From an uncultured Holophagales bacterium (GTDB lineage: Bacteria > Acidobacteriota > Thermoanaerobaculia > Multivoradales > UBA5704): a DNA stretch of 64,000 nucleotides. The notes under the pieces were generated by a model, which had not been told where the DNA came from, ran no database searches, and worked only from the letters and a program-made list of their open reading frames with translations. The position numbers and the translations under genes were made by a program. This document shows positions 1-64,000 of the stretch, piece after piece. The DNA lies in the NCBI GenBank assembly GCA_963842525.1, contig CAWJGT010000025.1, positions 224,001 through 288,000 on the forward strand. Reading direction: 5' to 3'. Positions within the stretch are counted from its first letter, which is position 1; each line of letters opens with the position of its first letter.

Positions 1-205
1 CGCCGACGATGACGTTGCGCACGGTGCCGTCGCGGCCCAGCAGCACGCCGACCTGGCGGCCGAGGCGGCGGGAGGTCTCGGTGAGATGGCGGGCCAGCTC
101 GGGGGAGACGACCTGCCGCGGGTCGACGCGGCGGCGGTAGGTGCGCTCCAGGGCGCTGACTTCGGATGCCTTGATGCCTCGGGTGTCGCCGTGGATCTGG
201 GAAAT
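1..205 (-). CDS. hflX: GTPase HflX, long N-terminal type (5' part; runs off the window)
   Basis: Manual translation (M)SQIHGDTRGIKASEVSALERTYRRRVDPRQVVSPELARHLTETSRRLGRQVGVLLGRDGTVRNVIVG resembles the extended HflX N-terminus; apparent ATT start at 205 behind an AGAGGAG RBS. Confidence 0.75.
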   Translation of the reverse strand, partial: MSQIHGDTRGIKASEVSALERTYRRRVDPRQVVSPELARHLTETSRRLGRQVGVLLGRDGTVRNVIVG

Positions 206-218
206 GGCGCTCTCCTCT

Positions 219-896
219 TCAGTGAACGGTCGGGGGGGCGAAGTATTCCGCGGCCGTGATCGGCTCGAACCCCATACCCATCAACGCCAGAAGGAGCTGT
301 TCTCTTTCCACCGGGCCGCGCACCTCCAGCAGGGCCTGCTTGTCCTCGGGGCGGAACGGCAGGGCGACCGACAGCCCGTTGAGCAGGGAGATGCCCGGCA
401 GGGCGGCGAGGAGGTCGAAGTCGAGCTCCATCCCATGCTTCGGGCCGAAGGTGCGGAGCGCGGCGAGCAGGCGCGAGGGGTCGAGGGTGGTCCCGGGCTC
501 CGCCAGGTCGGCCGCGAACTCGCCGAAGTCGGCCACGACGCGCCGGTAGCCGCGGTGGAGCGGCAGCTCTTCCTGGATGCGAAAGCGGCTGCTGCCGCGC
601 AGGACGATCTCGTAGCGGCCGTCCGGCTGCCGCTCCCAGCGGTCGATGCGGCCGGCGCAGCCGACCCGGTAGATCTCCGGGTTTTCCGACAGATGCTCCG
701 GCGGACCCCAGTTGTCCGGCTGCGGCACGACCGGCTGGACCATGCCGATGTGGAGCCCCTCCTCCAGGGCGTCGGCCACCATGTGGCGGTAGCGCGGCTC
801 GAAGACGTTGAGCGGCAGGAGGTTGCCGGGCAGCAGCAGGGTCCCGGTCAGCGGGAAGACCGGGAACACGCTCGGAATGGGGGTCTGCTCGGACAT
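219..896 (-). CDS. LON peptidase substrate-binding domain protein
   Basis: PVFPLTGTLLLPG..LPLNVFEPRYRHMV and DGRYEIVLRG motifs; ATG at 896 overlaps the upstream stop. Confidence 0.9.
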   Translation of the reverse strand: MSEQTPIPSVFPVFPLTGTLLLPGNLLPLNVFEPRYRHMVADALEEGLHIGMVQPVVPQPDNWGPPEHLSENPEIYRVGCAGRIDRWERQPDGRYEIVLRGSSRFRIQEELPLHRGYRRVVADFGEFAADLAEPGTTLDPSRLLAALRTFGPKHGMELDFDLLAALPGISLLNGLSVALPFRPEDKQALLEVRGPVEREQLLLALMGMGFEPITAAEYFAPPTVH

Positions 897-1849
897 CACA
901 GCTCGGAATGGTGCAAGCCCTGTTCCCCGATGCACCAGTTGAGCACCGCCATCGCGCTGGTCATCTTATGGTACGCCTGCCGGAAGGCGATGCTCTGGGG
1001 GCCGTCCAGGACCTCGTCGAGCACATCGGTCCCGCGTATGGCCGGCAGGTCGTGCATGAAGATCGTCCGCTCCTTGGAGACCCGGGCCATGATCTCGGGG
1101 GTGACGCCGTACGGACGGAACTTCTCTTGCCAGCCGGGCTCGTCCCGCTGCACGCCCGTGGTCAGCCAGCGCGTGGTGTAGACGGCGTCCACACCCCGGG
1201 GGAGCCGGTCGATGTCGTGGTGCTCCTCGATGACGGAGCCGTTGCGCTCGCCGGCCAGCCGGGCTTCCTCGATCATCTCTTCCGGTGCTCCGTAACCCGC
1301 GGGCGTGACCAGGGTCAGGTGCATGTGCGGCAGCAGCGCGAAGGCGTAGGCCAGGGCCGTCGCGGTGTTGTTGCGCTCGCCCAGGTACAGCACGTGCCGT
1401 CCCTCCAGCGTGCCGAACACCTCCTTGAGAGCGGCCAGATCGGCGATGGCCTGGGTCGGGTGCTCGTTCTCGCTCATGGCGTTGACGACGGACATCCGGT
1501 CCTGCTGGGCGAGATCGTGCATCTCCTCGATCGTCCCGCTGGTCCGCAGCACCAGGGCGTCCAGGTAGTTGGCCAGCACACGGGCCGTGTCCTTGACGGT
1601 CTCGCCGGTAGCGATCTGGAGGTCGTTGGGACCGTAGGAGATGACCGAGGCCCCCAGCTTCATCGCGCCGACGGTGAAGGACGTCCGGGTGCGGGTCGAG
1701 GTCTTGCGGAAGTAGATGCCGACGACCTTGCCGTCGAGCGGTTTCCGGCCCTCCCACCTGCCGCGCGCGATGGCGAGCGCCTCGTCGACGAGGCGCGTCA
1801 GAGTCTCGGTGTCGAGGTCCGTGATCGACAACACATGCCGTGCGGCCAT
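896..1849 (-). CDS. argF: Ornithine carbamoyltransferase-family carbamoyltransferase (divergent)
   Basis: STRTR carbamoyl-phosphate motif and HPTQ; HDLP in place of HCLP. Confidence 0.75.
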   Translation of the reverse strand: MAARHVLSITDLDTETLTRLVDEALAIARGRWEGRKPLDGKVVGIYFRKTSTRTRTSFTVGAMKLGASVISYGPNDLQIATGETVKDTARVLANYLDALVLRTSGTIEEMHDLAQQDRMSVVNAMSENEHPTQAIADLAALKEVFGTLEGRHVLYLGERNNTATALAYAFALLPHMHLTLVTPAGYGAPEEMIEEARLAGERNGSVIEEHHDIDRLPRGVDAVYTTRWLTTGVQRDEPGWQEKFRPYGVTPEIMARVSKERTIFMHDLPAIRGTDVLDEVLDGPQSIAFRQAYHKMTSAMAVLNWCIGEQGLHHSEL

Positions 1850-1906
1850 CTATCCCCCTTCCCCTGCGTTGGTCGAGAAGCGTCTGCTAGTAAGGTGTCG
1901 CCAACG

Positions 1907-3705
<1,799 letters not shown>

Positions 3706-3835
3706 GCGTGTCCTCGTCGTCGCGCGCTTCTTTTCGGAGACCGCGGCCGTTCATCCTACAACGGGCGGACCGGGGGGCGCCTATTCCGGGGGGCGTCCGT
3801 GAGGGGCGCGAGCGGCAAGGGGCGGACCGCCATCC

Positions 3836-3943
3836 GTAGGGGCAACCCTTGTGGTTGCCCTGTACCGCCTGCCCCTGCGGTGGGAAAATGCGCAGCGGCC
3901 GCCACGTGGCAAGACCGTGGGCAACCACAAGGGTTGCCCCTAC
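3836..3943. repeat. REP/REPIN-like inverted pair (GTAG-type palindromes)
   Basis: GTAGGGGCAACCCTTGTGGTTGCCC at 3836 and its reverse complement at 3919-3943. Confidence 0.85.
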
Positions 3944-3983
3944 AGGATTCACCCCACCCCGTGCCGGGTGAGGCCCCGCCTGA

Positions 3984-4263
3984 TCACTCCTCCGTCATGC
4001 GGTGTCCGCCTTCCGGCGTATAGAGGTAGTTGTATCCCTCCTGCGTCAGGACGTAGCCGTCCCGCTCGGCGTCGTGCTGCAGGAGGTTGCGGGCCAGCAG
4101 GGTGTCCAGGACGCCGTTCGAACTCGACGCCGGCCGTATCGGTCTCGGTCTTACGGAAGTAGGAGGTGGGAAGGAAGTCGCCCGGCCGGGCTCCGACCCG
4201 GTCTCCCTTCTGTTCGTGGAACTGCACGAGAAGCACCTCTTCGGGCTTGGTCAGCAGGATCAT
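3984..4263 (-). CDS. Small hypothetical protein (possible winged helix), frameshift near 4115
   Basis: MILLTKPEEVLLVQF...VEFE continues in another frame as GVLDTLLARNLLQHDAERDGYVLTQEGYNYL..*; AAGGAG RBS. Confidence 0.6.
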
Positions 4264-4339
4264 GCGTGTCTCCTTGCAGTCGGCGGGGAAGGCCCCGCCC
4301 CAGGGAGAGGCAGCAACCGGCATGCCACGTGCGCCGGCC

Positions 4340-4876
4340 CTATAGCTTCAGCACCATCTTGATCATGTCGTGCTGGTTGCCGTCGGGGTCGGTCCCATAG
4401 CCCGGGATGGTGTAGCCGTCGAAGCCCAGACTCTGCAGCGTCTGGACCGCATCGGCCTCGGAGTCGGAGACCAGCATGCACGTCAGGTGGCGCAGACCAT
4501 TGTTGCGGGCGATGGTGATGAACTTGTTGACCAGGATGGTCCCGAGGCCCGCTCCCCGGTAGGCGGGGTCGATCAGCCATTTCACGCGGCCGACCAGGCG
4601 GAGGGGGCCTCCTTCCCGGCGGTGGAGCGTGGCGTCGGCCACGACCTTGTTGCCATCCAGCGCGAGCAGCGGCAGGACCTTCGCGTAGTCGAGCTCCCGG
4701 CCCCAGCTCTCGACCAGGGCGCGGTTGTCGATCCGGTCCCAGGCGAAGCGGCGGACTTCGACGGGAAGCCGCTGGAAGAACTCGTAGAGAGGTTCCGCGT
4801 CGTTCTCGGTGAACAGCCGGATGAGGAGCCGGCGCCCGTCGCGGAGCACCGCCTCCTGGGGAAAGCGGTCAGGCAT
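4340..4876 (-). CDS. GNAT family N-acetyltransferase
   Basis: LRDGRRLLIR N-terminus; IDPAYRGAGLGT acetyl-CoA motif A. Confidence 0.9.
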   Translation of the reverse strand: MPDRFPQEAVLRDGRRLLIRLFTENDAEPLYEFFQRLPVEVRRFAWDRIDNRALVESWGRELDYAKVLPLLALDGNKVVADATLHRREGGPLRLVGRVKWLIDPAYRGAGLGTILVNKFITIARNNGLRHLTCMLVSDSEADAVQTLQSLGFDGYTIPGYGTDPDGNQHDMIKMVLKL

Positions 4877-5007
4877 TTTTTCCCTCCTCAGGAGCAGATT
4901 CGGGCGAAGCCGGGCCGGGGGAGCACGCGGATCGCCCTGGGGAAACTACCACAGGCGGAGAGGGCGGGTCAGTCGGTGCATAAGCGCCAACTTTGGCGCC
5001 CTGCTGA

Positions 5008-5106
5008 CCGGGCATGAATGCCCGGGCTAGGAACAGCGCCGGGTAAACCCGGCTTCAAAGCCCCATTCATGGGGCGCCGTTCCTAGCCCGGCGATTCATC
5101 GCCGGG
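5008..5106. repeat. REP-like nested palindromic element
   Basis: CCGGGCATGAATGCCCGGGCTAGGAAC...GTTCCTAGCCCGGCGATTCATCGCCGGG inverted arms with internal hairpins. Confidence 0.7.
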
Positions 5107-5177
5107 CGGGGCTCCGGAGCAAAGTCAAGGCTGGCGCGTCCTTTGCTTCCTCTTTCCTGCGAAGGAGGAATTCGTCG

Positions 5178-5417
5178 ATGCTCAGGATCAGGGACGAACG
5201 GACGGAATCGGCTCTCGGCGTGGGAGTGATCATGGCTCTTCTGTGGGCGGTCGCCACCATGGTGCGCGGGTTCTCGCTCGGGCCGCTGGCGGTCTCCTGG
5301 CAGGAGTGGTTCCTTCAGCTCATGGGTGGCGTGGTGTGCGCCCTGATCCTGCCCTGGCTGCTGGTGCGCGGAAGCGACTGGATCGCGTCCCGCGTCGAGT
5401 CGGTCCGGCAGAGGTAG
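5178..5417 (+). CDS. Small membrane protein (2 TM)
   Basis: AGGAGG RBS; two hydrophobic segments. Confidence 0.7.
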   Translation: MLRIRDERTESALGVGVIMALLWAVATMVRGFSLGPLAVSWQEWFLQLMGGVVCALILPWLLVRGSDWIASRVESVRQR

Positions 5418-5420
5418 GCG

Positions 5421-5577
5421 CCTCACCCCCTGTCCCCCTCTCCCATCTCCCTCTCCCCGACCGGGAGAGGGGGAACGCATCCGGAGCCGTTCTGCGAGCT
5501 CGCCACACAGGCAACAACGACGTCCCCCCTCTCCCGGGGGCAGGGAGGGAGATGGGAGAGGGGGACAGGGGGTGAGG
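5421..5577. repeat. CCTCACCCC/GGGAGAGGG palindromic repeat element, complete intergenic copy
   Basis: Long terminal inverted repeat CCTCACCCCCTGTCCCCCTCTCCCATCTCCCTC / GAGGGAGATGGGAGAGGGGGACAGGGGGTGAGG. Confidence 0.9.
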
Positions 5578-5599
5578 TTTCTGACGATAGACTCTCACC

Positions 5600-8500
5600 A
5601 TGACTGAACGCGTGTGGGAGGAGCTCTCCCGGACGGTGCGTACGGGTGCGCCCTACCGGTCCCTGCTCCAGGGGCTTGGAGATGTCGTGCGTCTGCCCGT
5701 GCCGGCGGCGGCCTGGGTCGGCGAGCTGCTGGCGCGGGATCTCGGCCGGCCGTTGCTCGTCCTCGTGCCGCGCGAGGCGGACGCCCTGGCCTGGCTGGAG
5801 GCGGCTCGCCTGTTCGGCCGCGAGGAGGGCGTGGTCTACTTCCCGGCCCCTTCGCTGACCCCCTATCAGGAGGCCGAAACCTCGCTGCTGGTGCGCGCCC
5901 AGGAATCCGTCGCGCTGGACCGGGTCCGGTCGGGAGCGGCCACCACGGTCGTGGCGACGCCGCGCGCGCTGTTCCGCCGCCTGCCGTCCGCCGCGGACTT
6001 CGCGTCCTGCGTGCTCGAGGTCCGGCCTGGCCAGGACCACCCGCTGGAAGGCCTCGTCGCCCACCTGGCCCGGTTCGGCTTCCGCCGCACCGACCTGGTC
6101 TACGAGGTCGGGGACTTCGCGGTCCGCGGCGGCATCCTCGACCTCTTCCCGCCCGGCGAGGACTCGCCGGTGCGGCTCGACTTCTTCGGCGACACGGTGG
6201 AGTCGATCCGCTGGTTCGATCCCCAGTCGCAGCGCTCCGAGGACACCCTGGACGCGGTGCGCATCCTGCCGCTCTACCTCTTTCCGGGAGGACGGGAAGA
6301 GGCGCTGGAGCTGGCCGGCCTGTTGACCAGCCTGCTGGGTACGGGGCGGGGGCCGGAGATGGGCCCGGAGGCGGCCGAGCTCGTCGAGGCGCTGCGGGTA
6401 CGGGGCGAGTTTCCCGGCTGGGAGAACTATCTGCCGCTCCTCGCCGGCAGCACCGTCGACCTGACCGGGGTGCTCGCGGAGCCTCTGGTCTGGGCGGTCG
6501 ACCCGCCGGCCCTGGAGGCCGAGGTGACCCACCACGCCGAGCGCCTGGAGCTCGACTTCGAGGCCCGGCGGGAGCACGGCAAGCTCGCCGTGCCGCCCGA
6601 GGAGCTGGAGCTGCCGGCCGAGCGGGTGCGCGAGGTCCTGGACACGGCGCCGCTGCGCCTGCGCGACCTGGTGCTCGGCGGCGAGCGGGAGGGCGCCGCG
6701 GTCGACTTCCACGCCACTCTCACCGATCTCTTCCACGGCCAGCTCCCGCGTTTTCCCCAGGAGGTGGCCACCTCCCGGGCGCGCGGCGAGCGCTGCCTGG
6801 TGGTCGTCTCCCCCACGCACCGCCGCAAGATCGAGGAGCTGCTCGAAGGGCGGGAGATCCCGCTCGGCCGCGGCGGCGTGGAGCTGGTCTCGGGCGAGCT
6901 CGGGCGCGGCTTCCGGCTGCCCGCCGCCGGGGTCGCCGTCTATGGCGAGGAGCAGCTCCTGCCGCAGGCCCGGCTCCAGCGCCGGCCGTCCCGCTCGCGC
7001 TTCGGGCCGTTCCTCTCCGGCCTGCGCGACCTCAAGGTGGGCGACTATGTGGTGCACTCCGACCACGGCATCGGCCAGTTCGTGGCGCTACGCTCGGTGG
7101 GGCGCGACGGCGACGGCACCGGCGGCCTGCCTCCCGTGCTGCGCGACCTGTCCTCCGGCGCGGCCGGCGCGACGGCGAGCGCCGAGACCGAGGTCATGGA
7201 GATCGCCTACGCCAGCGGCAAGCGGCTGCTTCTGCCGCTCAGCCGCATGGACCTGGTCCAGAAGTACAGCGGCATCGAGGGGGTGGCGCCGCGGCTCGAC
7301 CAACTCGGCGGCACTTCCTGGAACCGCACCAAGAGCCGGGTCAAGAGCGGCATGCGCGACATGGCCGGCGAGCTGCTCAAGCTCTACGCCGAGCGCCAGA
7401 TCGCCTCCGCGCCGGCCATGCCGTTCGACACCGACCTGCTGCACCAGTTCGAGGCCGCCTTCCCCTACGAGGAGACGCCCGACCAGCTCGAGACGATCGC
7501 AGTCATCAAGGAGGACCTGCAGCGGGAGCGCCCCATGGACCGGCTGCTCTGCGGCGACGTCGGCTATGGCAAGACCGAAGTGGCCATGCGCGCCGCGTTC
7601 AAGGCGGTCGACTCCGGCTACCAGGTGGCTGTCCTGGCGCCGACGACCATCCTGGCCGACCAGCACCTGGAGACCTTCCAGAAGCGGTTCGCCGACTTCC
7701 CGGTCACCATCGAGATGATCTCGCGCTTCCGCTCGCCGCAGGAAGTGAAGGAAGTGCGCAAGCGCCTCAAAGAAGGGAAGATCGACGTCCTGATCGGCAC
7801 GCACCGCCTTCTGTCGCGGGACATCGAGCTCCCGCGGCTCGCCCTGATGATCGTCGACGAGGAGCAGCGCTTCGGCGTGGCCCAGAAGGAGCGCTTGAAG
7901 CAGCTCAAGAAGAACGTCCACGTGCTCGCCATGTCGGCGACCCCGGTGCCGCGCACTCTCCAGCTCTCGCTGGCCGGGGTGCGCGACCTGTCGGTGATCG
8001 AGACCCCTCCGAAGGACCGGATGGCGGTCGAGACCGCGATCCTGCCGTTCACCAAGGAGCTGGTCCGCGAGGCGATCGAGTTCGAGATCGAGCGCGGCGG
8101 GCAGGTCTACTACGTATATAACCGCGTGGAGTCGATCGAGAAGATGCTGACCTTCCTGCGCGAGACCGTGCCCGGCGTGCGGGTGACGGTCGGGCACGGC
8201 CAGCTCGAAGAGTCGGAGCTCTCCCGCCGCATGCACGCCTTCACGCGCGGCGACTTCGACGTGCTGCTCGCCACCACGATCATCGAAAACGGGATCGACA
8301 TCCCCAGCGTCAACACCATGATCGTGCACCGCGCCGATCGCTTCGGGCTGGCCCAGCTCTACCAGCTCCGCGGCCGGGTCGGGCGGAGCAACCAGCTCGC
8401 CTACTGCTACCTGCTGGTGCCGGGAGACCGCATCCTCTCCGAGGCGGCCCGCAAGCGCCTGGCCGCCATCCGCGAGTTCACCGATCTGGGAGCGGGCTTC

Positions 8501-9076
8501 CGCATCGCCGCCCGCGACCTGGAGATCCGCGGCGCCGGCAACCTCCTGGGGGGCGAGCAGAGCGGGCACATCAACGCCGTGGGGATCGAGACCTATCTGA
8601 AGCTGCTCGAAGAGACCGTGCGGGAGCTGCGCGGCGAGGCGGTCGAGGAGGCCCCGTCGGTCAACATCGACCTGCCGGTGCCGATGTCGATCCCGCCGGA
8701 ATACGTGGACGACGCGAACCTGCGTATGGAGGTCTACCGCAAGATCGCCGCCGCCGAGCAGTCCGAGCGGGAGATCCTGGCCGAGCTGGCCGACCGCTTC
8801 GGTCCGCCGCCGCAGGCCGTCGTCACCCTCATCGAGGTCGCCGCCCTGAAGCGCACGGCCGAGGCGCTGCGCGTGCAGTCGATCTCGGCCAAGGGGAGCG
8901 AGCTCATCATCCGCCTCCGCCGCGATGCGCGGGTCGACGTCGACCGGCTGATCGAGATGGTCTCGAACCTGCCGGGGGCGAGCTTCAGTCCCACCGGGGT
9001 CCTGAGCCTGGCCGTGGGCAGCGGGCGGCTGATGCTCGGCGTGGCGCGGCAGACGCTGGAGGCGCTGGCAAATTGA
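5600..9076 (+). CDS. mfd: Transcription-repair coupling factor
   Basis: UvrB-like N-terminus, RID (GDYVVHSDHGIG), GDVGYGKT, DEEQRFG, QLRGRVGR, TRG motif. Confidence 0.98.
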   Translation: MTERVWEELSRTVRTGAPYRSLLQGLGDVVRLPVPAAAWVGELLARDLGRPLLVLVPREADALAWLEAARLFGREEGVVYFPAPSLTPYQEAETSLLVRAQESVALDRVRSGAATTVVATPRALFRRLPSAADFASCVLEVRPGQDHPLEGLVAHLARFGFRRTDLVYEVGDFAVRGGILDLFPPGEDSPVRLDFFGDTVESIRWFDPQSQRSEDTLDAVRILPLYLFPGGREEALELAGLLTSLLGTGRGPEMGPEAAELVEALRVRGEFPGWENYLPLLAGSTVDLTGVLAEPLVWAVDPPALEAEVTHHAERLELDFEARREHGKLAVPPEELELPAERVREVLDTAPLRLRDLVLGGEREGAAVDFHATLTDLFHGQLPRFPQEVATSRARGERCLVVVSPTHRRKIEELLEGREIPLGRGGVELVSGELGRGFRLPAAGVAVYGEEQLLPQARLQRRPSRSRFGPFLSGLRDLKVGDYVVHSDHGIGQFVALRSVGRDGDGTGGLPPVLRDLSSGAAGATASAETEVMEIAYASGKRLLLPLSRMDLVQKYSGIEGVAPRLDQLGGTSWNRTKSRVKSGMRDMAGELLKLYAERQIASAPAMPFDTDLLHQFEAAFPYEETPDQLETIAVIKEDLQRERPMDRLLCGDVGYGKTEVAMRAAFKAVDSGYQVAVLAPTTILADQHLETFQKRFADFPVTIEMISRFRSPQEVKEVRKRLKEGKIDVLIGTHRLLSRDIELPRLALMIVDEEQRFGVAQKERLKQLKKNVHVLAMSATPVPRTLQLSLAGVRDLSVIETPPKDRMAVETAILPFTKELVREAIEFEIERGGQVYYVYNRVESIEKMLTFLRETVPGVRVTVGHGQLEESELSRRMHAFTRGDFDVLLATTIIENGIDIPSVNTMIVHRADRFGLAQLYQLRGRVGRSNQLAYCYLLVPGDRILSEAARKRLAAIREFTDLGAGFRIAARDLEIRGAGNLLGGEQSGHINAVGIETYLKLLEETVRELRGEAVEEAPSVNIDLPVPMSIPPEYVDDANLRMEVYRKIAAAEQSEREILAELADRFGPPPQAVVTLIEVAALKRTAEALRVQSISAKGSELIIRLRRDARVDVDRLIEMVSNLPGASFSPTGVLSLAVGSGRLMLGVARQTLEALAN

Positions 9077-10032
9077 GAGCCCCTCACCCCCGGCCCCTCT
9101 CCCAACCGCCCTCCCAGACCCCCGGGAGAGGGGAGGAAGGACACCAAGGTCTCCAAGGTCTCCAAGGACGCCAAGGACTCAAAGGGAGAGCGTCCTTGCT
9201 GTCCTTGTTGTCCTTGTTGTCCCTTGCCTGCCAGCACCCCGACCCCCCAGCCCCCGACGTCGTGGCAAAAATCGGAGACTCGGAGGTCCGCTATGCGCAG
9301 CTCGAAGGCTATGTCTCGCGCATCGCCGGAGAGGGCGAGACCGTCCTGGCGAGCGACGTCCTGTCGCAGCTCTTCGACCAGTTCCTGGACGAGGAGCTGC
9401 TGATGCGGCTGGCCGTGGACCGGGGCCTGGCGAAGGGCACGGCCGCCGCCGGCAGCGCGGCGCGGCGGCGAGCGATCGACGCTCTGCTCGAAGCGGACCT
9501 CCCGGCCGAGCCGGGCGAGCGGGAGATCGCGGCCTACTACCGGGCGCACCGCCAGGACTTCGCCCGTCCCGAGCGCGTACGGCTCCGCCAGATCCTGACC
9601 GAGGGCCGCGCCGAGGCCGAGCAGGCGTTGCGCGAGCTCGCCGCCGGGACCGATTTCGACCAGCTCGCCCGCCGGATGTCGCGCGATCCGAGCGCCGCAT
9701 CCGGCGGCTACCAGGGAGAGCTGGCGCGCGCCGACCTGCCTCCCGCTTTCGCCGAGATCATCTTCTCCCTGCAGCCGGGCGAGACCAGCCAGGTCGTGCC
9801 GGCCGACTATGGGTTCCACATCTTCCAGGTCATGTCGCGCGCTTCCGCCGAGGTGGTGCCTCTCGCGGCGGCGCGCGGCGAGATCGTCGAGCGGCTGCGC
9901 CAGGAGCGGGCCGACCGTCTCCTGGCCAAGCTGGTCCAGGATGCCCGCAGCCGCTACCATCTCGAGGTCTACGCGAGGAATCTTCCCTTCCAGTACCGAG
10001 GTTCTCATGCACATGCGCCGAACAGTCCCTAG
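9073..10032 (+). CDS. PpiC/parvulin-type peptidylprolyl isomerase, predicted lipoprotein
   Basis: LSLAC lipobox; ERVRLRQIL, FDQLARRMS, YGFHIFQV parvulin motifs; start uncertain. Confidence 0.85.
   Translation: MRAPHPRPLSQPPSQTPGRGEEGHQGLQGLQGRQGLKGRASLLSLLSLLSLACQHPDPPAPDVVAKIGDSEVRYAQLEGYVSRIAGEGETVLASDVLSQLFDQFLDEELLMRLAVDRGLAKGTAAAGSAARRRAIDALLEADLPAEPGEREIAAYYRAHRQDFARPERVRLRQILTEGRAEAEQALRELAAGTDFDQLARRMSRDPSAASGGYQGELARADLPPAFAEIIFSLQPGETSQVVPADYGFHIFQVMSRASAEVVPLAAARGEIVERLRQERADRLLAKLVQDARSRYHLEVYARNLPFQYRGSHAHAPNSP
9081..9225. repeat. Left arm of the CCTCACCCC element followed by inverted 9-nt tandem repeats
   Basis: CCCTCACCCCCGGCCCCTCTCCC..GGGAGAGGGG, then (CCAAGGTCT)n facing (GTCCTTGTT)n. 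Confidence 0.75.
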
Positions 10033-11231
10033 CCTTCTCCTCATCCTTCCCGTCCTGGCGGCCCTCGCCGCCCCCGCGTCTCTCCACGCTGAAGTCCTCA
10101 ACCGCGTCGTACTGCGGGTCAACGACCAGATCGCCACGCTGTACGACTACCAGCAGCGCCGGCAGGAGCTGCACCCGCGAGGTGATGCGCCGCGAGATGG
10201 ACGCACAGGAGCGGCAGCAGACGCTCGCCGACCTGCCCGACCTGGTCTTCCGCGACATGCTCCAGGAGCTCCTGCTCCAATCGCGCGCCCAGCAGCTCGC
10301 GGTCACGGTGTCCGACGCCCAGATCGACGGCGGGATCGCTCAGATGAAGCAGAGCTTCGGGATCACGACCGAGGAAGAGTACCAGGCGGCGCTGGCGCAG
10401 TCCGGGTTGACCGAGCCGCAGCTCCGCGAGCAGCTCCGGGACAACTTCCGGGTGCGCGAGGTGATGGACCGCGAGGTCCGCAGCCGCATCAAGCTCAACG
10501 AGGAGGACCTGCGGCGCTACTACCGCAAGAACGCCGAAGAATTCCGGGCGCCGGAGCAGCTCCACCTGCGCGAGGTCGTGGTGCTCGAGGAGAGCGGCCT
10601 CTCGACGGCCGAGGAGCGGGCCAAGACCGCCGCCGAGATCCGGCAGGCCGCGGCCGGCAAGTCCCTGGCGGACGTCATCACCACCTACCGGGACATGGGC
10701 GTCACCAGCAACGTGATCGATCTGGGCTGGGTCTCTCAGGGCGACCTCGATCCGAGCCTGGAGTCCGCGGCCTGGAAGCTCAAGCCTGGCGAGGTGACCG
10801 AGCCGATCGCCGGCCGCGGCGGGCTCCACCTGATGCAGGTCGTCGAGCGCCGCGAGTCGCGGATCCCGCCCTTCTCCGAGGTCTCCGCGGCGATCGAGGC
10901 CCGCGAGCAGAACCGCGCCTACAATGAAGAGGTCGTCAAGTACATGGCGGAGCTGGAGAAGAAGTCGCTGGTGGTAGCCGACCCCCCGCAGGAGGCGGCC
11001 GGCTTCCGCCGGCTTCTCCAGCAGCCGGAGCCGACCGACGAGGACACCATGCTCGGCGATCTGGTCCGGCCGAACCGTGCCGCCGCTCCAGCACCCGCCA
11101 CACCGACCCAGGCCGCGCCCGGCGCCCTGCCCCAGCCCAAGCCGATGGACACCACCCCGCCGCCGGTGATGGAGCCTCCCACCGCCGAGCCGCCGCCGGC
11201 CGAGCCGTCCTCCCCACCGCCGGGGGTCTGA
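10007..11231 (+). CDS. SurA-like chaperone/PPIase, frameshift near 10172
   Basis: Signal peptide plus EVLNRVVLRVNDQIAT SurA N-terminus in one frame; parvulin domain (DLGWV, GLHLMQV) in the next. Confidence 0.85.
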
Positions 11232-11238
11232 GCAGCCC

Positions 11239-11634
11239 TTACTCCGGCTCTTCGAACGGCTCCGGACCCTCCTCCGCCTCGGGTCCGAGGCCCATGGCCT
11301 CGAGATCGGCGAGGAGCTCGCGGGCCGCCTCCGCGTGCTCCTCGGGAACCTGGATGAGGACGGGTCCGATCACCGGGTTGAACCCCGAGGGAAGGCGTCC
11401 CAAGGCGAAGAGGTCCTGGATCTGTTCGCCCTTCTTCAGATAGGGGATCTCTTCCGCCATCAGCAGCGACTCCGCCATGGCCAGCAGGCTCGGATTGCTT
11501 CCCTCGAACACCGTGACGAGCTGCAGATCGGGGTGCGGAGGTTGCTCCGGCAGGCTCCCGACGAGAGGGACCTCACAATCCACGCACTCGAAAAACCCCT
11601 CCCGGTACTCGCTGCGGCACTCGGGACAGTACAT
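11239..11634 (-). CDS. DUF2007-like protein with N-terminal zinc ribbon
   Basis: MYCPECRSEYREGFFECVDC; AESLLMAEEIPY..IQVPEEHAEAARELL. Confidence 0.85.
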   Translation of the reverse strand: MYCPECRSEYREGFFECVDCEVPLVGSLPEQPPHPDLQLVTVFEGSNPSLLAMAESLLMAEEIPYLKKGEQIQDLFALGRLPSGFNPVIGPVLIQVPEEHAEAARELLADLEAMGLGPEAEEGPEPFEEPE

Positions 11635-11725
11635 GAATGTCTCCTCCTGTCTTGGGGCCATTGTACGCTGCTTGAGCACGGCGCCAGCGTGAACTTGTCA
11701 GATTCGCGCGGCTTCGGTTGGAGAG

Positions 11726-11952
11726 GCCCCGAAGGGGGCTGGGCATAAAGCCTGGCGCTTCAGCGCCAGGTTTGGCATCCCCCCAATTTCCTGGAGCCCT
11801 GAAGGGGCGCAGGCAGCCTCGTGCGCGCATCCACCACCGCATCGGGGCTTGCGCCCCTCGCCCGTGCCGTCGCCCCTGCGGGGCTTGGGTCAATATTGGG
11901 TCGCGGTCCTGGGGTTGAAACCCCAGGCTTTACGCCTTTGCCCCTTCGGGGC
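11726..11952. repeat. REP-like composite palindromic element (MITE-like)
   Basis: GCCCCGAAGGGG, AAAGCCTGGCGCTTCAGCGCCAGG mirrored by CCTGGGGTTGAAACCCCAGGCTTT and GCCCCTTCGGGGC. Confidence 0.75.
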
Positions 11953-11969
11953 AGTCGCAAGCCGGAAGC

Positions 11970-12125
11970 CTGCTGCGCACCCTGGACGGCGGTGCGACCT
12001 GGCAGCGGCTCACGCTCGGGCTCTACGGCCTCTCGGTGCTCGACCTCGCCTTCGATCCCGCGGACCCGACGCGGCTCTGGGCGGCGACCTCGGGTGCCGG
12101 GGTGTTCGTGATCGATCTGGATTGA
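11970..12125 (+). pseudogene. 3' remnant of an Asp-box (BNR) beta-propeller protein
   Basis: Manual translation LLRTLDGGATWQRLTLGLYGLSVLDLAFDPADPTRLWAATSGAGVFVIDLD*; no start. Confidence 0.7.
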
Positions 12126-12274
12126 CGAAAGCCCCGTTGTCTCCGAAGCCGGCGAGTGCCCAGCGAGATTGTGAAGCATAGGCCCTTTTTCTCAAAACGC
12201 CTCGGGTGTCTTATCCGGCCATCCTCGACGGCCTAGCAGCCCACGGGGCGTCTTATTTTCCTCCGCTGGTCGCA

Positions 12275-12303
12275 TTGACTCTCCCAAGGTAGAGGCGTAT
12301 GCT
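12275..12303 (+). promoter_or_regulatory. Sigma70-type promoter (Pc-like) upstream of the cassette array
   Basis: TTGACT-17 bp-TATGCT. Confidence 0.65.
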
Positions 12304-12433
12304 TTTCTAAGTTGAGGATCGACAACATGTTAGAGCCGAAAGAGCAAAGAGGGCTGAGGTGCTTAGCCGGCGCGTAGAAGCCCTGAGCTGCCGCTCAGCT
12401 AGGCGGTTATACCAAGCTTCCATCAGGTAGCCA

Positions 12434-13477
12434 ATGAACAGATTTGAATTCAAGATTGGGCCTGCTGTCGTAAAAGAGGTAGGCTTACCTATACTTGAGA
12501 ATCATCTACAGCAACTGGTATCTCTATTCAGAGAGCATTCGCAGAGGGTTGTTCCTCGTGAAATCCTCCATCCACCGCAGGCATACAATCTGATTCAGCT
12601 CAGCAAGAAGCTAGAGGCCGTGGAGAACTGCCAAGGCTTTGAGCAGCATTTAGGTCTCTATCGGCATCGTCCTGAATCTGCCCTCTTCGCCGCTTCTCTT
12701 GCCGGCTTATTTGTCTCCAGGGGAGCCATTGTGGCTTTCGAACCCCCTACCACCAATCGCCACAGGGCTGATCTGGCAGTGACCCTAGATGACGAGGAGG
12801 TTGTCATAGAATGTAAGGCACCAACTGAGAACGCACTGAACAAGATTCGCTCTGAACACGAAAGGATGTTCGAGGTTCTCGCAAAGTATGTCGAATATCA
12901 CTACCACATAAGGATCAAGTATCGCCGCACCCTAACCTCCGACGAACTGGAGGAATTGGGACGCATCCTAAAGGACAGATTGCCTCATGTTCGGGAGGAT
13001 GGCGTAATATTCGCTTCTCCGGAAATCGAGGCTTCGGTCTATCGGTCGGTTGGTCGCATGCCCAAGGGCTTTCATTTAGTTGTAGTAATGAGCGGTCCTG
13101 AGCCGCCGGATAATGTTGTCTTGCCGGGACATGCCATCTTGCGTGATGGAAAGAACTTGGCCTTCAATGGCCCAGTCATCGATTTAGATCGTCTTTTGCA
13201 GGATCGAATTCGCAAGGCCCGAAAGCAGGCGCCCCTAGATAAACCTTATGTCGTTGCGATTTCAAGGGCTCATCTGCTTGGAAGCCCGCGCTCGCATTTG
13301 ATAGCTGTCCAAAGTGAGTTTACCCCCAAGAAATACCGACACATCACCGGCGTTCTTTTTGTAGAATTCAGATGGTATATTGGTGGCAACGAGGAGGCAA
13401 GGATGGAGTACGTACCGAACAGCTTTGCCTACTTCCCGTTGGCTAAGAAGTTTCAGGATGTTTTAAGGTCAGCCTAA
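12434..13477 (+). CDS. Low-GC integron cassette ORF, putative PD-(D/E)XK nuclease-fold protein
   Basis: ADLAV...VVIECKAP motif; bounded by GTTATACC (12406) and the attC GGTATAAC (13488). Confidence 0.7.
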   Translation: MNRFEFKIGPAVVKEVGLPILENHLQQLVSLFREHSQRVVPREILHPPQAYNLIQLSKKLEAVENCQGFEQHLGLYRHRPESALFAASLAGLFVSRGAIVAFEPPTTNRHRADLAVTLDDEEVVIECKAPTENALNKIRSEHERMFEVLAKYVEYHYHIRIKYRRTLTSDELEELGRILKDRLPHVREDGVIFASPEIEASVYRSVGRMPKGFHLVVVMSGPEPPDNVVLPGHAILRDGKNLAFNGPVIDLDRLLQDRIRKARKQAPLDKPYVVAISRAHLLGSPRSHLIAVQSEFTPKKYRHITGVLFVEFRWYIGGNEEARMEYVPNSFAYFPLAKKFQDVLRSA

Positions 13478-13488
13478 GAGGTCTGAGG

Positions 13489-13559
13489 GTATAACCCAAG
13501 GCCTCAACCGGACGGCACCGCTACGCGGCGCCGCGCGGTTAGGCCCGGTCGCGTTAGGC
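13489..13559 (+). mobile_element. Integron attC recombination site
   Basis: R'' GTATAAC, L'' GGCCT(C)AACCG, L' CGGTTAGGCC with an extrahelical base, R' GTTAGGC; R'' is complementary to the cassette start GTTATAC. Confidence 0.85.
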
Positions 13560-13576
13560 GGATCAGGAGGGGTACG

Positions 13577-13951
13577 ATGACCGAGAACACTTCGAGAAGC
13601 CAGATTGTTCACCGGTGGTACACACGCCCAGTCTTCTTCGTCACCGACGTGAATCGCGCGGCTCGCTTCTACGTCGAGATGCTCGGCTTCGAAAAGGGTT
13701 GGCACGAAGCGGACGGTGCGGGAAAGGTCTGCCAGGTCAATCATGGAGAGTGCGAGATCATCCTCTGTGAAGACGCAACGCGTCGAGACAGAGGACGCCT
13801 GTTTATCGAGCTGACTTCGGAGGGACTCGCAGATCTTCGCCGTGAGTTCGTCGAGCGATCCGTTCCCACCAGGGAAACATCGTGGGGCTACGAGACGCTC
13901 CAAGTCGATGATCCTGACGGCAATGAGCTGTTCTTCCCTCGTCCCGACTGA
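13577..13951 (+). CDS. VOC/glyoxalase family protein (second cassette ORF)
   Basis: RPVFFVTDVNRAARFYVEMLGF...SWG...VDDPDGNELFF; starts 18 nt after the attC R' box. Confidence 0.9.
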   Translation: MTENTSRSQIVHRWYTRPVFFVTDVNRAARFYVEMLGFEKGWHEADGAGKVCQVNHGECEIILCEDATRRDRGRLFIELTSEGLADLRREFVERSVPTRETSWGYETLQVDDPDGNELFFPRPD

Positions 13952-14046
13952 GTTAGCCTCGAAAGCCAGTCTGGCTCGCGCTCTCCCTGCAACCACTTGT
14001 CTCCAAAACGCGAATTGAGGCAGTCTGAGCCTGCCGGCACACTGAA

Positions 14047-14066
14047 TAGCACAGGTGTGCTACAGT
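14047..14066 (+). promoter_or_regulatory. Palindromic operator overlapping the -10 box of the TA operon
   Basis: TAGCACA-gg-TGTGCTA overlapping TACAGT. Confidence 0.5.
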
Positions 14067-14097
14067 GGTGTACGCTGGTCGGAGAGGGGGTGTCCTC

Positions 14098-14325
14098 ATG
14101 ATCAAGGAAATCACACTACGGCAGGCGGGAGGGTCGGTGACCGCTACTCTGCCCAAGGAGATGGCGGAGCGCCTGCAGGTGGGGCCGGGAGACCGCATGT
14201 TCGCGATCGAGACAGAGAACGGCGTCCTCTTGACGCCGTACGATCCCGACTTCCACGATGCCATGAAGGCCTTCGCCGAGGTCCGCCGGCAATACCGCAA
14301 CACGCTCAAGCGGCTGGCGGACTGA
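14098..14325 (+). CDS. AbrB/MazE-type antitoxin
   Basis: LRQAGGSVTATLPKEMAERLQVGPGD..LTPYDPDF..YRNTLKRLA. Confidence 0.9.
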   Translation: MIKEITLRQAGGSVTATLPKEMAERLQVGPGDRMFAIETENGVLLTPYDPDFHDAMKAFAEVRRQYRNTLKRLAD

Positions 14326-14328
14326 GAC

Positions 14329-14734
14329 GTGCGGGAACCCCGTTGGCTGACCCGGCCGATGGTGGACACGATGCATTCAGAAGCTCCTGACGGAGCACGG
14401 CGGCTCCCCTGGAATCCGGGGAGGCGGCGACGATCTGATCGAGTCGGCGTTGGCGCGTCCCAAGAACCGCTTCGCCTACGAGCCGGAGTCCGACCTCGCA
14501 AGTCTGGCAGCCGGCTATCTCTTCGGGCTGGTCCAGAACCACGGGTACGTGGACGGCAACAAGCGTGTGGACTTTGCGGCGGCGGCGGCGTTCCTGCTGC
14601 TGAACGATTCCCGCCTCACCGCCCCGGAGGCGGATGCCTACGACACCGTGATGGCGCTCGCCGAGGGACGTCTCTCGGAATCGGACTTGGCCACCTGGCT
14701 CCGGAAGCACGCCGAGCCGGTCCGCCGCGGCTGA
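14329..14734 (+). CDS. doc: Doc/Fic family toxin, frameshift near 14382
   Basis: ESALARPKN, NHGYVDGNKR Fic/Doc motif; downstream of the antitoxin. Confidence 0.85.
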
Positions 14735-14812
14735 GGCTCATCGCGTTAGCGACGCCTTCCAGCCGCTTTGAGCGGCTGACCACCTGAAGCTCCGGCTCTA
14801 CCGGGGAAGTTT

Positions 14813-15046
14813 TTACTGCATGCAGTGCTCCTCGCAGGTATCGGAGTTGCAGGGAAATTGGCTACGCGGGTCACCGCTACCAGCAGTAGTACACCCGTAC
14901 GAAGGGCACTCCGGCCCTACACAGAGACTCACGCACGCGCTGCCGGTTCCCGGGGTTAACCCGGCAACTCTCGTAAGCACCGGGGAAGTGAGAAGTCTTA
15001 GGGTTTCGCGGTGGAGAGTGAGCTTCGTCTTCATTCTCTTCTTCAT
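14813..15046 (-). CDS. Putative lanthipeptide-like RiPP precursor
   Basis: Leader MKKRMKTKLTLHRETLRLL..VAG; core with 7 Cys and 11 Ser/Thr; AGGAGG RBS. Confidence 0.75.
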   Translation of the reverse strand: MKKRMKTKLTLHRETLRLLTSPVLTRVAGLTPGTGSACVSLCVGPECPSYGCTTAGSGDPRSQFPCNSDTCEEHCMQ

Positions 15047-15669
15047 GTTCTAGATCCTCCTAACGACAATAGGTGCAGCAGATGTGCGCAGACGCGCCAC
15101 GGGGCGGCCGCCCGGGGGACCTACAGAGCTTCCCGGCGGTGCCGATCGAGGATCGGCGGATCTCAGCCCACCTTGTCCACTTCGTCCGTGCGCCGGATCC
15201 GCGGGTCCTTGGGAGAGATCAGACGACGACGAGTAAGATTCAGAGCCGGAGGATGATACACGACCGCTCCCGGGTTGCGGCTGTCACTCTTTTTCCGTCT
15301 GGGAGCGCGGGCTTCTGGCCGTGCCGCGGTTTCGGGGCCGTCACTGCACCTCGGCAGGCCTGCCCGGGCCGCGGTGCAGGTCGGCTGCACCTCGGTGGGA
15401 TCGGCCTCCACCTCGGCGCAGATGGTCGCTTTTTCAGCAGAGTCAGGCCAGGGCTCGGCGAGCTGCACCCCGTGACGTTCCTGGATGAGCCCTGGGCCGG
15501 CGTGGGCCGGCTGGGCCTCGGCGCGCTAGCACGGGCCGTACAGCGTCAGACGAGGCCTTTCCAGCAGCTCCATGCGACCGTCCCCGTGTGGGCTCGGCCA
15601 CGGCTCCGAGCATTAGGCAGGGTCTTCCGCCAGAATTTGCGCCCCATTTATGCCTTTTCCGGGACCAGA

Positions 15670-15735
15670 GTGGACCAGGGCGGGGTTCTTTGTGGGTTCC
15701 AGTGGAAAAAAATGGACAAAAGTGGAGAGAGCGGG
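15670..15735 (+). promoter_or_regulatory. MraZ-binding direct repeats upstream of the dcw cluster
   Basis: GTGG-like units at 10-nt period (15692, 15702, 15712, 15722) before mraZ. Confidence 0.75.
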
Positions 15736-15781
15736 TTAAGATCTCGCCTCAGACGTTGGATGTTGGGGGCGGGGGGTCCCT

Positions 15782-16222
15782 ATGTTGCGCGGCAGCTCTC
15801 CTACGAGGATTGACGACAAGGGTCGTCTGAAGATCCCGACTGACTTTCGTCGTCTGGTCGAGGAGAGGTATGGGCCGGACCTGTTCGTCACTTCGATCCA
15901 CGGCGATTCGGCCCTGATCTACCCGCTGCCGGTCTGGGAAGGGATCGAGGCGAAGCTGCAGGCGGTGCCTTCCGCGGACCGCGCCAAGGAGCGTTTCCTG
16001 GCGCGGGTCAACTACTACGGGCAGCAGGTGCATCTGGACGTGCAGGGCCGGATCCTGATCCCTCAGCTCCTCCGCGAGAGCGCGGGCATGAACGGGGAGG
16101 TCGTGGTCAGCGGTCAGCTCGATCACCTGGTGGTGTGGAACCACGAGCGGTTCCTCAAGCGTCTGGACGAGGAACGCCTGACCGATGAGGACTTCCGTGC
16201 TCTCACCCAGTACGGGATCTAG
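15782..16222 (+). CDS. mraZ: Transcriptional repressor MraZ
   Basis: IDDKGRLKIP and LDVQGRILIP repeats; first gene of the dcw cluster. Confidence 0.96.
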   Translation: MLRGSSPTRIDDKGRLKIPTDFRRLVEERYGPDLFVTSIHGDSALIYPLPVWEGIEAKLQAVPSADRAKERFLARVNYYGQQVHLDVQGRILIPQLLRESAGMNGEVVVSGQLDHLVVWNHERFLKRLDEERLTDEDFRALTQYGI

Positions 16223-16261
16223 GCGGTCTCCGGGCCGCGGAAAGGAAGGCTTTTCGCGCCG

Positions 16262-17200
16262 TTGGAACCCCAACACGTGCCCGTCCTGGTCGCGGAGACC
16301 CTCGATCTGCTCGCGCCGGAGCGCAGGCCCGGAGGGTTGTTCGTCGACGCGACGGTCGGGCTGGGCGGGCATGCCGAGGCTCTCCTCCTCCGGGCTCCGG
16401 AGGCGCGCCTCGTCGGCCTCGACCGCGATCCACAGGCTCTCGAGCGGGCGGCCCGGCGCCTCGCTCCCTTCGGCGACCGGGTCCGGCTGGTGCCGGCAAA
16501 CTTCTTTCACATCGAGGAGGTGCTGTCCGGCTTGGGGCTCCGCGGCGTCGCGGGGGTCCTGGCCGATCTGGGTGTCTCCTCCCTCCAGCTCGAGACGCCG
16601 GAGCGGGGCTTCAGCTTCCGGCTGGAGGGGCCGCTCGACATGCGCATGGGCCTCGCGGACGTAACCGCGGCGGACCTCGTCAACCAGAGCTCGGAGGGGG
16701 AGTTGGAAACGATCTTCAGGGACTACGGAGAGGAGCGGCAGGCACGGCGGATCGCCCGCGCCATCGTCCGGGCCCGGGCGGAGGCGCCGATCGAGACGAC
16801 CGGTCAGCTCAAGCGGCTGATCGACCGGAACCGGGGTCCGCGGGACAAGAGAAGCCGCGAGGAGCGGATCGATCCCGCGACACGGGTCTTCCAGGCCCTG
16901 CGCATCGCGGTCAACCGCGAGCTCGCGGGCCTGGAGGAGTTCGTCGAGCAGACGGTGCGGATGCTGGAGAACGACGGCCGGCTGGTCGTCATCTCCTATC
17001 ACAGCCTGGAGGACCGCATCATCAAGAACACCCTGCGCGGGCTCGCGCAGGGTGAGGTCGATCCGGTCACGGGGCGCTCGCGCTCGGAGACGCAGCTCAT
17101 CGAGGTGCTGACCCGCAAGCCGATGCGCCCGACCGAAGAGGAGATCGCATTCAACCCGCGCTCGCGCTCCGCGAAGCTGCGGGCGGCGAGAAGGATCTGA
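16262..17200 (+). CDS. rsmH: 16S rRNA m4C1402 methyltransferase
   Basis: HVPVL, DATVGLGGH, DLGVSSLQL, SYHSLEDR, NPRSRSAKLR. Confidence 0.97.
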   Translation: MEPQHVPVLVAETLDLLAPERRPGGLFVDATVGLGGHAEALLLRAPEARLVGLDRDPQALERAARRLAPFGDRVRLVPANFFHIEEVLSGLGLRGVAGVLADLGVSSLQLETPERGFSFRLEGPLDMRMGLADVTAADLVNQSSEGELETIFRDYGEERQARRIARAIVRARAEAPIETTGQLKRLIDRNRGPRDKRSREERIDPATRVFQALRIAVNRELAGLEEFVEQTVRMLENDGRLVVISYHSLEDRIIKNTLRGLAQGEVDPVTGRSRSETQLIEVLTRKPMRPTEEEIAFNPRSRSAKLRAARRI

Positions 17201-17207
17201 GGACGAC

Positions 17208-17552
17208 GTGAGGAACGTGTACGCCTTCCGGCGGCCGGTGGTCAACATCTACCTGGTCCGCGAACGCGACCGGCGGCGCCAGCGCGAGCTGGTGTTGGTC
17301 CTGCTGGTCGTGCTCTGCCTGAGCGGAGGGCTCCTGGCGTACACCTGGATCCACCTGGAGGTGCTGCGCACCGGCTACCGGATCGACGCGCTGGAGCGGC
17401 AGCTCGGCGACCTCACGAAGACGGAGCGGCAGCTCAGCCTGGAGGCGTCCTATCTTGCCAGCCCCTCGCAGGTCGAGCGGCGCGCCGTCTCGGAGCTGGG
17501 CATGCAGCTCCCCACCCTGGAGCAGGTGGTCTTCTGGGAGGAGCTGCCGTGA
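17208..17552 (+). CDS. ftsL: Cell division protein FtsL
   Basis: Single TM plus coiled coil; between rsmH and ftsI. Confidence 0.85.
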   Translation: MRNVYAFRRPVVNIYLVRERDRRRQRELVLVLLVVLCLSGGLLAYTWIHLEVLRTGYRIDALERQLGDLTKTERQLSLEASYLASPSQVERRAVSELGMQLPTLEQVVFWEELP

Positions 17553-19553
17553 GGTCGCGGCTGTGGATCCTGATCGCCTGCTGCGCCCTCTGGATGGGGG
17601 CGATCTCTTTCCGTCTGTATCAGCTCCAGGTGCTCCGCTACGAGCACTACACGGTCAAGGCGGCGCGGCAGCAGCAGCGGGTCGTGGAGCTCGATCCGCC
17701 GCGCGGCACGATCTACGACTCCCAGGGGCGGAAGCTCGCGGTGTCGGTCGAGGTCGATTCCGCCTATGCCGTGCCGCCGCAGATCGAGGACCCCGTCGCG
17801 GCGGCGAAGGCGATCGCCCGCATCGTCCCCGAGGTCGACGCCCGCAAGCTGGCGCGCCAGCTCGCCCAGGACCGCGAGTTCGTCTGGGTGGCGCGCAAGC
17901 TCGATGCGCCGGTTGCCGCGGCGCTGCGCGGCCTCGACATGCCCGGCCTCTACTTCCTGCCGGAGAGCAAGCGCTACTACCCGATGCGGGAGCTCGCCGC
18001 CCAGGTGCTCGGCTATGTCGGCACCGACAACCACGGCCTCGCCGGGCTCGAGCTGATGTACGACGAGGTGGTGGCCGGCAAGCCGGGCAAGCGGACGGTG
18101 CTGCGCGATGCGCGACGCGGCACGGTCGCCTCGCCGGAGCTGTCGTTCGCCGATCCGGAGCCCGGGCAGGACCTCCATCTCACCCTCGACGCGGCGGTCC
18201 AGTACATCGTCGAGCGCGAGCTGGCGAAGGCGGTCGAGGAGCGCGGCGCGACCCGCGGCAGCGCGGTCTTCCTCGATCCGGCGACCGGCGCCGTGCTGGC
18301 GATGGCCAACTATCCGTCGTTCGATCCCAACCGGTTCGGCGAGTCTTCACCGGCCCGCTGGCGCAACCGGGCGATGGTGGACGTTTATGAGCCTGGTTCG
18401 ACCTTCAAGGTGATCACCGCCGCGGCGGCTCTCGCCTCCGGCAAGATCCGGCCCGAGGACGTCTTCGACTGCGAGATGGGAGGGATCGTCCTCCTCGACC
18501 ACCTGATCCGTGATCACAAGCCCTTCGGCCGTCTGACCTTCGCCGAGGTGCTGGCGAAGTCGAGCAACGTCGGGGTGATCAAGGCGGCCCTGCTGGTGGG
18601 CGACGAGGGAATGTACCGCACCATCCGCGGCTTCGGCTTCGGACGGCCGACCGGGATCGACCTGCCCGGGGAGAAGCTCCGGGATCGTTCACCCGCTGGA
18701 GCGCTGGCGCTCCCTCGACAAGGCCTACATCTCCTTCGGCCAGGGGATCTCGGTGACGCCGCTCCAGCTCGCCGCGGCCGTGACCGCGATCGCCAACGAG
18801 GGGACGCTGCTGCGCCCCCGGATCGTGGCCACTGTGGGCCGGGGTGACGTGCTCCGCGCGCGCCGCACCGCGCCCGAGGTCGCCGGCCATCCGATCGAGC
18901 CGGCCGTCGCCCGCACGCTCAAGTCGATGCTCGAGGGGGTGGTGATCGCCGGCACCGGCCGCAGCGCCGGCGTCGCAGGCTACCGGGTGGCGGGCAAGAC
19001 CGGCACGGCGCAGATCCCGGTGGCCGGCGGCTATTCGCGGAACAGCTACATCCCCAGCTTCGTCGGTTTCGCGCCCGCGGACCGGCCGCGGCTGGTCGGC
19101 GTGGTGGCGGTGGCCGAGCCGCAGGGCTTCCTCTATCACGGCGGCCAGGTGGCGGCGCCGGTCTTCGGCGCGGTGGCACGGCAGGTCCTGCTCTACCTCG
19201 GCGTCCGCCCGGAGCGCCAGCCGCTCGACGCCTGGCCCGGCCAGATCGGGCAACCCGGTCAGCCAATATTAGCGGGCCTGGCCACCCCCGCTCCGTTGAC
19301 TCCGGTGCTGGCGGCCGAGATCCACGAAGCGCCCGAGGATGTGTTTCTGGACGGCGTGGGTGGGCCCTCACCCCCCCGGCCCCCCTCTCCCAGCCGCACT
19401 CCCGCCCTCCGGGAGAGGGGGGAGGGAGAGTCCATTCTCCCCTCTCCCGGGGGACAGGGAGTGAGGATGGGAGAGGGGTCGGGGGTGAGGGACACGGCCG
19501 CCGCACCCACAGGCCCTGCTACAACCGGAGGCCCCCCGCATGCGCCTCTCTGA
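17549..19553 (+). CDS. ftsI: Penicillin-binding protein 3 (FtsI), frameshift near 18674; repeat-derived C-terminal tail
   Basis: RGTIYD, EPGSTFK (SxxK), SSN, KTGT motifs across two frames. Confidence 0.93.
19365..19491. repeat. CCTCACCCC palindromic element inside the ftsI reading frame
   Basis: Both arms of the 5421 family; encodes PSPPRPPSP..LPSPGGQGVRMGEGSGVR. Confidence 0.85.
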
Positions 19554-21048
19554 GCTGGTCCGCGCCTTCGGCGGCGAGCTCCACCCCGCGGGCGTCCTCC
19601 GGGGCGATCCCGAGGTGACCGGCGTGGCGCACGACTCGCGCGTGGTCGAGCCGGGCGACCTCTTCTTCGCCCTGGTCGGCCAGCGGTTCGACGGCCGGGC
19701 CTTTGCCGGCGCGGCGGTCGAAAAGGGCGCGGTCGCGGTGGCCGGGCCCCTGCCGGCGGAGGGGCCGGCGGCCGGTCCCGGCGTGTCGTGGTGGAACGTC
19801 CCTGAGCCGCGGGACCTCCTCGGTCCGGTCGCGGCCGAAGTCTACGGCCATCCGGACCGCGAGCTGGTGCTGGTCGGCGTGACCGGGACGAACGGCAAGT
19901 CCACCGTGGCGACGCTGATCGCCGCGATGCTGGATGCGGCCGGGTTGCCGGCCGGCTTCCTGGGGACCCTCGGCTACCGCTTCGGCGAGCGCCGCTTCCC
20001 GGGCGGCCATACGACGCCCGAGGCGTCCGACCTGTTCCGCACCCTGCGGCGGATGCGCGAGGCCGGTGCGCGGGCCGTGGCCATGGAGGTCTCGTCCCAC
20101 GCCCTGGACATGGGCCGGGTCGGCGGAGCGGCGTTCGATGCCGCGGTGTTCACGAACCTGAGCCGGGACCACCTGGACTACCACCCGGACATGGAGAGCT
20201 ACTTCGCGGCCAAGCGCCGCCTCTTCGACCAGAGGAAGCCCGGCGGGCGCGCCGTGGTCAACGTCGAGGACCCGTACGGCCGGCGGCTCGCCGCGGAGCT
20301 CCCGGACGCGCTCACCTTCGGCGCCGGCGGCGCCGTGGAGGCCGTCGAGGTGACGCTCGATGCCCAAGGCATCCGCGGCGTGCTGCGGACCCCGCGCGGC
20401 GTGACTCCGTTTACGACGCCGCTCCTCGGCCGCTACAACCTGTCGAACCTGCTGGCGGCAGTCGCCGTAGCCGAAGCGCTGGAGCTGCCGCACGACGCGA
20501 TCGTATCGGCGCTCGCTACCCAGCAGCCGGTCCCCGGGCGGCTGGAGCCGGTCGACCACGGCCAGCCGTTCCCGGTCTTCGTCGACTATGCCCACACCGA
20601 CGCGGCCCTCGAAGCCGCCCTGCGCTCGGTGCGCGAGATGGCCGGCATCGAAAAAGTGGCGGTGGTCTTCGGCTGCGGCGGCGACCGCGACGCAGGCAAG
20701 CGCCCGCTCATGGGACGGGTGGCCGGCGAGCTGGCGGATTTTCCAGTCATTACGTCGGACAACCCGCGGAGCGAGGACCCGCTGACGATCCTCGCCGCGG
20801 TCGAGGAGGGGGTCCGGGCGAGCGGCAACCGGTCGTACCGGGTGGTGCCCGACCGCCGCGAGGCGATCCGCGCAGCGCTTTCTGCGGTCACTGCAGCGGC
20901 TGCAGGCGGATCGGGCTGGGCTGTCCTGGTGGCCGGCAAGGGGCACGAGCGCGAGCAGATCGTCGGCGACCGCCGGCTTCCCTTCTCCGACTTCGACGAG
21001 ATCGAAAAAGCCCTGGAGGAGAGCTTTGGCTCGCCTGTCCGTCGCTGA
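19540..21048 (+). CDS. murE: UDP-MurNAc-tripeptide synthetase
   Basis: GTNGKST, HTTPE, MEVSSH, DYAHT, DNPR (meso-DAP type), AGKGHE. Confidence 0.97.
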   Translation: MRLSELVRAFGGELHPAGVLRGDPEVTGVAHDSRVVEPGDLFFALVGQRFDGRAFAGAAVEKGAVAVAGPLPAEGPAAGPGVSWWNVPEPRDLLGPVAAEVYGHPDRELVLVGVTGTNGKSTVATLIAAMLDAAGLPAGFLGTLGYRFGERRFPGGHTTPEASDLFRTLRRMREAGARAVAMEVSSHALDMGRVGGAAFDAAVFTNLSRDHLDYHPDMESYFAAKRRLFDQRKPGGRAVVNVEDPYGRRLAAELPDALTFGAGGAVEAVEVTLDAQGIRGVLRTPRGVTPFTTPLLGRYNLSNLLAAVAVAEALELPHDAIVSALATQQPVPGRLEPVDHGQPFPVFVDYAHTDAALEAALRSVREMAGIEKVAVVFGCGGDRDAGKRPLMGRVAGELADFPVITSDNPRSEDPLTILAAVEEGVRASGNRSYRVVPDRREAIRAALSAVTAAAAGGSGWAVLVAGKGHEREQIVGDRRLPFSDFDEIEKALEESFGSPVRR

Positions 21049-22462
21049 GGCCGCCCGCGCGGTGAACGGCCGGATCGTCTCGGGCGATCCCGGGACGGGC
21101 TGCGCCGGCGCCGCCTTCGACTCGCGGGCCGTCCGAGGCGGAGAAATCTTCTTCGCCTTTGCCGGCGAGCGCACGGACGGTCACCGCTTCGTAGGTGACG
21201 CCCTGGCCCGCGGCGCGGGAGCCGCCGTGGTGAACCGCGGGCACGAGCTGTCGGGGGCTCCGGAAAGCGGTGCGGTGATCGAGGTCGAGGACACCTTCCG
21301 CGCCCTGCACGACCTGGCGCGCGCGGTGCGGCAGCGGGTGCCCCGGAAGCTCGTGGGCATCACCGGCTCGGCCGGCAAGACGACGACCAAGGAGCTGCTC
21401 GCCGCCATGCTCGCGGCCCGCTTCCGCGTCCACTGGAGCCCGGGCAATCTGAACAACCTCTACGGGTTCCCGCTGTCGCTCCTCAATGCACCGGACGACA
21501 CCGAATGGATGGTCGCCGAGATGGGGATGTCGACCCCGGGCGAGCTGCGCCAGCTCAGCCTGTTGGGCCGGCCGGATGCCGCCGTCTTCACCGTGGTGCG
21601 GCCGGTCCACCTGGAGTTCTTCGACAGCGTGCAGGCCATCGCCGAGGCCAAGGCCGAGCTGCTCGCCGGCCTCGCGCCGGACGGCATCCTGGTGGCCAAT
21701 GCCGACGACCCCGAGGTGGTGCGGATCGCCCGCCGGCACGCGGAGAGCGCGGACTGGCGCGGCCGGGTGGCCTGGTACGGCGTCCAGTCGGAAGAGGCCG
21801 AGGTGCGGGCACGTGAGATCGCCCCGGAGCCGGAGGGAGGGATCGGCACCCGTTTCACCCTGATCGCAAACGGCGAGAGCGCGGAAGTGCGGCTCCCCCT
21901 GCACGGCCTCTACAACGTCGAGAACTGCCTCGCCGCCGCGGCCTGCGCTCTCGCCATCGGTCTCTCCTTGGATGAAATCGCCGAGGCTGTGCGCGGGGTC
22001 CAGCCGTCCGCGATGCGCGGCGTGGTCCGCAACGTCGAAGACCGCCACGGGCGCTGGACGCTGGTGGACGACTCCTACAACTCCAATCCCGACGCCGTGG
22101 AGCGGGCGTTGGAGTCGGCCCGGCTCCTGCCCGCTTCCCGCTACGTCGCGGTGCTCGGCGACATGCTGGAGCTGGGGCCGGCGGGGCCACGCTTCCACCG
22201 CGAGAGCGGCGAGCGGGCGGCGCGCCTCGGCTTTTCTCCGGTCGCCGGGGTCGGCGAGCTGGCCCGCGAGCTGGTGGCCGGCGCCGAGGAAGCTGGAGCC
22301 GCGGCCGTTTGGCTGCCCGATGCCGCGGCGGCGGCCGACTGGGCGTCCTCGGAGGTGCGCGCGGGCGACCTCGTCCTGGTCAAGGGCTCGCGCGGCGTCA
22401 AGCTGGACACGGTCGTCCGGCATCTCCTGACCCGAGAGGCCACTGAGGAGGTCCACGCCTGA
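21026..22462 (+). CDS. murF: UDP-MurNAc-pentapeptide synthetase
   Basis: GSAGKTTTKE, DDSYNSNP, GDMLELG, VKGSRG. Confidence 0.97.
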   Translation: MARLSVAEAARAVNGRIVSGDPGTGCAGAAFDSRAVRGGEIFFAFAGERTDGHRFVGDALARGAGAAVVNRGHELSGAPESGAVIEVEDTFRALHDLARAVRQRVPRKLVGITGSAGKTTTKELLAAMLAARFRVHWSPGNLNNLYGFPLSLLNAPDDTEWMVAEMGMSTPGELRQLSLLGRPDAAVFTVVRPVHLEFFDSVQAIAEAKAELLAGLAPDGILVANADDPEVVRIARRHAESADWRGRVAWYGVQSEEAEVRAREIAPEPEGGIGTRFTLIANGESAEVRLPLHGLYNVENCLAAAACALAIGLSLDEIAEAVRGVQPSAMRGVVRNVEDRHGRWTLVDDSYNSNPDAVERALESARLLPASRYVAVLGDMLELGPAGPRFHRESGERAARLGFSPVAGVGELARELVAGAEEAGAAAVWLPDAAAAADWASSEVRAGDLVLVKGSRGVKLDTVVRHLLTREATEEVHA

Positions 22463-23550
22463 TGCTCTTCCACCTCCTCTATCCGCTGCGGGACGTCATC
22501 CCGGCCTTCAACGTCTTCCGCTACATCACCTTCCGGGTGGCGGCGGCGATCGTTACGGCCCTCCTGCTCTCCTGGCTGCTCGGCCCGTGGTTCATCCGCA
22601 CCCTGCGCCGGCTGTCGGTGGGGCAGAACATCCGCGAGCTCGGCCCGCAGACGCACCAGGTCAAGTCCGGGACCCCGACCATGGGTGGGCTGCTGATCCT
22701 GTTCGCGACCCTGGTGCCGACCCTGCTCTGGGGGGACCTGCGGAGCGTCTACGTCTGGATCGTCGTTCTGGTGACCGCGGCCTACGGCGTCATCGGGTTC
22801 CTCGACGACTATCTGAAGATCCGGCGCGGGCGCAACCTGGGCCTCACGGCCCGGGACAAGGCGGCGCTCCAGGTCATCGCCGGGGTCGGCATGGCCGTGG
22901 CGCTCCTCTACCTGCCGGTCGGTTACGGGTTCAACCCGACGCTGACGTTCCCGTTCTTCAAGCAGCTCGTGCTGAACCTCGGCTATCTCTACATCCCGTT
23001 CGTGGTCCTCGTGCTGGTCGGGGTGTCGAACGCGCGTCAACCTGACCGATGGCCTCGACGGCCTGGCGATCGGCGCCACGACGGTGGCGGCGGCGACCTA
23101 CGCGGTCTTTACGTACGTGGCGGGCAACCGGGTGATCTCGGGCTATCTGCAGCTCTCCTATGTGCCGGGGGTCGGCGAGGTCGCGGTCTTCTGCGGCGCG
23201 CTGGTCGGCGCCGGCCTGGGCTTCCTCTGGTACAACGCCCATCCCGCCGAGGTGTTCATGGGCGACGTCGGGTCGCTGGCGCTGGGCGCCGCGATCGGCA
23301 GCGTGGCGGTGATCGCCAAGCAGGAGATCCTGCTCGTCCTCGTGGGCGGGCTGTTCGTGCATGGAGGCGCTGTCGGTCATGATCCAGGTCGCCTCCTTCA
23401 AGCTCACCGGCCGGCGGGTGTTCCGCATGGCCCCGCTCCACCACCACTTCGAGCTGTCCGGGCTGGGCGGAACCCAAGGTCATCGTGCGCTTCTGGATCC
23501 TGTCGATCCTGTTCGCGCTCCTTTCCCTCTCGACCTTGAAGCTGCGATGA
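22462..23550 (+). CDS. mraY: Phospho-MurNAc-pentapeptide transferase, about three frameshifts (23035, 23360, 23463)
   Basis: [25 protein letters not shown] (across a shift), [17 protein letters not shown]. Confidence 0.93.
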
Positions 23551-24956
23551 AAACGTCCTGGGGCAGCGGCCGCCTGGAGCGGGTCCTGGTGTACGGGCTG
23601 GGGTTGTCCGGCCGCGCGGCGGCGCGCCTGCTGCTCGCGCGCGACACTTCTGTCGTCGCCGTCGACGCCCGGCCGGAGGAGAAGCTCGATCTGTCCGGCC
23701 TGTCATCGACCGGCCGCGCGCAATTCGAGGTCCTCGCCGGCGCCGAGCCGCTGGAGCTGCCGGCCGGCGGCTTCGACGCCGTGGTCGTCTCTCCCGGCGT
23801 GCCCATGGACCGCCCGCTCCTCGCCGAGGCCCGGAGCCGCGGCATCCCGGTGATCGCCGAGGTGGAGCTGGCGGCGCCGCTCCTCAACGGTCCGATCGTG
23901 GCGATCACCGGCAGCAACGGCAAGAGCACCACGACGGCGCTGACCGGCGCCATGCTGCGCGCCGCCGGCTTCCCGACGGTGGTCTGCGGCAACATCGGCG
24001 AGCCGCTGGCCGGCCTGGTGGACGGTCCGCCCGGACGGGTCTTCGTCGTCGAGCTGTCGAGCTTCCAGATCGAAGGGATCGTCACCCTCAAGCCGCGGGT
24101 CGCGGCGCTGCTCAATCTCTGCGGAGGACCATCTGGACCGCTACGGCAGCATGGAGGAGTACGGCGCGGCCAAGAAGCGGCTCTTCCACACCATGGACTC
24201 CGAGGGGGTCGCGGTGATCAACGCCGACGACCCCGAGGTCGCGCAGGTCGAGACCCTCGCCCGGCGTGCGCTGCTTCTCGCGCCGCGGCCCGGTCCAGGA
24301 CGGCTGCTTCGCCGCCGCCGGCGGGCGGGTGATCGAGGTCGACCCCGGGCGAGACCGACGTCGAGCTGTTCCGCGCCGAAGACGTGCCGCTCGCCGGCGT
24401 GCAGAACCTGGAGAACGCCATGGCCGCGGCCCTGCTGGCGCGGGCCATCGGCGCCGAGCCGGCGGAGATCCGCGCCGGGCTGACCGGCTTCCGCGGGCTG
24501 CCGCACCGCATGGAGCGGGTGGGCGAGAGCGGCGGCGTCACCTGGTACGACGACTCCAAGGGGACCAACCCCGCGGCCACCGCCAAGTCGCTCGAAGGGT
24601 TCGCCGACGGCACCGTCCACCTGATCCTCGGCGGGCGCAACAAGGGGGCCGACCTCACGACGCTCAAGCCGATCGTGGGGCAGAAGGCGCGCCGCGTCTA
24701 CCTGATCGGCGAATCGGCGGCGGACTTCGAACAGGCGCTCGGAGGTGCCGTGGCCTTCGAGCACGCGGGAACGCTGGACCGCGCCGTGCGCTCGGCCGCC
24801 GCGCAGGCGCAGAGCGGCGAGGCGGTGGTGCTGTCGCCGGCCTGCGCGAGCTTCGACCAGTTCCGCAACTTCGTCCACCGCGGCGAAGTCTTTCAGGCCC
24901 TGGTCCGCGACGTCGTCCTGAAGGGAGGGCCGCATGGCGAAGAAGCTCGCGGTTGA
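23547..24956 (+). CDS. murD: UDP-MurNAc-L-Ala:D-Glu ligase, frameshifts in 24120-24350
   Basis: [42 protein letters not shown]. Confidence 0.93.
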
Positions 24957-26035
24957 CAAGGTGCTCTTCACCACCGTGGTCCTGCTCCTGAGCTTCGGGC
25001 TGGTGATGGTCTATTCGGCCAGCGCCGCCCTGGCGCGCGACAGCACGCAGCAGGGAGTGATGGGGATGATCAATCCCTTCCTCTTGAAGCAGGCGATGGC
25101 GGCCGGCCTGGGGCTCATCCTGATGGTCCTGCTGATGCAGATCGACTACCGGCGGCTGCGCGAGCCGGCGGTGGTCTACACGCTGCTCTTCGGCGCCGTG
25201 GCCCTGCTCGTCGGCGTGCTCTTCGCGCCGGAGCTCAACTCCACGCGCCGCTGGTTCTTCGTGGCCGGCGTCTCGGTGCAGCCGTCCGAGCTGGCAAAGC
25301 TGGCGCTGATCCCGTTCCTGGCCTATCTGATCGAGAAGCGGGAGCAGGAGGTCAACCGCGCCTCGTTCCTCTTCCCGGCCGCGCTGTTCACCGGCCTGCT
25401 GGCCGGCCTGATCCTGCTCGAGCCGGACATGGGGACCGCCGTGCTGCTCGGCGCTCACGGCGTTTCTGATGCTCTTCCTGGCCGGACTGTCCTGGCGCTT
25501 CATCGCGGGCTCGCTCGCCCTGGTGCCGCCGCTCATCGCGGCGCTCGTCTGGATGGAGCCCTACCGGCGGGAGCGGCTCTTCGCCTTCCTCGACCCGGAA
25601 AAGGACCCGCTGGGGAGCGGTTTCCAGGCGCTCCAGTCGCTGATCGCGGTGGGCTCGGGCGGGGTGTTCGGCCTGGGGACGGGCGAGAGCGTGCAGCGGC
25701 TCTATTTCCTGCCGCACCCGGAATCGGACTTCATCTTTTCCATCGTGGCCGAGGAGCTGGGCATGCTGGGCGCGCTGGCGGTGGTCGCCGCCTTCGCGGT
25801 CCTCGCCTGGCGTGGCATCCGGGCGGGCCTGCGGGCTCCGGACGTGTTCGGGCGCTATCTCGGCTGGGGGCTGACCGGCATCCTGGTGATCCAGGCGCTG
25901 CTCAACATCAGCGTGACCCTGGCGCTCCTCCCCACCAAGGGGATCCCGTTGCCGTTCATCTCCTATGGCGGCTCGTCGCTGGTGGTGACCCTGTGTGCCT
26001 GCGGCGTGCTGCTCAACGTCTCGCAACACGGATGA
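24934..26035 (+). CDS. ftsW: SEDS peptidoglycan glycosyltransferase FtsW, frameshift near 25455
   Basis: QPSELAK, EPDMGT, LPHPESDFIF, PTKGIPLPFISYGGSS. Confidence 0.93.
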
Positions 26036-26054
26036 GGGACGACGGATCGGTGCG

Positions 26055-27170
26055 ATGGCTCAAACCACTCAGACCACTCAGACGACGGATTCCCTGCACG
26101 TGCTCCTCGCCGGCGGCGGCTCCGGCGGGCACGTCTTTCCGGCGCTCGCGGTCGCCGAGGAGCTGCTCGGCCCGGGGGTGGCGCGTGAGCTTCGCCGGCT
26201 CCGAGGCCGGGATGGAGGCGCGCCTCGTGCCGGCGCGGGGGATCCCGTTCCACGTCCTGCCGGCCCGGCCGCTCGTCGGCCGCGGCCTGCTGGCCAGGAC
26301 GCAGGCCCTGCGCGTGCTGGCCGGCTCGGCGCGGCAGGCCGCCCGGCTGATCCGCGGGATCGGCGCGCACGTCGTCCTGGGCACCGGCGGCTACGTCTCG
26401 GCGCCGGCCGTCGCCGGGGCGCGGCTGGCCCGGAGGCCTGTCCTGCTCCTCGAGCCGAACGCCCGTGCCGGCGTCGCCAACCGCTGGCTCTCGCCCTGGG
26501 CCGCCGCCGCGGCCGTGGGCTACCACGAGACGGCGCACGACCTGAAGTGCCCCTGCTATGTGACCGGCATCCCGGTGCGGTCGGCCTTCTTTGCCGTGCC
26601 CGAAGCGCTGCCCCCAGCGGAGAATCCCAGCCTGCTGGTCCTCGGCGGCAGCCAGGGAGCGCAGCAGATCAACCAGGCGATGCCGGCGGCGGCGGCGCGG
26701 CTCCTGGAGAAGCTGCCCGCGCTGCGCATCCTCCACCAGGCCGGCGCGAAGAACGTCGACGAGGCCCGGGAGGCTTACGCCAAAGCGGGGCTGGGCGAGC
26801 CGCAGGTGACGGTCGTCCCCTTCCTCGACGACGTGGCCGGCGCCATGGCCGGGAGCCACCTCCTGGTGTCGCGCGCCGGGGCCATCACCCTGGCCGAGAT
26901 CTGCGCCGCCGGCCGGGCGTCTCTTCTCATTCCGCTGGCGATCGCGCAAGGCCACCAGGTGGACAACGCCCGCCTGCTCGCCGGCGCCGGAGCCGCGGAG
27001 ATGATCCCGTCGTCCGAGCTCACGCCCGAGCGGCTGGCCGACGTGCTGGCTGGCCTGCTCTCCGACGTGCCGCGCCTCGCGCGGATGGGCCGCCAGGCGC
27101 GGAGCCTGGCCCGCCCTCGCGCCGTGGCAACCATCGCGGACCACCTCGAAGAGCTGGGAGGGGTCCGCTG

Positions 27171-27171
<1 letters not shown>
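26055..27171 (+). CDS. murG: Lipid II GlcNAc transferase, frameshift near 26172
   Basis: GGGSGGHVFPA, GGYVS, GGSQGA, SRAGA; N-terminal QTT repeats from a 9-nt repeat. Confidence 0.93.
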
Positions 27172-28579
<1,408 letters not shown>

Positions 28580-28583
<4 letters not shown>

Positions 28584-29521
28584 GCACCGAGGTGTTCCTC
28601 CGCCGCCCGGGCCCGAGCCCCCACCCCAGGGTCGTCATGGACGTGCCTCTTCCCCCCTCTCCCGGGGGCCAGGGAGTGAGGATGGGAGAGGGGGGCCAGG
28701 GGGGTGAGGGGTTCCTGCGGCCTGGCGCGCAGCCCAAGCGCAAGCGCCGGCATCCGCTGCTCGGGCTGGTCCGGCCGCTCGCCACGGCCCTGGCCCTGGT
28801 GGCGCTGCCGCTGAGCGTGGCCGCCTTCGTGCTGACGGCCCCGCCGTTCCAGCTCCGGGAGATCGAGCTGGAGGGTGCCGATGCGCGGGTGCCGGAGGCC
28901 TGGGCCCGCGAGGCCCTGGCGCCTCTCCACGGCGAGAACCTGGTGCGGCTGCCGCTGTCGAGCGTGGCGGCCCGGCTCCGGAAGAACCCCTGGATCGACA
29001 CGGTCGAGGTCCAGAAGGAGCTGCCCGGCCGGCTGCGCGTCGCGATGACGGAGCGCAAGCCGGTGGCCCTGCTGCGCACCGGCGGCGGGCTGGTCTATGC
29101 CGATTCCGCGGGCCGGCCCATCGTGCCGGTGTCGCTGGAGGAGGCCCGCCGGTCGGGCCTCCGTCTGGAGGTCCGCTTCGCCAACCCGATCGCCGGCGGA
29201 CCGGCGGCCGGCATGGACGCGGCCCTCGAAGTTGCGGGCGAGCTCGGCCGTGTCCAGCCCGACTGGGCAGCCGGCCTGACCCGCATCGAAGTGCTCGGGG
29301 AAGAGGACTTCGTCCTCCACACCGAGGCGTTGCGTTTTCCGCTGTTCGTCACCCGGGGGCAAGTTGGTCCTAAAGCCCGCCGTCTGGAGGAGATCCTCCC
29401 GGAGCTCGAGCGCCGGTATCCGGCCATCGAGCGGGTCGACCTGCGGTTTTCGCGTCGGATTGTCGTGCAACCCGCGGTCCCGGGCCGGAGAGAGACCGGG
29501 CCGCAAAATTCGATTTCGTGA
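28580..29521 (+). CDS. ftsQ: Cell division protein FtsQ with repeat-derived N-terminal insert
   Basis: TM, POTRA (NPWIDTVEVQKELPG), ERKP, VDLRF. Confidence 0.9.
28648..28711. repeat. Right arm of the CCTCACCCC element inside ftsQ
   Basis: CCCCCTCTCCCGGGGGCCAGGGAGTGAGGATGGGAGAGGGGGGCCAGGGGGGTGAGGG; encodes PPSPGGQGVRMGEGGQGGEG. Confidence 0.85.
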
Positions 29522-29532
29522 GGTGTCCAGGC

Positions 29533-30771
29533 ATGGCCAAACCAGAACCTTACTTCGTGGGTATCGACATCGGGTCTTCCAAGGTAGGGGTGCTCATCGG
29601 CCAACGCGACGACAAGGGAAACATGGAGGTCGTCGGCAAGGGCCTGGCACCCAACCGGGGGACCCGCAAGGGGAACATCGTCAACGTCGAGGCCACCGTG
29701 GAGGCCTTGAAGGCGGCGAGCGAGGAGGCCGAGGTGATGGCCGGCGTCGAGATCTCCCGCGCCTATGTCGGCGTCGCGGGGGCCGACATCCGGAGCGTCA
29801 ACTCGCGCGGCATGGTCTCCGTCTCACGCAAAGACCGCGAGATCTCCCGCCAGGACATCCAGCGGGTGCTCGACGCGGCCAAGTCGGCGGCCCTGCCGTC
29901 CGACCGCGAAATCCTCCACGCCGTGCCCCAGGAGTTCCTCGTCGACGAGCAGGGGGGGATCGACGAGCCCCTCGGCATGCTCGGCACGCGCCTGGAGGTC
30001 ATGGTCCACCTCGTGACCGGCAACGTCACCCGGTCGCGGACCCTCCTGACCTGCGTCAACCGGGCCGGCATCGAAGTCGTCGAAATGGTCTTCGAGCCGC
30101 TCGCCACGGCCGAGGCCGTGCTCACCGCGGACGAGCGCGAGCTCGGCGCCCTGCTGGTCGACATCGGCGCCGGCACCACCGAATACGCCCTCTTCTCGGA
30201 GGGGGAGATCCAGTACAGCGGCGTGGCGCCGATCGGCGCCGGCCACTTCACCAACGACCTGGCCATGGTGCTGCGCACGCCGTTCGCCGAGGCCGAGCGC
30301 ATCAAGACCAAGCAGGGGTGCTGCCTGCCGAGCATGGTCACCGACGACGAAGGGATCGCGGTGCCCACCGTGGCCGGCGGCACGTCGCGCATCGTCCCCA
30401 AGAAGGAGCTGTGCGAGATCCTGCAGCCGCGCGCCGAGGAGCTGTTCAACCTCCTGCGCGAGGACTTCCTCAAGCACGCGCCCGACGAGGACCTGCGCGG
30501 CGGCGTCATCCTCACCGGCGGCGGCGCGCAGCTCGACGGCCTGCTCGAGCTCGCCGAGCAGATCTTCGACGCCGGCGTGCGCTACGGCCTGCCGCGCGGC
30601 CTGGGCGGGCTGGTCGACGTGATCAGCAGCCCCTCGTGGTCGACGGCGTCGGGCCTCCTCCTCTACGCGCTCGGCGCCGAGGAGAGCCAGGCCAAGGTAC
30701 AAAAGAAAACCGGCTTCAGCATGCGGGGTGTCATGGGCAGCCTGCGGGGGATGTTCTCCGACCTGCTGTGA
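29533..30771 (+). CDS. ftsA: Cell division protein FtsA
   Basis: GIDIGSSK, DIGAGTT, LTGGG actin-fold motifs. Confidence 0.97.
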   Translation: MAKPEPYFVGIDIGSSKVGVLIGQRDDKGNMEVVGKGLAPNRGTRKGNIVNVEATVEALKAASEEAEVMAGVEISRAYVGVAGADIRSVNSRGMVSVSRKDREISRQDIQRVLDAAKSAALPSDREILHAVPQEFLVDEQGGIDEPLGMLGTRLEVMVHLVTGNVTRSRTLLTCVNRAGIEVVEMVFEPLATAEAVLTADERELGALLVDIGAGTTEYALFSEGEIQYSGVAPIGAGHFTNDLAMVLRTPFAEAERIKTKQGCCLPSMVTDDEGIAVPTVAGGTSRIVPKKELCEILQPRAEELFNLLREDFLKHAPDEDLRGGVILTGGGAQLDGLLELAEQIFDAGVRYGLPRGLGGLVDVISSPSWSTASGLLLYALGAEESQAKVQKKTGFSMRGVMGSLRGMFSDLL

Positions 30772-30819
30772 GACGGGAGATCCACTTCAACCCGATTTGA
30801 CCCGAAAGGGGGGTGCAAC

Positions 30820-32082
30820 ATGATTCTGTTCGACGACCAGGACGCTCCGGACACCGCGAAGGCGGCGGCCCTGCGCGTCCACGAGGCGGTGGATTCAGCC
30901 GCCCGCATCAAGGTCATCGGCGTCGGGGGAGGTGGCGGCAACGCGGTGAACCGCATGATTGATGCCCAATTAAGGGGAATCGAGTTCATCGCCGCCAACA
31001 CCGACCTGCAGGCGCTCAACAAGTGCCGCGCGCCATTGAAGCTCCAGCTCGGTTCCATCCTCACCAAGGGCCTCGGCGCGGGAGCGGACCCGGAGGTCGG
31101 CCGCAAGGCGGCGCTCGAAGACACCGAGCGGATCCTCGAAGTCCTCGAGGGTGCCGACATGGTCTTCCTCACCGCGGGCCTCGGTGGCGGCACCGGCGGC
31201 GGAGCCGTCCCGATCATCGCCTCCCTGGCTGCTGAAGTAGGCGCCTTGACGGTCGCCGTCGTGACCAAGCCGTTCGGTTTCGAAGGCCGCCGCCGCATGC
31301 AGCAGGCCGAGCGCGGCGTCGAAGAGCTGCGCAATTCGGTCGACACCCTGATCACCATCCCCAACGAGCGCCTGCTCAACTTCGTCGAAAGGGGCACGCC
31401 GCTCTCCGAGGCCTTCCGCATCGCCGACGACGTGCTGCGCCAGGCCGTGCAGGGCATCAGCGACCTGATCACCATCCCGGGTGAGGTCAACGTCGACTTC
31501 GCCGACGTGCGGACCATCATGACCGGCATGGGCATGGCGCTGATGGGCACCGGCCTCGCAAAAGGCGAGCACCGGGCCATCGAGGCGGCGCAGCGGGCCA
31601 TCTCCTCGCCGCTCCTGGAGGAGACCTCGATCCAGGGCGCCCGCGGCGTGCTGATCAACATCTCGGGCGGTCACGACCTGACGCTCCACGAGGTCGCCGA
31701 GGCGGCCCGCATCATCGCCGACGCGGTCGATCCGGACGCCAACATCATCTCGGGCATGGTCATCGAGCCGCAGCTCGAAGATGCGATGAAGGTGACCGTC
31801 ATCGCGACCGGCTTCGACCGCTCCTCGGACGGCGTGCGGCCGTTGGCGCCGATGGTGAGCGTCCCGCGTCCGGTCGCCGTGCCGCAGACCTACAACTCCC
31901 CGTCATCGGTACCCTCGCCGGCTCCGGAACGGGAAGAGCCCGAGCGCTCTGCCGCCGACGTGCCGTTCTACCGCAAGGCCATCGCGCACCTGCGGGGTGA
32001 CGACCCGAACGGCTTCGGTCCCAACTGGTCGAACGTGGACGACTACGACATCCCGACCGTGCTGAGGAAGCAGATGGACTGA
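30820..32082 (+). CDS. ftsZ: Cell division protein FtsZ
   Basis: [26 protein letters not shown]-terminal [11 protein letters not shown]. Confidence 0.98.
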
Positions 32083-32101
32083 CACCGGGTAGACTCTCCT
32101 C

Positions 32102-32704
32102 ATGAAGACCACTGACTCCGGCCGGCCCGGGAGGCGGGCTCTGCTCCGCCTCCGCCGCGCATCCGTCCTCCTGTTCCCTCTCCTCCTGGCTGTGCCCGCC
32201 GCCGCCCTGGACACCATCTGGCTCGTCCGCCACGCCGAGAAGGTCGAAGACAGCGAGACGGCGAAATGGCAGTTCCTCGACGCCCTCCGTCCGCTCACCC
32301 CCGAAGGCACGAAACGGGCAGAGGCGCTCGCGACCCGTCTCAAAGACGCCGGTATCACCGCGGTCTACTCCAGCCGGACCACGCGCACCATCTCCACGGC
32401 CCTGCCGCTGGTCCTGTCTGCTCCGGGGATCCGCCTGATCCCGGACGACGACACGATCGAAAAAGACAAACAGGCCGACTTCCTCGCCTGGCTCCGGAAG
32501 ACCCATGCGAACGATCGCGCAATCCTGATCGTCGGCCACTCCAACACCATCCCCGTGCTCCTGGCAAAGTTCGGAGCAAAACCCGACTGCTACGAGCGGC
32601 TCGGCATCCAGCAGACCCCGCAGGGCCTCATGATCGAAGGCTTTGAGGGCCTGTGGAAGGTGGATGCGAAGAAACTGTCGTGCCAGGGGATCACACGCGA
32701 ATAA
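32102..32704 (+). CDS. Secreted histidine phosphatase family protein
   Basis: Signal peptide; LVRHAEK, RPLTPEG, IVGHSNT. Confidence 0.85.
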   Translation: MKTTDSGRPGRRALLRLRRASVLLFPLLLAVPAAALDTIWLVRHAEKVEDSETAKWQFLDALRPLTPEGTKRAEALATRLKDAGITAVYSSRTTRTISTALPLVLSAPGIRLIPDDDTIEKDKQADFLAWLRKTHANDRAILIVGHSNTIPVLLAKFGAKPDCYERLGIQQTPQGLMIEGFEGLWKVDAKKLSCQGITRE

Positions 32705-32740
32705 TCCCTATATTCATTCACAATACATCCCCATCGCCGC

Positions 32741-32800
32741 GTAGAGACGCCCCAGTCCACGACCACTTCACTGCCGGCGTGTAAACAGCCGGGGCGTCTC
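32741..32800. repeat. GTAG-type REP palindrome
   Basis: GTAGAGACGCCCC...GGGGCGTCTC. Confidence 0.6.
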
Positions 32801-32880
32801 TTGACCTCAGCCACCACCGACGCTGGCAACGTGCCTAGAACTACCCCAATCACTGCCCAAGAACCGGTCCACCGGCAAAG

Positions 32881-32985
32881 GCCCCGGAGGGGCTCACGGC
32901 ATGTAGCCCGGGGCCAGAGCGACGAAGGAGCGGCGGCCCCGGGTATGGAAACGAAAATATCCCCAAGCCCCAGAGGGGCGGCAGC
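32881..32985. repeat. REP-like element half (same style as 11726)
   Basis: GCCCCGGAGGGGC, GTAGCCCGGGGCC..GGCCCCGGG, GCCCCAGAGGGGC. Confidence 0.55.
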
Positions 32986-33030
32986 AGCTCGCCTTGACGC
33001 GGCCAGACTCTATGGACCACGATCTTGTCA

Positions 33031-33273
33031 ATGATTACGACCGTCACCCAGAAGAACACGGCCACAATACCCGCCGAAGTACGACGGAAGTTTGGGATCA
33101 AGCCCGGCTGTAAGCTCGACTGGCAGCCGATTGAGGACAGAGGCGAGATTCTCGTCAGGGTCATTCCCGACCGTGGAGAGCGTGCGCGCCGCCTGCTGGG
33201 TTCCGGTCGCAAGTTCTCACCGGATTGCGACTCCGTGGCCGATCTTGTGGCAGAGCGCGCTGCGGAAGGTTGA
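33031..33273 (+). CDS. AbrB-type antitoxin (copy 1)
   Basis: TTVTQKNTATIPAEVRRKFGIKPG; near-identical to 34871..35113. Confidence 0.85.
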   Translation: MITTVTQKNTATIPAEVRRKFGIKPGCKLDWQPIEDRGEILVRVIPDRGERARRLLGSGRKFSPDCDSVADLVAERAAEG

Positions 33274-33278
33274 TGGGC

Positions 33279-33335
33279 TTGCGCTTCCTGCTCGATACCT
33301 CCGCACTGCTTGCCCACTTCCGCAAGGAGCGCGGC
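33279..33335 (+). pseudogene. vapC: Truncated VapC toxin 5' end
   Basis: RFLLDTSALLAHFRKE identical to the 35120 gene, then breaks off. Confidence 0.8.
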
Positions 33336-33341
33336 ACCTCT

Positions 33342-33737
33342 TCAAGGACTCCCCGGCCATTCGGCCCACTCACAGTAGGTCAGCAGGTCACGGTCCCTGG
33401 TCAGCAGAGTCGCTCCGCGTAGCGTTGCCTGGCTGGCGATCAGGCGATCGAAGGGGTCCCGTGTCCACGAGGCGGCGAGTGCGACGTCGATCACCTGAAG
33501 GAAAGGAAGATCGCAGATCTTGAGCGCGATCTCCTTCTCCAGTGTGTTGATGACGTGCTCTCCGGAGAACGTGACGCGGCGGATTTCATAGAGGTACTGG
33601 AGCTCGAGCTTGACCGCGGGAGAGATCAGCAGGTCGCTCTCCTCGAGGCGGGTCCGCACGCTCGCCGGCAGCAGGTTCACACGGTCCGAGAAGAGCCACG
33701 CAACGACATGGGTGTCGAGGTAGATCAGGGGCGCCAT
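33342..33737 (-). CDS. vapC: PIN-domain (VapC) toxin
   Basis: IYLDTHVVAW, RDPFDRLIA, LLTRD. Confidence 0.9.
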   Translation of the reverse strand: MAPLIYLDTHVVAWLFSDRVNLLPASVRTRLEESDLLISPAVKLELQYLYEIRRVTFSGEHVINTLEKEIALKICDLPFLQVIDVALAASWTRDPFDRLIASQATLRGATLLTRDRDLLTYCEWAEWPGSP

Positions 33738-33946
33738 TCTGCGGACCAGTCGATGTGGACCAGATCCTCAGGATCGCCGACGATGAGGTCGCGTGGCTTC
33801 AGGTTCGCCAGCTTGCTCTTGGGCTCGACCGCCGCGATGCGGAGGAGCTTCCCTTTTCGCTCGATGTCGACGGGCACGCCGGTCTCCAGGATCTCGTCCA
33901 GGATCCGGTAGATGTTCTCGCGCAAGGCAGAGGCTCGAAGCGGCAT
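33725..33946 (-). CDS. Phd/YefM-type antitoxin
   Basis: ASALRENIYRILDEILETGVPVDIERKG; overlaps the vapC start; upstream TTGACA-17-TACCCT with TCGTACGA palindromes. Confidence 0.85.
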   Translation of the reverse strand: MPLRASALRENIYRILDEILETGVPVDIERKGKLLRIAAVEPKSKLANLKPRDLIVGDPEDLVHIDWSAEWRP

Positions 33947-34237
33947 ACGGGGCACCCCCAAGGCCCGTTCCGAGGGTACAGCCAAGTCGTACGAGTGTCA
34001 AGTAGAGGTCGTACGCCCTAAAGCGCCAAGAAAACCCAAGCCCTTGCCCCTCCAGTCTCGGCGGAAGCGGGTCCACCGCGGGAAACACCTGATCGACACA
34101 TCGCAGGAGCGCTGACCGGGAGGCTTCGTCTGGTCCTAACCAAGAAACTACCCAAGAACCGAACTAGGTGGCTGGCACCCCGGCTGGCTGGGCACACCCT
34201 GTTCAAGAAACGCCGCCGCGGTATCTAACCCTCGCGG

Positions 34238-34628
34238 TGGATCTGCGGCTTCGCCAATGCGGAAGGTGGTGTGCTGGTCATCGGACGCGTTGACCGAGGC
34301 GTAGCCGTCGGGTTGCCGGCCTGGTTGCCCCGGAAGTCACCGAGGAAGCTACAGGCAAAACGCCGGTAGAAACTGGCAAAACGCCGGTAGAAACTGGCAA
34401 AACGCCGGTAGAAACTGGCAAAACGCCGGTAGAAACTGGGAAAATGCCGGTAGAAACCGAAGAGACGCCGGTAGAAACGCCGGACAGGATCGTCGAGCTG
34501 CTTCGTGCAAATCCGTACATGACCCTGGCCGAGGTGGCCGAGGAGATCGGTAAGTCACAGAGGGCCGTGGAGACCGCCAAATTGGTCGGTGAGGGGCGGC
34601 TTCGCTACGTGGGTCCCCGTAAAAGTGG
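34238..34628 (+). pseudogene. Internally deleted AlbA_2/ATP-binding/HTH paralogue
   Basis: WICGFANAEGGVLVIG fragment fused to (KTPVETG)n and the HTH IVELLRANPYMTLAEVAEEIG..YVGPRKSG; homologous to the 38491 gene. Confidence 0.75.
34356..34480 (+). repeat. 21-bp tandem repeat AAAACGCCGGTAGAAACTGGC (about 5 copies)
   Basis: Directly visible tandem array. Confidence 0.9.
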
Positions 34629-34870
34629 CCGCGCAAGGCAGAGGCTCGAAGCGGCATAGGACCGTTCCCAACGTACAGCTCGGTCGTACGAGTGTCAAGA
34701 GGGAATCGTACGCCCTGAAGTGCGCCAAGAAACCCAAGCCCTTGACCCTCCAGGGCTTAGCGCGTTTTTTATCGGACCCTATGGGGCTGCCCGAACTAGG
34801 TGGCTGGCACCCCGGCCACCTGCACCTACTTACCTTGACGCGGTCTGCTCCATGGAACACAATAGTTTCC

Positions 34871-35113
34871 ATGATTACGACGGTCACCCAGAAGAACATG
34901 GTCACAATACCCGCCGAAGTAGGACGAAAGTTTGGGATCAAGCCTGGGTGGAGGCTCGACTGGCAGCCGGTGGAAGGCAAAGACGAAATTCTCGTCAGGG
35001 TCATTCCCGATCGCGGAGAGCGTGCGCGCCGCCTGCTGGGTTCCGGTCGCAGGTTCTCACCGGATCGCGACTCCGTGGCCGAGCTTGTGGCAGAGCGCGC
35101 TACGGAAGGTTGA
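34871..35113 (+). CDS. AbrB-type antitoxin (copy 2)
   Basis: TTVTQKNMVTIPAEVGRKFGIKPG; upstream of an intact vapC. Confidence 0.88.
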   Translation: MITTVTQKNMVTIPAEVGRKFGIKPGWRLDWQPVEGKDEILVRVIPDRGERARRLLGSGRRFSPDRDSVAELVAERATEG

Positions 35114-35119
35114 TGGGCC

Positions 35120-35539
35120 GTGCGCTTCCTGCTCGATACCTCCGCACTACTTGCCCACTTCCGCAAGGAGCACGGTGGTGCTCGCGTCCAAACGTTGTTC
35201 GAGGAGGGCGACTCCGAGATCCTGGCTGCCAGTATCTCGCTGACCGAGTTTGCCCGGCGTCTGCGCGAGCTGGGCGCAACGGTCGATGAGGCTCGCCGTA
35301 CGGTTGAGGACTACCGAGAGTTGCTGGACGAGGTCGTCTCGGTCGATGAAAAAGTGGCTCTCACCGCCTTCTATATCGTCTGCGAAATGACGGAGCGGCT
35401 ACCCCTTGCCGACGCTCTGATCACAGCGGCCGCTCGCGAACGGGAGGCCCGCCTGGTTCACCGCGATCACCACATGGCGACGATTCCGGCCAGCGTTGTG
35501 GAGCAGATCGACCTCGCGAAGGAACCGGACCCGCGGTGA
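35120..35539 (+). CDS. vapC: PIN-domain (VapC) toxin
   Basis: FLLDTSAL, SLTEF, LADALI, LVHRD. Confidence 0.9.
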   Translation: MRFLLDTSALLAHFRKEHGGARVQTLFEEGDSEILAASISLTEFARRLRELGATVDEARRTVEDYRELLDEVVSVDEKVALTAFYIVCEMTERLPLADALITAAAREREARLVHRDHHMATIPASVVEQIDLAKEPDPR

Positions 35540-35731
35540 GGGGCTAATGCCTGTTCACCTCTTCGCCCTGGCCCCGCGTCCGGCGCAGCTTGAGGCCGAA
35601 GATAAGGAGCGCGCCCAAATCTGCCGCTGCAGTTGCCCTTGGGTCAACTGGCTTCCGCTGAAGGGTAGGACTATACTTTTAGCATGAGCCTGCCGAACAG
35701 GTGGAATCTCAAACCGGAAAGGCTAATACCG

Positions 35732-35944
35732 ATGAAACCATTTGTCGCAAGATTTGGGCGTTCAATCTCGCCCAAGACAGCCGGATTTCGCTCCGTGCGG
35801 TACGATGTCGAACGAGAGAGTACTGTGCTAGCCGAAAATTCTCTTCTCGCTATTGAGTCTCCCAACGTCCTATCTGAGGCTACGGGCAGTATGTGCACGA
35901 GAGCTGACGAAGATCCTACGGCTGATGAGGCAACAGACCGGTAA
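35732..35944 (+). CDS. Graspetide (ATP-grasp RiPP) precursor 1
   Basis: Leader MKPFVARF..RYD; core TGSMCTRADEDPTADEATDR. Confidence 0.85.
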   Translation: MKPFVARFGRSISPKTAGFRSVRYDVERESTVLAENSLLAIESPNVLSEATGSMCTRADEDPTADEATDR

Positions 35945-35962
35945 TCTGGGAAGGAGAGCAAT

Positions 35963-36166
35963 ATGCGGCCTTTTATAGCGCGATATGCAGTAGCCCCAGA
36001 TCGAAATCCAATTCCCTCGCTGTACAACTACGATCCTGAGCAAGAAATTAGCGTCTCTCGAGGTGAGCCAGTCATCGGAGATCGAGCGCAAGCCATGGCG
36101 CTCACGGGAAGCTTGGTCACCTTGGCTGATAGAGACCCTACTCGGGATGAGGCAACAGACAGGTAA
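35963..36166 (+). CDS. Graspetide precursor 2
   Basis: Leader MRPFIARY..NYD; core TGSLVTLADRDPTRDEATDR; stop overlaps the ligase start. Confidence 0.88.
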   Translation: MRPFIARYAVAPDRNPIPSLYNYDPEQEISVSRGEPVIGDRAQAMALTGSLVTLADRDPTRDEATDR

Positions 36167-37131
36167 TGATTCTTATAGTTTCCAATACGCAGGACATCAC
36201 ATGTGATTTCGTTGTAAGAGAACTTCGCAGACGGCACAGAGACTTTGCTCGGCTAAACATGGACGAATTTCCTCGGCTCGCGTCAGGTGTTGCAACGGCC
36301 GGAACGGGATTTCCCGAGCGAGCCGAGATAAGATGGTCTAATAGACATAAAGTCCTACGCTTCAGTGATGTCAGCTCTGTTCTCTATCGGAGGCCGGTGC
36401 CGCCCGTACCAGACGATGCCATCCAAGACGAAGCGCTCAGAAAATTCTGTACCGATGAGAGTTATGATTTCTTGCGGGGGCTTTTATTTTCATTGGATTG
36501 TCACTGGATCAGCCATCCAGATGCAATCAGAAGAGCGGAGCACAAACTATACCAAGCTAGAATCGCCAGCAAGGTCGGTCTTACAATGCCACGGACTCTT
36601 GTAACCAACGACCCTGATGAGGTCTTGGGCTTCTTCGATGCATGCTCTGGTAGAATGGTCGCAAAGTGTTTATACATGGGCTTTATCGACAGCAAGAAAG
36701 CCCCGGCAATGATTTTCACCAGTAACGTATCAAGAGAGGATCTTGATGATGTGGAATCGGTTCGGTTTACTCCGACTATATTTCAAGAGTATGTTGACAA
36801 GGAATTCGATTTGCGGGTGACAATAGTAGGTGAGAAGGTTTTTACTGCAAGAATTGACGCAGCGACTCCTCCGGGTACACCAGACTGGCGAGCCTGCGGT
36901 CCCGAGGAACTTTGTCACTCTCCGTACTCTCTACCAGCTTCAATAGAGCGAGCGTGCATCGACTTAGTCCATCTTCTTGAGCTTGACTTTGGCGCGATTG
37001 ATCTTGCAGTAGATAAAGAGGGGAATTTCTTCTTCCTGGAGATTAATCCCAACGGTCAATGGGCATGGCTGGAGGCGATACTTCCAATCAGCGCAGCTCT
37101 CGTGGACCGACTTGAGGAACTGGGGAGATGA
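36166..37131 (+). CDS. MvdC/MvdD-family ATP-grasp RiPP ligase (graspetide synthetase)
   Basis: KLYQ..A..VGL.MP.TLVTNDP, FQEYVDKEFDLRVTIVG, DWR, FGAIDL, FLEINPNGQWAWLE. Confidence 0.92.
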   Translation: MILIVSNTQDITCDFVVRELRRRHRDFARLNMDEFPRLASGVATAGTGFPERAEIRWSNRHKVLRFSDVSSVLYRRPVPPVPDDAIQDEALRKFCTDESYDFLRGLLFSLDCHWISHPDAIRRAEHKLYQARIASKVGLTMPRTLVTNDPDEVLGFFDACSGRMVAKCLYMGFIDSKKAPAMIFTSNVSREDLDDVESVRFTPTIFQEYVDKEFDLRVTIVGEKVFTARIDAATPPGTPDWRACGPEELCHSPYSLPASIERACIDLVHLLELDFGAIDLAVDKEGNFFFLEINPNGQWAWLEAILPISAALVDRLEELGR

Positions 37132-38063
37132 GGTTTACTCGTTACCTTGGCAGGCTACTGCTGAATTTGAAAGGTCGGCTTCCACTAAACGGAGATTGGC
37201 TATTTGTAACTGAAAGCGTTTCAGGCGAGAAGCAGATTGATGCCGCCGATGAATATCAGGCGCCGAGCATGGTGCTGAAACTATTATCTGGGACTGTCAC
37301 GCCCGAGACAACCAAGCTAATATACGAGAGGGTGAAATCCTATGAGGGCACTGTAAACGATATTGCAAATAGGGTCTATGATAAGTCGAAGGTAATTTTT
37401 GGCGCTGCTTCCTTTGCATCAACTATAATTCTGGCTCTTGGATCGACACTCCTTCCTCCCTTGCTCGTGAGCTCAGTTTGGCTCAGAGTCGTCGGCGCCG
37501 CATTGTCGTTCTTTCTTGTTTTTCACCTTAGTCGAGCGTTGATCATCGCGGCCGAGGTTATGATAAGAGAGCTCATGGTCCGCGAAACGCCAGGAGAGCT
37601 GATAGAGTTGGGCGAGAATGATGAAGGCGGCGCTCTTAGAGAGCTGATTGCGAAAGTATTGGCGTATGCGATCCAGACTCAAACACTTGGCCTTGAAAAG
37701 CTCAATCGGCTGATTATTGCGCAACATTCTTTTCGATATGCACTAGTATTTTATTTCGCATTGGCGGTGCTCAGCGTTGTCGTACGTCTTGGCGAAAGCA
37801 ATATTGAGGGTACTAGCGCAGGAGCGGTTGCCGAAGAGATAAAGGACTTGAAGAATAAGGTAGAGGCGACCAGCGCAAGGCAAGGGAAGCTAGCCTCGGC
37901 AGTGGATACTCTGGAGAAGGAACACGCGCTCATACAACGGGAACTGAGGGAATCTATTGAGTTGAGAAGGGCTGAGCTAGACTTTCTACGGATACTCGAG
38001 GCTCAACTAATGAGCGGGTTGGCCAACCGACAGCCTCCCGCTGCCACGAGAAAACAGCCCTGA
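37128..38063 (+). CDS. Membrane protein (3 TM plus C-terminal coiled coil), possibly Pycsar-effector-like
   Basis: Translationally coupled to the ligase; DKSK-TM-TM-loop-K..L..A-TM layout. Confidence 0.7.
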   Translation: MRFTRYLGRLLLNLKGRLPLNGDWLFVTESVSGEKQIDAADEYQAPSMVLKLLSGTVTPETTKLIYERVKSYEGTVNDIANRVYDKSKVIFGAASFASTIILALGSTLLPPLLVSSVWLRVVGAALSFFLVFHLSRALIIAAEVMIRELMVRETPGELIELGENDEGGALRELIAKVLAYAIQTQTLGLEKLNRLIIAQHSFRYALVFYFALAVLSVVVRLGESNIEGTSAGAVAEEIKDLKNKVEATSARQGKLASAVDTLEKEHALIQRELRESIELRRAELDFLRILEAQLMSGLANRQPPAATRKQP

Positions 38064-38098
38064 AGCTGTTTTTTGAATACATTCTACCCTCCACGCGA

Positions 38099-38160
38099 GC
38101 GACCCGCCGGTCTACGATTTTGGCAGGGCAGGCTTGATGCTGACCTTCCGGGCTGCCCCC
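38099..38160 (+). pseudogene. Fragment duplicating part of the 38491 gene
   Basis: GACCCGCCGGTCTACGATTTTGGC..CTGACCTTCCG matches 39532-39590. Confidence 0.7.
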
Positions 38161-38490
38161 AATACGTTCCACCCGTTCCCATCCCAGCCCGGCAAGACGG
38201 TCCGCTGCAGCGGGGTGGCGGCAGTGCTGGGGCTGGTTGAGGGGAAACTGCCACGCGGGCACCTCGCCCGCTCGACCAGAGCGTCAAGTTCCCGGCTCAT
38301 GGCTTTTCACCTAGCACCGGCCGACATCCCCCGAACTCTGGTATCCTCATCCCAATACGGCTAACCGGTCGGCACCCGTATTCGGACTGCGCCGCCGACG
38401 CAGGATGGGGTTGGGCTGCGCAATGGTATGGACGCCGGCCGCCCCCTACGCGCCGATCAGGAGCCCGCTCACTGGGAGGATTCGCCTGGT

Positions 38491-39891
38491 ATGAAGGAAA
38501 GCCAGCAGGTCGAATGGAAGAGCTCGTGGCGTGACGAGTATCTGCGCTGGATCTGCGGCTTCGCCAATGCCGCGGGCGGTGTGCTGGTCCTCGGGCGGAA
38601 CGATAAGGGCGTAGCCGTCGGCGTGGACAATTCCCGCAAACTGCTGGAAGACCTGCCCAACAAGATCCGGGACGTGCTGGGCATCATGGCCGATGTCCAC
38701 CTCGTCAAGGAGGCGGGCAAGGAGCTGGTCGAAATCCACGTCGAGCCGTATCCCAGCCCCGTCAGCTACAAGGGGGAATACCACTACCGCAGCGGCAGCA
38801 CCAAGCAAGAGCTGAAGGGTCCGGCGCTGGAGCGGTTCCTGCTGAAGAAGCGCGGGCGTCACTGGGATGATGCGCCGGAGCCCTCGTTCACCGCACGATC
38901 ATGCAGCGCGGCAGCCTTGCGGCTGTTCAGGCAAAGGGCTGCAAAGAGCGGGCGCATGGACCCGATGGTGTTACGAGACAGCCGGGAGGTCGTTCTCGGC
39001 AACCTGGAGCTGGCCGAAAGGCATGGCCTCAAGCGCGCCGCCTGCCTGCTGTTCTCCGACCGCCCCGAGCAGTATGTGAGCGGCTCCTGGATCAAGATCG
39101 GCTTCTTCGTGACGGATGACGACCTCCGCTACCAAGACGAGGTGCACGGGAGCCTCTTCGAGCAGGTGGAAAAGACTCTCGAGCTCCTGCACACGAAGTA
39201 TCTCAAGGCCTACATCAGCTACCAGGGCTTGCATCGGCGGGAGACCTTCCTCTTCCCAACTGCCGCACTGCGCGAGGCCCTGCTCAACGCCGTGGTGCAC
39301 AAGGACTACAGCAGCGGCATCCCCATCCAGATCAGCGTGTATGACGATCAGATCGTCCTCTGGAATCCCGGTGACCTGCCGGAGAACTGGACGCTGAAAA
39401 AGCTGCTGGGCAAACACCCGTCCTGTCCCTTCAACCCACTGGTGGCGAATGCCTTCTTCCGGGCCGGCTACATCGAATCCTGGGGACGTGGCATCGAGAA
39501 GATCCACCGCGAGTGCCGGGAGCACGGGATCGATCCGCCGGTCTACGATTTCGGCATGGCGGGCCTGATGCTGACCTTCCGCGCCGACCCTGCGCACCTG
39601 CAAGCCTCTGCTCCGGAACTGGGCAGGGGCACTACCCCAATCACTACCCAAGAAACCGCCGGTACTACCCAAGAAACTACCCAAGAAACCGCCGGTACTA
39701 CCCAAGAAACTACCCAAGAAAGGGTTCTTGCTTTGTTGCGTGCCCAACCCTCGATTACTCGAAGGGAACTGGCAGGTAGACTGGGCTTAAGCGACAATGG
39801 CATCAAGTACCACTTGGAGAGGATGAAGACTGCCGGAGTGATTCGCCACGTGGGCGCAACCAAGTCCGGAAATTGGGAGGTCCTGAAGTGA
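38491..39891 (+). CDS. AlbA_2 (Schlafen-like) plus ATP-binding plus C-terminal HTH protein
   Basis: ESQQVEWKSSW, ICGFANAAGG, LREALLNAVVHKDY, IESWGRG, (TTQE)n linker, HTH..GNWEV. Confidence 0.9.
   Translation: MKESQQVEWKSSWRDEYLRWICGFANAAGGVLVLGRNDKGVAVGVDNSRKLLEDLPNKIRDVLGIMADVHLVKEAGKELVEIHVEPYPSPVSYKGEYHYRSGSTKQELKGPALERFLLKKRGRHWDDAPEPSFTARSCSAAALRLFRQRAAKSGRMDPMVLRDSREVVLGNLELAERHGLKRAACLLFSDRPEQYVSGSWIKIGFFVTDDDLRYQDEVHGSLFEQVEKTLELLHTKYLKAYISYQGLHRRETFLFPTAALREALLNAVVHKDYSSGIPIQISVYDDQIVLWNPGDLPENWTLKKLLGKHPSCPFNPLVANAFFRAGYIESWGRGIEKIHRECREHGIDPPVYDFGMAGLMLTFRADPAHLQASAPELGRGTTPITTQETAGTTQETTQETAGTTQETTQERVLALLRAQPSITRRELAGRLGLSDNGIKYHLERMKTAGVIRHVGATKSGNWEVLK
39643..39720 (+). repeat. 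In-frame 12/21-bp tandem repeats (ACTACCCAAGAA)
   Basis: Encodes the TTQETAGTTQETTQE linker. Confidence 0.85.
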
Positions 39892-39904
39892 CCCTCGCGC
39901 AGAC

Positions 39905-40232
39905 ATGACCTGCGACGTAAGGCAGCGGACCTGCGGGCGTGCAGAAGCGGACCCGCAGGTCCGTCCACATGACCCGCAGGTCAGCCCTCGTGACCCGCAG
40001 CTTCGTCAGCCGGCCCTGCAGGTCAGCCTGCGCGACCTGCGGGTCAACCCACTTGCCCCGCGCGTCAACCCGTGTGACCCGCAGGTTGGAGTGCGTGACC
40101 CGCAGGTCAGCCCGAGTGACCTGCGGGTCCATCCACGCACGCCGCAGGTCCGTCAGCGCACGCCGCAGGTCCGTCGGCGCACGCCGCAGGTCCGTCGGCG
40201 CACGCCGCAGGTCCGTCGGCGCACGCCGCAGC
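39905..40232. repeat. Degenerate 21-bp-period tandem array
   Basis: GACCCGCAGGTC/GACCTGCGGGTC units ending in (CGCACGCCGCAGGTCCGTCGG)n. Confidence 0.85.
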
Positions 40233-40234
40233 GG

Positions 40235-40525
40235 CTACACCGCATGGAGCACGATCTCCGCCGGATCTTCCGGGCTCTTCAGGATGCGTACGATCTGGGT
40301 GCGTAGACGCACCGGGTCCGCCGGTGGCTGCTCCAGGTCCGTCCACAGGGCGAACCACCTGCCGCCAAAGCAGACGACCTGCAACGCAGCCTCGTCGGGC
40401 GTGTACGCGGCCGTGGCATCGGCCGGGCTGAACTGGATCTGAACGACGCGGTCGTACAGTCGCCGGCGCAGCGCTTCGCTGAACCGATCGAGGTCCAACA
40501 GGATAGACTGGGACACGTCGGGCAT
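40235..40525 (-). CDS. Hypothetical protein
   Basis: MPDVSQSILLDLDRFSEAL..; GAGGAGG RBS. Confidence 0.6.
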   Translation of the reverse strand: MPDVSQSILLDLDRFSEALRRRLYDRVVQIQFSPADATAAYTPDEAALQVVCFGGRWFALWTDLEQPPADPVRLRTQIVRILKSPEDPAEIVLHAV

Positions 40526-40750
40526 AGGCCCCTCCTCTGCTCGGCTGGGCCCCGGCGGATCTGCACTCCGCCGGGGCCGACTTGTTTCGAGCTCAGGCCC
40601 TCCTTCCGGGAGAGCCGCCTTGTCCGTTGTCGCCTCGAGGCAGCCACGAGTTCTCGCCATCGAGAACCGAAAGCACTTATAGCAGGTGATCCCGATTTGA
40701 GTCAATGGGACCGGAAATGGTATCCTCGATCCAACCGGAGGAGGATGACC

Positions 40751-41290
40751 ATGAGCCCGAAGCGAGACACCGAGGATCCTGTTCGGCAGGAGGTCGACCG
40801 CCTGATGGAGATGCTCCTCATCTTCGTCCGCACCCTGGGGTATGGCAACACGGAGATCGCGCGGCGGTCCAAGGTCCCGCACGCCAACGTTGGGAGGTAC
40901 TTCCGCGGGGAGTCCCGGGTGCCGCTCGACGTCGTGATCGCGGTCGTCCACGGGATCGGGCTGGACTTCGGAGAGTTCTTCGAGCTGGCCTATGCCGAGC
41001 AGCCGGCGGAGCCCACCGCGGCCCGGAAGAAGATCGAGCGCATCCTGCAGATCCTTCCCCTCCGGCATGCCGCTCCGGTGGAGCCGCCCGTCACCGCTGC
41101 GCAGCCGGAGCAGCGTCCGTCGCTGCCGCGCCCGGAGATCGAGAAGGTACTCGAAGACCTCCGGAAGGAGGTGAACGCCCTGCTCGACGCCCGCCAGGCC
41201 GGCAAGGCCGTCGCCACACCGCCCAAGCCGAAGGCCGGCCCCAAGCCCTCGAAGCCGAAATCCGGGAAGAAGCGCAACGACGAGAGCTGA
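40751..41290 (+). CDS. XRE-family HTH transcriptional regulator
   Basis: GYGNTEIARRSKVPHANVGRYFRGESRVPLDVV..IGLDFGEFF. Confidence 0.8.
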   Translation: MSPKRDTEDPVRQEVDRLMEMLLIFVRTLGYGNTEIARRSKVPHANVGRYFRGESRVPLDVVIAVVHGIGLDFGEFFELAYAEQPAEPTAARKKIERILQILPLRHAAPVEPPVTAAQPEQRPSLPRPEIEKVLEDLRKEVNALLDARQAGKAVATPPKPKAGPKPSKPKSGKKRNDES

Positions 41291-41356
41291 GCGGGGAGAG
41301 AGCGGGTCAGGTCCGTGGCTCGTCGTCCGAGTTTTGCCGGCCGTTGCAATCCCGGC

Positions 41357-42006
41357 TTACCGGAAGTGCCGCGGGCCGATCTGACGCTCTTTGCGCCGGA
41401 TGTGCGCGACCGTAGCCTCGATCATGTCCGGTGTCACAGCGCGGCGCCGGAAGAGCTCTTCGAGGAGTATCACTGAGGTCATGAATTCGCGATAGATTTC
41501 GATGGTCGCGAAGATCTCCCCCGCCGCCACAACCTCCTGCTCCGCGACATCGAGCTTGTCCTGGCTCAGGAGGACCATGGCGAGTTCCAGACGAGTAAGA
41601 GCCAGTGAGAACGGAAGGTCGGCCTCGGTGAAGCCCTTCTTCGCGTCGTTTAACGGACCATCTCCCTCTTGTCCTGGAAGCGAACGGCCCAGCTCCGCAT
41701 GAGGAGGGCTTCGTAGACGCCGAGCCCAGCCAGCGGAAGATTGCCGTCCCGCATCAGAGCCCGGACATCCCCTCCCGAGGCAAGAAGGGTCTGCGCCTTC
41801 CGGTACCGGGCGCGTTCGCTGATGGAAAGCTGCTGCAGGGAGCGAACGTGGAGGGGCGTGTCGAGCGCCACCTCATCACGAAGGTCCAGGTCGGAGGGCG
41901 CTGGCGGGCCTCCGCCCGTGGGCTGACCGCCCCACTGCTCGAACGAGTCGAGCGAAAGATCATCCTCTGCCCCTTCGCCGTGTGCGACGTGGTCTCGTTC
42001 GCTCAA
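41357..42006 (-). pseudogene. Internally deleted TPR-like protein
   Basis: N-part ..EALLMRSWAVRFQDKREMVR joined out of frame to C-part ..GFTEADLPFSLALTRLELAMVLL. Confidence 0.6.
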
Positions 42007-42116
42007 ATGGCGCCTCCTTGATGGGCGTGCATTTTCTCATATGGTGGGGAGGTTTTGAAGTCCCGCTCGAAAGGCGAGGCGGCTGAGCTCGCCGCCCCTC
42101 GTACCGGCTGAGGAGC

Positions 42117-42401
42117 TTAACCGCCGTTTGGGTCGATGCCGGGCCCTTCATCGCCTGGTGTCGTGCCACCGTTCGGGGCAACGCCTCCTTGAGCTCCTGG
42201 GGTGGCTTCCCCTCCTGCCGTGGGAGCCTCGCTCCAGGACCACAGAGCGGAGATCCCCTTCTCCCAGAGGCTGTCGAACCAGTCCCAGACGTGGACGGGA
42301 TTGGCGAGCTTGGCGGCTTGCGCCTGGGCGGGGCCGGCGAACGCCAGGCACGAGGCGAGGATTCCCACGAGCACGAGGCGAGAGAGATTGCGACGAGTCA
42401 T
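42117..42401 (-). CDS. Small secreted peptide ending GDEGPGIDPNGG
   Basis: GGAGGAGG RBS, signal peptide (AQA), Trp-rich helix, low-complexity linker. Confidence 0.75.
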   Translation of the reverse strand: MTRRNLSRLVLVGILASCLAFAGPAQAQAAKLANPVHVWDWFDSLWEKGISALWSWSEAPTAGGEATPGAQGGVAPNGGTTPGDEGPGIDPNGG

Positions 42402-42666
42402 ACCTGTCCTCCTCCGCCGCGGAACGAGCCGGGCCCGCATGGTCCGGCGCCCGCGGACGCGGCGTCTGTTGTCTGCCGTCGTGCCGCAGTCTGACAGCGT
42501 GCAGGGCGTCCATGCGGCGGCGGACTCTCCATGCCACTTAGGTGCTCTCCGGCCGGCAGGAGGGGACGGCGTTACGCGTAAGCGTTAAACCGACGCGAAG
42601 ATCGTGGCCTCTATGCGGTGCCTTGTAACCGTTGCACACAATCTTCAGAAAATACGTTCAACCCTG

Positions 42667-42694
42667 TTGACAACCCGCCCGTTTCTGCTAGAGT
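42667..42694 (+). promoter_or_regulatory. Sigma70-type promoter
   Basis: TTGACA-16-TAGAGT with extended -10 TG. Confidence 0.55.
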
Positions 42695-42818
42695 GACCTC
42701 TCTGAACGGTTTTGATCCGACAGAGCCATGAAGGCAATGAGCAGCGGAATTGAAAATTCGGGTGAATGACCCTTCCGGAGCCACTGACGGCCCGGATTTT
42801 TCCGAAAGGAGAAGCAGT

Positions 42819-43139
42819 ATGGATACGAAGCAGGTTTTCACGCAGCAGGGCGGTGTCGAGACGGGGCTGAAGGCGGAGCGGGTGCAGGAGCCGCTCGCGG
42901 CCACGCAGGCGTTCACACCTGGACTGGAGCTCCATCTCAAGGCGGAGCGGGTGCAGGAGCCGGCGTCGTTCGGGGCGGAGGCCAACGTGAGCTACAGCTA
43001 CGAGGTCACCGTCAATCAGCTCCAGCCGGTGACGATCGAGCTGCCTCTGTTCGTCGTCACTCTCCATGGACTTCCCGCCTGGGGTATCCCCGGCGGGCCG
43101 ACCGAGGCCGTGCCCGCTGCCGCGGGCCGGCGGGGATGA
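42819..43139 (+). CDS. Hypothetical protein with duplicated LKAERVQEP
   Basis: AAAGGAG RBS; internal direct repeat. Confidence 0.6.
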   Translation: MDTKQVFTQQGGVETGLKAERVQEPLAATQAFTPGLELHLKAERVQEPASFGAEANVSYSYEVTVNQLQPVTIELPLFVVTLHGLPAWGIPGGPTEAVPAAAGRRG

Positions 43140-43152
43140 AAGGAGGAAGGTT

Positions 43153-43530
43153 ATGCCCAGCATCAATTCGTTCGCCGACGTCCTGCGCGACTGGGAGGCG
43201 CTGCTTGCCGCGCTGCAGGATCATCCGGGGGTCCTGGTCACCCTCGAAGCCGAGCGGCTGGATCTGGAAGCGGATCTGGCGGCGGCGCGGGTCCTCAAGG
43301 CGCGCCAGGAGACGCAGACGGCCAGCCGGCAGGAGGTGACGCAGCAGATCAAGGCGGTGGTGAGCCACGGCAAGGGAGTGGCGATCGGGATTCGGGCCGT
43401 GGTGAAGGGCAAGATCGGGTATCGCAACGAACGGCTGGTCCAGTTCAAAGTGGCCCCGTCCCGCAAGCGGCCGCGCAAGCCGCCGGAGGTCGAGCCCACC
43501 GAGGAGGCCGCCGGTCCGGATGAGTCCTGA
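43153..43530 (+). CDS. Hypothetical helical protein (paralogue A)
   Basis: AGGAGG RBS; DWEALL..GYRNERLVQFKVAP shared with the next gene. Confidence 0.75.
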   Translation: MPSINSFADVLRDWEALLAALQDHPGVLVTLEAERLDLEADLAAARVLKARQETQTASRQEVTQQIKAVVSHGKGVAIGIRAVVKGKIGYRNERLVQFKVAPSRKRPRKPPEVEPTEEAAGPDES

Positions 43531-43534
43531 ACAA

Positions 43535-43566
43535 CCCGGGGGCGTGCTCCGGCACGCCCCCTTTTT
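43535..43566 (+). terminator. Rho-independent terminator
   Basis: GGGGGCGTGC-TCCG-GCACGCCCCC plus T-run; near-copy at 43983-44013. Confidence 0.75.
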
Positions 43567-43597
43567 CTGAATGCATCCTCAACAGAAAGGAACGAAT

Positions 43598-43969
43598 ATG
43601 CCAAAGAAAGCCTTGCAGGACTTCGTCGCAGACTGGGATGGCCTGCTCAGCGAGCTCCGAGCGACGACGTACGACATTCCGGACATCGAGCCCTTCCGCA
43701 TCGCCCTGGAAAAGGCTGTCCGGAAGACACGGGTCGCCAAGACCCGGCAGATGGCGTGCCAGATCGCCAGCCGGCTGGCGACGCGCTGGTTGGCCGAGGC
43801 GGTGGAAGAGGGCCGCGATGCGGCCATCGGGATGCGCTCCTATCTGAGGGGCCGCCTCGGCTACCGCAACGAGGATCTGGTCCGCTTCGGGGTGGCCCCG
43901 GTCCGCAAGCGCAAGCCGCGCGCCACACGCAAACCCACGCCGCCGAGCGTGGACCCCGCGGTCCACTGA
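43598..43969 (+). CDS. Hypothetical helical protein (paralogue B)
   Basis: DWDGLL..GYRNEDLVRFGVAP. Confidence 0.75.
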   Translation: MPKKALQDFVADWDGLLSELRATTYDIPDIEPFRIALEKAVRKTRVAKTRQMACQIASRLATRWLAEAVEEGRDAAIGMRSYLRGRLGYRNEDLVRFGVAPVRKRKPRATRKPTPPSVDPAVH

Positions 43970-44049
43970 TCTCCCCTCACCACCCCGGGGGCGTGCTCCG
44001 GCACGCTCTCCTTTGCCCCAGAACCTGGCAAGGATCAGGGTCAACGGAG

Positions 44050-45132
44050 TCACTCGATCGTCTGTGTGTTGACCTCAAGGCCGCTCGCTTCTCTCTTGAC
44101 CGGCTTCTCCCAGCGGACGCAGACCTCGATTCCCAGATGCGGAGCTGGCCACCGCAGCCAGTAGAAGAGGAAGCGCTGGGGCAGCTTCAGCGAAGAGGCT
44201 ATTTCGGCCCTGGCTGCCTCCGAGACCTGCTTGCCGGCGGCCGCATCACGCTCGAGAATGGCAGTGGCTCGTTGCTTGAGCCGGCGGACGCGGTTCAGCA
44301 TCTCGTCTGCTCCTTCGTCAGAGGCTCGGCCGAACCGTTCCTGGATGGAGATTTCGGGCAAGAGGGCGACTTCCTTACCCTCGAAACGGGCGGACTCCCG
44401 ATTGCGGAACTCCAAGGCAAGGTTGGCGATCTCGTCCTCCGGGATGTCTGTGAAGGCGAACAGATCCAGGTCGACAACGACGCAGACCTCAAGCTCGGAG
44501 GTCGGGATATCGATGGGGATGTCGAAGCGATCGAAGACAGGGGTCTTCGGCTCCTTCCACTGGACGTAATCGTGGAGCCCCAAGGTGATCTCGCGGGTCA
44601 GGAACCGGCCGCTGAGCGCATGAACGGCCAGGTCGGCGTTCTTGTAGGTCGTACCCACCGTGTCGACGTAGGAGCCGAGCGGCGGCGGCTCGAAGTCCTG
44701 AAGATGATCGGCGGACTTCTTGCCGTTCCAGACAGCGAAATAATTGAGCAACCACTGCTCCTTGAACCACTCGTACTCGCCCGTCTCGGGGCGGGGCTCG
44801 CTCTCCCGGTACGTCCGATGATAGGATTCGCGCTTCTCGGGCTTCATCTCGACGAAGCAGGGGAGCTTCTCACGAGGGGAGTTCAGGCGGAGGATCTCGA
44901 CTTGGCGGGAGAAGATGTTTCCTTCCCGGGTGACATAGACGGTATGGCGCGCAGACCGGCAGACATAGGGGGAATGCCTCCACTTGGCGGCAGTGGCGGC
45001 GACCATCTCCCGGATTACCGCCGAGTGCCGGCCCCGGGCATCCTTGGAACCCTGCTCCTGGGCGAGCTCTCCTACAAGGTCCCATAGGGATGAAGACATG
45101 CGGATCTGGCAGGTACGCTCGTTACGAGGCAT
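44050..45132 (-). CDS. Hypothetical protein with probable N-terminal ribbon-helix-helix
   Basis: RTCQIRMSSSLWDLVGELA...SAVIREMV strand-helix-helix pattern; AAGGAG RBS. Confidence 0.7.
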   Translation of the reverse strand: MPRNERTCQIRMSSSLWDLVGELAQEQGSKDARGRHSAVIREMVAATAAKWRHSPYVCRSARHTVYVTREGNIFSRQVEILRLNSPREKLPCFVEMKPEKRESYHRTYRESEPRPETGEYEWFKEQWLLNYFAVWNGKKSADHLQDFEPPPLGSYVDTVGTTYKNADLAVHALSGRFLTREITLGLHDYVQWKEPKTPVFDRFDIPIDIPTSELEVCVVVDLDLFAFTDIPEDEIANLALEFRNRESARFEGKEVALLPEISIQERFGRASDEGADEMLNRVRRLKQRATAILERDAAAGKQVSEAARAEIASSLKLPQRFLFYWLRWPAPHLGIEVCVRWEKPVKREASGLEVNTQTIE

Positions 45133-45219
45133 GCTCTCTCCTTGAAGCGGGAGGAATTGTACCCCAGATTTGTCAAGACGTTCCTGGGCGACAGTTTTCG
45201 GGCATAATTCCGAAGTCAT

Positions 45220-45267
45220 CCTGGCGCTTGACAGTGATTCAGAACCTGGCGCTTGACAGTGATTCAG
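45220..45267. repeat. Perfect 23-bp direct repeat (candidate operator)
   Basis: CCTGGCGCTTGACAGTGATTCAG x2, 25-bp period, in a divergent promoter region. Confidence 0.85.
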
Positions 45268-45473
45268 GATATGATCTGCTAGAAGAGTGATGGCCTTCTC
45301 GATGAGGGGAGGGTCTGTGTGGGTTGACGGCTGGCGAGGGCCTTTGATATGGTCTGAAATCGCCTGTCGAAGTGTTGTCTAACCGAACGTAATGGCGCCG
45401 GGCCATCGGCGTCTTTCTGCCAAATGCCGTCGCCGACGCGACTGGGCGGCTGGACGTAGAAGGGGCTGAGAGA

Positions 45474-46031
45474 ATGAACAACAGGTACCTGAAGCTAGCT
45501 GCGATTCTGCTGTTGCTGGTGGCCGTCGACGTTCGTGCGCAGTTCGCGGTGCCAAAGTCGAACGAAGTGGTGGAAGGCGAGCTTGTGCTCCCGGACGGTG
45601 GTGGCACTGCCCACTTCTTTGCCCGCGAGGGGGCCATGGTTACCGTCCGGAGCGAAGAAGAGCAGGGTTACTGGTACGGCATTGTGCCCGTCATCGACAA
45701 AGGCCAGGTGGCTTTCTCCGTTTTCGAGCTGACCTCCCGCGGTGATGATCCCCCTGCCATTCGGGAAATCGCTTCCGGGATGAAGGGGCGCCTCAATGAG
45801 GCGGTGGAGGTTGATGTCCTCCAAGGCACTTTTCAAGTGAAGGCTTTGGATATCCAAACTTGGCGCTTTACTAAAGTTCGTCTGGTGGATCCCAGGGGAG
45901 CGAGCCCGGCCGCCCTTCAAAAGCTCTACGGAGCCTCCGGAGGAGGTCTGTGCTCTGTGTCTTGCGGCACTGTCACGATTACTGCGACCTCTGTGAAGGC
46001 GTCGTGCGGGACCTGTCAAGGCGATCGGTAG
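45474..46031 (+). CDS. Secreted protein with Cys-rich C-terminal tail (paralogue 1)
   Basis: Signal peptide VRA|QF; tail GGGLCSVSCG..SCGTC. Confidence 0.8.
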   Translation: MNNRYLKLAAILLLLVAVDVRAQFAVPKSNEVVEGELVLPDGGGTAHFFAREGAMVTVRSEEEQGYWYGIVPVIDKGQVAFSVFELTSRGDDPPAIREIASGMKGRLNEAVEVDVLQGTFQVKALDIQTWRFTKVRLVDPRGASPAALQKLYGASGGGLCSVSCGTVTITATSVKASCGTCQGDR

Positions 46032-46270
46032 CCGGCCTCCAGAAGCACATCCCCTACACAAGAAGAACAAGAAGACCAGCCGTCTCCATCGGAGCGGTTC
46101 AGGAATGCTTTCCCTAAACAGTCTTGCCCAAGAGCGTGTCTACATCTCTGGCCCACGAAGATCATTTAGGGGCTTGCGTTGACCGCAGGCCTTCATCTAC
46201 ACTAGGGTCTTCGTATTCGCAGCCCCTGACGAAGCTCTGGGAGATCACCGTTCTAGAGGTTTGCCTCCGG

Positions 46271-47928
46271 GTATCTGTTTACCGCCCTAGTGCCGCCTTC
46301 CCCGAGCGGTGGCACGTCCGCAAGGGCTTGAAGTTCTCTTCTCGGCATGGTCTAATGTCTTTCAGGCATGCCGACTTACGAGGAACTCCTTCAAGAGAAC
46401 TCTGAGCTTCGCCAAGACAACGGTGAGCTTCGCCAGCGGGTGGAGGAGCAGGAGCGCCAGATTGCGCACCTGAAGCGCCGAATCGTCGATCTGGAGAAAC
46501 TTGTCGAGGAGCTACGGCGCCGGGGCAAACGCCAGGCTGCCCCCTTCTCGAAGGGAGATCCGAGCGAGGATCCCAAGTCTCCAGGGCGCAAAGCCGGGGA
46601 TCAATATGGTCAGCAAGCGACTCGAGCTGTGCCCGATCACGTCGACGAAACCATCGTGGTGGAGTGCCCGCTGTATTGTGAGCACTGTGGGGGTCAGGTC
46701 ATTCCGCAGGGCGAAGCTCGCCAGTATCAGACCGATCTGCCGCCGATTCGGCCGGTGACGACGGAGTTCATCCTCCATTATGGGAAGTGCTCGGCATGTG
46801 GCCGGGAAGCTGTGGGGCGTCACCCGCGCCAGACTTCCCAGGCGTTCCGGGTCGGCAACGTGCAACTCGGTCCAAACGTGTTGGGGCTCGCCGCCTGGCT
46901 CAACAAGGTCGGAGGCTTGAGCTACGGCAAGATCGCCGCGTTGCTGAAGGAGCTGGCTGGACTGTCTGTGTCGCGCTCGGCCCTGTGCCGCGCGCTGCTT
47001 CGCATGAGTAAGAAGCTGGAGCCCTTGTACGAGGAGCTGAAGGCGAAGATCCGGAGCTCTCCTGTGGTGTACCCGGACGAGACGGGCTGGCGGGAGGGGG
47101 GCTATAGCGTGTGGTTGTGGGTGTTCACCAATCGCAGCGAGACGGTCTACAGCATCCAGCCGGGTCGTGGCTATGCCGAGGCCTCTGAGGTCCTGGGGGA
47201 GGGCTTTGTCGGCGTGCTGGTGGCTGATGGTTGGGCTCCCTATCAGAAATTTGAAGAAGCGACTCATCAGACCTGTCTGGCGCATCTGTTGCGCCGTTGC
47301 GAGGAGCTGCTGGAGAAGGCGACAGGGGGTGCGGTGCGCTTTCCTCGGGCGGTGAAAGAGATCCTGCAGGCCGCCTTGGAGGCGCGAGATCAGCGGGACG
47401 CGGGCAAGCTCAGCGGCGAGGCGCTGGAGAAGGTCAAGCAGGACTTGGAGCTTCCAGATGGAAAGGCGTCTGTCGGGGCAGTTCACGAACCCCGACAACC
47501 AGCGTCTGGCTCAGCATTTGATACGTCACCAGGAGCAGCTGTTTGTCTTCCTGGAACGCACGGATGTGGAGGCGACCAATTGGCCGGCCGAACAAGGGAT
47601 TCGCCCGGCGGTCATCAACCGCAAGACATCTGGGGGAAATCGGACGGCCGAGGGGTCCCAGGCGCAAGCGGTCTTGATGAGTGCCCTGCGCACATTTCAG
47701 CAACACCAAGTCGGGACACTCGAGATCTTGCCCCAGCTTCTGCGCAGCCCCCAGTCACCCAAGCTTGAGGCAATACTTCCTGCGTCACAGCCACCGTAAC
47801 AGTTCTCGCCACGAGTTATCCGTGGCTCCAGGTCGGTAGCCGCTCGCCCTCGTCAGGTCGCCTGGCCAGCGCGGACGTGTGTCCAGGGAAAACCTTCCCC
47901 AAAAGTGCCGCTGACGGTAAACAGATAC
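46271..47928 (+). mobile_element. IS66-family element (single-ORF, ISBst12-like)
   Basis: 14-bp TIR GTATCTGTTTACCG / CGGTAAACAGATAC; 8-bp target duplication GCCTCCGG (46263, 47929). Confidence 0.93.
46368..47799 (+). CDS. tnpC: IS66 transposase, frameshift near 47452
   Basis: Coiled coil, CxxC..CxxC, DETGW, ADG, QTCLAHLLR, TNWPAEQGIR..RK. Confidence 0.9.
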
Positions 47929-47991
47929 GCCTCCGGTTGGGAGACTACCGGGGAGCACACTTGTGTGCGCCAACGCTCTTGGGAGGAAAAC

Positions 47992-48570
47992 ATGTCGAGA
48001 CATGCGCTGTTGTGGGGAACGCTGGTTCTTTGGCTGTTGGTTCTGCCTCTCCCCTCTTTAGGACAAGCCTTCTCCGTTCCCATCTCTGACCGGGTTGTAG
48101 AGGGGGATCTCGCAATGCCGGACGGAAGCGCCGCGCATTTTACGGTTCGCGAAGGCTCGATGCTGACCGTCCGTAGCGAAGACGACGGGTATTGGTACGG
48201 GTTCATTCCCCAGGTGGTTCAAGGGGAGACGCTTCTCCTTACCCCCTTTGAGATTACTGAGATCAAGGGCCGCGCGCCCCATATCGCTCAAATTGGTAGT
48301 CCTATCGGTCAGGCTGACACCCTATCTCTAGAAGTTCCAACAAAAGACGGGACATTTCAGATTTCTCCCACATCAATTTCCCTCGGAAGCTTTCCGCGGC
48401 AAAAATTGGTAGAAATGAACAGCAAGTCGCCTCGCGAGCTTCAAAAGATATTTGGCGCTTCTGGAGGCGGCCTGTGCTGTGTAACCTGCGGCGGAATCAC
48501 TGTCTGTGGTGGGTCTGTTGTTATGTCGTGCGGTTCATGCGAAAGCGGCGGAGGCCGTCCGGCTGTGTAA
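47992..48570 (+). CDS. Secreted protein with Cys-rich C-terminal tail (paralogue 2)
   Basis: GGGAGG RBS; VVEG.L..PDG..AHF..REG.M.TVRSE shared with paralogue 1; tail CCVTCGGITVCGGSVVMSCGSC. Confidence 0.8.
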   Translation: MSRHALLWGTLVLWLLVLPLPSLGQAFSVPISDRVVEGDLAMPDGSAAHFTVREGSMLTVRSEDDGYWYGFIPQVVQGETLLLTPFEITEIKGRAPHIAQIGSPIGQADTLSLEVPTKDGTFQISPTSISLGSFPRQKLVEMNSKSPRELQKIFGASGGGLCCVTCGGITVCGGSVVMSCGSCESGGGRPAV

Positions 48571-48598
48571 ACCTGGCTGACGGCCAAGGATTTTCACG

Positions 48599-49909
48599 AT
48601 GAGAATCAAATGGTGGTGGCGTCTTTGTGCATTTGTTCTTGCAGTCATCATTCTCATCTCCTTGGCTGTCCAGATTTGGCGGTCGGAAAGGTATTTGAGC
48701 TTTGAGGGAACGAGGATTCTCGCAAGCGGTAAGCCCCTAGACATGTGGTTCTCCTCTCCCAGGCATCTCGTGGCCCTGGTTATCAAGAATTTCGTGGTGA
48801 CTGTGAAGCACTGGGATCTTCCCCGTAAAGAGACAGTAAGAGAATCTGTCTTTGACTTTAGCCGAGTAGGGGAAGGCAGAGAAATTAAACTGGACTATTC
48901 GCTGTTCCCGCGAACGACGGATCAGGGCCAGCGCTCCATTCCCTATGCGGTATCTCTCGATGGAGGTTTCATAGCTTGGGCGCGAGAAGGGAAAGTCTAC
49001 GCGAAAAATCTTGCTGATGATATCCAATCGTTCGAAGAAGTCGCGGTACTTGAACAGAACCCGACTGCTATCTATTTCGTGCGGGCGGACCTTTTGGCTA
49101 TCTTTCGCCGGGACGGTAAGGTGGAAGCATGGGATCGGAGAAAGAAAAAGAAAGGGCTGGCTGGGACTTGGCTTGATGGGCGATGGTCTATTTGGTCACA
49201 CGGTCCTGGCATCGCGTTGTCGTCCTTTGAAACAAGGGACATTGGCCGGATAGATTTTGATGAGACAGGGGATCATATTGACGCACGCTACCGCCAAGTT
49301 CCTTCCGAGAGGGGAACATTTCTTGCTATTAATGAAATAGGTTCCATGGCGGTCGGCACGGATCTGGGGCAGGTTCACTGGATTTCCACCCAAGAGACGG
49401 CATCGTCGCGAGAGGATGGGGGAGTATCGCCGGTTGATAGTGAGCCGGAAAAAACGCAGGTCGAGGATGCTGTTATCGCGTTGGCGTTCTACGATGACAG
49501 AAATCTCTTCGCCTTGCTTCGGAATGGCCGCTCATTTTTAATTTCGGATAGATTATTAAATGGTGAGGGAGTGCCGAATTCACCGCCAGCTAACCTGCTC
49601 AGCACAAGTAAAGAGTACTTGGCTCTTGCGGCGGGTGACCTAATCGAAGTGACTGAGTTGACCCTCAAGAGAAAATTGTCTTGGAGCAGGGTCAATATTA
49701 TATTGACAATCCTGCTGGTGCTCTGCGCCGCAGTGGTCGTTTGGCCCACTAAAAGACTTTTAACCATTCAGAAGGTTTTATTGATAGCTACGCTGGTTGC
49801 GGGGATTTTGTGGCTGTGCTTCGGTGATCCTAACGGTATTTACGAATCAATTGCGATTGTGTTGGGTGCAATTTTTTCGTTGACAGTTCTTGCGAGGGAA
49901 GTTTTCTAG
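48599..49909 (+). CDS. Membrane-anchored WD40-like beta-propeller protein
   Basis: N-terminal TM, beta-rich repeats ([15 protein letters not shown]), three C-terminal TMs; low GC. Confidence 0.6.
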
Positions 49910-50121
49910 AGAATACGGTCTATGAGAGGACGCCGGATCCGCGGATCCGGGAGGTCGAGCGGCTTCACTATGATAGGAAGCAACCGCAAGAGCCTTCACC
50001 CGCAGGAAGGCGACCGTGCCAGTCTCTTCACCTTTGGTGCCTCCAATCCGGAGCCCTTCTCCCCAAGGACCAAAAACTGGGGGCGTACGGTAAGCTTCCT
50101 CCTTCGAAAGGAGGAGGAAGC

Positions 50122-50475
50122 ATGAGCGAGAGCGAGCAGACCACGACCCCTTCGGGCCTCAAGTACACGGATCTCCAGACCGGGCAGGGCGAGGAAGCCA
50201 GGCCCGGCAAGACTGTCGACGTCCACTACACCGGCTGGCTCGAGAACGGCACCAAGTTCGATTCGAGCAAGGATCACGGGAAGCCCTTCTCCTTCCCTCT
50301 GGGAGCGGGCCACGTCATCAAGGGCTGGGACGAGGGGGTCGCCGGCATGAAGGTGGGCGGCAAGCGCAAGCTGACCATCCCCGCCAGCCTGGGCTACGGC
50401 GCGCAGGGCGCCGGCGGGGTGATCCCGCCAAACGCCACGCTGATCTTCGAGGTGGAGCTGCTGGGAGTGAAGTAG
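50122..50475 (+). CDS. FKBP-type peptidyl-prolyl isomerase
   Basis: [33 protein letters not shown]. Confidence 0.96.
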
Positions 50476-51409
50476 GACCGGAGGGACCCCGAGTCCGAGA
50501 AATCCCAGAGAGCCATGACGGCCATACTTCAGATGAAGAAACCCGACATCGCTGAGATGAAGCGGGCGTACGCCGGCGGGTAGGGGGAAACGAGGAGGCT
50601 AAAGCTAAACAGAAGCTCGGGATCAGAGCCGCGGCCCGGACCTCTCCCGGAGTGAGGCCGGTCTCGCGTTTCAGCAGGCGCCCCATGTGGGCCTGGTCGT
50701 AGAAGCCGCACTCGATTGCAATGTCGCACAGCGGCCGCCGTGACGCGCGGATCTGGTCGAGCGCCCGACCCAGCCGCGCGTCGCGAATCGATTCGCCGAC
50801 CGAGCGGTCGAGGTGATGGCGAAAGCCGCCGGCCAGTACCGACCGGCGCATGCCCAGAGCCGTAGCGACGGTTGCCAGCGAAATGGGCTCCCCGAGGTGG
50901 CGGTCGATGAACGCCAGAGCAGCGGCCAGCCAGCCCGGCGGTGCCGCTTTATGCGCGCGCTCGACCCGCGACAAGAGCAGCAGAGCCAGGCCCTCGAGCG
51001 CGTGGTCGGCGGCACCGTCGCCGCGCGGCAGCTCGAGGAGGATCTGGTGCTTGAGCATGGGGGACAGCGCCGGCAGCTCCGCCGGCCGCGGGTGGAAAGC
51101 GAAGGGAGCCAAACGCTCGGGCGGATACGAGATGACCAGCGCCTGCACCTCGTCGCGGTCGAAGTCGTTCTCGTGCTCCTGCACCGGCGGCCGGAAGAGG
51201 ACCGAGCCGGCGTGGAGTCGGACGTCCCCTTGGCGCCAGGTCTCCGCGTAGCTGCCGGCGAGCACGAAGACGAGCTGAGCGCGCGGGTGGGCGTGGGCCG
51301 GCAGACGGAGGCCGGCCGGCATGGTGACTTGCGCGAAGCGAATGCCGCCGGCCTGACGCCGGCACAGCTCGCGGCCATGGCTCTCGTGAGCCTCGCGCTC
51401 CTTGGACAT
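50318..51409 (-). CDS. AraC-family regulator with cupin domain (true 3' end probably near 50620)
   Basis: HAHPRAQ cupin; [24 protein letters not shown]. Confidence 0.85.
50490..50583 (+). pseudogene. 3' remnant of a PhnB-like VOC protein
   Basis: Manual translation ..[28 protein letters not shown]. Confidence 0.6.
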
Positions 51410-51512
51410 GGCGACAGTGTAGCGCGCTCGCTCGGTCGCCGCGGTCGCCAGCCGTCCCAAGCCGGTCCGCGCGTCCTATACAGGGCGCGCGATCTCGGGC
51501 ATCCTCGGGCCC

Positions 51513-51935
51513 ATGACACTGCGCGATTCATGGAAGTCCGTCCTGCGTCTGGTCGTGGTTGGAACCCTGGGCTACGCGCTCATCGTGGCACTGACCACGA
51601 TCGGCTTCGGCTGGGTCAAAGGCGCCGGCTCGTACGGCGGGGACTGGCGGCTCATGGCCCAGGGAGGGGCAGTCGCCCTCGTTTCGGGATTGGCCGGCGG
51701 GGCGCTGGCCGGGCTCCTGGGCGGGCGCCGCCCGCTGCGCCATGCCCTCGCCATCCTGCCGTGGCTGCTGGTGGATACAACCTACGTCCTCTTCTTTTTT
51801 CCGCGCCAGGACCCGCTGTGGTTCGATCTGCTCGGCAGCCTGGGCCTCATCTCGGCGACGATTGCCGGCGGCGCCCTGATAGGAGCCGTTCGCCGTCGGG
51901 GGGCCTCCCCAGGTAGAGACGCTCCAAGGGTGTGA
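51513..51935 (+). CDS. Membrane protein (4 TM), divergent from AraC
   Basis: Four hydrophobic segments, PLWF motif. Confidence 0.75.
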   Translation: MTLRDSWKSVLRLVVVGTLGYALIVALTTIGFGWVKGAGSYGGDWRLMAQGGAVALVSGLAGGALAGLLGGRRPLRHALAILPWLLVDTTYVLFFFPRQDPLWFDLLGSLGLISATIAGGALIGAVRRRGASPGRDAPRV

Positions 51936-52092
51936 TGGAACCAAGGGCTCGTGGGGCGCGCAGACTGAGCCGCCCTCTCCTTCCTGGCACTCTACCGGGA
52001 AGCTCGCGGGCTCGCTCGCCGCGAGCTGGCGCGCTCGGGTCCGGGCGCCTCGCTCGGCGGTGCGCCTGTCCGACGTGGTCCACGATCTGCGC

Positions 52093-52197
52093 CTGCGGCG
52101 CGAGCTTCGCGGCGACCTCGACACCATCGTCGCCAAGGCCTTGAAGAAACGCCCCGAAGAGCGCGCTACGCGTCGGTCACCGCCCTGGCCGAGGACA
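52093..52197 (+). pseudogene. Ser/Thr protein kinase remnant
   Basis: LRRELRGDLDTIVAKALKKRPEER/YASVTALAED (kinase subdomain XI). Confidence 0.75.
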
Positions 52198-52315
52198 GGT
52201 TGACCCCGCCGTGCTCTCTGGCCGGCGGGTTTGCCTGTCCCCTGCCGCGGCCGGTGTCGCTCCGGCTGCCGAAGATCGCCTCGTAACATTTCGTCGCGGT
52301 CCTCGTAATGCCTGT

Positions 52316-54199
52316 ATGACCATCGCGCAGACCGACAAACCGACTCCGCGGAAGCCGCTCCGGCTGTGGCCCGGCGTGGCCGCCGCGGTCCTGCTGTTGC
52401 TGGCCCGGTTCGGACTGAAGGCTGTCATCCCTGGATTCAGGGGCTTTTCGCTCGCGATGATGTGGGCATTCGGCGCCGCGTTGGCTGTCGTCCTGTGGTG
52501 GGTGTTCCTCAGCCGGGCGCGTTGGTCCGAGCGCCTGGGCGTCATCGGCCTGATGATCGCCGGGCTGGCCGGAGCATGGTTCCTCAGACACGAGTCGATG
52601 GGTCCGGCGTGGCTCGCCGCTTATGCCGTCCCGGGCCTGTGTCTCGCCTTGGTCGCCGGGGCGGCAGTCAGCCGCCGCCTCCCTGATGGACCTCGGCGTG
52701 CGACGATGGCCGCGGCCATCCTGCTCGCCTGCGGGGTCTGGACGCTCGTCCGGACCACTGGTATCAACGGCGACCACGTTGCGGAGTTCGGGTGGCGTTG
52801 GCAGAAGAGCGCCGAGGAACAGCTCCTCGCCCAGGCCGGCGATCAGCCGGCGGCGCGCTCCTCGGCTCCGGCCGCGGAGGCTCCCAAGGAGCCGCCCGTG
52901 GCCCAAGCCGGCGACGAGCTGGCGGCGGTTCCTGGCGACGCGCCGGCTTCCTCACCGCCGGAGGCTTCCGAGGAACAGGTCGTGACCCAAGCCGGCGACC
53001 AGCCGGCGGTGGTTCCTGGCGCCGCGACGGCTTTGGCAGGAGCGAAAACGGCCGGCGACTGGCCCGGCTTTCGCGGACCCGGCCGCGACGGAACCATCAC
53101 GGGCGTGCGGATCGAGACCGACTGGGCGGCATCGCCGCCGGCCGAGTTGTGGCGCCGGCCGGTCGGACCGGCCTGGTCGTCTTTCGCGGTCCATGGCAAC
53201 CTCCTCTACACCCAGGAGCAGCGCGGTGACGACGAGGTCGTGGCCTGCTACAACGCGACCACCGGCGAGCCGGTGTGGACACACCGCGACGCGGCCCGGT
53301 TCTTTGAGTCGAATGCGGGCGCCGGTCCGCGCGGGACGCCGACGCTCAGCAACGGCCGTGTCTACACCTTCGGTGCGACCGGAATCCTGAACGCGCTCGA
53401 CGCCGGGAACGGAGCCGTCGTGTGGTCGCGCAACGCGGCGTCCGACACCAAGGCGAAGCTCCCGGACTGGGGCTTTTCGAGCTCGCCCTTGGTGGTGGAC
53501 GATGTCGTCATCGTCGCCGTCTCCGGCCAACTCGCCGCCTACGACCTCGCCACCGGCAAGCCGCGCTGGTCCGGCCCGGCCAATGGCGTGAGCTACAGCT
53601 CGCCGCATCTGGTGACGATCGACGGAGTCGCGCAGGTCCTCCTGCTGAGCCAGGCCGGCGCGGCCGGCTTCACGCCCGCCGATGGCAAGCGGCTCTGGGA
53701 GCACGCGTGGCCGGGCTTTCCCATCGTGCAGCCGGCCGTGATCGCGGACGGCGACGTCCTGATCAACGTCGGTGGACAAAGCACGCGCCGCATCGCGGTC
53801 GCGCACGGCCCCGGCGGATGGACCACCGAAGAGCGCTGGACCTCGATCGGGCTGAAGCCCTACTTCAACGACTTCGTCGTTCACAAGGGCCATGCCTTCG
53901 GCTTCGACGGCCGCATTCTCGCGTCCATCGACCTCAAGGACGGCAAGCGCAAGTGGAAGGGCGGACGCTACGGCAACGGCCAGCTCGTCCTCCTGCCCGA
54001 CCAGGACCTGCTGCTGGTGCTGTCGGAGCAGGGAGACCTGGCGCTGGTCCGGGCGACCCCTGACCAGTTCACGGAGCTCGCGCGGTTCCCGGCGATCGAG
54101 GGCAAAACCTGGAATCACCCGGTGCTGGCAGGCGACGTCCTGCTGGTTCGCAACGGCGAGGAAATGGCCGCTTTCCGCCTGCCCCTCGCGAGCAACTGA
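52316..54199 (+). CDS. Membrane-anchored PQQ-like beta-propeller protein
   Basis: About five TMs, DWPGFRGP, LYTQEQRG, SSP repeats, KTWNHP; triplicated AQAGDQPA linker. Confidence 0.9.
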   Translation: MTIAQTDKPTPRKPLRLWPGVAAAVLLLLARFGLKAVIPGFRGFSLAMMWAFGAALAVVLWWVFLSRARWSERLGVIGLMIAGLAGAWFLRHESMGPAWLAAYAVPGLCLALVAGAAVSRRLPDGPRRATMAAAILLACGVWTLVRTTGINGDHVAEFGWRWQKSAEEQLLAQAGDQPAARSSAPAAEAPKEPPVAQAGDELAAVPGDAPASSPPEASEEQVVTQAGDQPAVVPGAATALAGAKTAGDWPGFRGPGRDGTITGVRIETDWAASPPAELWRRPVGPAWSSFAVHGNLLYTQEQRGDDEVVACYNATTGEPVWTHRDAARFFESNAGAGPRGTPTLSNGRVYTFGATGILNALDAGNGAVVWSRNAASDTKAKLPDWGFSSSPLVVDDVVIVAVSGQLAAYDLATGKPRWSGPANGVSYSSPHLVTIDGVAQVLLLSQAGAAGFTPADGKRLWEHAWPGFPIVQPAVIADGDVLINVGGQSTRRIAVAHGPGGWTTEERWTSIGLKPYFNDFVVHKGHAFGFDGRILASIDLKDGKRKWKGGRYGNGQLVLLPDQDLLLVLSEQGDLALVRATPDQFTELARFPAIEGKTWNHPVLAGDVLLVRNGEEMAAFRLPLASN

Positions 54200-54351
54200 G
54201 GGGCGCCGCGGAGGTCAAGCAAGGAAGCGTGCCTTTGTGCGCGTGGGCCTCCTTGAGGAGACACGCCAGACCCATCCGGACCAGATGGACTCGGTCAACG
54301 TCCCCGAATGGGTCTACGCATAAGAAGGTCGCTCTTCCCCACAATTTCCTC

Positions 54352-54381
54352 TTGACAGCCCGCCTCGTCCTCTGTTACGCT
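54352..54381 (+). promoter_or_regulatory. Sigma70-type promoter
   Basis: TTGACA-18-TACGCT with TGn extension. Confidence 0.6.
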
Positions 54382-54385
54382 TCAA

Positions 54386-54586
54386 GGCGTAAGACGTCGT
54401 ACCTCCACTCCTCGAAAGGAGGTGCTGCAGAAGACGGACATCGCGAGAAAACGCCTGAAAGTCTGAAAGTAAGGTAGAAGCTCCACTCCCGAGCCGGTCG
54501 ATGTGGAGGGAGAGGCTCTGTCCGGCTCAGATGAGTCCGGTATCTGTCCGTTCCGAAGTTCCGTCGTTCCATAACGCCTTTACGCC
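54386..54586 (+). ncRNA. Putative structured non-coding RNA (unassigned)
   Basis: Own promoter; closing stem GGCGTAA/TTACGCC, inner GACGGACA/TGTCCGTT, possible pseudoknot; no credible ORF. Confidence 0.4.
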
Positions 54587-54814
54587 GCGCCCGGCGTCCA
54601 GCTCGCGAGCCCCAGCCGCGCAGTCGTGAGTGCGGGGCAAGCGACAGGTTGTCGATTTTTCGACAACTTCGCCCCCGGTGGCCGTTTGTTTCCTCCAAGT
54701 CCCCGGCGGCAGCCCAAGCCCTGCGGTGTCATGGTGTTGCGCTCCGCGCGCCGGGGGTTTCGGCGGGTTGGCAGGCATTTGGCTCTAGGGAGGAAGCGCC
54801 GAGGAGGCGGGCCC

Positions 54815-54841
54815 TGTCGAAAAACCGGGGTCCCATTCGAC
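54815..54841 (+). promoter_or_regulatory. ECF42-type promoter
   Basis: TGTCGA-17-CGAC. Confidence 0.55.
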
Positions 54842-54861
54842 GAATAAGCAGGAGGAGGAGC

Positions 54862-55098
54862 ATGAGCCAGTCCAATGTCGAGCGGGTGGTTGGGCGGCTG
54901 GTGACCGACGAGGGGTTCCGGCGGCGGTTCGCCGAGAGTCCTGCCGCAGTGTTGCGGGAGCTCACGGAGAACGGCTGGGAGCTGACGGACTGCGAGCTGC
55001 GTGCGCTCTCGGGCTTCGATGTCAGGGTCGCAGCGCGTTGCGCCCACGCGATCGACCCGCGGATCCAGAAGGCTGATCTCCAGGGAGGTGGACGATGA
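54862..55098 (+). CDS. Os1348/NHLP-clan small protein
   Basis: VERVVGRLVTDEGFRRRF..P..LT..E..AL. Confidence 0.8.
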   Translation: MSQSNVERVVGRLVTDEGFRRRFAESPAAVLRELTENGWELTDCELRALSGFDVRVAARCAHAIDPRIQKADLQGGGR

Positions 55099-56717
55099 GG
55101 AGTGTGATGCCGGGACGGGCGGTCGGGATCGCGCTGGTGGCGATCCTGGCGGCTGCGGTCCCAGGGATGGCGCAAGGCGCCTTGGAGCGCCCGCTGACGC
55201 TTGCGGAAGCGATCGCCCTCGCCCTCGAGAACAACGAGGGGATCCTGGTCGAGCGCGAGTCGCTGGTGTCGGCCGAGGCCGCGATCACTGGCGCCCGGGG
55301 CGCGTATGACCCGCTGCTGGAGGTCGAGGGTGGGTGGCGGCAGACCAGCCCGCCCCCGACCTCGGCGTTTTCGGGCGCGCCGCCGGGACGGCTGTCGCCG
55401 ACGACCGAGGTCAGCGGGGCGAGCGCCGGAGTCCGCCGGCTCCTGCCCACGGGCGGCACGGTCGCGCTCCGCAGCTCGGCCGAGCGCGCGACGACCGACG
55501 GAGTGTTCAACCTGTTCTCGCCGTCCTACGGCACCGGGTTGGGGGTGGAATTCCGGCAGCCGTTGCTGCGCGATCGGAAGATCGACGCGGCCCGGTTCGG
55601 GATCCGGGTCGCCGCCGCCGACCGCGAGCGCGCGGCCGCCGGGCTGCGGCGTGAGCTCACCGACACGGTCGCGGCGGTCGAACGCGCCTACTGGACGCTG
55701 GTCGCCGCGCGCCGCGAGCTGAGCGTGCGGGACGAGGCGATCCGTCTGGCTCAGGAGCAACTCTCCGAGACCGATGCGCGTATTGAGGTGGGTACGGCGC
55801 CGGAGACCGAGGTCGCGCAGCCGCGCGCCGAGCTGGAACGGCGCCGTGGCGAGCTGTTTGCCGCGCGCGAGGCGGCGGCCCGTGCCGAAAACGCTTTGAA
55901 GCTGCTGATCCTGGGCGACTCCGACACCGGTTCCTGGGGCGAACAGCTCGTGCCGGCCGAGGACGCGGAGCCCGCGGTCGCGCCGGTCGACGTCGCCGCT
56001 GCGATGGTGCGCGCGCTCGCCGCGCGTCCCGAGCTCGCGGCGTTCGAGGCCGTCGTGGAGCGCCGCCGCGCCGAGACGGCGCTGGCGCTGGATGCGATCC
56101 GGCCGGCTCTCGATGCCGTCGTCTCGCATGATCGCTTCGGCCTCGCGGGCTCGCGCAACCCGGCCTCGACGCCGGCGCCCGGAGCACCGGACCCTGGAAC
56201 GGGCGAGATTCCGCGCCGGCTGGAGGGCGGCCTGGACGGCTCCCTCGGCCTGCTCGCCGACGGAGACTTCGCCGACACGCGGGTGGCGCTCGTCTTCGCG
56301 GTTCCGCTCGGCAACCGCAGGGCGCGTGCCGGGGCGGCGATCGCCGGCAGCGTCGAGCGGCAGGCCCAGGCCGACCTGACGCGCGCCCGCAAGCAGGTGC
56401 GCACCGAGGTGCTCGACGCCGCGGCTGCGTTGGATACCGCCGGCCAGAGGATCGAGGCGGCCCGGGCGGCGCGCGAGGCGGCGGAGGTGCAGCTCATGGC
56501 CGAACGCGAGCGCTACGGGGCGGGGATGTCCACGAGCTTCCTCGTGCTCACCCGCCAGAACGATTTATCGCGTGCCCGTCTCGAAGAGATTGCGGCCCAG
56601 ACCGACTACCGCCGGGCGACGACCGAAATGGCGCGTGTTACCGGCGCACTGCTCGATGAGCGCGGGATCGAGCTCGAGGAAGAGGAAGGGGATGCAGCGC
56701 GTCCCACGGCTCCGTAA
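55095..56717 (+). CDS. TolC-family outer-membrane efflux protein
   Basis: LTLAEAIALALENN, QPLLR, VERAYW, ERYGAG. Confidence 0.92.
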   Translation: MRSVMPGRAVGIALVAILAAAVPGMAQGALERPLTLAEAIALALENNEGILVERESLVSAEAAITGARGAYDPLLEVEGGWRQTSPPPTSAFSGAPPGRLSPTTEVSGASAGVRRLLPTGGTVALRSSAERATTDGVFNLFSPSYGTGLGVEFRQPLLRDRKIDAARFGIRVAAADRERAAAGLRRELTDTVAAVERAYWTLVAARRELSVRDEAIRLAQEQLSETDARIEVGTAPETEVAQPRAELERRRGELFAAREAAARAENALKLLILGDSDTGSWGEQLVPAEDAEPAVAPVDVAAAMVRALAARPELAAFEAVVERRRAETALALDAIRPALDAVVSHDRFGLAGSRNPASTPAPGAPDPGTGEIPRRLEGGLDGSLGLLADGDFADTRVALVFAVPLGNRRARAGAAIAGSVERQAQADLTRARKQVRTEVLDAAAALDTAGQRIEAARAAREAAEVQLMAERERYGAGMSTSFLVLTRQNDLSRARLEEIAAQTDYRRATTEMARVTGALLDERGIELEEEEGDAARPTAP

Positions 56718-56729
56718 GGAGGGCTTGTC

Positions 56730-57857
56730 ATGAAAAAGAGGATGATTCTCACAATTGGGGCGATGTTGGTCTTCATCGCCGTGATCGGTTTGGTGAAGTT
56801 TTCCCAGGTCCGGACGGCGATCGCCCAGTCCTCCTCGTTCCAGCCGCCGCCTGAGGCGGTGACCACGACCGTGGCCCATGCGGAGCAGTGGCCGGCGATG
56901 CTCAGCGCCATCGGATCGGTGGTCGCCGTCCAGGGCGTCACGGTGAGCGCGGACCTGCCCGGCATTGTCGAGAAGATCGCCTTCCAGTCGGGTGCCAGGG
57001 TGCGCCAGGGCGATCTCCTGGTCCAGCTCGACACCAGCCAGGAGCGCGCGCAGCTCGCCGCCGCCGATTCGGCGGGCCGGCTCTCCTCCGTCAACCTGGA
57101 GCGGATGCGCGGTCTGCGCCAGAAGGGCGTGGTCTCGCAGGCGGAGCTCGACCGGTTCCTGGCGGAGTCGCAGCAGGCCTCGGCCAGGACGGCGGAGATC
57201 CGCGCCACGATCGAGCGCAAGCGGATCCGGGCGCCGTTTTCCGGGGCCTTGGGCATCCGCCAGGTGAACCTCGGCCAATACTTGAACCCCGGCGATCCGG
57301 TGGTGCAGCTCCAGACGCTCGATCCGATCTATGTCAACTTCGCGGTGCCGCAGCAGGAGATCGCGCAGTTGCGGGTGGGTGCCGACGTGCGCGTCACGGC
57401 CGAGGGCATGGCAGGCATGGAAGCCACGGGCAAGATCACCGCCTTCGAGGCGGTGGTGGACGAGGCCACGCGCAACGTGCAGGTCCAGGCCACCTTCGCC
57501 AATGGGGAAGGCGCGCTGCGCCCCGGTATGTTCGTCGACGCCAAGGTCTTCCTGGGCGCCGGCCGGCCGGTGGTGCCGCTCCCCGCTTCCGCGGTCAACT
57601 ATGCCCCCTACGGCGATTCGGTCTTCATCGTCGAGGACGTGAAGGGGCCTGACGGCAAGCCCTACCGCGGCGTGCGGCAGCAGATCGTCAAGCTCGGCGG
57701 CTCGCGCGGCGACCAGGTCGCTGTGCTCACGGGGGTGAAGCCCGGCGAGGAGGTCGTGACCTCGGGGGTCTTCAAGCTGCGCCCCGGGGCCGCCGTGCAC
57801 GTCAACAACCAGGTCCAGCCCGCGAACAGCGCCGCGCCGGAGCCGGAGGACAGCTGA
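56730..57857 (+). CDS. RND efflux periplasmic adaptor
   Basis: Lipoyl/hairpin layout, IRAPFSG, LRPGMF. Confidence 0.95.
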   Translation: MKKRMILTIGAMLVFIAVIGLVKFSQVRTAIAQSSSFQPPPEAVTTTVAHAEQWPAMLSAIGSVVAVQGVTVSADLPGIVEKIAFQSGARVRQGDLLVQLDTSQERAQLAAADSAGRLSSVNLERMRGLRQKGVVSQAELDRFLAESQQASARTAEIRATIERKRIRAPFSGALGIRQVNLGQYLNPGDPVVQLQTLDPIYVNFAVPQQEIAQLRVGADVRVTAEGMAGMEATGKITAFEAVVDEATRNVQVQATFANGEGALRPGMFVDAKVFLGAGRPVVPLPASAVNYAPYGDSVFIVEDVKGPDGKPYRGVRQQIVKLGGSRGDQVAVLTGVKPGEEVVTSGVFKLRPGAAVHVNNQVQPANSAAPEPEDS

Positions 57858-60800
57858 TGAAACTCACCGATCTTTTCATCCGCCGGCCGGTCCTGGCGGT
57901 GGTCGTCAACCTGGTGATCCTGATCGCCGGGCTGCAGTCGATCCGCTCGCTCTCCGTGCGGCAGTTTCCGCGCAGCGACGTCGCCGTCATCCGGGTGACC
58001 ACGGCCTACATCGGCGCCAACGCCGACCTGGTGCGCGGGTTCATCACCACGCCGCTCGAGAGGGTGATCGCCTCGATGGACGGCATCGACTACATGGAGT
58101 CGTCGAGCGCGCAAAACCTTTGCACGATCACCGTCCACCTGAAGCTCAATTTCGACACCAACGCCGCCCTCACCCAGATCCAGGCCAAGGTGGCGCAGGT
58201 GAGGAACGAGCTGCCCCCCGAGGCCGAGGCGCCGATCATCCAGCTCGAAACGGCGGACACCGCGTTTGCCGGGATGTATCTCGGCTTTTCCTCGCAGGAC
58301 CTCGACCCGAATCAGATCACCGACTACCTGACGCGCGTCGTGCAGCCGAAGCTTTCGGCCATCAGCGGCGTCCAGCGCGCCAGCATCGAGGGCGGACGCA
58401 CTTTCGCCATGCGCATCTGGCTCAAGCCCGGGAGGATGGCGGCGCGCGGCATCTCGCCCTCCGACGTGCAGCAGGCCCTGGCCGCGAACAACTATCTTTC
58501 CGCCCTGGGCCGGACCAAGGGGTCCATGGTGTCGGTCAACCTGGTCGCCAACACAGACCTGCAGACGGTCGAGGAGTTCCGCCAACTGGTGATCAAGGAG
58601 GACCAGGGCGGCGTCGTCCGCCTGGGCGAGATCGCCGACGTCGTGCTCGGCGCCGAGGACTACGACCAGGAGGTGCTCTTCAACGGCGAAGCGGCGACCT
58701 TCATGGGCATCTGGGTGCTGCCCACCGCCAACACCCTGGAGGTGATCGGCAAGGTGCGCGACGCGATGCCGGAGATCCAGGCGCAGCTCCCGGCCGGCAT
58801 GAAGGGCAGCATTCCCTACGACTCGACGGTCTACATCCAGAGCTCGATCGAGGAGGTCCTGAAGACGCTCAGCGAGACCCTCCTGATCGTGATCCTGGTC
58901 ATCTTCCTCTTCCTGGGATCGGTGCGCGCGGTCCTCATCCCGGTGGTCGCGATCCCGATCTCGCTCGTCGGCGCGGCCTTCCTCATGGTGGCGGCGGGCT
59001 TCACGATCAACCTGCTCACGCTGCTCGCGATCGTGCTTTCGGTCGGGCTCGTGGTGGACGACGCGATCGTCATGGTCGAGAACGTGGAGCGCCACCTGCA
59101 CCTCGGCCAGCCGCCGTTCCAGGCCGCGATCCTCGCCGCCCGCGAGCTGGTCGGCCCGATCATCGCAATGACCATCACGCTCGCCGCGGTGTACACGCCG
59201 CTCGCCATCCAGGGCGGCCTCACCGGCTCGCTCTTCCGCGAGTTCGCGTTCACGCTGGCCGGCGCGGTGATCGTCTCCGGCATCGTGGCGCTGACGCTGT
59301 CGCCGATGATGGCCTCGAAGCTGCTGCGCGCCGGCGACACCGAGCGCGGCTTCGCGGGATTCGTCAACCGCCGCTTCGAGAGCGTCCGCCAGCGCTACAT
59401 GCGCCTGCTCTCGGGCACGCTCAACTATCGCCCCGTCGTCCTGACGCTGTGGGTGATGGTCGTGGCGCTGATCTTTCCTTTCTATATGTTCTCGCAGCGC
59501 GAGCTGGCGCCCGCCGAGGACCAGGGCGTGGTCTTCGGGATCGTCCAGGGCTCCGCCAACTCGACGATCGATCAGACGACCCTCTTCACGAAGAAGATCT
59601 ACGACGTGTTCGCGTCGTTCCCGGAGACCGATGCCATCTTCCAGCTCACCTTCCCGACCGGGGGGTTTGCCGGCATGGTCACCAAGCCGAGCAGCGAGCG
59701 GGAGCGGACATCCGCTGAGATCCAGGTCGAGGCGGCGGCGAAGCTCTCACAGATCCCCGGCGTGCGGATCATCCCGATCACCCCGCCGTCGCTGCCCGGA
59801 GGCAGCGATTTCCCGGTGGACTTTGTGATCGCCTCCACGGCGGAGCCCGAACGGCTGATCGAGATTGCCAACCAGCTCGTGGCGAAGGCTTTCGCGAGCG
59901 GCCTCTTCATGTTCGCCGACGCCGACCTCAAATTCGACCAGCCGCAGGCGGAGCTGGTCTTCGACCGCGACAAGGTGCGCTCCCTGGGTGTGGACATGAG
60001 CCAGACCGGCCGCGACCTCTCGACGCTGATGGGCGGCAACTACGTCAACCGCTTCAGCATCCAGGGCCGCAGCTACAAGGTGATCCCGCAGATCAAACGC
60101 AGCGAGCGGCTGACGCCCGACCAGCTCAAGGACGTCCACGTCACCGGCCCCGACGGCCGCCTGGTGCCGCTGTCAACATTCGCCACGGTCAAGATGACCA
60201 CCGAGCCGCGCGAGCTCAAGCGCTTCCAGCAGCTCAACGCGGTGCGCATCCAGGGTGTGGTGCCGCCCGGCGTGGCGCTCGACCAGGCGCTCGCCTTCCT
60301 CGAGCAGGAGGCGGCGAAGATCCTGCCGCCGGGGCAGGGCTTCACCGTCGACTACGCCGGCGAGTCGCGCCAGCTCCGCACCGAAGGGAGCCGGTTCCTC
60401 GGCACGTTCCTCCTGTCGGCGATCCTGATCTACCTGGTGCTGGCCGCCCAGTTCGAGAGCTTCCGCGACCCCTTCATCATCCTGGCGGGCTCGGTGCCGT
60501 TGGCTATCTCCGGCGCGCTGCTCTTCTCCTTCCTGGGCTTCACGACGCTCAACATCTACAGCCAGGTGGGGCTGATCACACTGGTCGGCCTGGTGTCGAA
60601 GAACGGCATCCTGATCGTCGAGTTCGCCAACCACCTGCAGGAGCAGGGGCGGGAGAAGCTGCAGGCGATCATCGAGGCTGCCGGCACCCGGCTGCGGCCG
60701 ATCCTCATGACCACCGCCGCCACCGTCGTCGGCCACCTGCCGCTGGTGTTCGCCGCCGGCCCGGGAGCCGGAGCGCGCAACTCGATCGGCATCATGCTGG

Positions 60801-60946
60801 TCTCCGGCATGATCATCGGCTCCGTCTTCACTCTCTTCGTTGTGCCGTCGATCTACATGCTGGTCGCGCAGACTCACAAGGCGGAAGCGCCGGAGCCGGA
60901 GGCCGTGCCCGGGCTGGCGGCGGCAGAGACGACTGCGATCTCCTGA
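57857..60946 (+). CDS. RND efflux permease (MexI/MexW-like)
   Basis: FIRRPVLA, GLVVDDAIVMVEN, KNGILIVEF, RLRPILMT. Confidence 0.97.
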   Translation: MKLTDLFIRRPVLAVVVNLVILIAGLQSIRSLSVRQFPRSDVAVIRVTTAYIGANADLVRGFITTPLERVIASMDGIDYMESSSAQNLCTITVHLKLNFDTNAALTQIQAKVAQVRNELPPEAEAPIIQLETADTAFAGMYLGFSSQDLDPNQITDYLTRVVQPKLSAISGVQRASIEGGRTFAMRIWLKPGRMAARGISPSDVQQALAANNYLSALGRTKGSMVSVNLVANTDLQTVEEFRQLVIKEDQGGVVRLGEIADVVLGAEDYDQEVLFNGEAATFMGIWVLPTANTLEVIGKVRDAMPEIQAQLPAGMKGSIPYDSTVYIQSSIEEVLKTLSETLLIVILVIFLFLGSVRAVLIPVVAIPISLVGAAFLMVAAGFTINLLTLLAIVLSVGLVVDDAIVMVENVERHLHLGQPPFQAAILAARELVGPIIAMTITLAAVYTPLAIQGGLTGSLFREFAFTLAGAVIVSGIVALTLSPMMASKLLRAGDTERGFAGFVNRRFESVRQRYMRLLSGTLNYRPVVLTLWVMVVALIFPFYMFSQRELAPAEDQGVVFGIVQGSANSTIDQTTLFTKKIYDVFASFPETDAIFQLTFPTGGFAGMVTKPSSERERTSAEIQVEAAAKLSQIPGVRIIPITPPSLPGGSDFPVDFVIASTAEPERLIEIANQLVAKAFASGLFMFADADLKFDQPQAELVFDRDKVRSLGVDMSQTGRDLSTLMGGNYVNRFSIQGRSYKVIPQIKRSERLTPDQLKDVHVTGPDGRLVPLSTFATVKMTTEPRELKRFQQLNAVRIQGVVPPGVALDQALAFLEQEAAKILPPGQGFTVDYAGESRQLRTEGSRFLGTFLLSAILIYLVLAAQFESFRDPFIILAGSVPLAISGALLFSFLGFTTLNIYSQVGLITLVGLVSKNGILIVEFANHLQEQGREKLQAIIEAAGTRLRPILMTTAATVVGHLPLVFAAGPGAGARNSIGIMLVSGMIIGSVFTLFVVPSIYMLVAQTHKAEAPEPEAVPGLAAAETTAIS

Positions 60947-60983
60947 ACCGGACTACGAGCAACACACAAAACAGGAGCCAACC

Positions 60984-61472
60984 ATGAAAAAGCCCGAACC
61001 GCAGCAGGAACACCAGTGGCTGGAGAAGCTCGTCGGCGAATGGATTCTCGAAGGCGAGGCGACGACGGAGCCGGACAAGTCCCCCGAGCCGTGGACCGAG
61101 AGCGTGCGGTCGCTCGATGGGCTCTGGGTCGTGGCCGAGGGGAAGGGCGAAATGCCCGAAGGCGGCGGCCCCGCGACCACGATCATGACGCTCGGCTATG
61201 ACCCGCAGAAAAAGCGTTTCGTCGGCACCTGGATCGGGTCGATGATGACCTACCTCTGGGTGTACGATGGCTCGCTCGACGGAAACGTGCTGACGCTCGA
61301 AAGCGAGGGCCCCGGCATGGCCGAGGGCGCCGAGGGCGCCGAAGGGAAGATGGCCAAGTACAAGGACGTGATCGAGCTCAAGGACGACGATCACCGGGTG
61401 ATGACATCCCACGCGCTGGGCGATGACGGGGAGTGGAGCCAGTTCATGACGGTCAACTACCGGCGGAAGTAG
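60984..61472 (+). CDS. DUF1579-family protein
   Basis: PQQEHQWLEKLVGEW, GYDPQKKRFVGTWIGSM. Confidence 0.88.
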   Translation: MKKPEPQQEHQWLEKLVGEWILEGEATTEPDKSPEPWTESVRSLDGLWVVAEGKGEMPEGGGPATTIMTLGYDPQKKRFVGTWIGSMMTYLWVYDGSLDGNVLTLESEGPGMAEGAEGAEGKMAKYKDVIELKDDDHRVMTSHALGDDGEWSQFMTVNYRRK

Positions 61473-62890
61473 TGAGCGGGACGTCGACGCCGGAGAAACG
61501 ACGCTACGACAGGTCCATCGTCGCGGGGCCGTTGCTCCCCGCGGTCTGGAAGATCGCGTGGCCGACGATGCTCACGAACGTCTTTGGCGGGCTTCAGGGC
61601 ATCGTCGACCATGCGCTCGTCGGCCATCTGGTCGGTTTCAAGGGCAACGCCGCGATCGGCGTGGCATGGCAGATCTTCATCGTCGTCATCGTCTTCATCA
61701 ACTCGCTGTTCATCGGCATGAGCGTGCTCGTCGCCCGCTTCGCCGGCGCCGGCGAGGAAGACAAGGTCAACCGCACGGTCTACCAGGCATTCCTCACGGC
61801 GATCGGGATCTCGCTGCTGGTCATGGCACCGCTCGGGTATCTCTTCTCGCCGTCGCTGCTCGATCTGGTCAACGCCGCGCCCGACGTGAAGGCGGAAGCG
61901 CTGCCGTTCCTCCGCATCGCATTCCTCTTCAGCAGCGGCATGCTCGTCTTCTACATGCTCGGCGGCGCCCTGCGCTCGGCGGGCGACGCGCGCACGCCGA
62001 TGGTCCTCGGCATCGTCATGACGGTGCTGAATCTCGTGCTGAACGTCATCCTGATCCGCGGTCTGGGACCGATTCCCGCTTTCGGCACCACCGGTTCGGC
62101 GATGGGGACGATGATCGCTTCCGGTCTCGTCGCGCTGTACGCGGTGGTGAAGCTGTGGCGCGGCGGGTGGGTCGTGTCGTTCCCGCGCGGACAGGGTTTC
62201 GGTCCGGATTGGAGCATCATCAGGTCGCTTTTCCGATTCGGCCTGCCGGCCGGCATTCAGGGAATCGCGATGAACATCGGCGGCGTGTTGATGATGGCGT
62301 TCATCGGCTCGCTCGCGCAGAGCGCGGCGGCGCAGGCGGCGTTCGCCGTCTCGTATACCCAGCTTTTCTCGCTGATCACGTGGACATCGATCGGGCTGAT
62401 GGGCGCGGCTGCGGCCGTCGCTGGACAATGCCTCGGCGCGGGCGATCCCGATCGGGCCAACGCGGCGGTGCATGTGGCGGCGCGCTTCGGGTTCGCCGGC
62501 GCGGGGCTCATCGGATTCTTCTTCCTGTTCTTTCCGCGGCAATTGCTCGCCATCTTCGGCATGAACGAGCCGGCCGTCGTCGAGATCGGCGTCCAGCTTC
62601 TGCGCGTGCTGAGCGTCTCGGGTATCTTCATCGCCGTCGCGCTCACGTACACAGGCGGGCTGCAAGGGACGGGCGACACCAGGAGCCCGCTCTACATCTC
62701 GATCGTCTCGCAGATCCTCGTGCCCCTCGGCATCTGCTTCGTGATCCAGCAGACGGGCAGGCTGGACCCGATCGACATCTGGATCGCGATCCTCGTCGGT
62801 CACGCGACGCGGTGCGCGCTGAGCGTGCTTCGCTTCAACCAGGGAAAGTGGCGCGGCATCGCGGTGGATATCGAGCCGAAGGCGCCATGA
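61472..62890 (+). CDS. MATE family efflux transporter
   Basis: 12 TM; RSAGDARTPM, QGTGDTRSP. Confidence 0.93.
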   Translation: MSGTSTPEKRRYDRSIVAGPLLPAVWKIAWPTMLTNVFGGLQGIVDHALVGHLVGFKGNAAIGVAWQIFIVVIVFINSLFIGMSVLVARFAGAGEEDKVNRTVYQAFLTAIGISLLVMAPLGYLFSPSLLDLVNAAPDVKAEALPFLRIAFLFSSGMLVFYMLGGALRSAGDARTPMVLGIVMTVLNLVLNVILIRGLGPIPAFGTTGSAMGTMIASGLVALYAVVKLWRGGWVVSFPRGQGFGPDWSIIRSLFRFGLPAGIQGIAMNIGGVLMMAFIGSLAQSAAAQAAFAVSYTQLFSLITWTSIGLMGAAAAVAGQCLGAGDPDRANAAVHVAARFGFAGAGLIGFFFLFFPRQLLAIFGMNEPAVVEIGVQLLRVLSVSGIFIAVALTYTGGLQGTGDTRSPLYISIVSQILVPLGICFVIQQTGRLDPIDIWIAILVGHATRCALSVLRFNQGKWRGIAVDIEPKAP

Positions 62891-62912
62891 GCCGGAGGGA
62901 AACAGGGCGCCG

Positions 62913-62939
62913 TGTCGATTTCGCGGCGCCTCGTTCGTC
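62913..62939 (+). promoter_or_regulatory. ECF42-type promoter
   Basis: TGTCGA-17-CGTC upstream of a DGPF gene. Confidence 0.65.
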
Positions 62940-63022
62940 GTCCTGGTAGAGCCGGGGCTCACATCCGGTCGAGGTCGTCCGGAAGCCCGGCTCCGAACCC
63001 GAAACCAGAAGGAGGAACGACG

Positions 63023-63439
63023 ATGCGATTCATGATGCTGATGATCCCCAAGGGGTACGAGACGGCGGAGCCGGGCACCATGCCGGAGGCCGAGGCCGTT
63101 GCCGCGATGATGAAGTACAACGAATCCCTGCAGAAGGCCGGTGTGCTGCTCGCGCTCGATGGCCTCCACCCGCCCTCGATGGGTGCGCGCGTCTCGTTCT
63201 CCGGCGGCAAGCCCAAGGTGACCGATGGGCCCTTCGCTGAGGCGAAGGAGGTGCTCGGCGGCTATTGGATGATTCAGGTGAAGTCGAGGGAAGAGGCTAT
63301 CGAATGGGCGTCGCGCTGCCCCGCTTCGGACAACGAAGTGATCGAGGTGCGCCAGGTGCAGGAGCTCGCGGACTTCCCGCCCGACGTCCAGAAGGCCGCG
63401 GAGAAGTATCCCGAGATGCAGAAGGCGGCCGGGCGGTAG
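63023..63439 (+). CDS. YCII/DGPF-family protein
   Basis: GLHPPSMGARV, TDGPFAEAKEVLGGYW, IEVRQ. Confidence 0.93.
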   Translation: MRFMMLMIPKGYETAEPGTMPEAEAVAAMMKYNESLQKAGVLLALDGLHPPSMGARVSFSGGKPKVTDGPFAEAKEVLGGYWMIQVKSREEAIEWASRCPASDNEVIEVRQVQELADFPPDVQKAAEKYPEMQKAAGR

Positions 63440-63502
63440 GAGCCACATTGCGGGCATTGTGCTTGCACGTTACCCAGGGGTGTGCGGGGAAAGGAGAGCA
63501 GA

Positions 63503-63904
63503 ATGCTAAGTGACGCAACTGTACAGCCCATGCTTCCGGTCAAGGACCTGGAGGTGGCAAAGAAGTTCTATGAAGGAGCCCTGGGGCTCAAGAAAACCGG
63601 CGAAGAGCCCGGTATGGCGGTCGTCTACCAGAGCGCCGGCAGCAGCACTCTTTGTGTCTATCGTTCGGAGTTTGCGGGAACGAACAAGGCCACGGCCGCC
63701 CTATGGGAAGTGAAGGACGTCGAGCAGACGGTCAAGGAGCTGAAAGGAGCAGGGGTGGACTTCGAGCACTACGACGACCTCCCTGGCCTGACCCGCAAGG
63801 GCGACATCCATCTGGCAGAGGATTTCCGAGTCGCGTGGTTCAAGGACCCGGACGGGAACATCCTTTCCGTACAGAATAACCCCGCAGGATCTGGAGCGAG
63901 CTGA
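63503..63904 (+). CDS. VOC/glyoxalase family protein
   Basis: LPVKDLEVAKKFY, AWFKDPDGNIL. Confidence 0.92.
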   Translation: MLSDATVQPMLPVKDLEVAKKFYEGALGLKKTGEEPGMAVVYQSAGSSTLCVYRSEFAGTNKATAALWEVKDVEQTVKELKGAGVDFEHYDDLPGLTRKGDIHLAEDFRVAWFKDPDGNILSVQNNPAGSGAS

Positions 63905-64000
63905 AGAGGCGGTTTTACCGCCCCTCTCGTACTGAAGGGCAGGCCCCGCCCATTGACATCTCCGGGGATGCAAAGTAGGGTTCTCCGAGGCCCAAGCTCG

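What the first reader, a model, noticed from the sequence alone, without database searches (positions are those of the whole stretch)
35732..38063. Graspetide operon coupled to a Pycsar-effector-like membrane protein inside a toxin-antitoxin island: candidate peptide-based defence system
Seen: a low-GC four-gene unit with overlapping stop/start codons from precursor 2 onward. It has two precursors (leaders PF[V/I]AR[F/Y]..YD; shared core TGSxxTxADxDPTxDEATDR), an MvdC/MvdD-type ATP-grasp ligase and a 3-TM protein with a coiled-coil tail. There is no protease, transporter or tailoring enzyme. The flanks are VapBC modules and an AlbA_2/Schlafen-like gene. Established: these ligases form Thr/Ser-Asp/Glu esters (or Lys amides), and TA/AlbA_2 genes mark defence islands. 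Inference: the TM protein layout (DKSK, two TMs, soluble loop, K..L..A, third TM) recalls PycTM/DUF5706 cell-death effectors. The cyclised peptide may stay intracellular and gate the membrane effector as signal or antitoxin, rather than being an exported protease inhibitor.
Basis: partly seen in the sequence, partly recalled or inferred. Interest (0 to 1): 0.85.

Follow-up and report, generated by a model that had tools for sequence, protein, structure and literature searches.

The report
Graspetide operon with PycTM-like membrane partner
A small foreign operon encodes two ring-forming peptide precursors, their cyclising enzyme and a tightly linked three-helix membrane protein that faintly resembles a known phage-defence effector; it usually sits among defence genes, so it may be an unrecognised peptide-based defence or export module.

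Summary
Window 35732-38063 (+) holds two precursors, an MvdC/MvdD-type ATP-grasp ligase and a 311-aa three-TM protein with a coiled-coil tail. Start and stop codons overlap. Cassette GC is 0.50 against 0.62-0.68 in the flanks.

The membrane gene follows the ligase gene directly in all 7 distinct related loci recovered, each with 2-3 precursors ending TGSxxTxAxxDPTxDExTDR.

The three-TM core is homologous (hhalign 96%) to the membrane protein of a second graspetide class with repeat-core precursors. Such membrane proteins were noted in print in 2022 and guessed to be transporters.

Similarity to PycTM is weak and depends on the alignment (hhalign 3-74%; no Pfam hit). It is in register along the module, and two independent faint pointers agree.

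The neighbours are defence-type genes in the window and in 4 of the 6 related loci (CBASS twice). One more has only a sub-threshold NACHT hit, and one contig lacks flanks.

Best reading (0.42): a mobile graspetide module whose membrane protein handles or exports the cyclised peptide.

Nothing was tested functionally.

The parts
35732..35944 (+). Graspetide precursor 1 (70 aa). Leader MKPFVARF...YD..E; the core ends TGSMCTRADEDPTADEATDR at the C-terminus.
   Evidence: ORF. Aligned with 15 homologous precursors. The alternative start at 35684 is not supported by the homologues. No Pfam or NCBIfam hit.
35963..36166 (+). Graspetide precursor 2 (67 aa). Leader MRPFIARY...YD..E; core TGSLVTLADRDPTRDEATDR. 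Strong GGAAGGAG ribosome-binding site upstream. Its stop shares one base with the ligase start.
   Evidence: Weak PF14404 Strep_pep match on the leader, E 0.01. The two core-coding stretches are a 64-nt direct repeat, 72% identical (D9).
36166..37131 (+). MvdC/MvdD-type ATP-grasp peptide macrocyclase (321 aa) with a pre-ATP-grasp domain.
   Evidence: TIGR04187 5.9e-78 (262 bits, below the curated 350), TIGR04185 1.5e-65, TIGR04184 2.2e-60. PF21068 1.6e-10. 2342 relatives at E<=1e-30.
37128..37391 (+). TM protein residues 1-88: predicted cytoplasmic N-domain with the family motif LPxNGDWLFVT, then a juxtamembrane helix ending in the D85-K86-x-K88 motif.
   Evidence: Conserved columns. Some family members carry CxxC...CxxC around the motif. 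Model.
37392..37796 (+). TM protein residues 89-223: three-TM core. TM1 about 89-113, TM2 about 118-146, a cytoplasmic helical loop, TM3 about 199-223. Conserved H133, R136, T/R/E 146-148, R191, N193 and Q199.
   Evidence: Hydropathy, model, conservation. hhalign against the A5 family gives 96.4% over 174 columns. Against PycTM it gives 3-74%.
37797..38063 (+). TM protein residues 224-311: one long helix 231-300 (coiled-coil tail). It is predicted to be periplasmic if the N-terminus is inside. Variable or absent in relatives.
   Evidence: Model. Only coiled-coil Pfam noise (DivIC, Snapin). Tail shortened in P0005 and in the A5 family. Charge counts.
34589..35539 (+). Upstream flank: VapB-like (MazE/AbrB fold) and VapC (PIN) pair.
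   Evidence: PF04014 5.8e-06 and PF01850 8.7e-11. VapB is duplicated at 33008-33278, 89% identical (D3).
38092..38159 (+). Downstream flank: 68-nt remnant, 85% identical to the 3' part of the intact AlbA_2 gene (39523-39590). It marks a recombination scar next to the cassette.
   Evidence: D6. A matching 5' remnant lies at 34234-34311 (D5).
38428..39891 (+). Downstream neighbour: AlbA_2 (Schlafen-type) plus HATPase_c_4 plus winged-helix protein, 487 aa.
   Evidence: PF04326 4.6e-14, PF13749 6.2e-20, PF13412 3.1e-11. PADLOC pAgo and Aga-associated models at 1.9e-14 and 7e-14.

Best explanation
This is a horizontally acquired, self-contained graspetide module.

Proposed steps:
1. The two precursors are recognised through their M-x-P-F-[IVA]-x-[RK]-[FY] leader.
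2. The ATP-grasp ligase cross-links side chains in the C-terminal core TGSxxTxAxxDPTxDExTDR. The expected links are Thr/Ser to Asp/Glu omega-esters, which neutralise the acidic tail. This is inferred from the enzyme family.
3. The translationally coupled three-TM protein is the dedicated membrane partner. Its conserved polar residues all lie on the predicted cytoplasmic face: the NGDW domain, D85/K86/K88, H133/R136, T/R/E146-148, R191/N193 and Q199.
4. I infer that this face receives the modified peptide and that the oligomerised protein passes it across the inner membrane. The variable C-terminal coiled coil would reach into the periplasm.
5. The product would be a secreted, target-binding (protease-inhibitor-type) conflict peptide, carried as cargo of mobile or defence islands.

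Shown here: gene content, synteny, homologies and genomic context. Inferred: ester chemistry, topology, peptide binding and export.
For: Ligase family.

Precursor family: invariant P3, Y23, D58, D62, E63 and near-invariant T53, D66, R67 across 16 precursors from 7 loci.

Linkage: the ligase gene lies directly upstream of the TM gene in 9 of 9 loci, 7 of them distinct, with gaps of 11 nt or less or overlaps. Further ligase/TM pairs share contig lengths or adjacent locus tags in Leptospira and a Thermoanaerobaculia MAG.

Wider association: the TM core is homologous to the membrane protein of a different graspetide class with repeat-core precursors, so the ligase plus 3TM pairing is old.

No other exporter: none was found in any cassette.

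Print: uncharacterised membrane proteins in graspetide loci that lack transporters were proposed to transport the peptide (PMC8939145, section 7, read).

Precursor diversity: there are 2-3 diverged precursor paralogues per locus. The non-ring positions vary, as expected for target-binding secreted products.

Topology: charge distribution fits N-in/C-out.

MGE cargo precedent: graspetide clusters occur as ICE cargo beside defence genes (bioRxiv 10.64898/2026.08.04.741601, passages read).
Against: - No transporter family matches the TM protein.
- A three-TM protein with no energy-coupling domain is an unusual exporter for an acidic 2-kDa peptide.
- No leader peptidase lies in any locus.
- Its only faint family likeness is to PycTM, a cell-killing effector.
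- Defence-type genes flank the cassette in the window and in 4 of the 6 related loci of this clade (L005, L011, L013, L014). L012 has only a sub-threshold NACHT hit.
- No RNA or product data exist.
Confidence: 0.42

Rival explanations
1. Peptide-based defence (abortive-infection or toxin-antitoxin-like) system. The TM protein is a PycTM-superfamily membrane effector, and the ligase-cyclised peptide stays in the cell and controls it. It could act as an activating signal made on infection, by analogy with cyclase-to-PycTM signalling. Or it could be a labile antitoxin, encoded first and in several copies, whose loss frees the effector.
For: Defence-type neighbours:
- Window: two PIN modules, a Phd pair and AlbA_2.
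- L005: HNH_2 genes on both sides.
- L011: CBASS E1-E2-JAB (PDLC00857, 7.9e-78) plus patatin directly upstream on the same strand, and an SNF2 helicase plus mad2-type methylase downstream.
- L013: ORC-CDC6-like ATPase plus metallophosphatase.
- L014: bacterial HORMA, SMODS CD-NTase, SprT-like and HTH genes.
- L022 (second class): AbiEii.

PycTM likeness:
- Layout shared.
- Merged A2+A5 profile against 36 PycTM modules: hhalign 74.1%, P 2.8e-5, 150 columns in register. The six reversed-sequence comparisons with PycTM scored 16.6-22.4 against 42.1.
- Homologue P0187 carries a precomputed PF18967.6 label.
- The ESM Atlas PycTM-bearing cluster scores 0.87 for residues 1-230.

Other: sporadic, foreign cassette (1 strong hit in 401 genomes of the phylum; GC3). 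The gene order, peptide first and membrane protein last, resembles antitoxin-toxin operons.
Against: - No Pfam or PADLOC PycTM hit in 61 of 61 family members, or in the own-genome scan.
- Other hhalign runs gave only 3.3-58.6%.
- The PycTM model has a long loop with a beta-hairpin that this family lacks.
- PycTM modules also occur as HD-domain fusions in 166 of 401 genomes of one phylum, so the module is not only a suicide effector.
- Several diverged precursor copies are not expected for a signal or antitoxin.
- One second-class locus (L056) has no obvious defence gene nearby; by my reading of the ORF translations it sits among metal-resistance genes (not run against Pfam).
- There were no hits in IMG/VR.
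- The neighbour sample is small and my definition of a defence gene is loose.
Confidence: 0.33
2. The TM protein is a biosynthetic partner, membrane scaffold or self-immunity protein. It anchors or stabilises the ligase-precursor complex at the membrane, or protects the producer, without itself transporting the peptide or killing the cell.
For: - Partner-protein-dependent graspetide synthetases are now known (PMC13097080, abstract and section 7 read).
- A membrane-protein scaffold for microviridin biosynthesis is cited in PMC8939145 (reference 17, seen).
- Linkage is strict and translation is coupled.
- The conserved N-terminal cytoplasmic domain could dock the ligase.
Against: - The known partner proteins are soluble and unrelated.
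- Most graspetide ligases, including the three others in this genome, are not known to need such a partner.
- Characterised graspetides are protease inhibitors, which need no membrane immunity protein (statement in PMC8939145, background).
Confidence: 0.15
3. The adjacency is incidental, or the cassette is decaying. On this view the TM gene is an unrelated island gene.
For: The surrounding region is a mosaic of duplicated and broken genes: VapB duplication, AlbA_2 fragments and an IS66 transposase.
Against: - The same order and spacing occur in 7 distinct loci with TM identity down to 31%.
- All four frames are intact.
- The family is conserved across 61 representative clusters.
- The fold is confident.
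Confidence: 0.03

Closest known systems
Graspetide (omega-ester peptide) clusters with MvdC/MvdD-type ATP-grasp macrocyclases; nearest curated model TIGR04187 (GRASP_SAV_5884)
   Same: - Ligase family and pre-ATP-grasp domain.
- A proline-hydrophobic-hydrophobic...aromatic leader motif, like microviridin PFFARFL (motif described in PMC8939145, section 5).
- A C-terminal core rich in Thr/Ser and Asp/Glu, and several precursor copies.
   Different: - The score is below the curated cut-off of every equivalog (262 against 350 bits).
- The core TGSxxTxAxxDPTxDExTDR matches no curated precursor model.
- There is no methyltransferase, ABC/C39 exporter, SPASM enzyme or acetyltransferase.
- A dedicated three-TM protein is always present.
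- I could not assign a published group number because supplements are closed.
[quoted passage not shown] 2022, PMC8939145, section 7
   Same: - A membrane protein in the same directon as the ATP-grasp gene, in loci without a known transporter.
- The window protein's core is homologous (96.4%, E 1.3e-9) to the 3TM protein of repeat-core graspetide loci L022 and L056, which look like that type.
   Different: - The window family adds an N-terminal NGDW domain and a long C-terminal coiled coil.
- It serves single-core precursors of a different motif.
- Whether A5 or A2 are literally cluster 18 or 40 could not be checked because supplements are closed.
- In the sections and passages I read, the paper gives no link to PycTM or to defence islands.
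PycTM (PF18967), the three-TM effector of Pycsar anti-phage systems
   Same: - Layout: a juxtamembrane helix ending in a D-(x)-K-A motif that runs into TM1, a TM2 hairpin, a cytoplasmic helical insert, a basic helix and then TM3.
- It is encoded next to the enzyme that makes a small ligand.
- It sits in a defence-island setting.
   Different: - No HMM match.
- Profile-profile support is unstable (3-74%).
- No nucleotide cyclase is adjacent.
- The PycTM loop with the NLLFFG motif and beta-hairpin is missing.
- This family has extra N- and C-terminal domains.
Partner-protein-dependent graspetide biosynthesis (rosaritide MirC; Carter et al. 2026, PMC13097080)
   Same: A strictly co-occurring, non-enzymatic-looking protein in a graspetide cluster.
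   Different: By the abstract, that partner copurifies with the ligase as a catalytically active complex, and section 7 describes the co-occurring protein as a divergent PpiC-type PPIase. The protein here is an integral membrane protein of another family.

Membership tests
Graspetide biosynthetic gene cluster | ATP-grasp macrocyclase of the MvdC/MvdD type with a pre-ATP-grasp domain | tested here: met
   TIGR04187 5.9e-78, TIGR04185 1.5e-65, TIGR04184 2.2e-60; PF21068 1.6e-10.
Graspetide biosynthetic gene cluster | Adjacent precursor(s) with a conserved leader motif and a core holding Thr/Ser donors and Asp/Glu acceptors | tested here: met
   Two precursors in the window and 16 across 7 loci. 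Leader M-x-P-F, YD..E, core TGSxxTxAxxDPTxDExTDR.
Graspetide biosynthetic gene cluster | Side-chain ester or amide macrocycles in the product | not testable with these tools
   Needs mass spectrometry of the co-expressed precursor and ligase.
TIGR04187 GRASP_SAV_5884 subfamily | Score at or above the curated cut-off (350 bits) | tested here: not met
   262.2 bits. It is a related but separate clade.
PycTM (PF18967) | Match to the family HMM at the gathering score (27.2 bits) | tested here: not met
   No hit for the window protein at E<=10. PF18967 is not among the 25 most-matched of the 161 families hit by the 61 family members at E<=1 (only those 25 were listed). The whole-genome PF18967 scan does not hit this gene. 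No PADLOC PycTM model appears among the 25 of 35 families listed.
PycTM (PF18967) | Remote homology by profile-profile comparison | tested here: inconclusive
   hhalign runs:
- A2 vs A4: 6.7%.
- A5 vs A4: 3.3%.
- A2 vs A8: 12.4%.
- A2 vs 36 PycTM modules: 58.6%, P 9.5e-5.
- A5 vs the same 36: 14.2%.
- Merged A2+A5 vs the same 36: 74.1%, P 2.8e-5, 150 columns.
- Six reversed-sequence comparisons with PycTM: scores 16.6-22.4.
Other pointers: precomputed PF18967.6 label on homologue P0187; ESM Atlas scores 0.80 and 0.87.
PycTM (PF18967) | Three-TM layout with a D-x-K-A motif before TM1 and a basic helix before TM3 | tested here: met
   AF2 models of both proteins and alignments. This is likeness of layout only.
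Pycsar system | Adjacent pyrimidine cyclase (PycC) | tested here: not met
   No cyclase lies in the cassette or its flanks in the window, or beside the gene in L005 and L010-L015.
SLATT domain effectors | Match to a SLATT family model | tested here: inconclusive
   No SLATT family is listed for the window protein at E<=10. Only the first 25 of 161 families were shown for the 61 members. No profile-profile test was run.
Makarova 2022 cluster 18/40 membrane proteins of graspetide loci | Membrane protein in one directon with the ATP-grasp gene, in a locus lacking a known transporter | tested here: met
   The definition was read in PMC8939145, section 7.
Makarova 2022 cluster 18/40 membrane proteins of graspetide loci | Sequence membership in the published cluster | not testable with these tools
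   The cluster members are in supplementary files, which are closed.
Known anti-phage defence system | Match to a model of a known or candidate system | tested here: not met
   PADLOC gave 0 families for the precursors, ligase and TM protein. The 61 members gave only scattered hits, which I read as coiled-coil-driven.
Known anti-phage defence system | Recurrent location beside known defence genes in unrelated genomes | tested here: met
   Window, L005, L011, L013, L014 and L022 have such neighbours. L012 has only a sub-threshold NACHT hit. L056 has none by my reading of its ORFs. L010 has one unannotated flanking ORF and L015 has no usable flank. The sample is small and there was no matched control.
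Known anti-phage defence system | Protection against phage, or conditional toxicity | not testable with these tools
   Needs experiments.

The most novel reading that the evidence does not exclude
This could be a new class of anti-phage system in which a ribosomal peptide is the ligand of a membrane-disrupting effector of the PycTM superfamily. The peptide would be cyclised by an ATP-grasp ligase and kept inside the cell. It would act either as an infection-triggered signal or as a labile, multi-copy 'RiPP antitoxin'. That would be peptide second-messenger logic in place of a nucleotide one.
Probability: 0.3. Interest if true: 0.9.

Novelty: new variant of a known kind. Interest (0 to 1): 0.62.

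Why it matters
According to PMC8939145 (2022), all graspetides characterised by then are protease inhibitors, and the membrane proteins in their loci remained unstudied.

This work defines a compact three-component module: precursors, ligase and a PycTM-like 3TM protein. The module recurs across distant bacteria, is mobile, and repeatedly lies next to CBASS, Abi, TA and nuclease genes.

If the membrane protein is an exporter, it is a new minimal RiPP export device. If it is an effector, it would be the first defence system I know of that uses a modified ribosomal peptide as its ligand. It would also link RiPP chemistry to abortive infection.

Either outcome can be tested directly with four small genes.

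My searches of the held library found no paper linking graspetides or ATP-grasp ligases to PycTM or to phage defence.

Tried and rejected
- Single-sequence scans of genome contigs with the TM protein and with the ligase found nothing.
- The A2 alignment was too divergent for pattern scanning (error), so I used the A1 and A3 subsets instead.
- IMG/VR scan with A3: no relatives.
- Foldseek against PDB and BFVD: no match at E<=0.001.
- Complex prediction (ligase, precursor and TM residues 1-230, with the TM protein as partner): score 0.00, 'no answer'. It counts neither for nor against binding.
- The look-up of sequencing runs: no RNA holder listed. There was one soil-metagenome DNA run with 0.20 of the words, which I did not lay.
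- Promoter and terminator scans around the cassette were at the chance level.
- The A5 profile has no match in the window's own genome.
- The column-shuffle null was mis-parsed: it printed aligned-column counts, not scores. I discard it.
- I did not run a SLATT profile-profile comparison.
- I could not assign the precursors to a published graspetide group, or the A5 family to cluster 18, because supplements are closed.
Full report
**1. Observation**

ORF listing shows four co-directional genes:
- precursor 1 at 35732-35944 (a longer frame opens at 35684)
- precursor 2 at 35963-36166
- a 321-aa protein at 36166-37131
- a 311-aa protein at 37128-38063

The junctions read TAATG and ATGA, so translation is probably coupled from precursor 2 onward.

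The cassette is compositionally foreign. Its GC is 0.50, against 0.62 for both flanks and 0.68 for ftsA/ftsZ. Its GC3 is 0.47-0.51, against 0.84-0.94 for ftsA, ftsZ and the next gene.

The 321-aa protein is an MvdC/MvdD-type ATP-grasp peptide maturase: TIGR04187 5.9e-78, TIGR04185 1.5e-65, TIGR04184 2.2e-60, PF21068 1.6e-10. All scores are below the curated equivalog cut-offs, so it belongs to a separate clade.

- VapB/VapC at 34589-35539
- a PIN/Phd pair at 33342-33985 (-)
- an AlbA_2/HATPase_c_4/HTH gene at 38428-39891

The region is a mosaic. VapB is duplicated, AlbA_2 gene fragments lie on both sides of the cassette (34234-34311 and 38092-38159), and an IS66 transposase lies at 46368-47768. 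The island starts right after ftsZ and a histidine-phosphatase gene.

**2. The membrane protein**

It has no match in Pfam, NCBIfam or PADLOC beyond coiled-coil noise.

Hydropathy gives a double hydrophobic block at 89-146 and a third at about 200-223.

An AF2 model built on 61 relatives is confident (mean pLDDT 92.3). It has one long helix 59-114 (a juxtamembrane part running into TM1), TM2 at 117-146, a helical insert, helix 166-223 (ending as TM3) and a 70-residue helix at 231-300.

All conserved residues lie on the side predicted to be cytoplasmic:
- LPxNGDWLFVT
- D85-K86-x-K88
- H133 and R136
- T/R/E 146-148
- R191, N193 and Q199

The charge pattern fits N-in/C-out. Some relatives carry CxxC...CxxC around the NGDW motif, which suggests a zinc-ribbon origin.

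The family is small. It has 5 clusters in the word-indexed search of 5.8 billion proteins. The exhaustive search of 1.84 billion proteins found 61 representatives at E<=0.001, 43 of them at E<=1e-10.

**3. Conserved linkage**

Scans with family alignments returned 9 loci, 7 of them distinct. L005, L008 and L009 gave identical tblastn matches and count as one Thermoanaerobaculia locus. The others are five metagenome contigs and an Ignavibacteria MAG.

In 9 of 9 loci the ligase homologue (49-75% identical) lies directly upstream of the TM homologue (31-51% identical). Gaps are 11 nt or less, or the genes overlap.

Six of the 7 distinct loci carry 2-3 precursors upstream. L012 is cut off inside the ligase gene.

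The 16 precursors align as one family. They share the leader M-x-P-F-[IVA]-x-[RK]-[FY], a YD...E motif, and a core TGSxxTxAxxDPTxDExTDR that ends the protein. The ring-capable residues are conserved and the other positions vary.

Further support comes from the protein tables. The TM and ligase relatives carry adjacent locus tags in a Thermoanaerobaculia MAG. They also share contig lengths of 13,905 bases and, for Leptospira sanjuanensis, 86,952 bases.

The cassette is sporadic:
- 1 strong hit (the window's own genome) in 401 genomes of the window's phylum
- 2 hits in 401 genomes of the phylum of G401
- none in IMG/VR

**4. A second graspetide class with a related membrane protein**

A weak hit in the phylum survey (L022) is another cluster. 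It holds a 119-aa precursor with three repeated Thr/Glu/Asp cores, a 308-aa ATP-grasp ligase and an overlapping 226-aa three-TM protein.

Its family (A5, 10 sequences) aligns to the window family with hhalign probability 96.4%, E 1.3e-9, over 174 columns that cover the whole three-TM core. A single-sequence run gave 91%. L056, in the phylum of G401, has the same arrangement.

So the pairing of a graspetide ligase with this three-TM module is older and wider than the window's clade.

Makarova et al. [quoted passage not shown] They suggest peptide transport because those loci lack transporters. They also list a cluster 40 of unclear role (PMC8939145, section 7). The A5 type probably corresponds to one of these, but I could not check because supplements are closed.

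Carter et al. 2026 describe 43 graspetide groups and partner-protein dependence (PMC13097080, abstract and section 7). I saw no mention of this family there.

**5. Is it PycTM-like?**

*Against*
- No PF18967 hit for the window protein at E<=10. PF18967 is not among the 25 most-matched families listed for the 61 family members at E<=1.
- No PF18967 hit on this gene in the whole-genome scan.
- No PF18967 among the 25 of 27 families listed for the 10 A5 members at E<=10.
- No PADLOC PycTM model among the families listed.
- hhalign gave 6.7% for A2 against 6 PycTM proteins, 3.3% for A5 against the same set and 12.4% for A2 against 21.
- The AF2 model of a PycTM protein (mean pLDDT 80.7) has a long loop with a beta-hairpin that this family lacks.

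*For*
- The PycTM proteins I fetched share the layout: a helix ending A-D-x-K-A that runs into TM1, then TM2, a soluble insert, K-Y-R...L-R and TM3.
- With 36 PycTM modules, hhalign gave 58.6% (P 9.5e-5, 53 columns) for A2 and 14.2% (145 columns) for A5.
- A merged A2+A5 profile gave 74.1% (P 2.8e-5, score 42.1) over 150 columns, in register from the juxtamembrane helix to TM3.
- The six reversed-sequence comparisons with PycTM scored 16.6-22.4.
- The database's precomputed Pfam column lists PF18967.6 for P0187, the L022 protein.
- The ESM Atlas lists a cluster with PycTM on 11% of its members. It scores 0.80 at rank 26 for the whole protein and 0.87 at rank 4 among named clusters for residues 1-230. 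The tool rates scores under 0.9 as leads only.

I put a shared superfamily at roughly 60%, and membership of PF18967 as not met.

The PycTM module is not only a suicide effector. It was found in 166 of 401 genomes of the phylum of G401, mostly in open frames of about 400 aa. The four I read are fused to an HD-type N-terminal domain, judged by its conserved motifs; I did not run Pfam on them.

**6. Neighbourhood**

The window and 4 of the 6 related loci of this clade have defence-type neighbours:
- Window: TA modules and AlbA_2.
- L005: HNH_2 genes on both sides, with PADLOC HNH models at 3e-14 and 3e-18.
- L011: a CBASS E1-E2-JAB fusion (7.9e-78) plus patatin immediately upstream on the same strand. 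Downstream are an SNF2 helicase with ZorD/DpdE/BrxH-like matches and a mad2/DUF6094 methylase.
- L013: an ORC-CDC6-like ATPase plus a metallophosphatase.
- L014: bacHORMA_1, a SMODS CD-NTase, and SprT-like and HTH genes. I recall this arrangement as type III CBASS with CapP/CapH. DUF932 and a PD-(D/E)XK nuclease lie on the other side.

L012 has a NACHT-like hit at only 6e-4, below the curated cut-off. L010 has one unannotated 200-aa ORF downstream, and L015 has no usable flank.

For the second class, L022 lies beside AbiEii. L056 lies among what look, from the ORF translations, like metal-efflux and metal-binding genes (not run against Pfam).

This is the pattern used to nominate defence systems. 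But the sample is small, my criterion is loose and there is no matched control. Graspetide clusters are also known ICE cargo next to defence genes (bioRxiv 10.64898/2026.08.04.741601, passages read).

**7. Mechanism and weighing**

Shown: a mobile three-component module with strict synteny.

Inferred: the ligase makes Thr/Ser to Asp/Glu esters in the conserved core, and the membrane protein meets the product at its conserved cytoplasmic face.

- Export or handling of a secreted conflict peptide (0.42). It is favoured by RiPP precedent, the published reading, the multiple diverged precursors and the periplasmic tail.
- A peptide-controlled PycTM-like effector (0.33). It is favoured by the genomic context, the faint PycTM likeness, the lack of any energy-coupling or peptidase component, and the antitoxin-like gene order.
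- A scaffold, partner or immunity role (0.15).
- Chance adjacency (0.03). It is contradicted by the synteny.

The complex prediction gave no answer and no RNA data were found.

**8. Novelty**

The ligase and the general association of graspetide loci with membrane proteins are known.

Four things were not found in print in my searches:
- this precursor family
- the NGDW/3TM/coiled-coil protein
- its homology to the membrane proteins of repeat-core loci
- the PycTM likeness together with the recurrent defence-island setting

Supplements that may catalogue the clade were closed.

I rate it a new variant of a known kind, with a 0.3 chance of being the first peptide-ligand defence system.

Noticed in passing
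window 39950-40222 and 34323-34490: There are two arrays of 21-nt tandem repeats, with 10 and 6 copies. The first lies in an open frame (39905-40306) and encodes heptad PQV-type repeats just after the AlbA_2 gene. The second lies inside a decayed AlbA_2-type gene. Related 33-nt repeats lie inside the intact gene at 39628-39726.
   Followed up: no
window 33008-33334 and 34848-35175: A VapB gene plus the first 60 nt of VapC is duplicated 1.84 kb apart (89-93% identical). The first copy's VapC is cut short, and a Phd/PIN pair on the opposite strand follows it.
   Followed up: partly
window 34234-34311 and 38092-38159: Remnants, 81-85% identical to the 5' and 3' parts of the intact AlbA_2 gene (38428-39891), bracket the VapBC and graspetide segment. 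It looks as if a paralogous AlbA_2 gene was split by insertions.
   Followed up: partly
L026-L055 (phylum of G401): PycTM modules occur in 166 of 401 genomes of this phylum, mostly in open frames of about 400 aa. The four I read are fused to an HD-type N-terminal domain, judged by motifs and not by a Pfam run. That is far too common for a sporadic defence gene.
   Followed up: no
proteins P0164, P0165, P0166, P0170, P0173, P0175 and others of alignment A2: Some members of the TM family carry CxxC...CxxC pairs on either side of the NGDW motif. This suggests the N-domain derives from a zinc ribbon that the window's protein has lost.
   Followed up: no
L011 109-3500 and L014 313-2976: In two unrelated metagenome loci the cassette abuts a CBASS operon. 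In L011 an E1-E2-JAB fusion plus patatin ends 19 nt before precursor 1. In L014 the HORMA, CD-NTase, SprT-like and HTH genes are divergent from the cassette.
   Followed up: partly
own genome: G000 C3:1649078-1649974, C33:18033-18935, C1:709907-710836 (L002-L004): The genome encodes three more graspetide-type ATP-grasp ligases, 31-32% identical to the window's. None has a TM-family or A5-type gene elsewhere in the genome.
   Followed up: no
L014 6496-7584 (-): A second, RimK/D-Ala-D-Ala-ligase-type ATP-grasp gene lies about 0.6 kb downstream of the TM gene on the other strand, after a small NlpC/P60-like ORF.
   Followed up: no
window 40697-45219 and 47905-49909: A run of open frames has host-like GC3 for some and low GC3 for others, and no Pfam match (7 of the 10 proteins scanned had none). 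This is part of the same variable island that ends near the IS66 transposase at 46368-47768.
   Followed up: no
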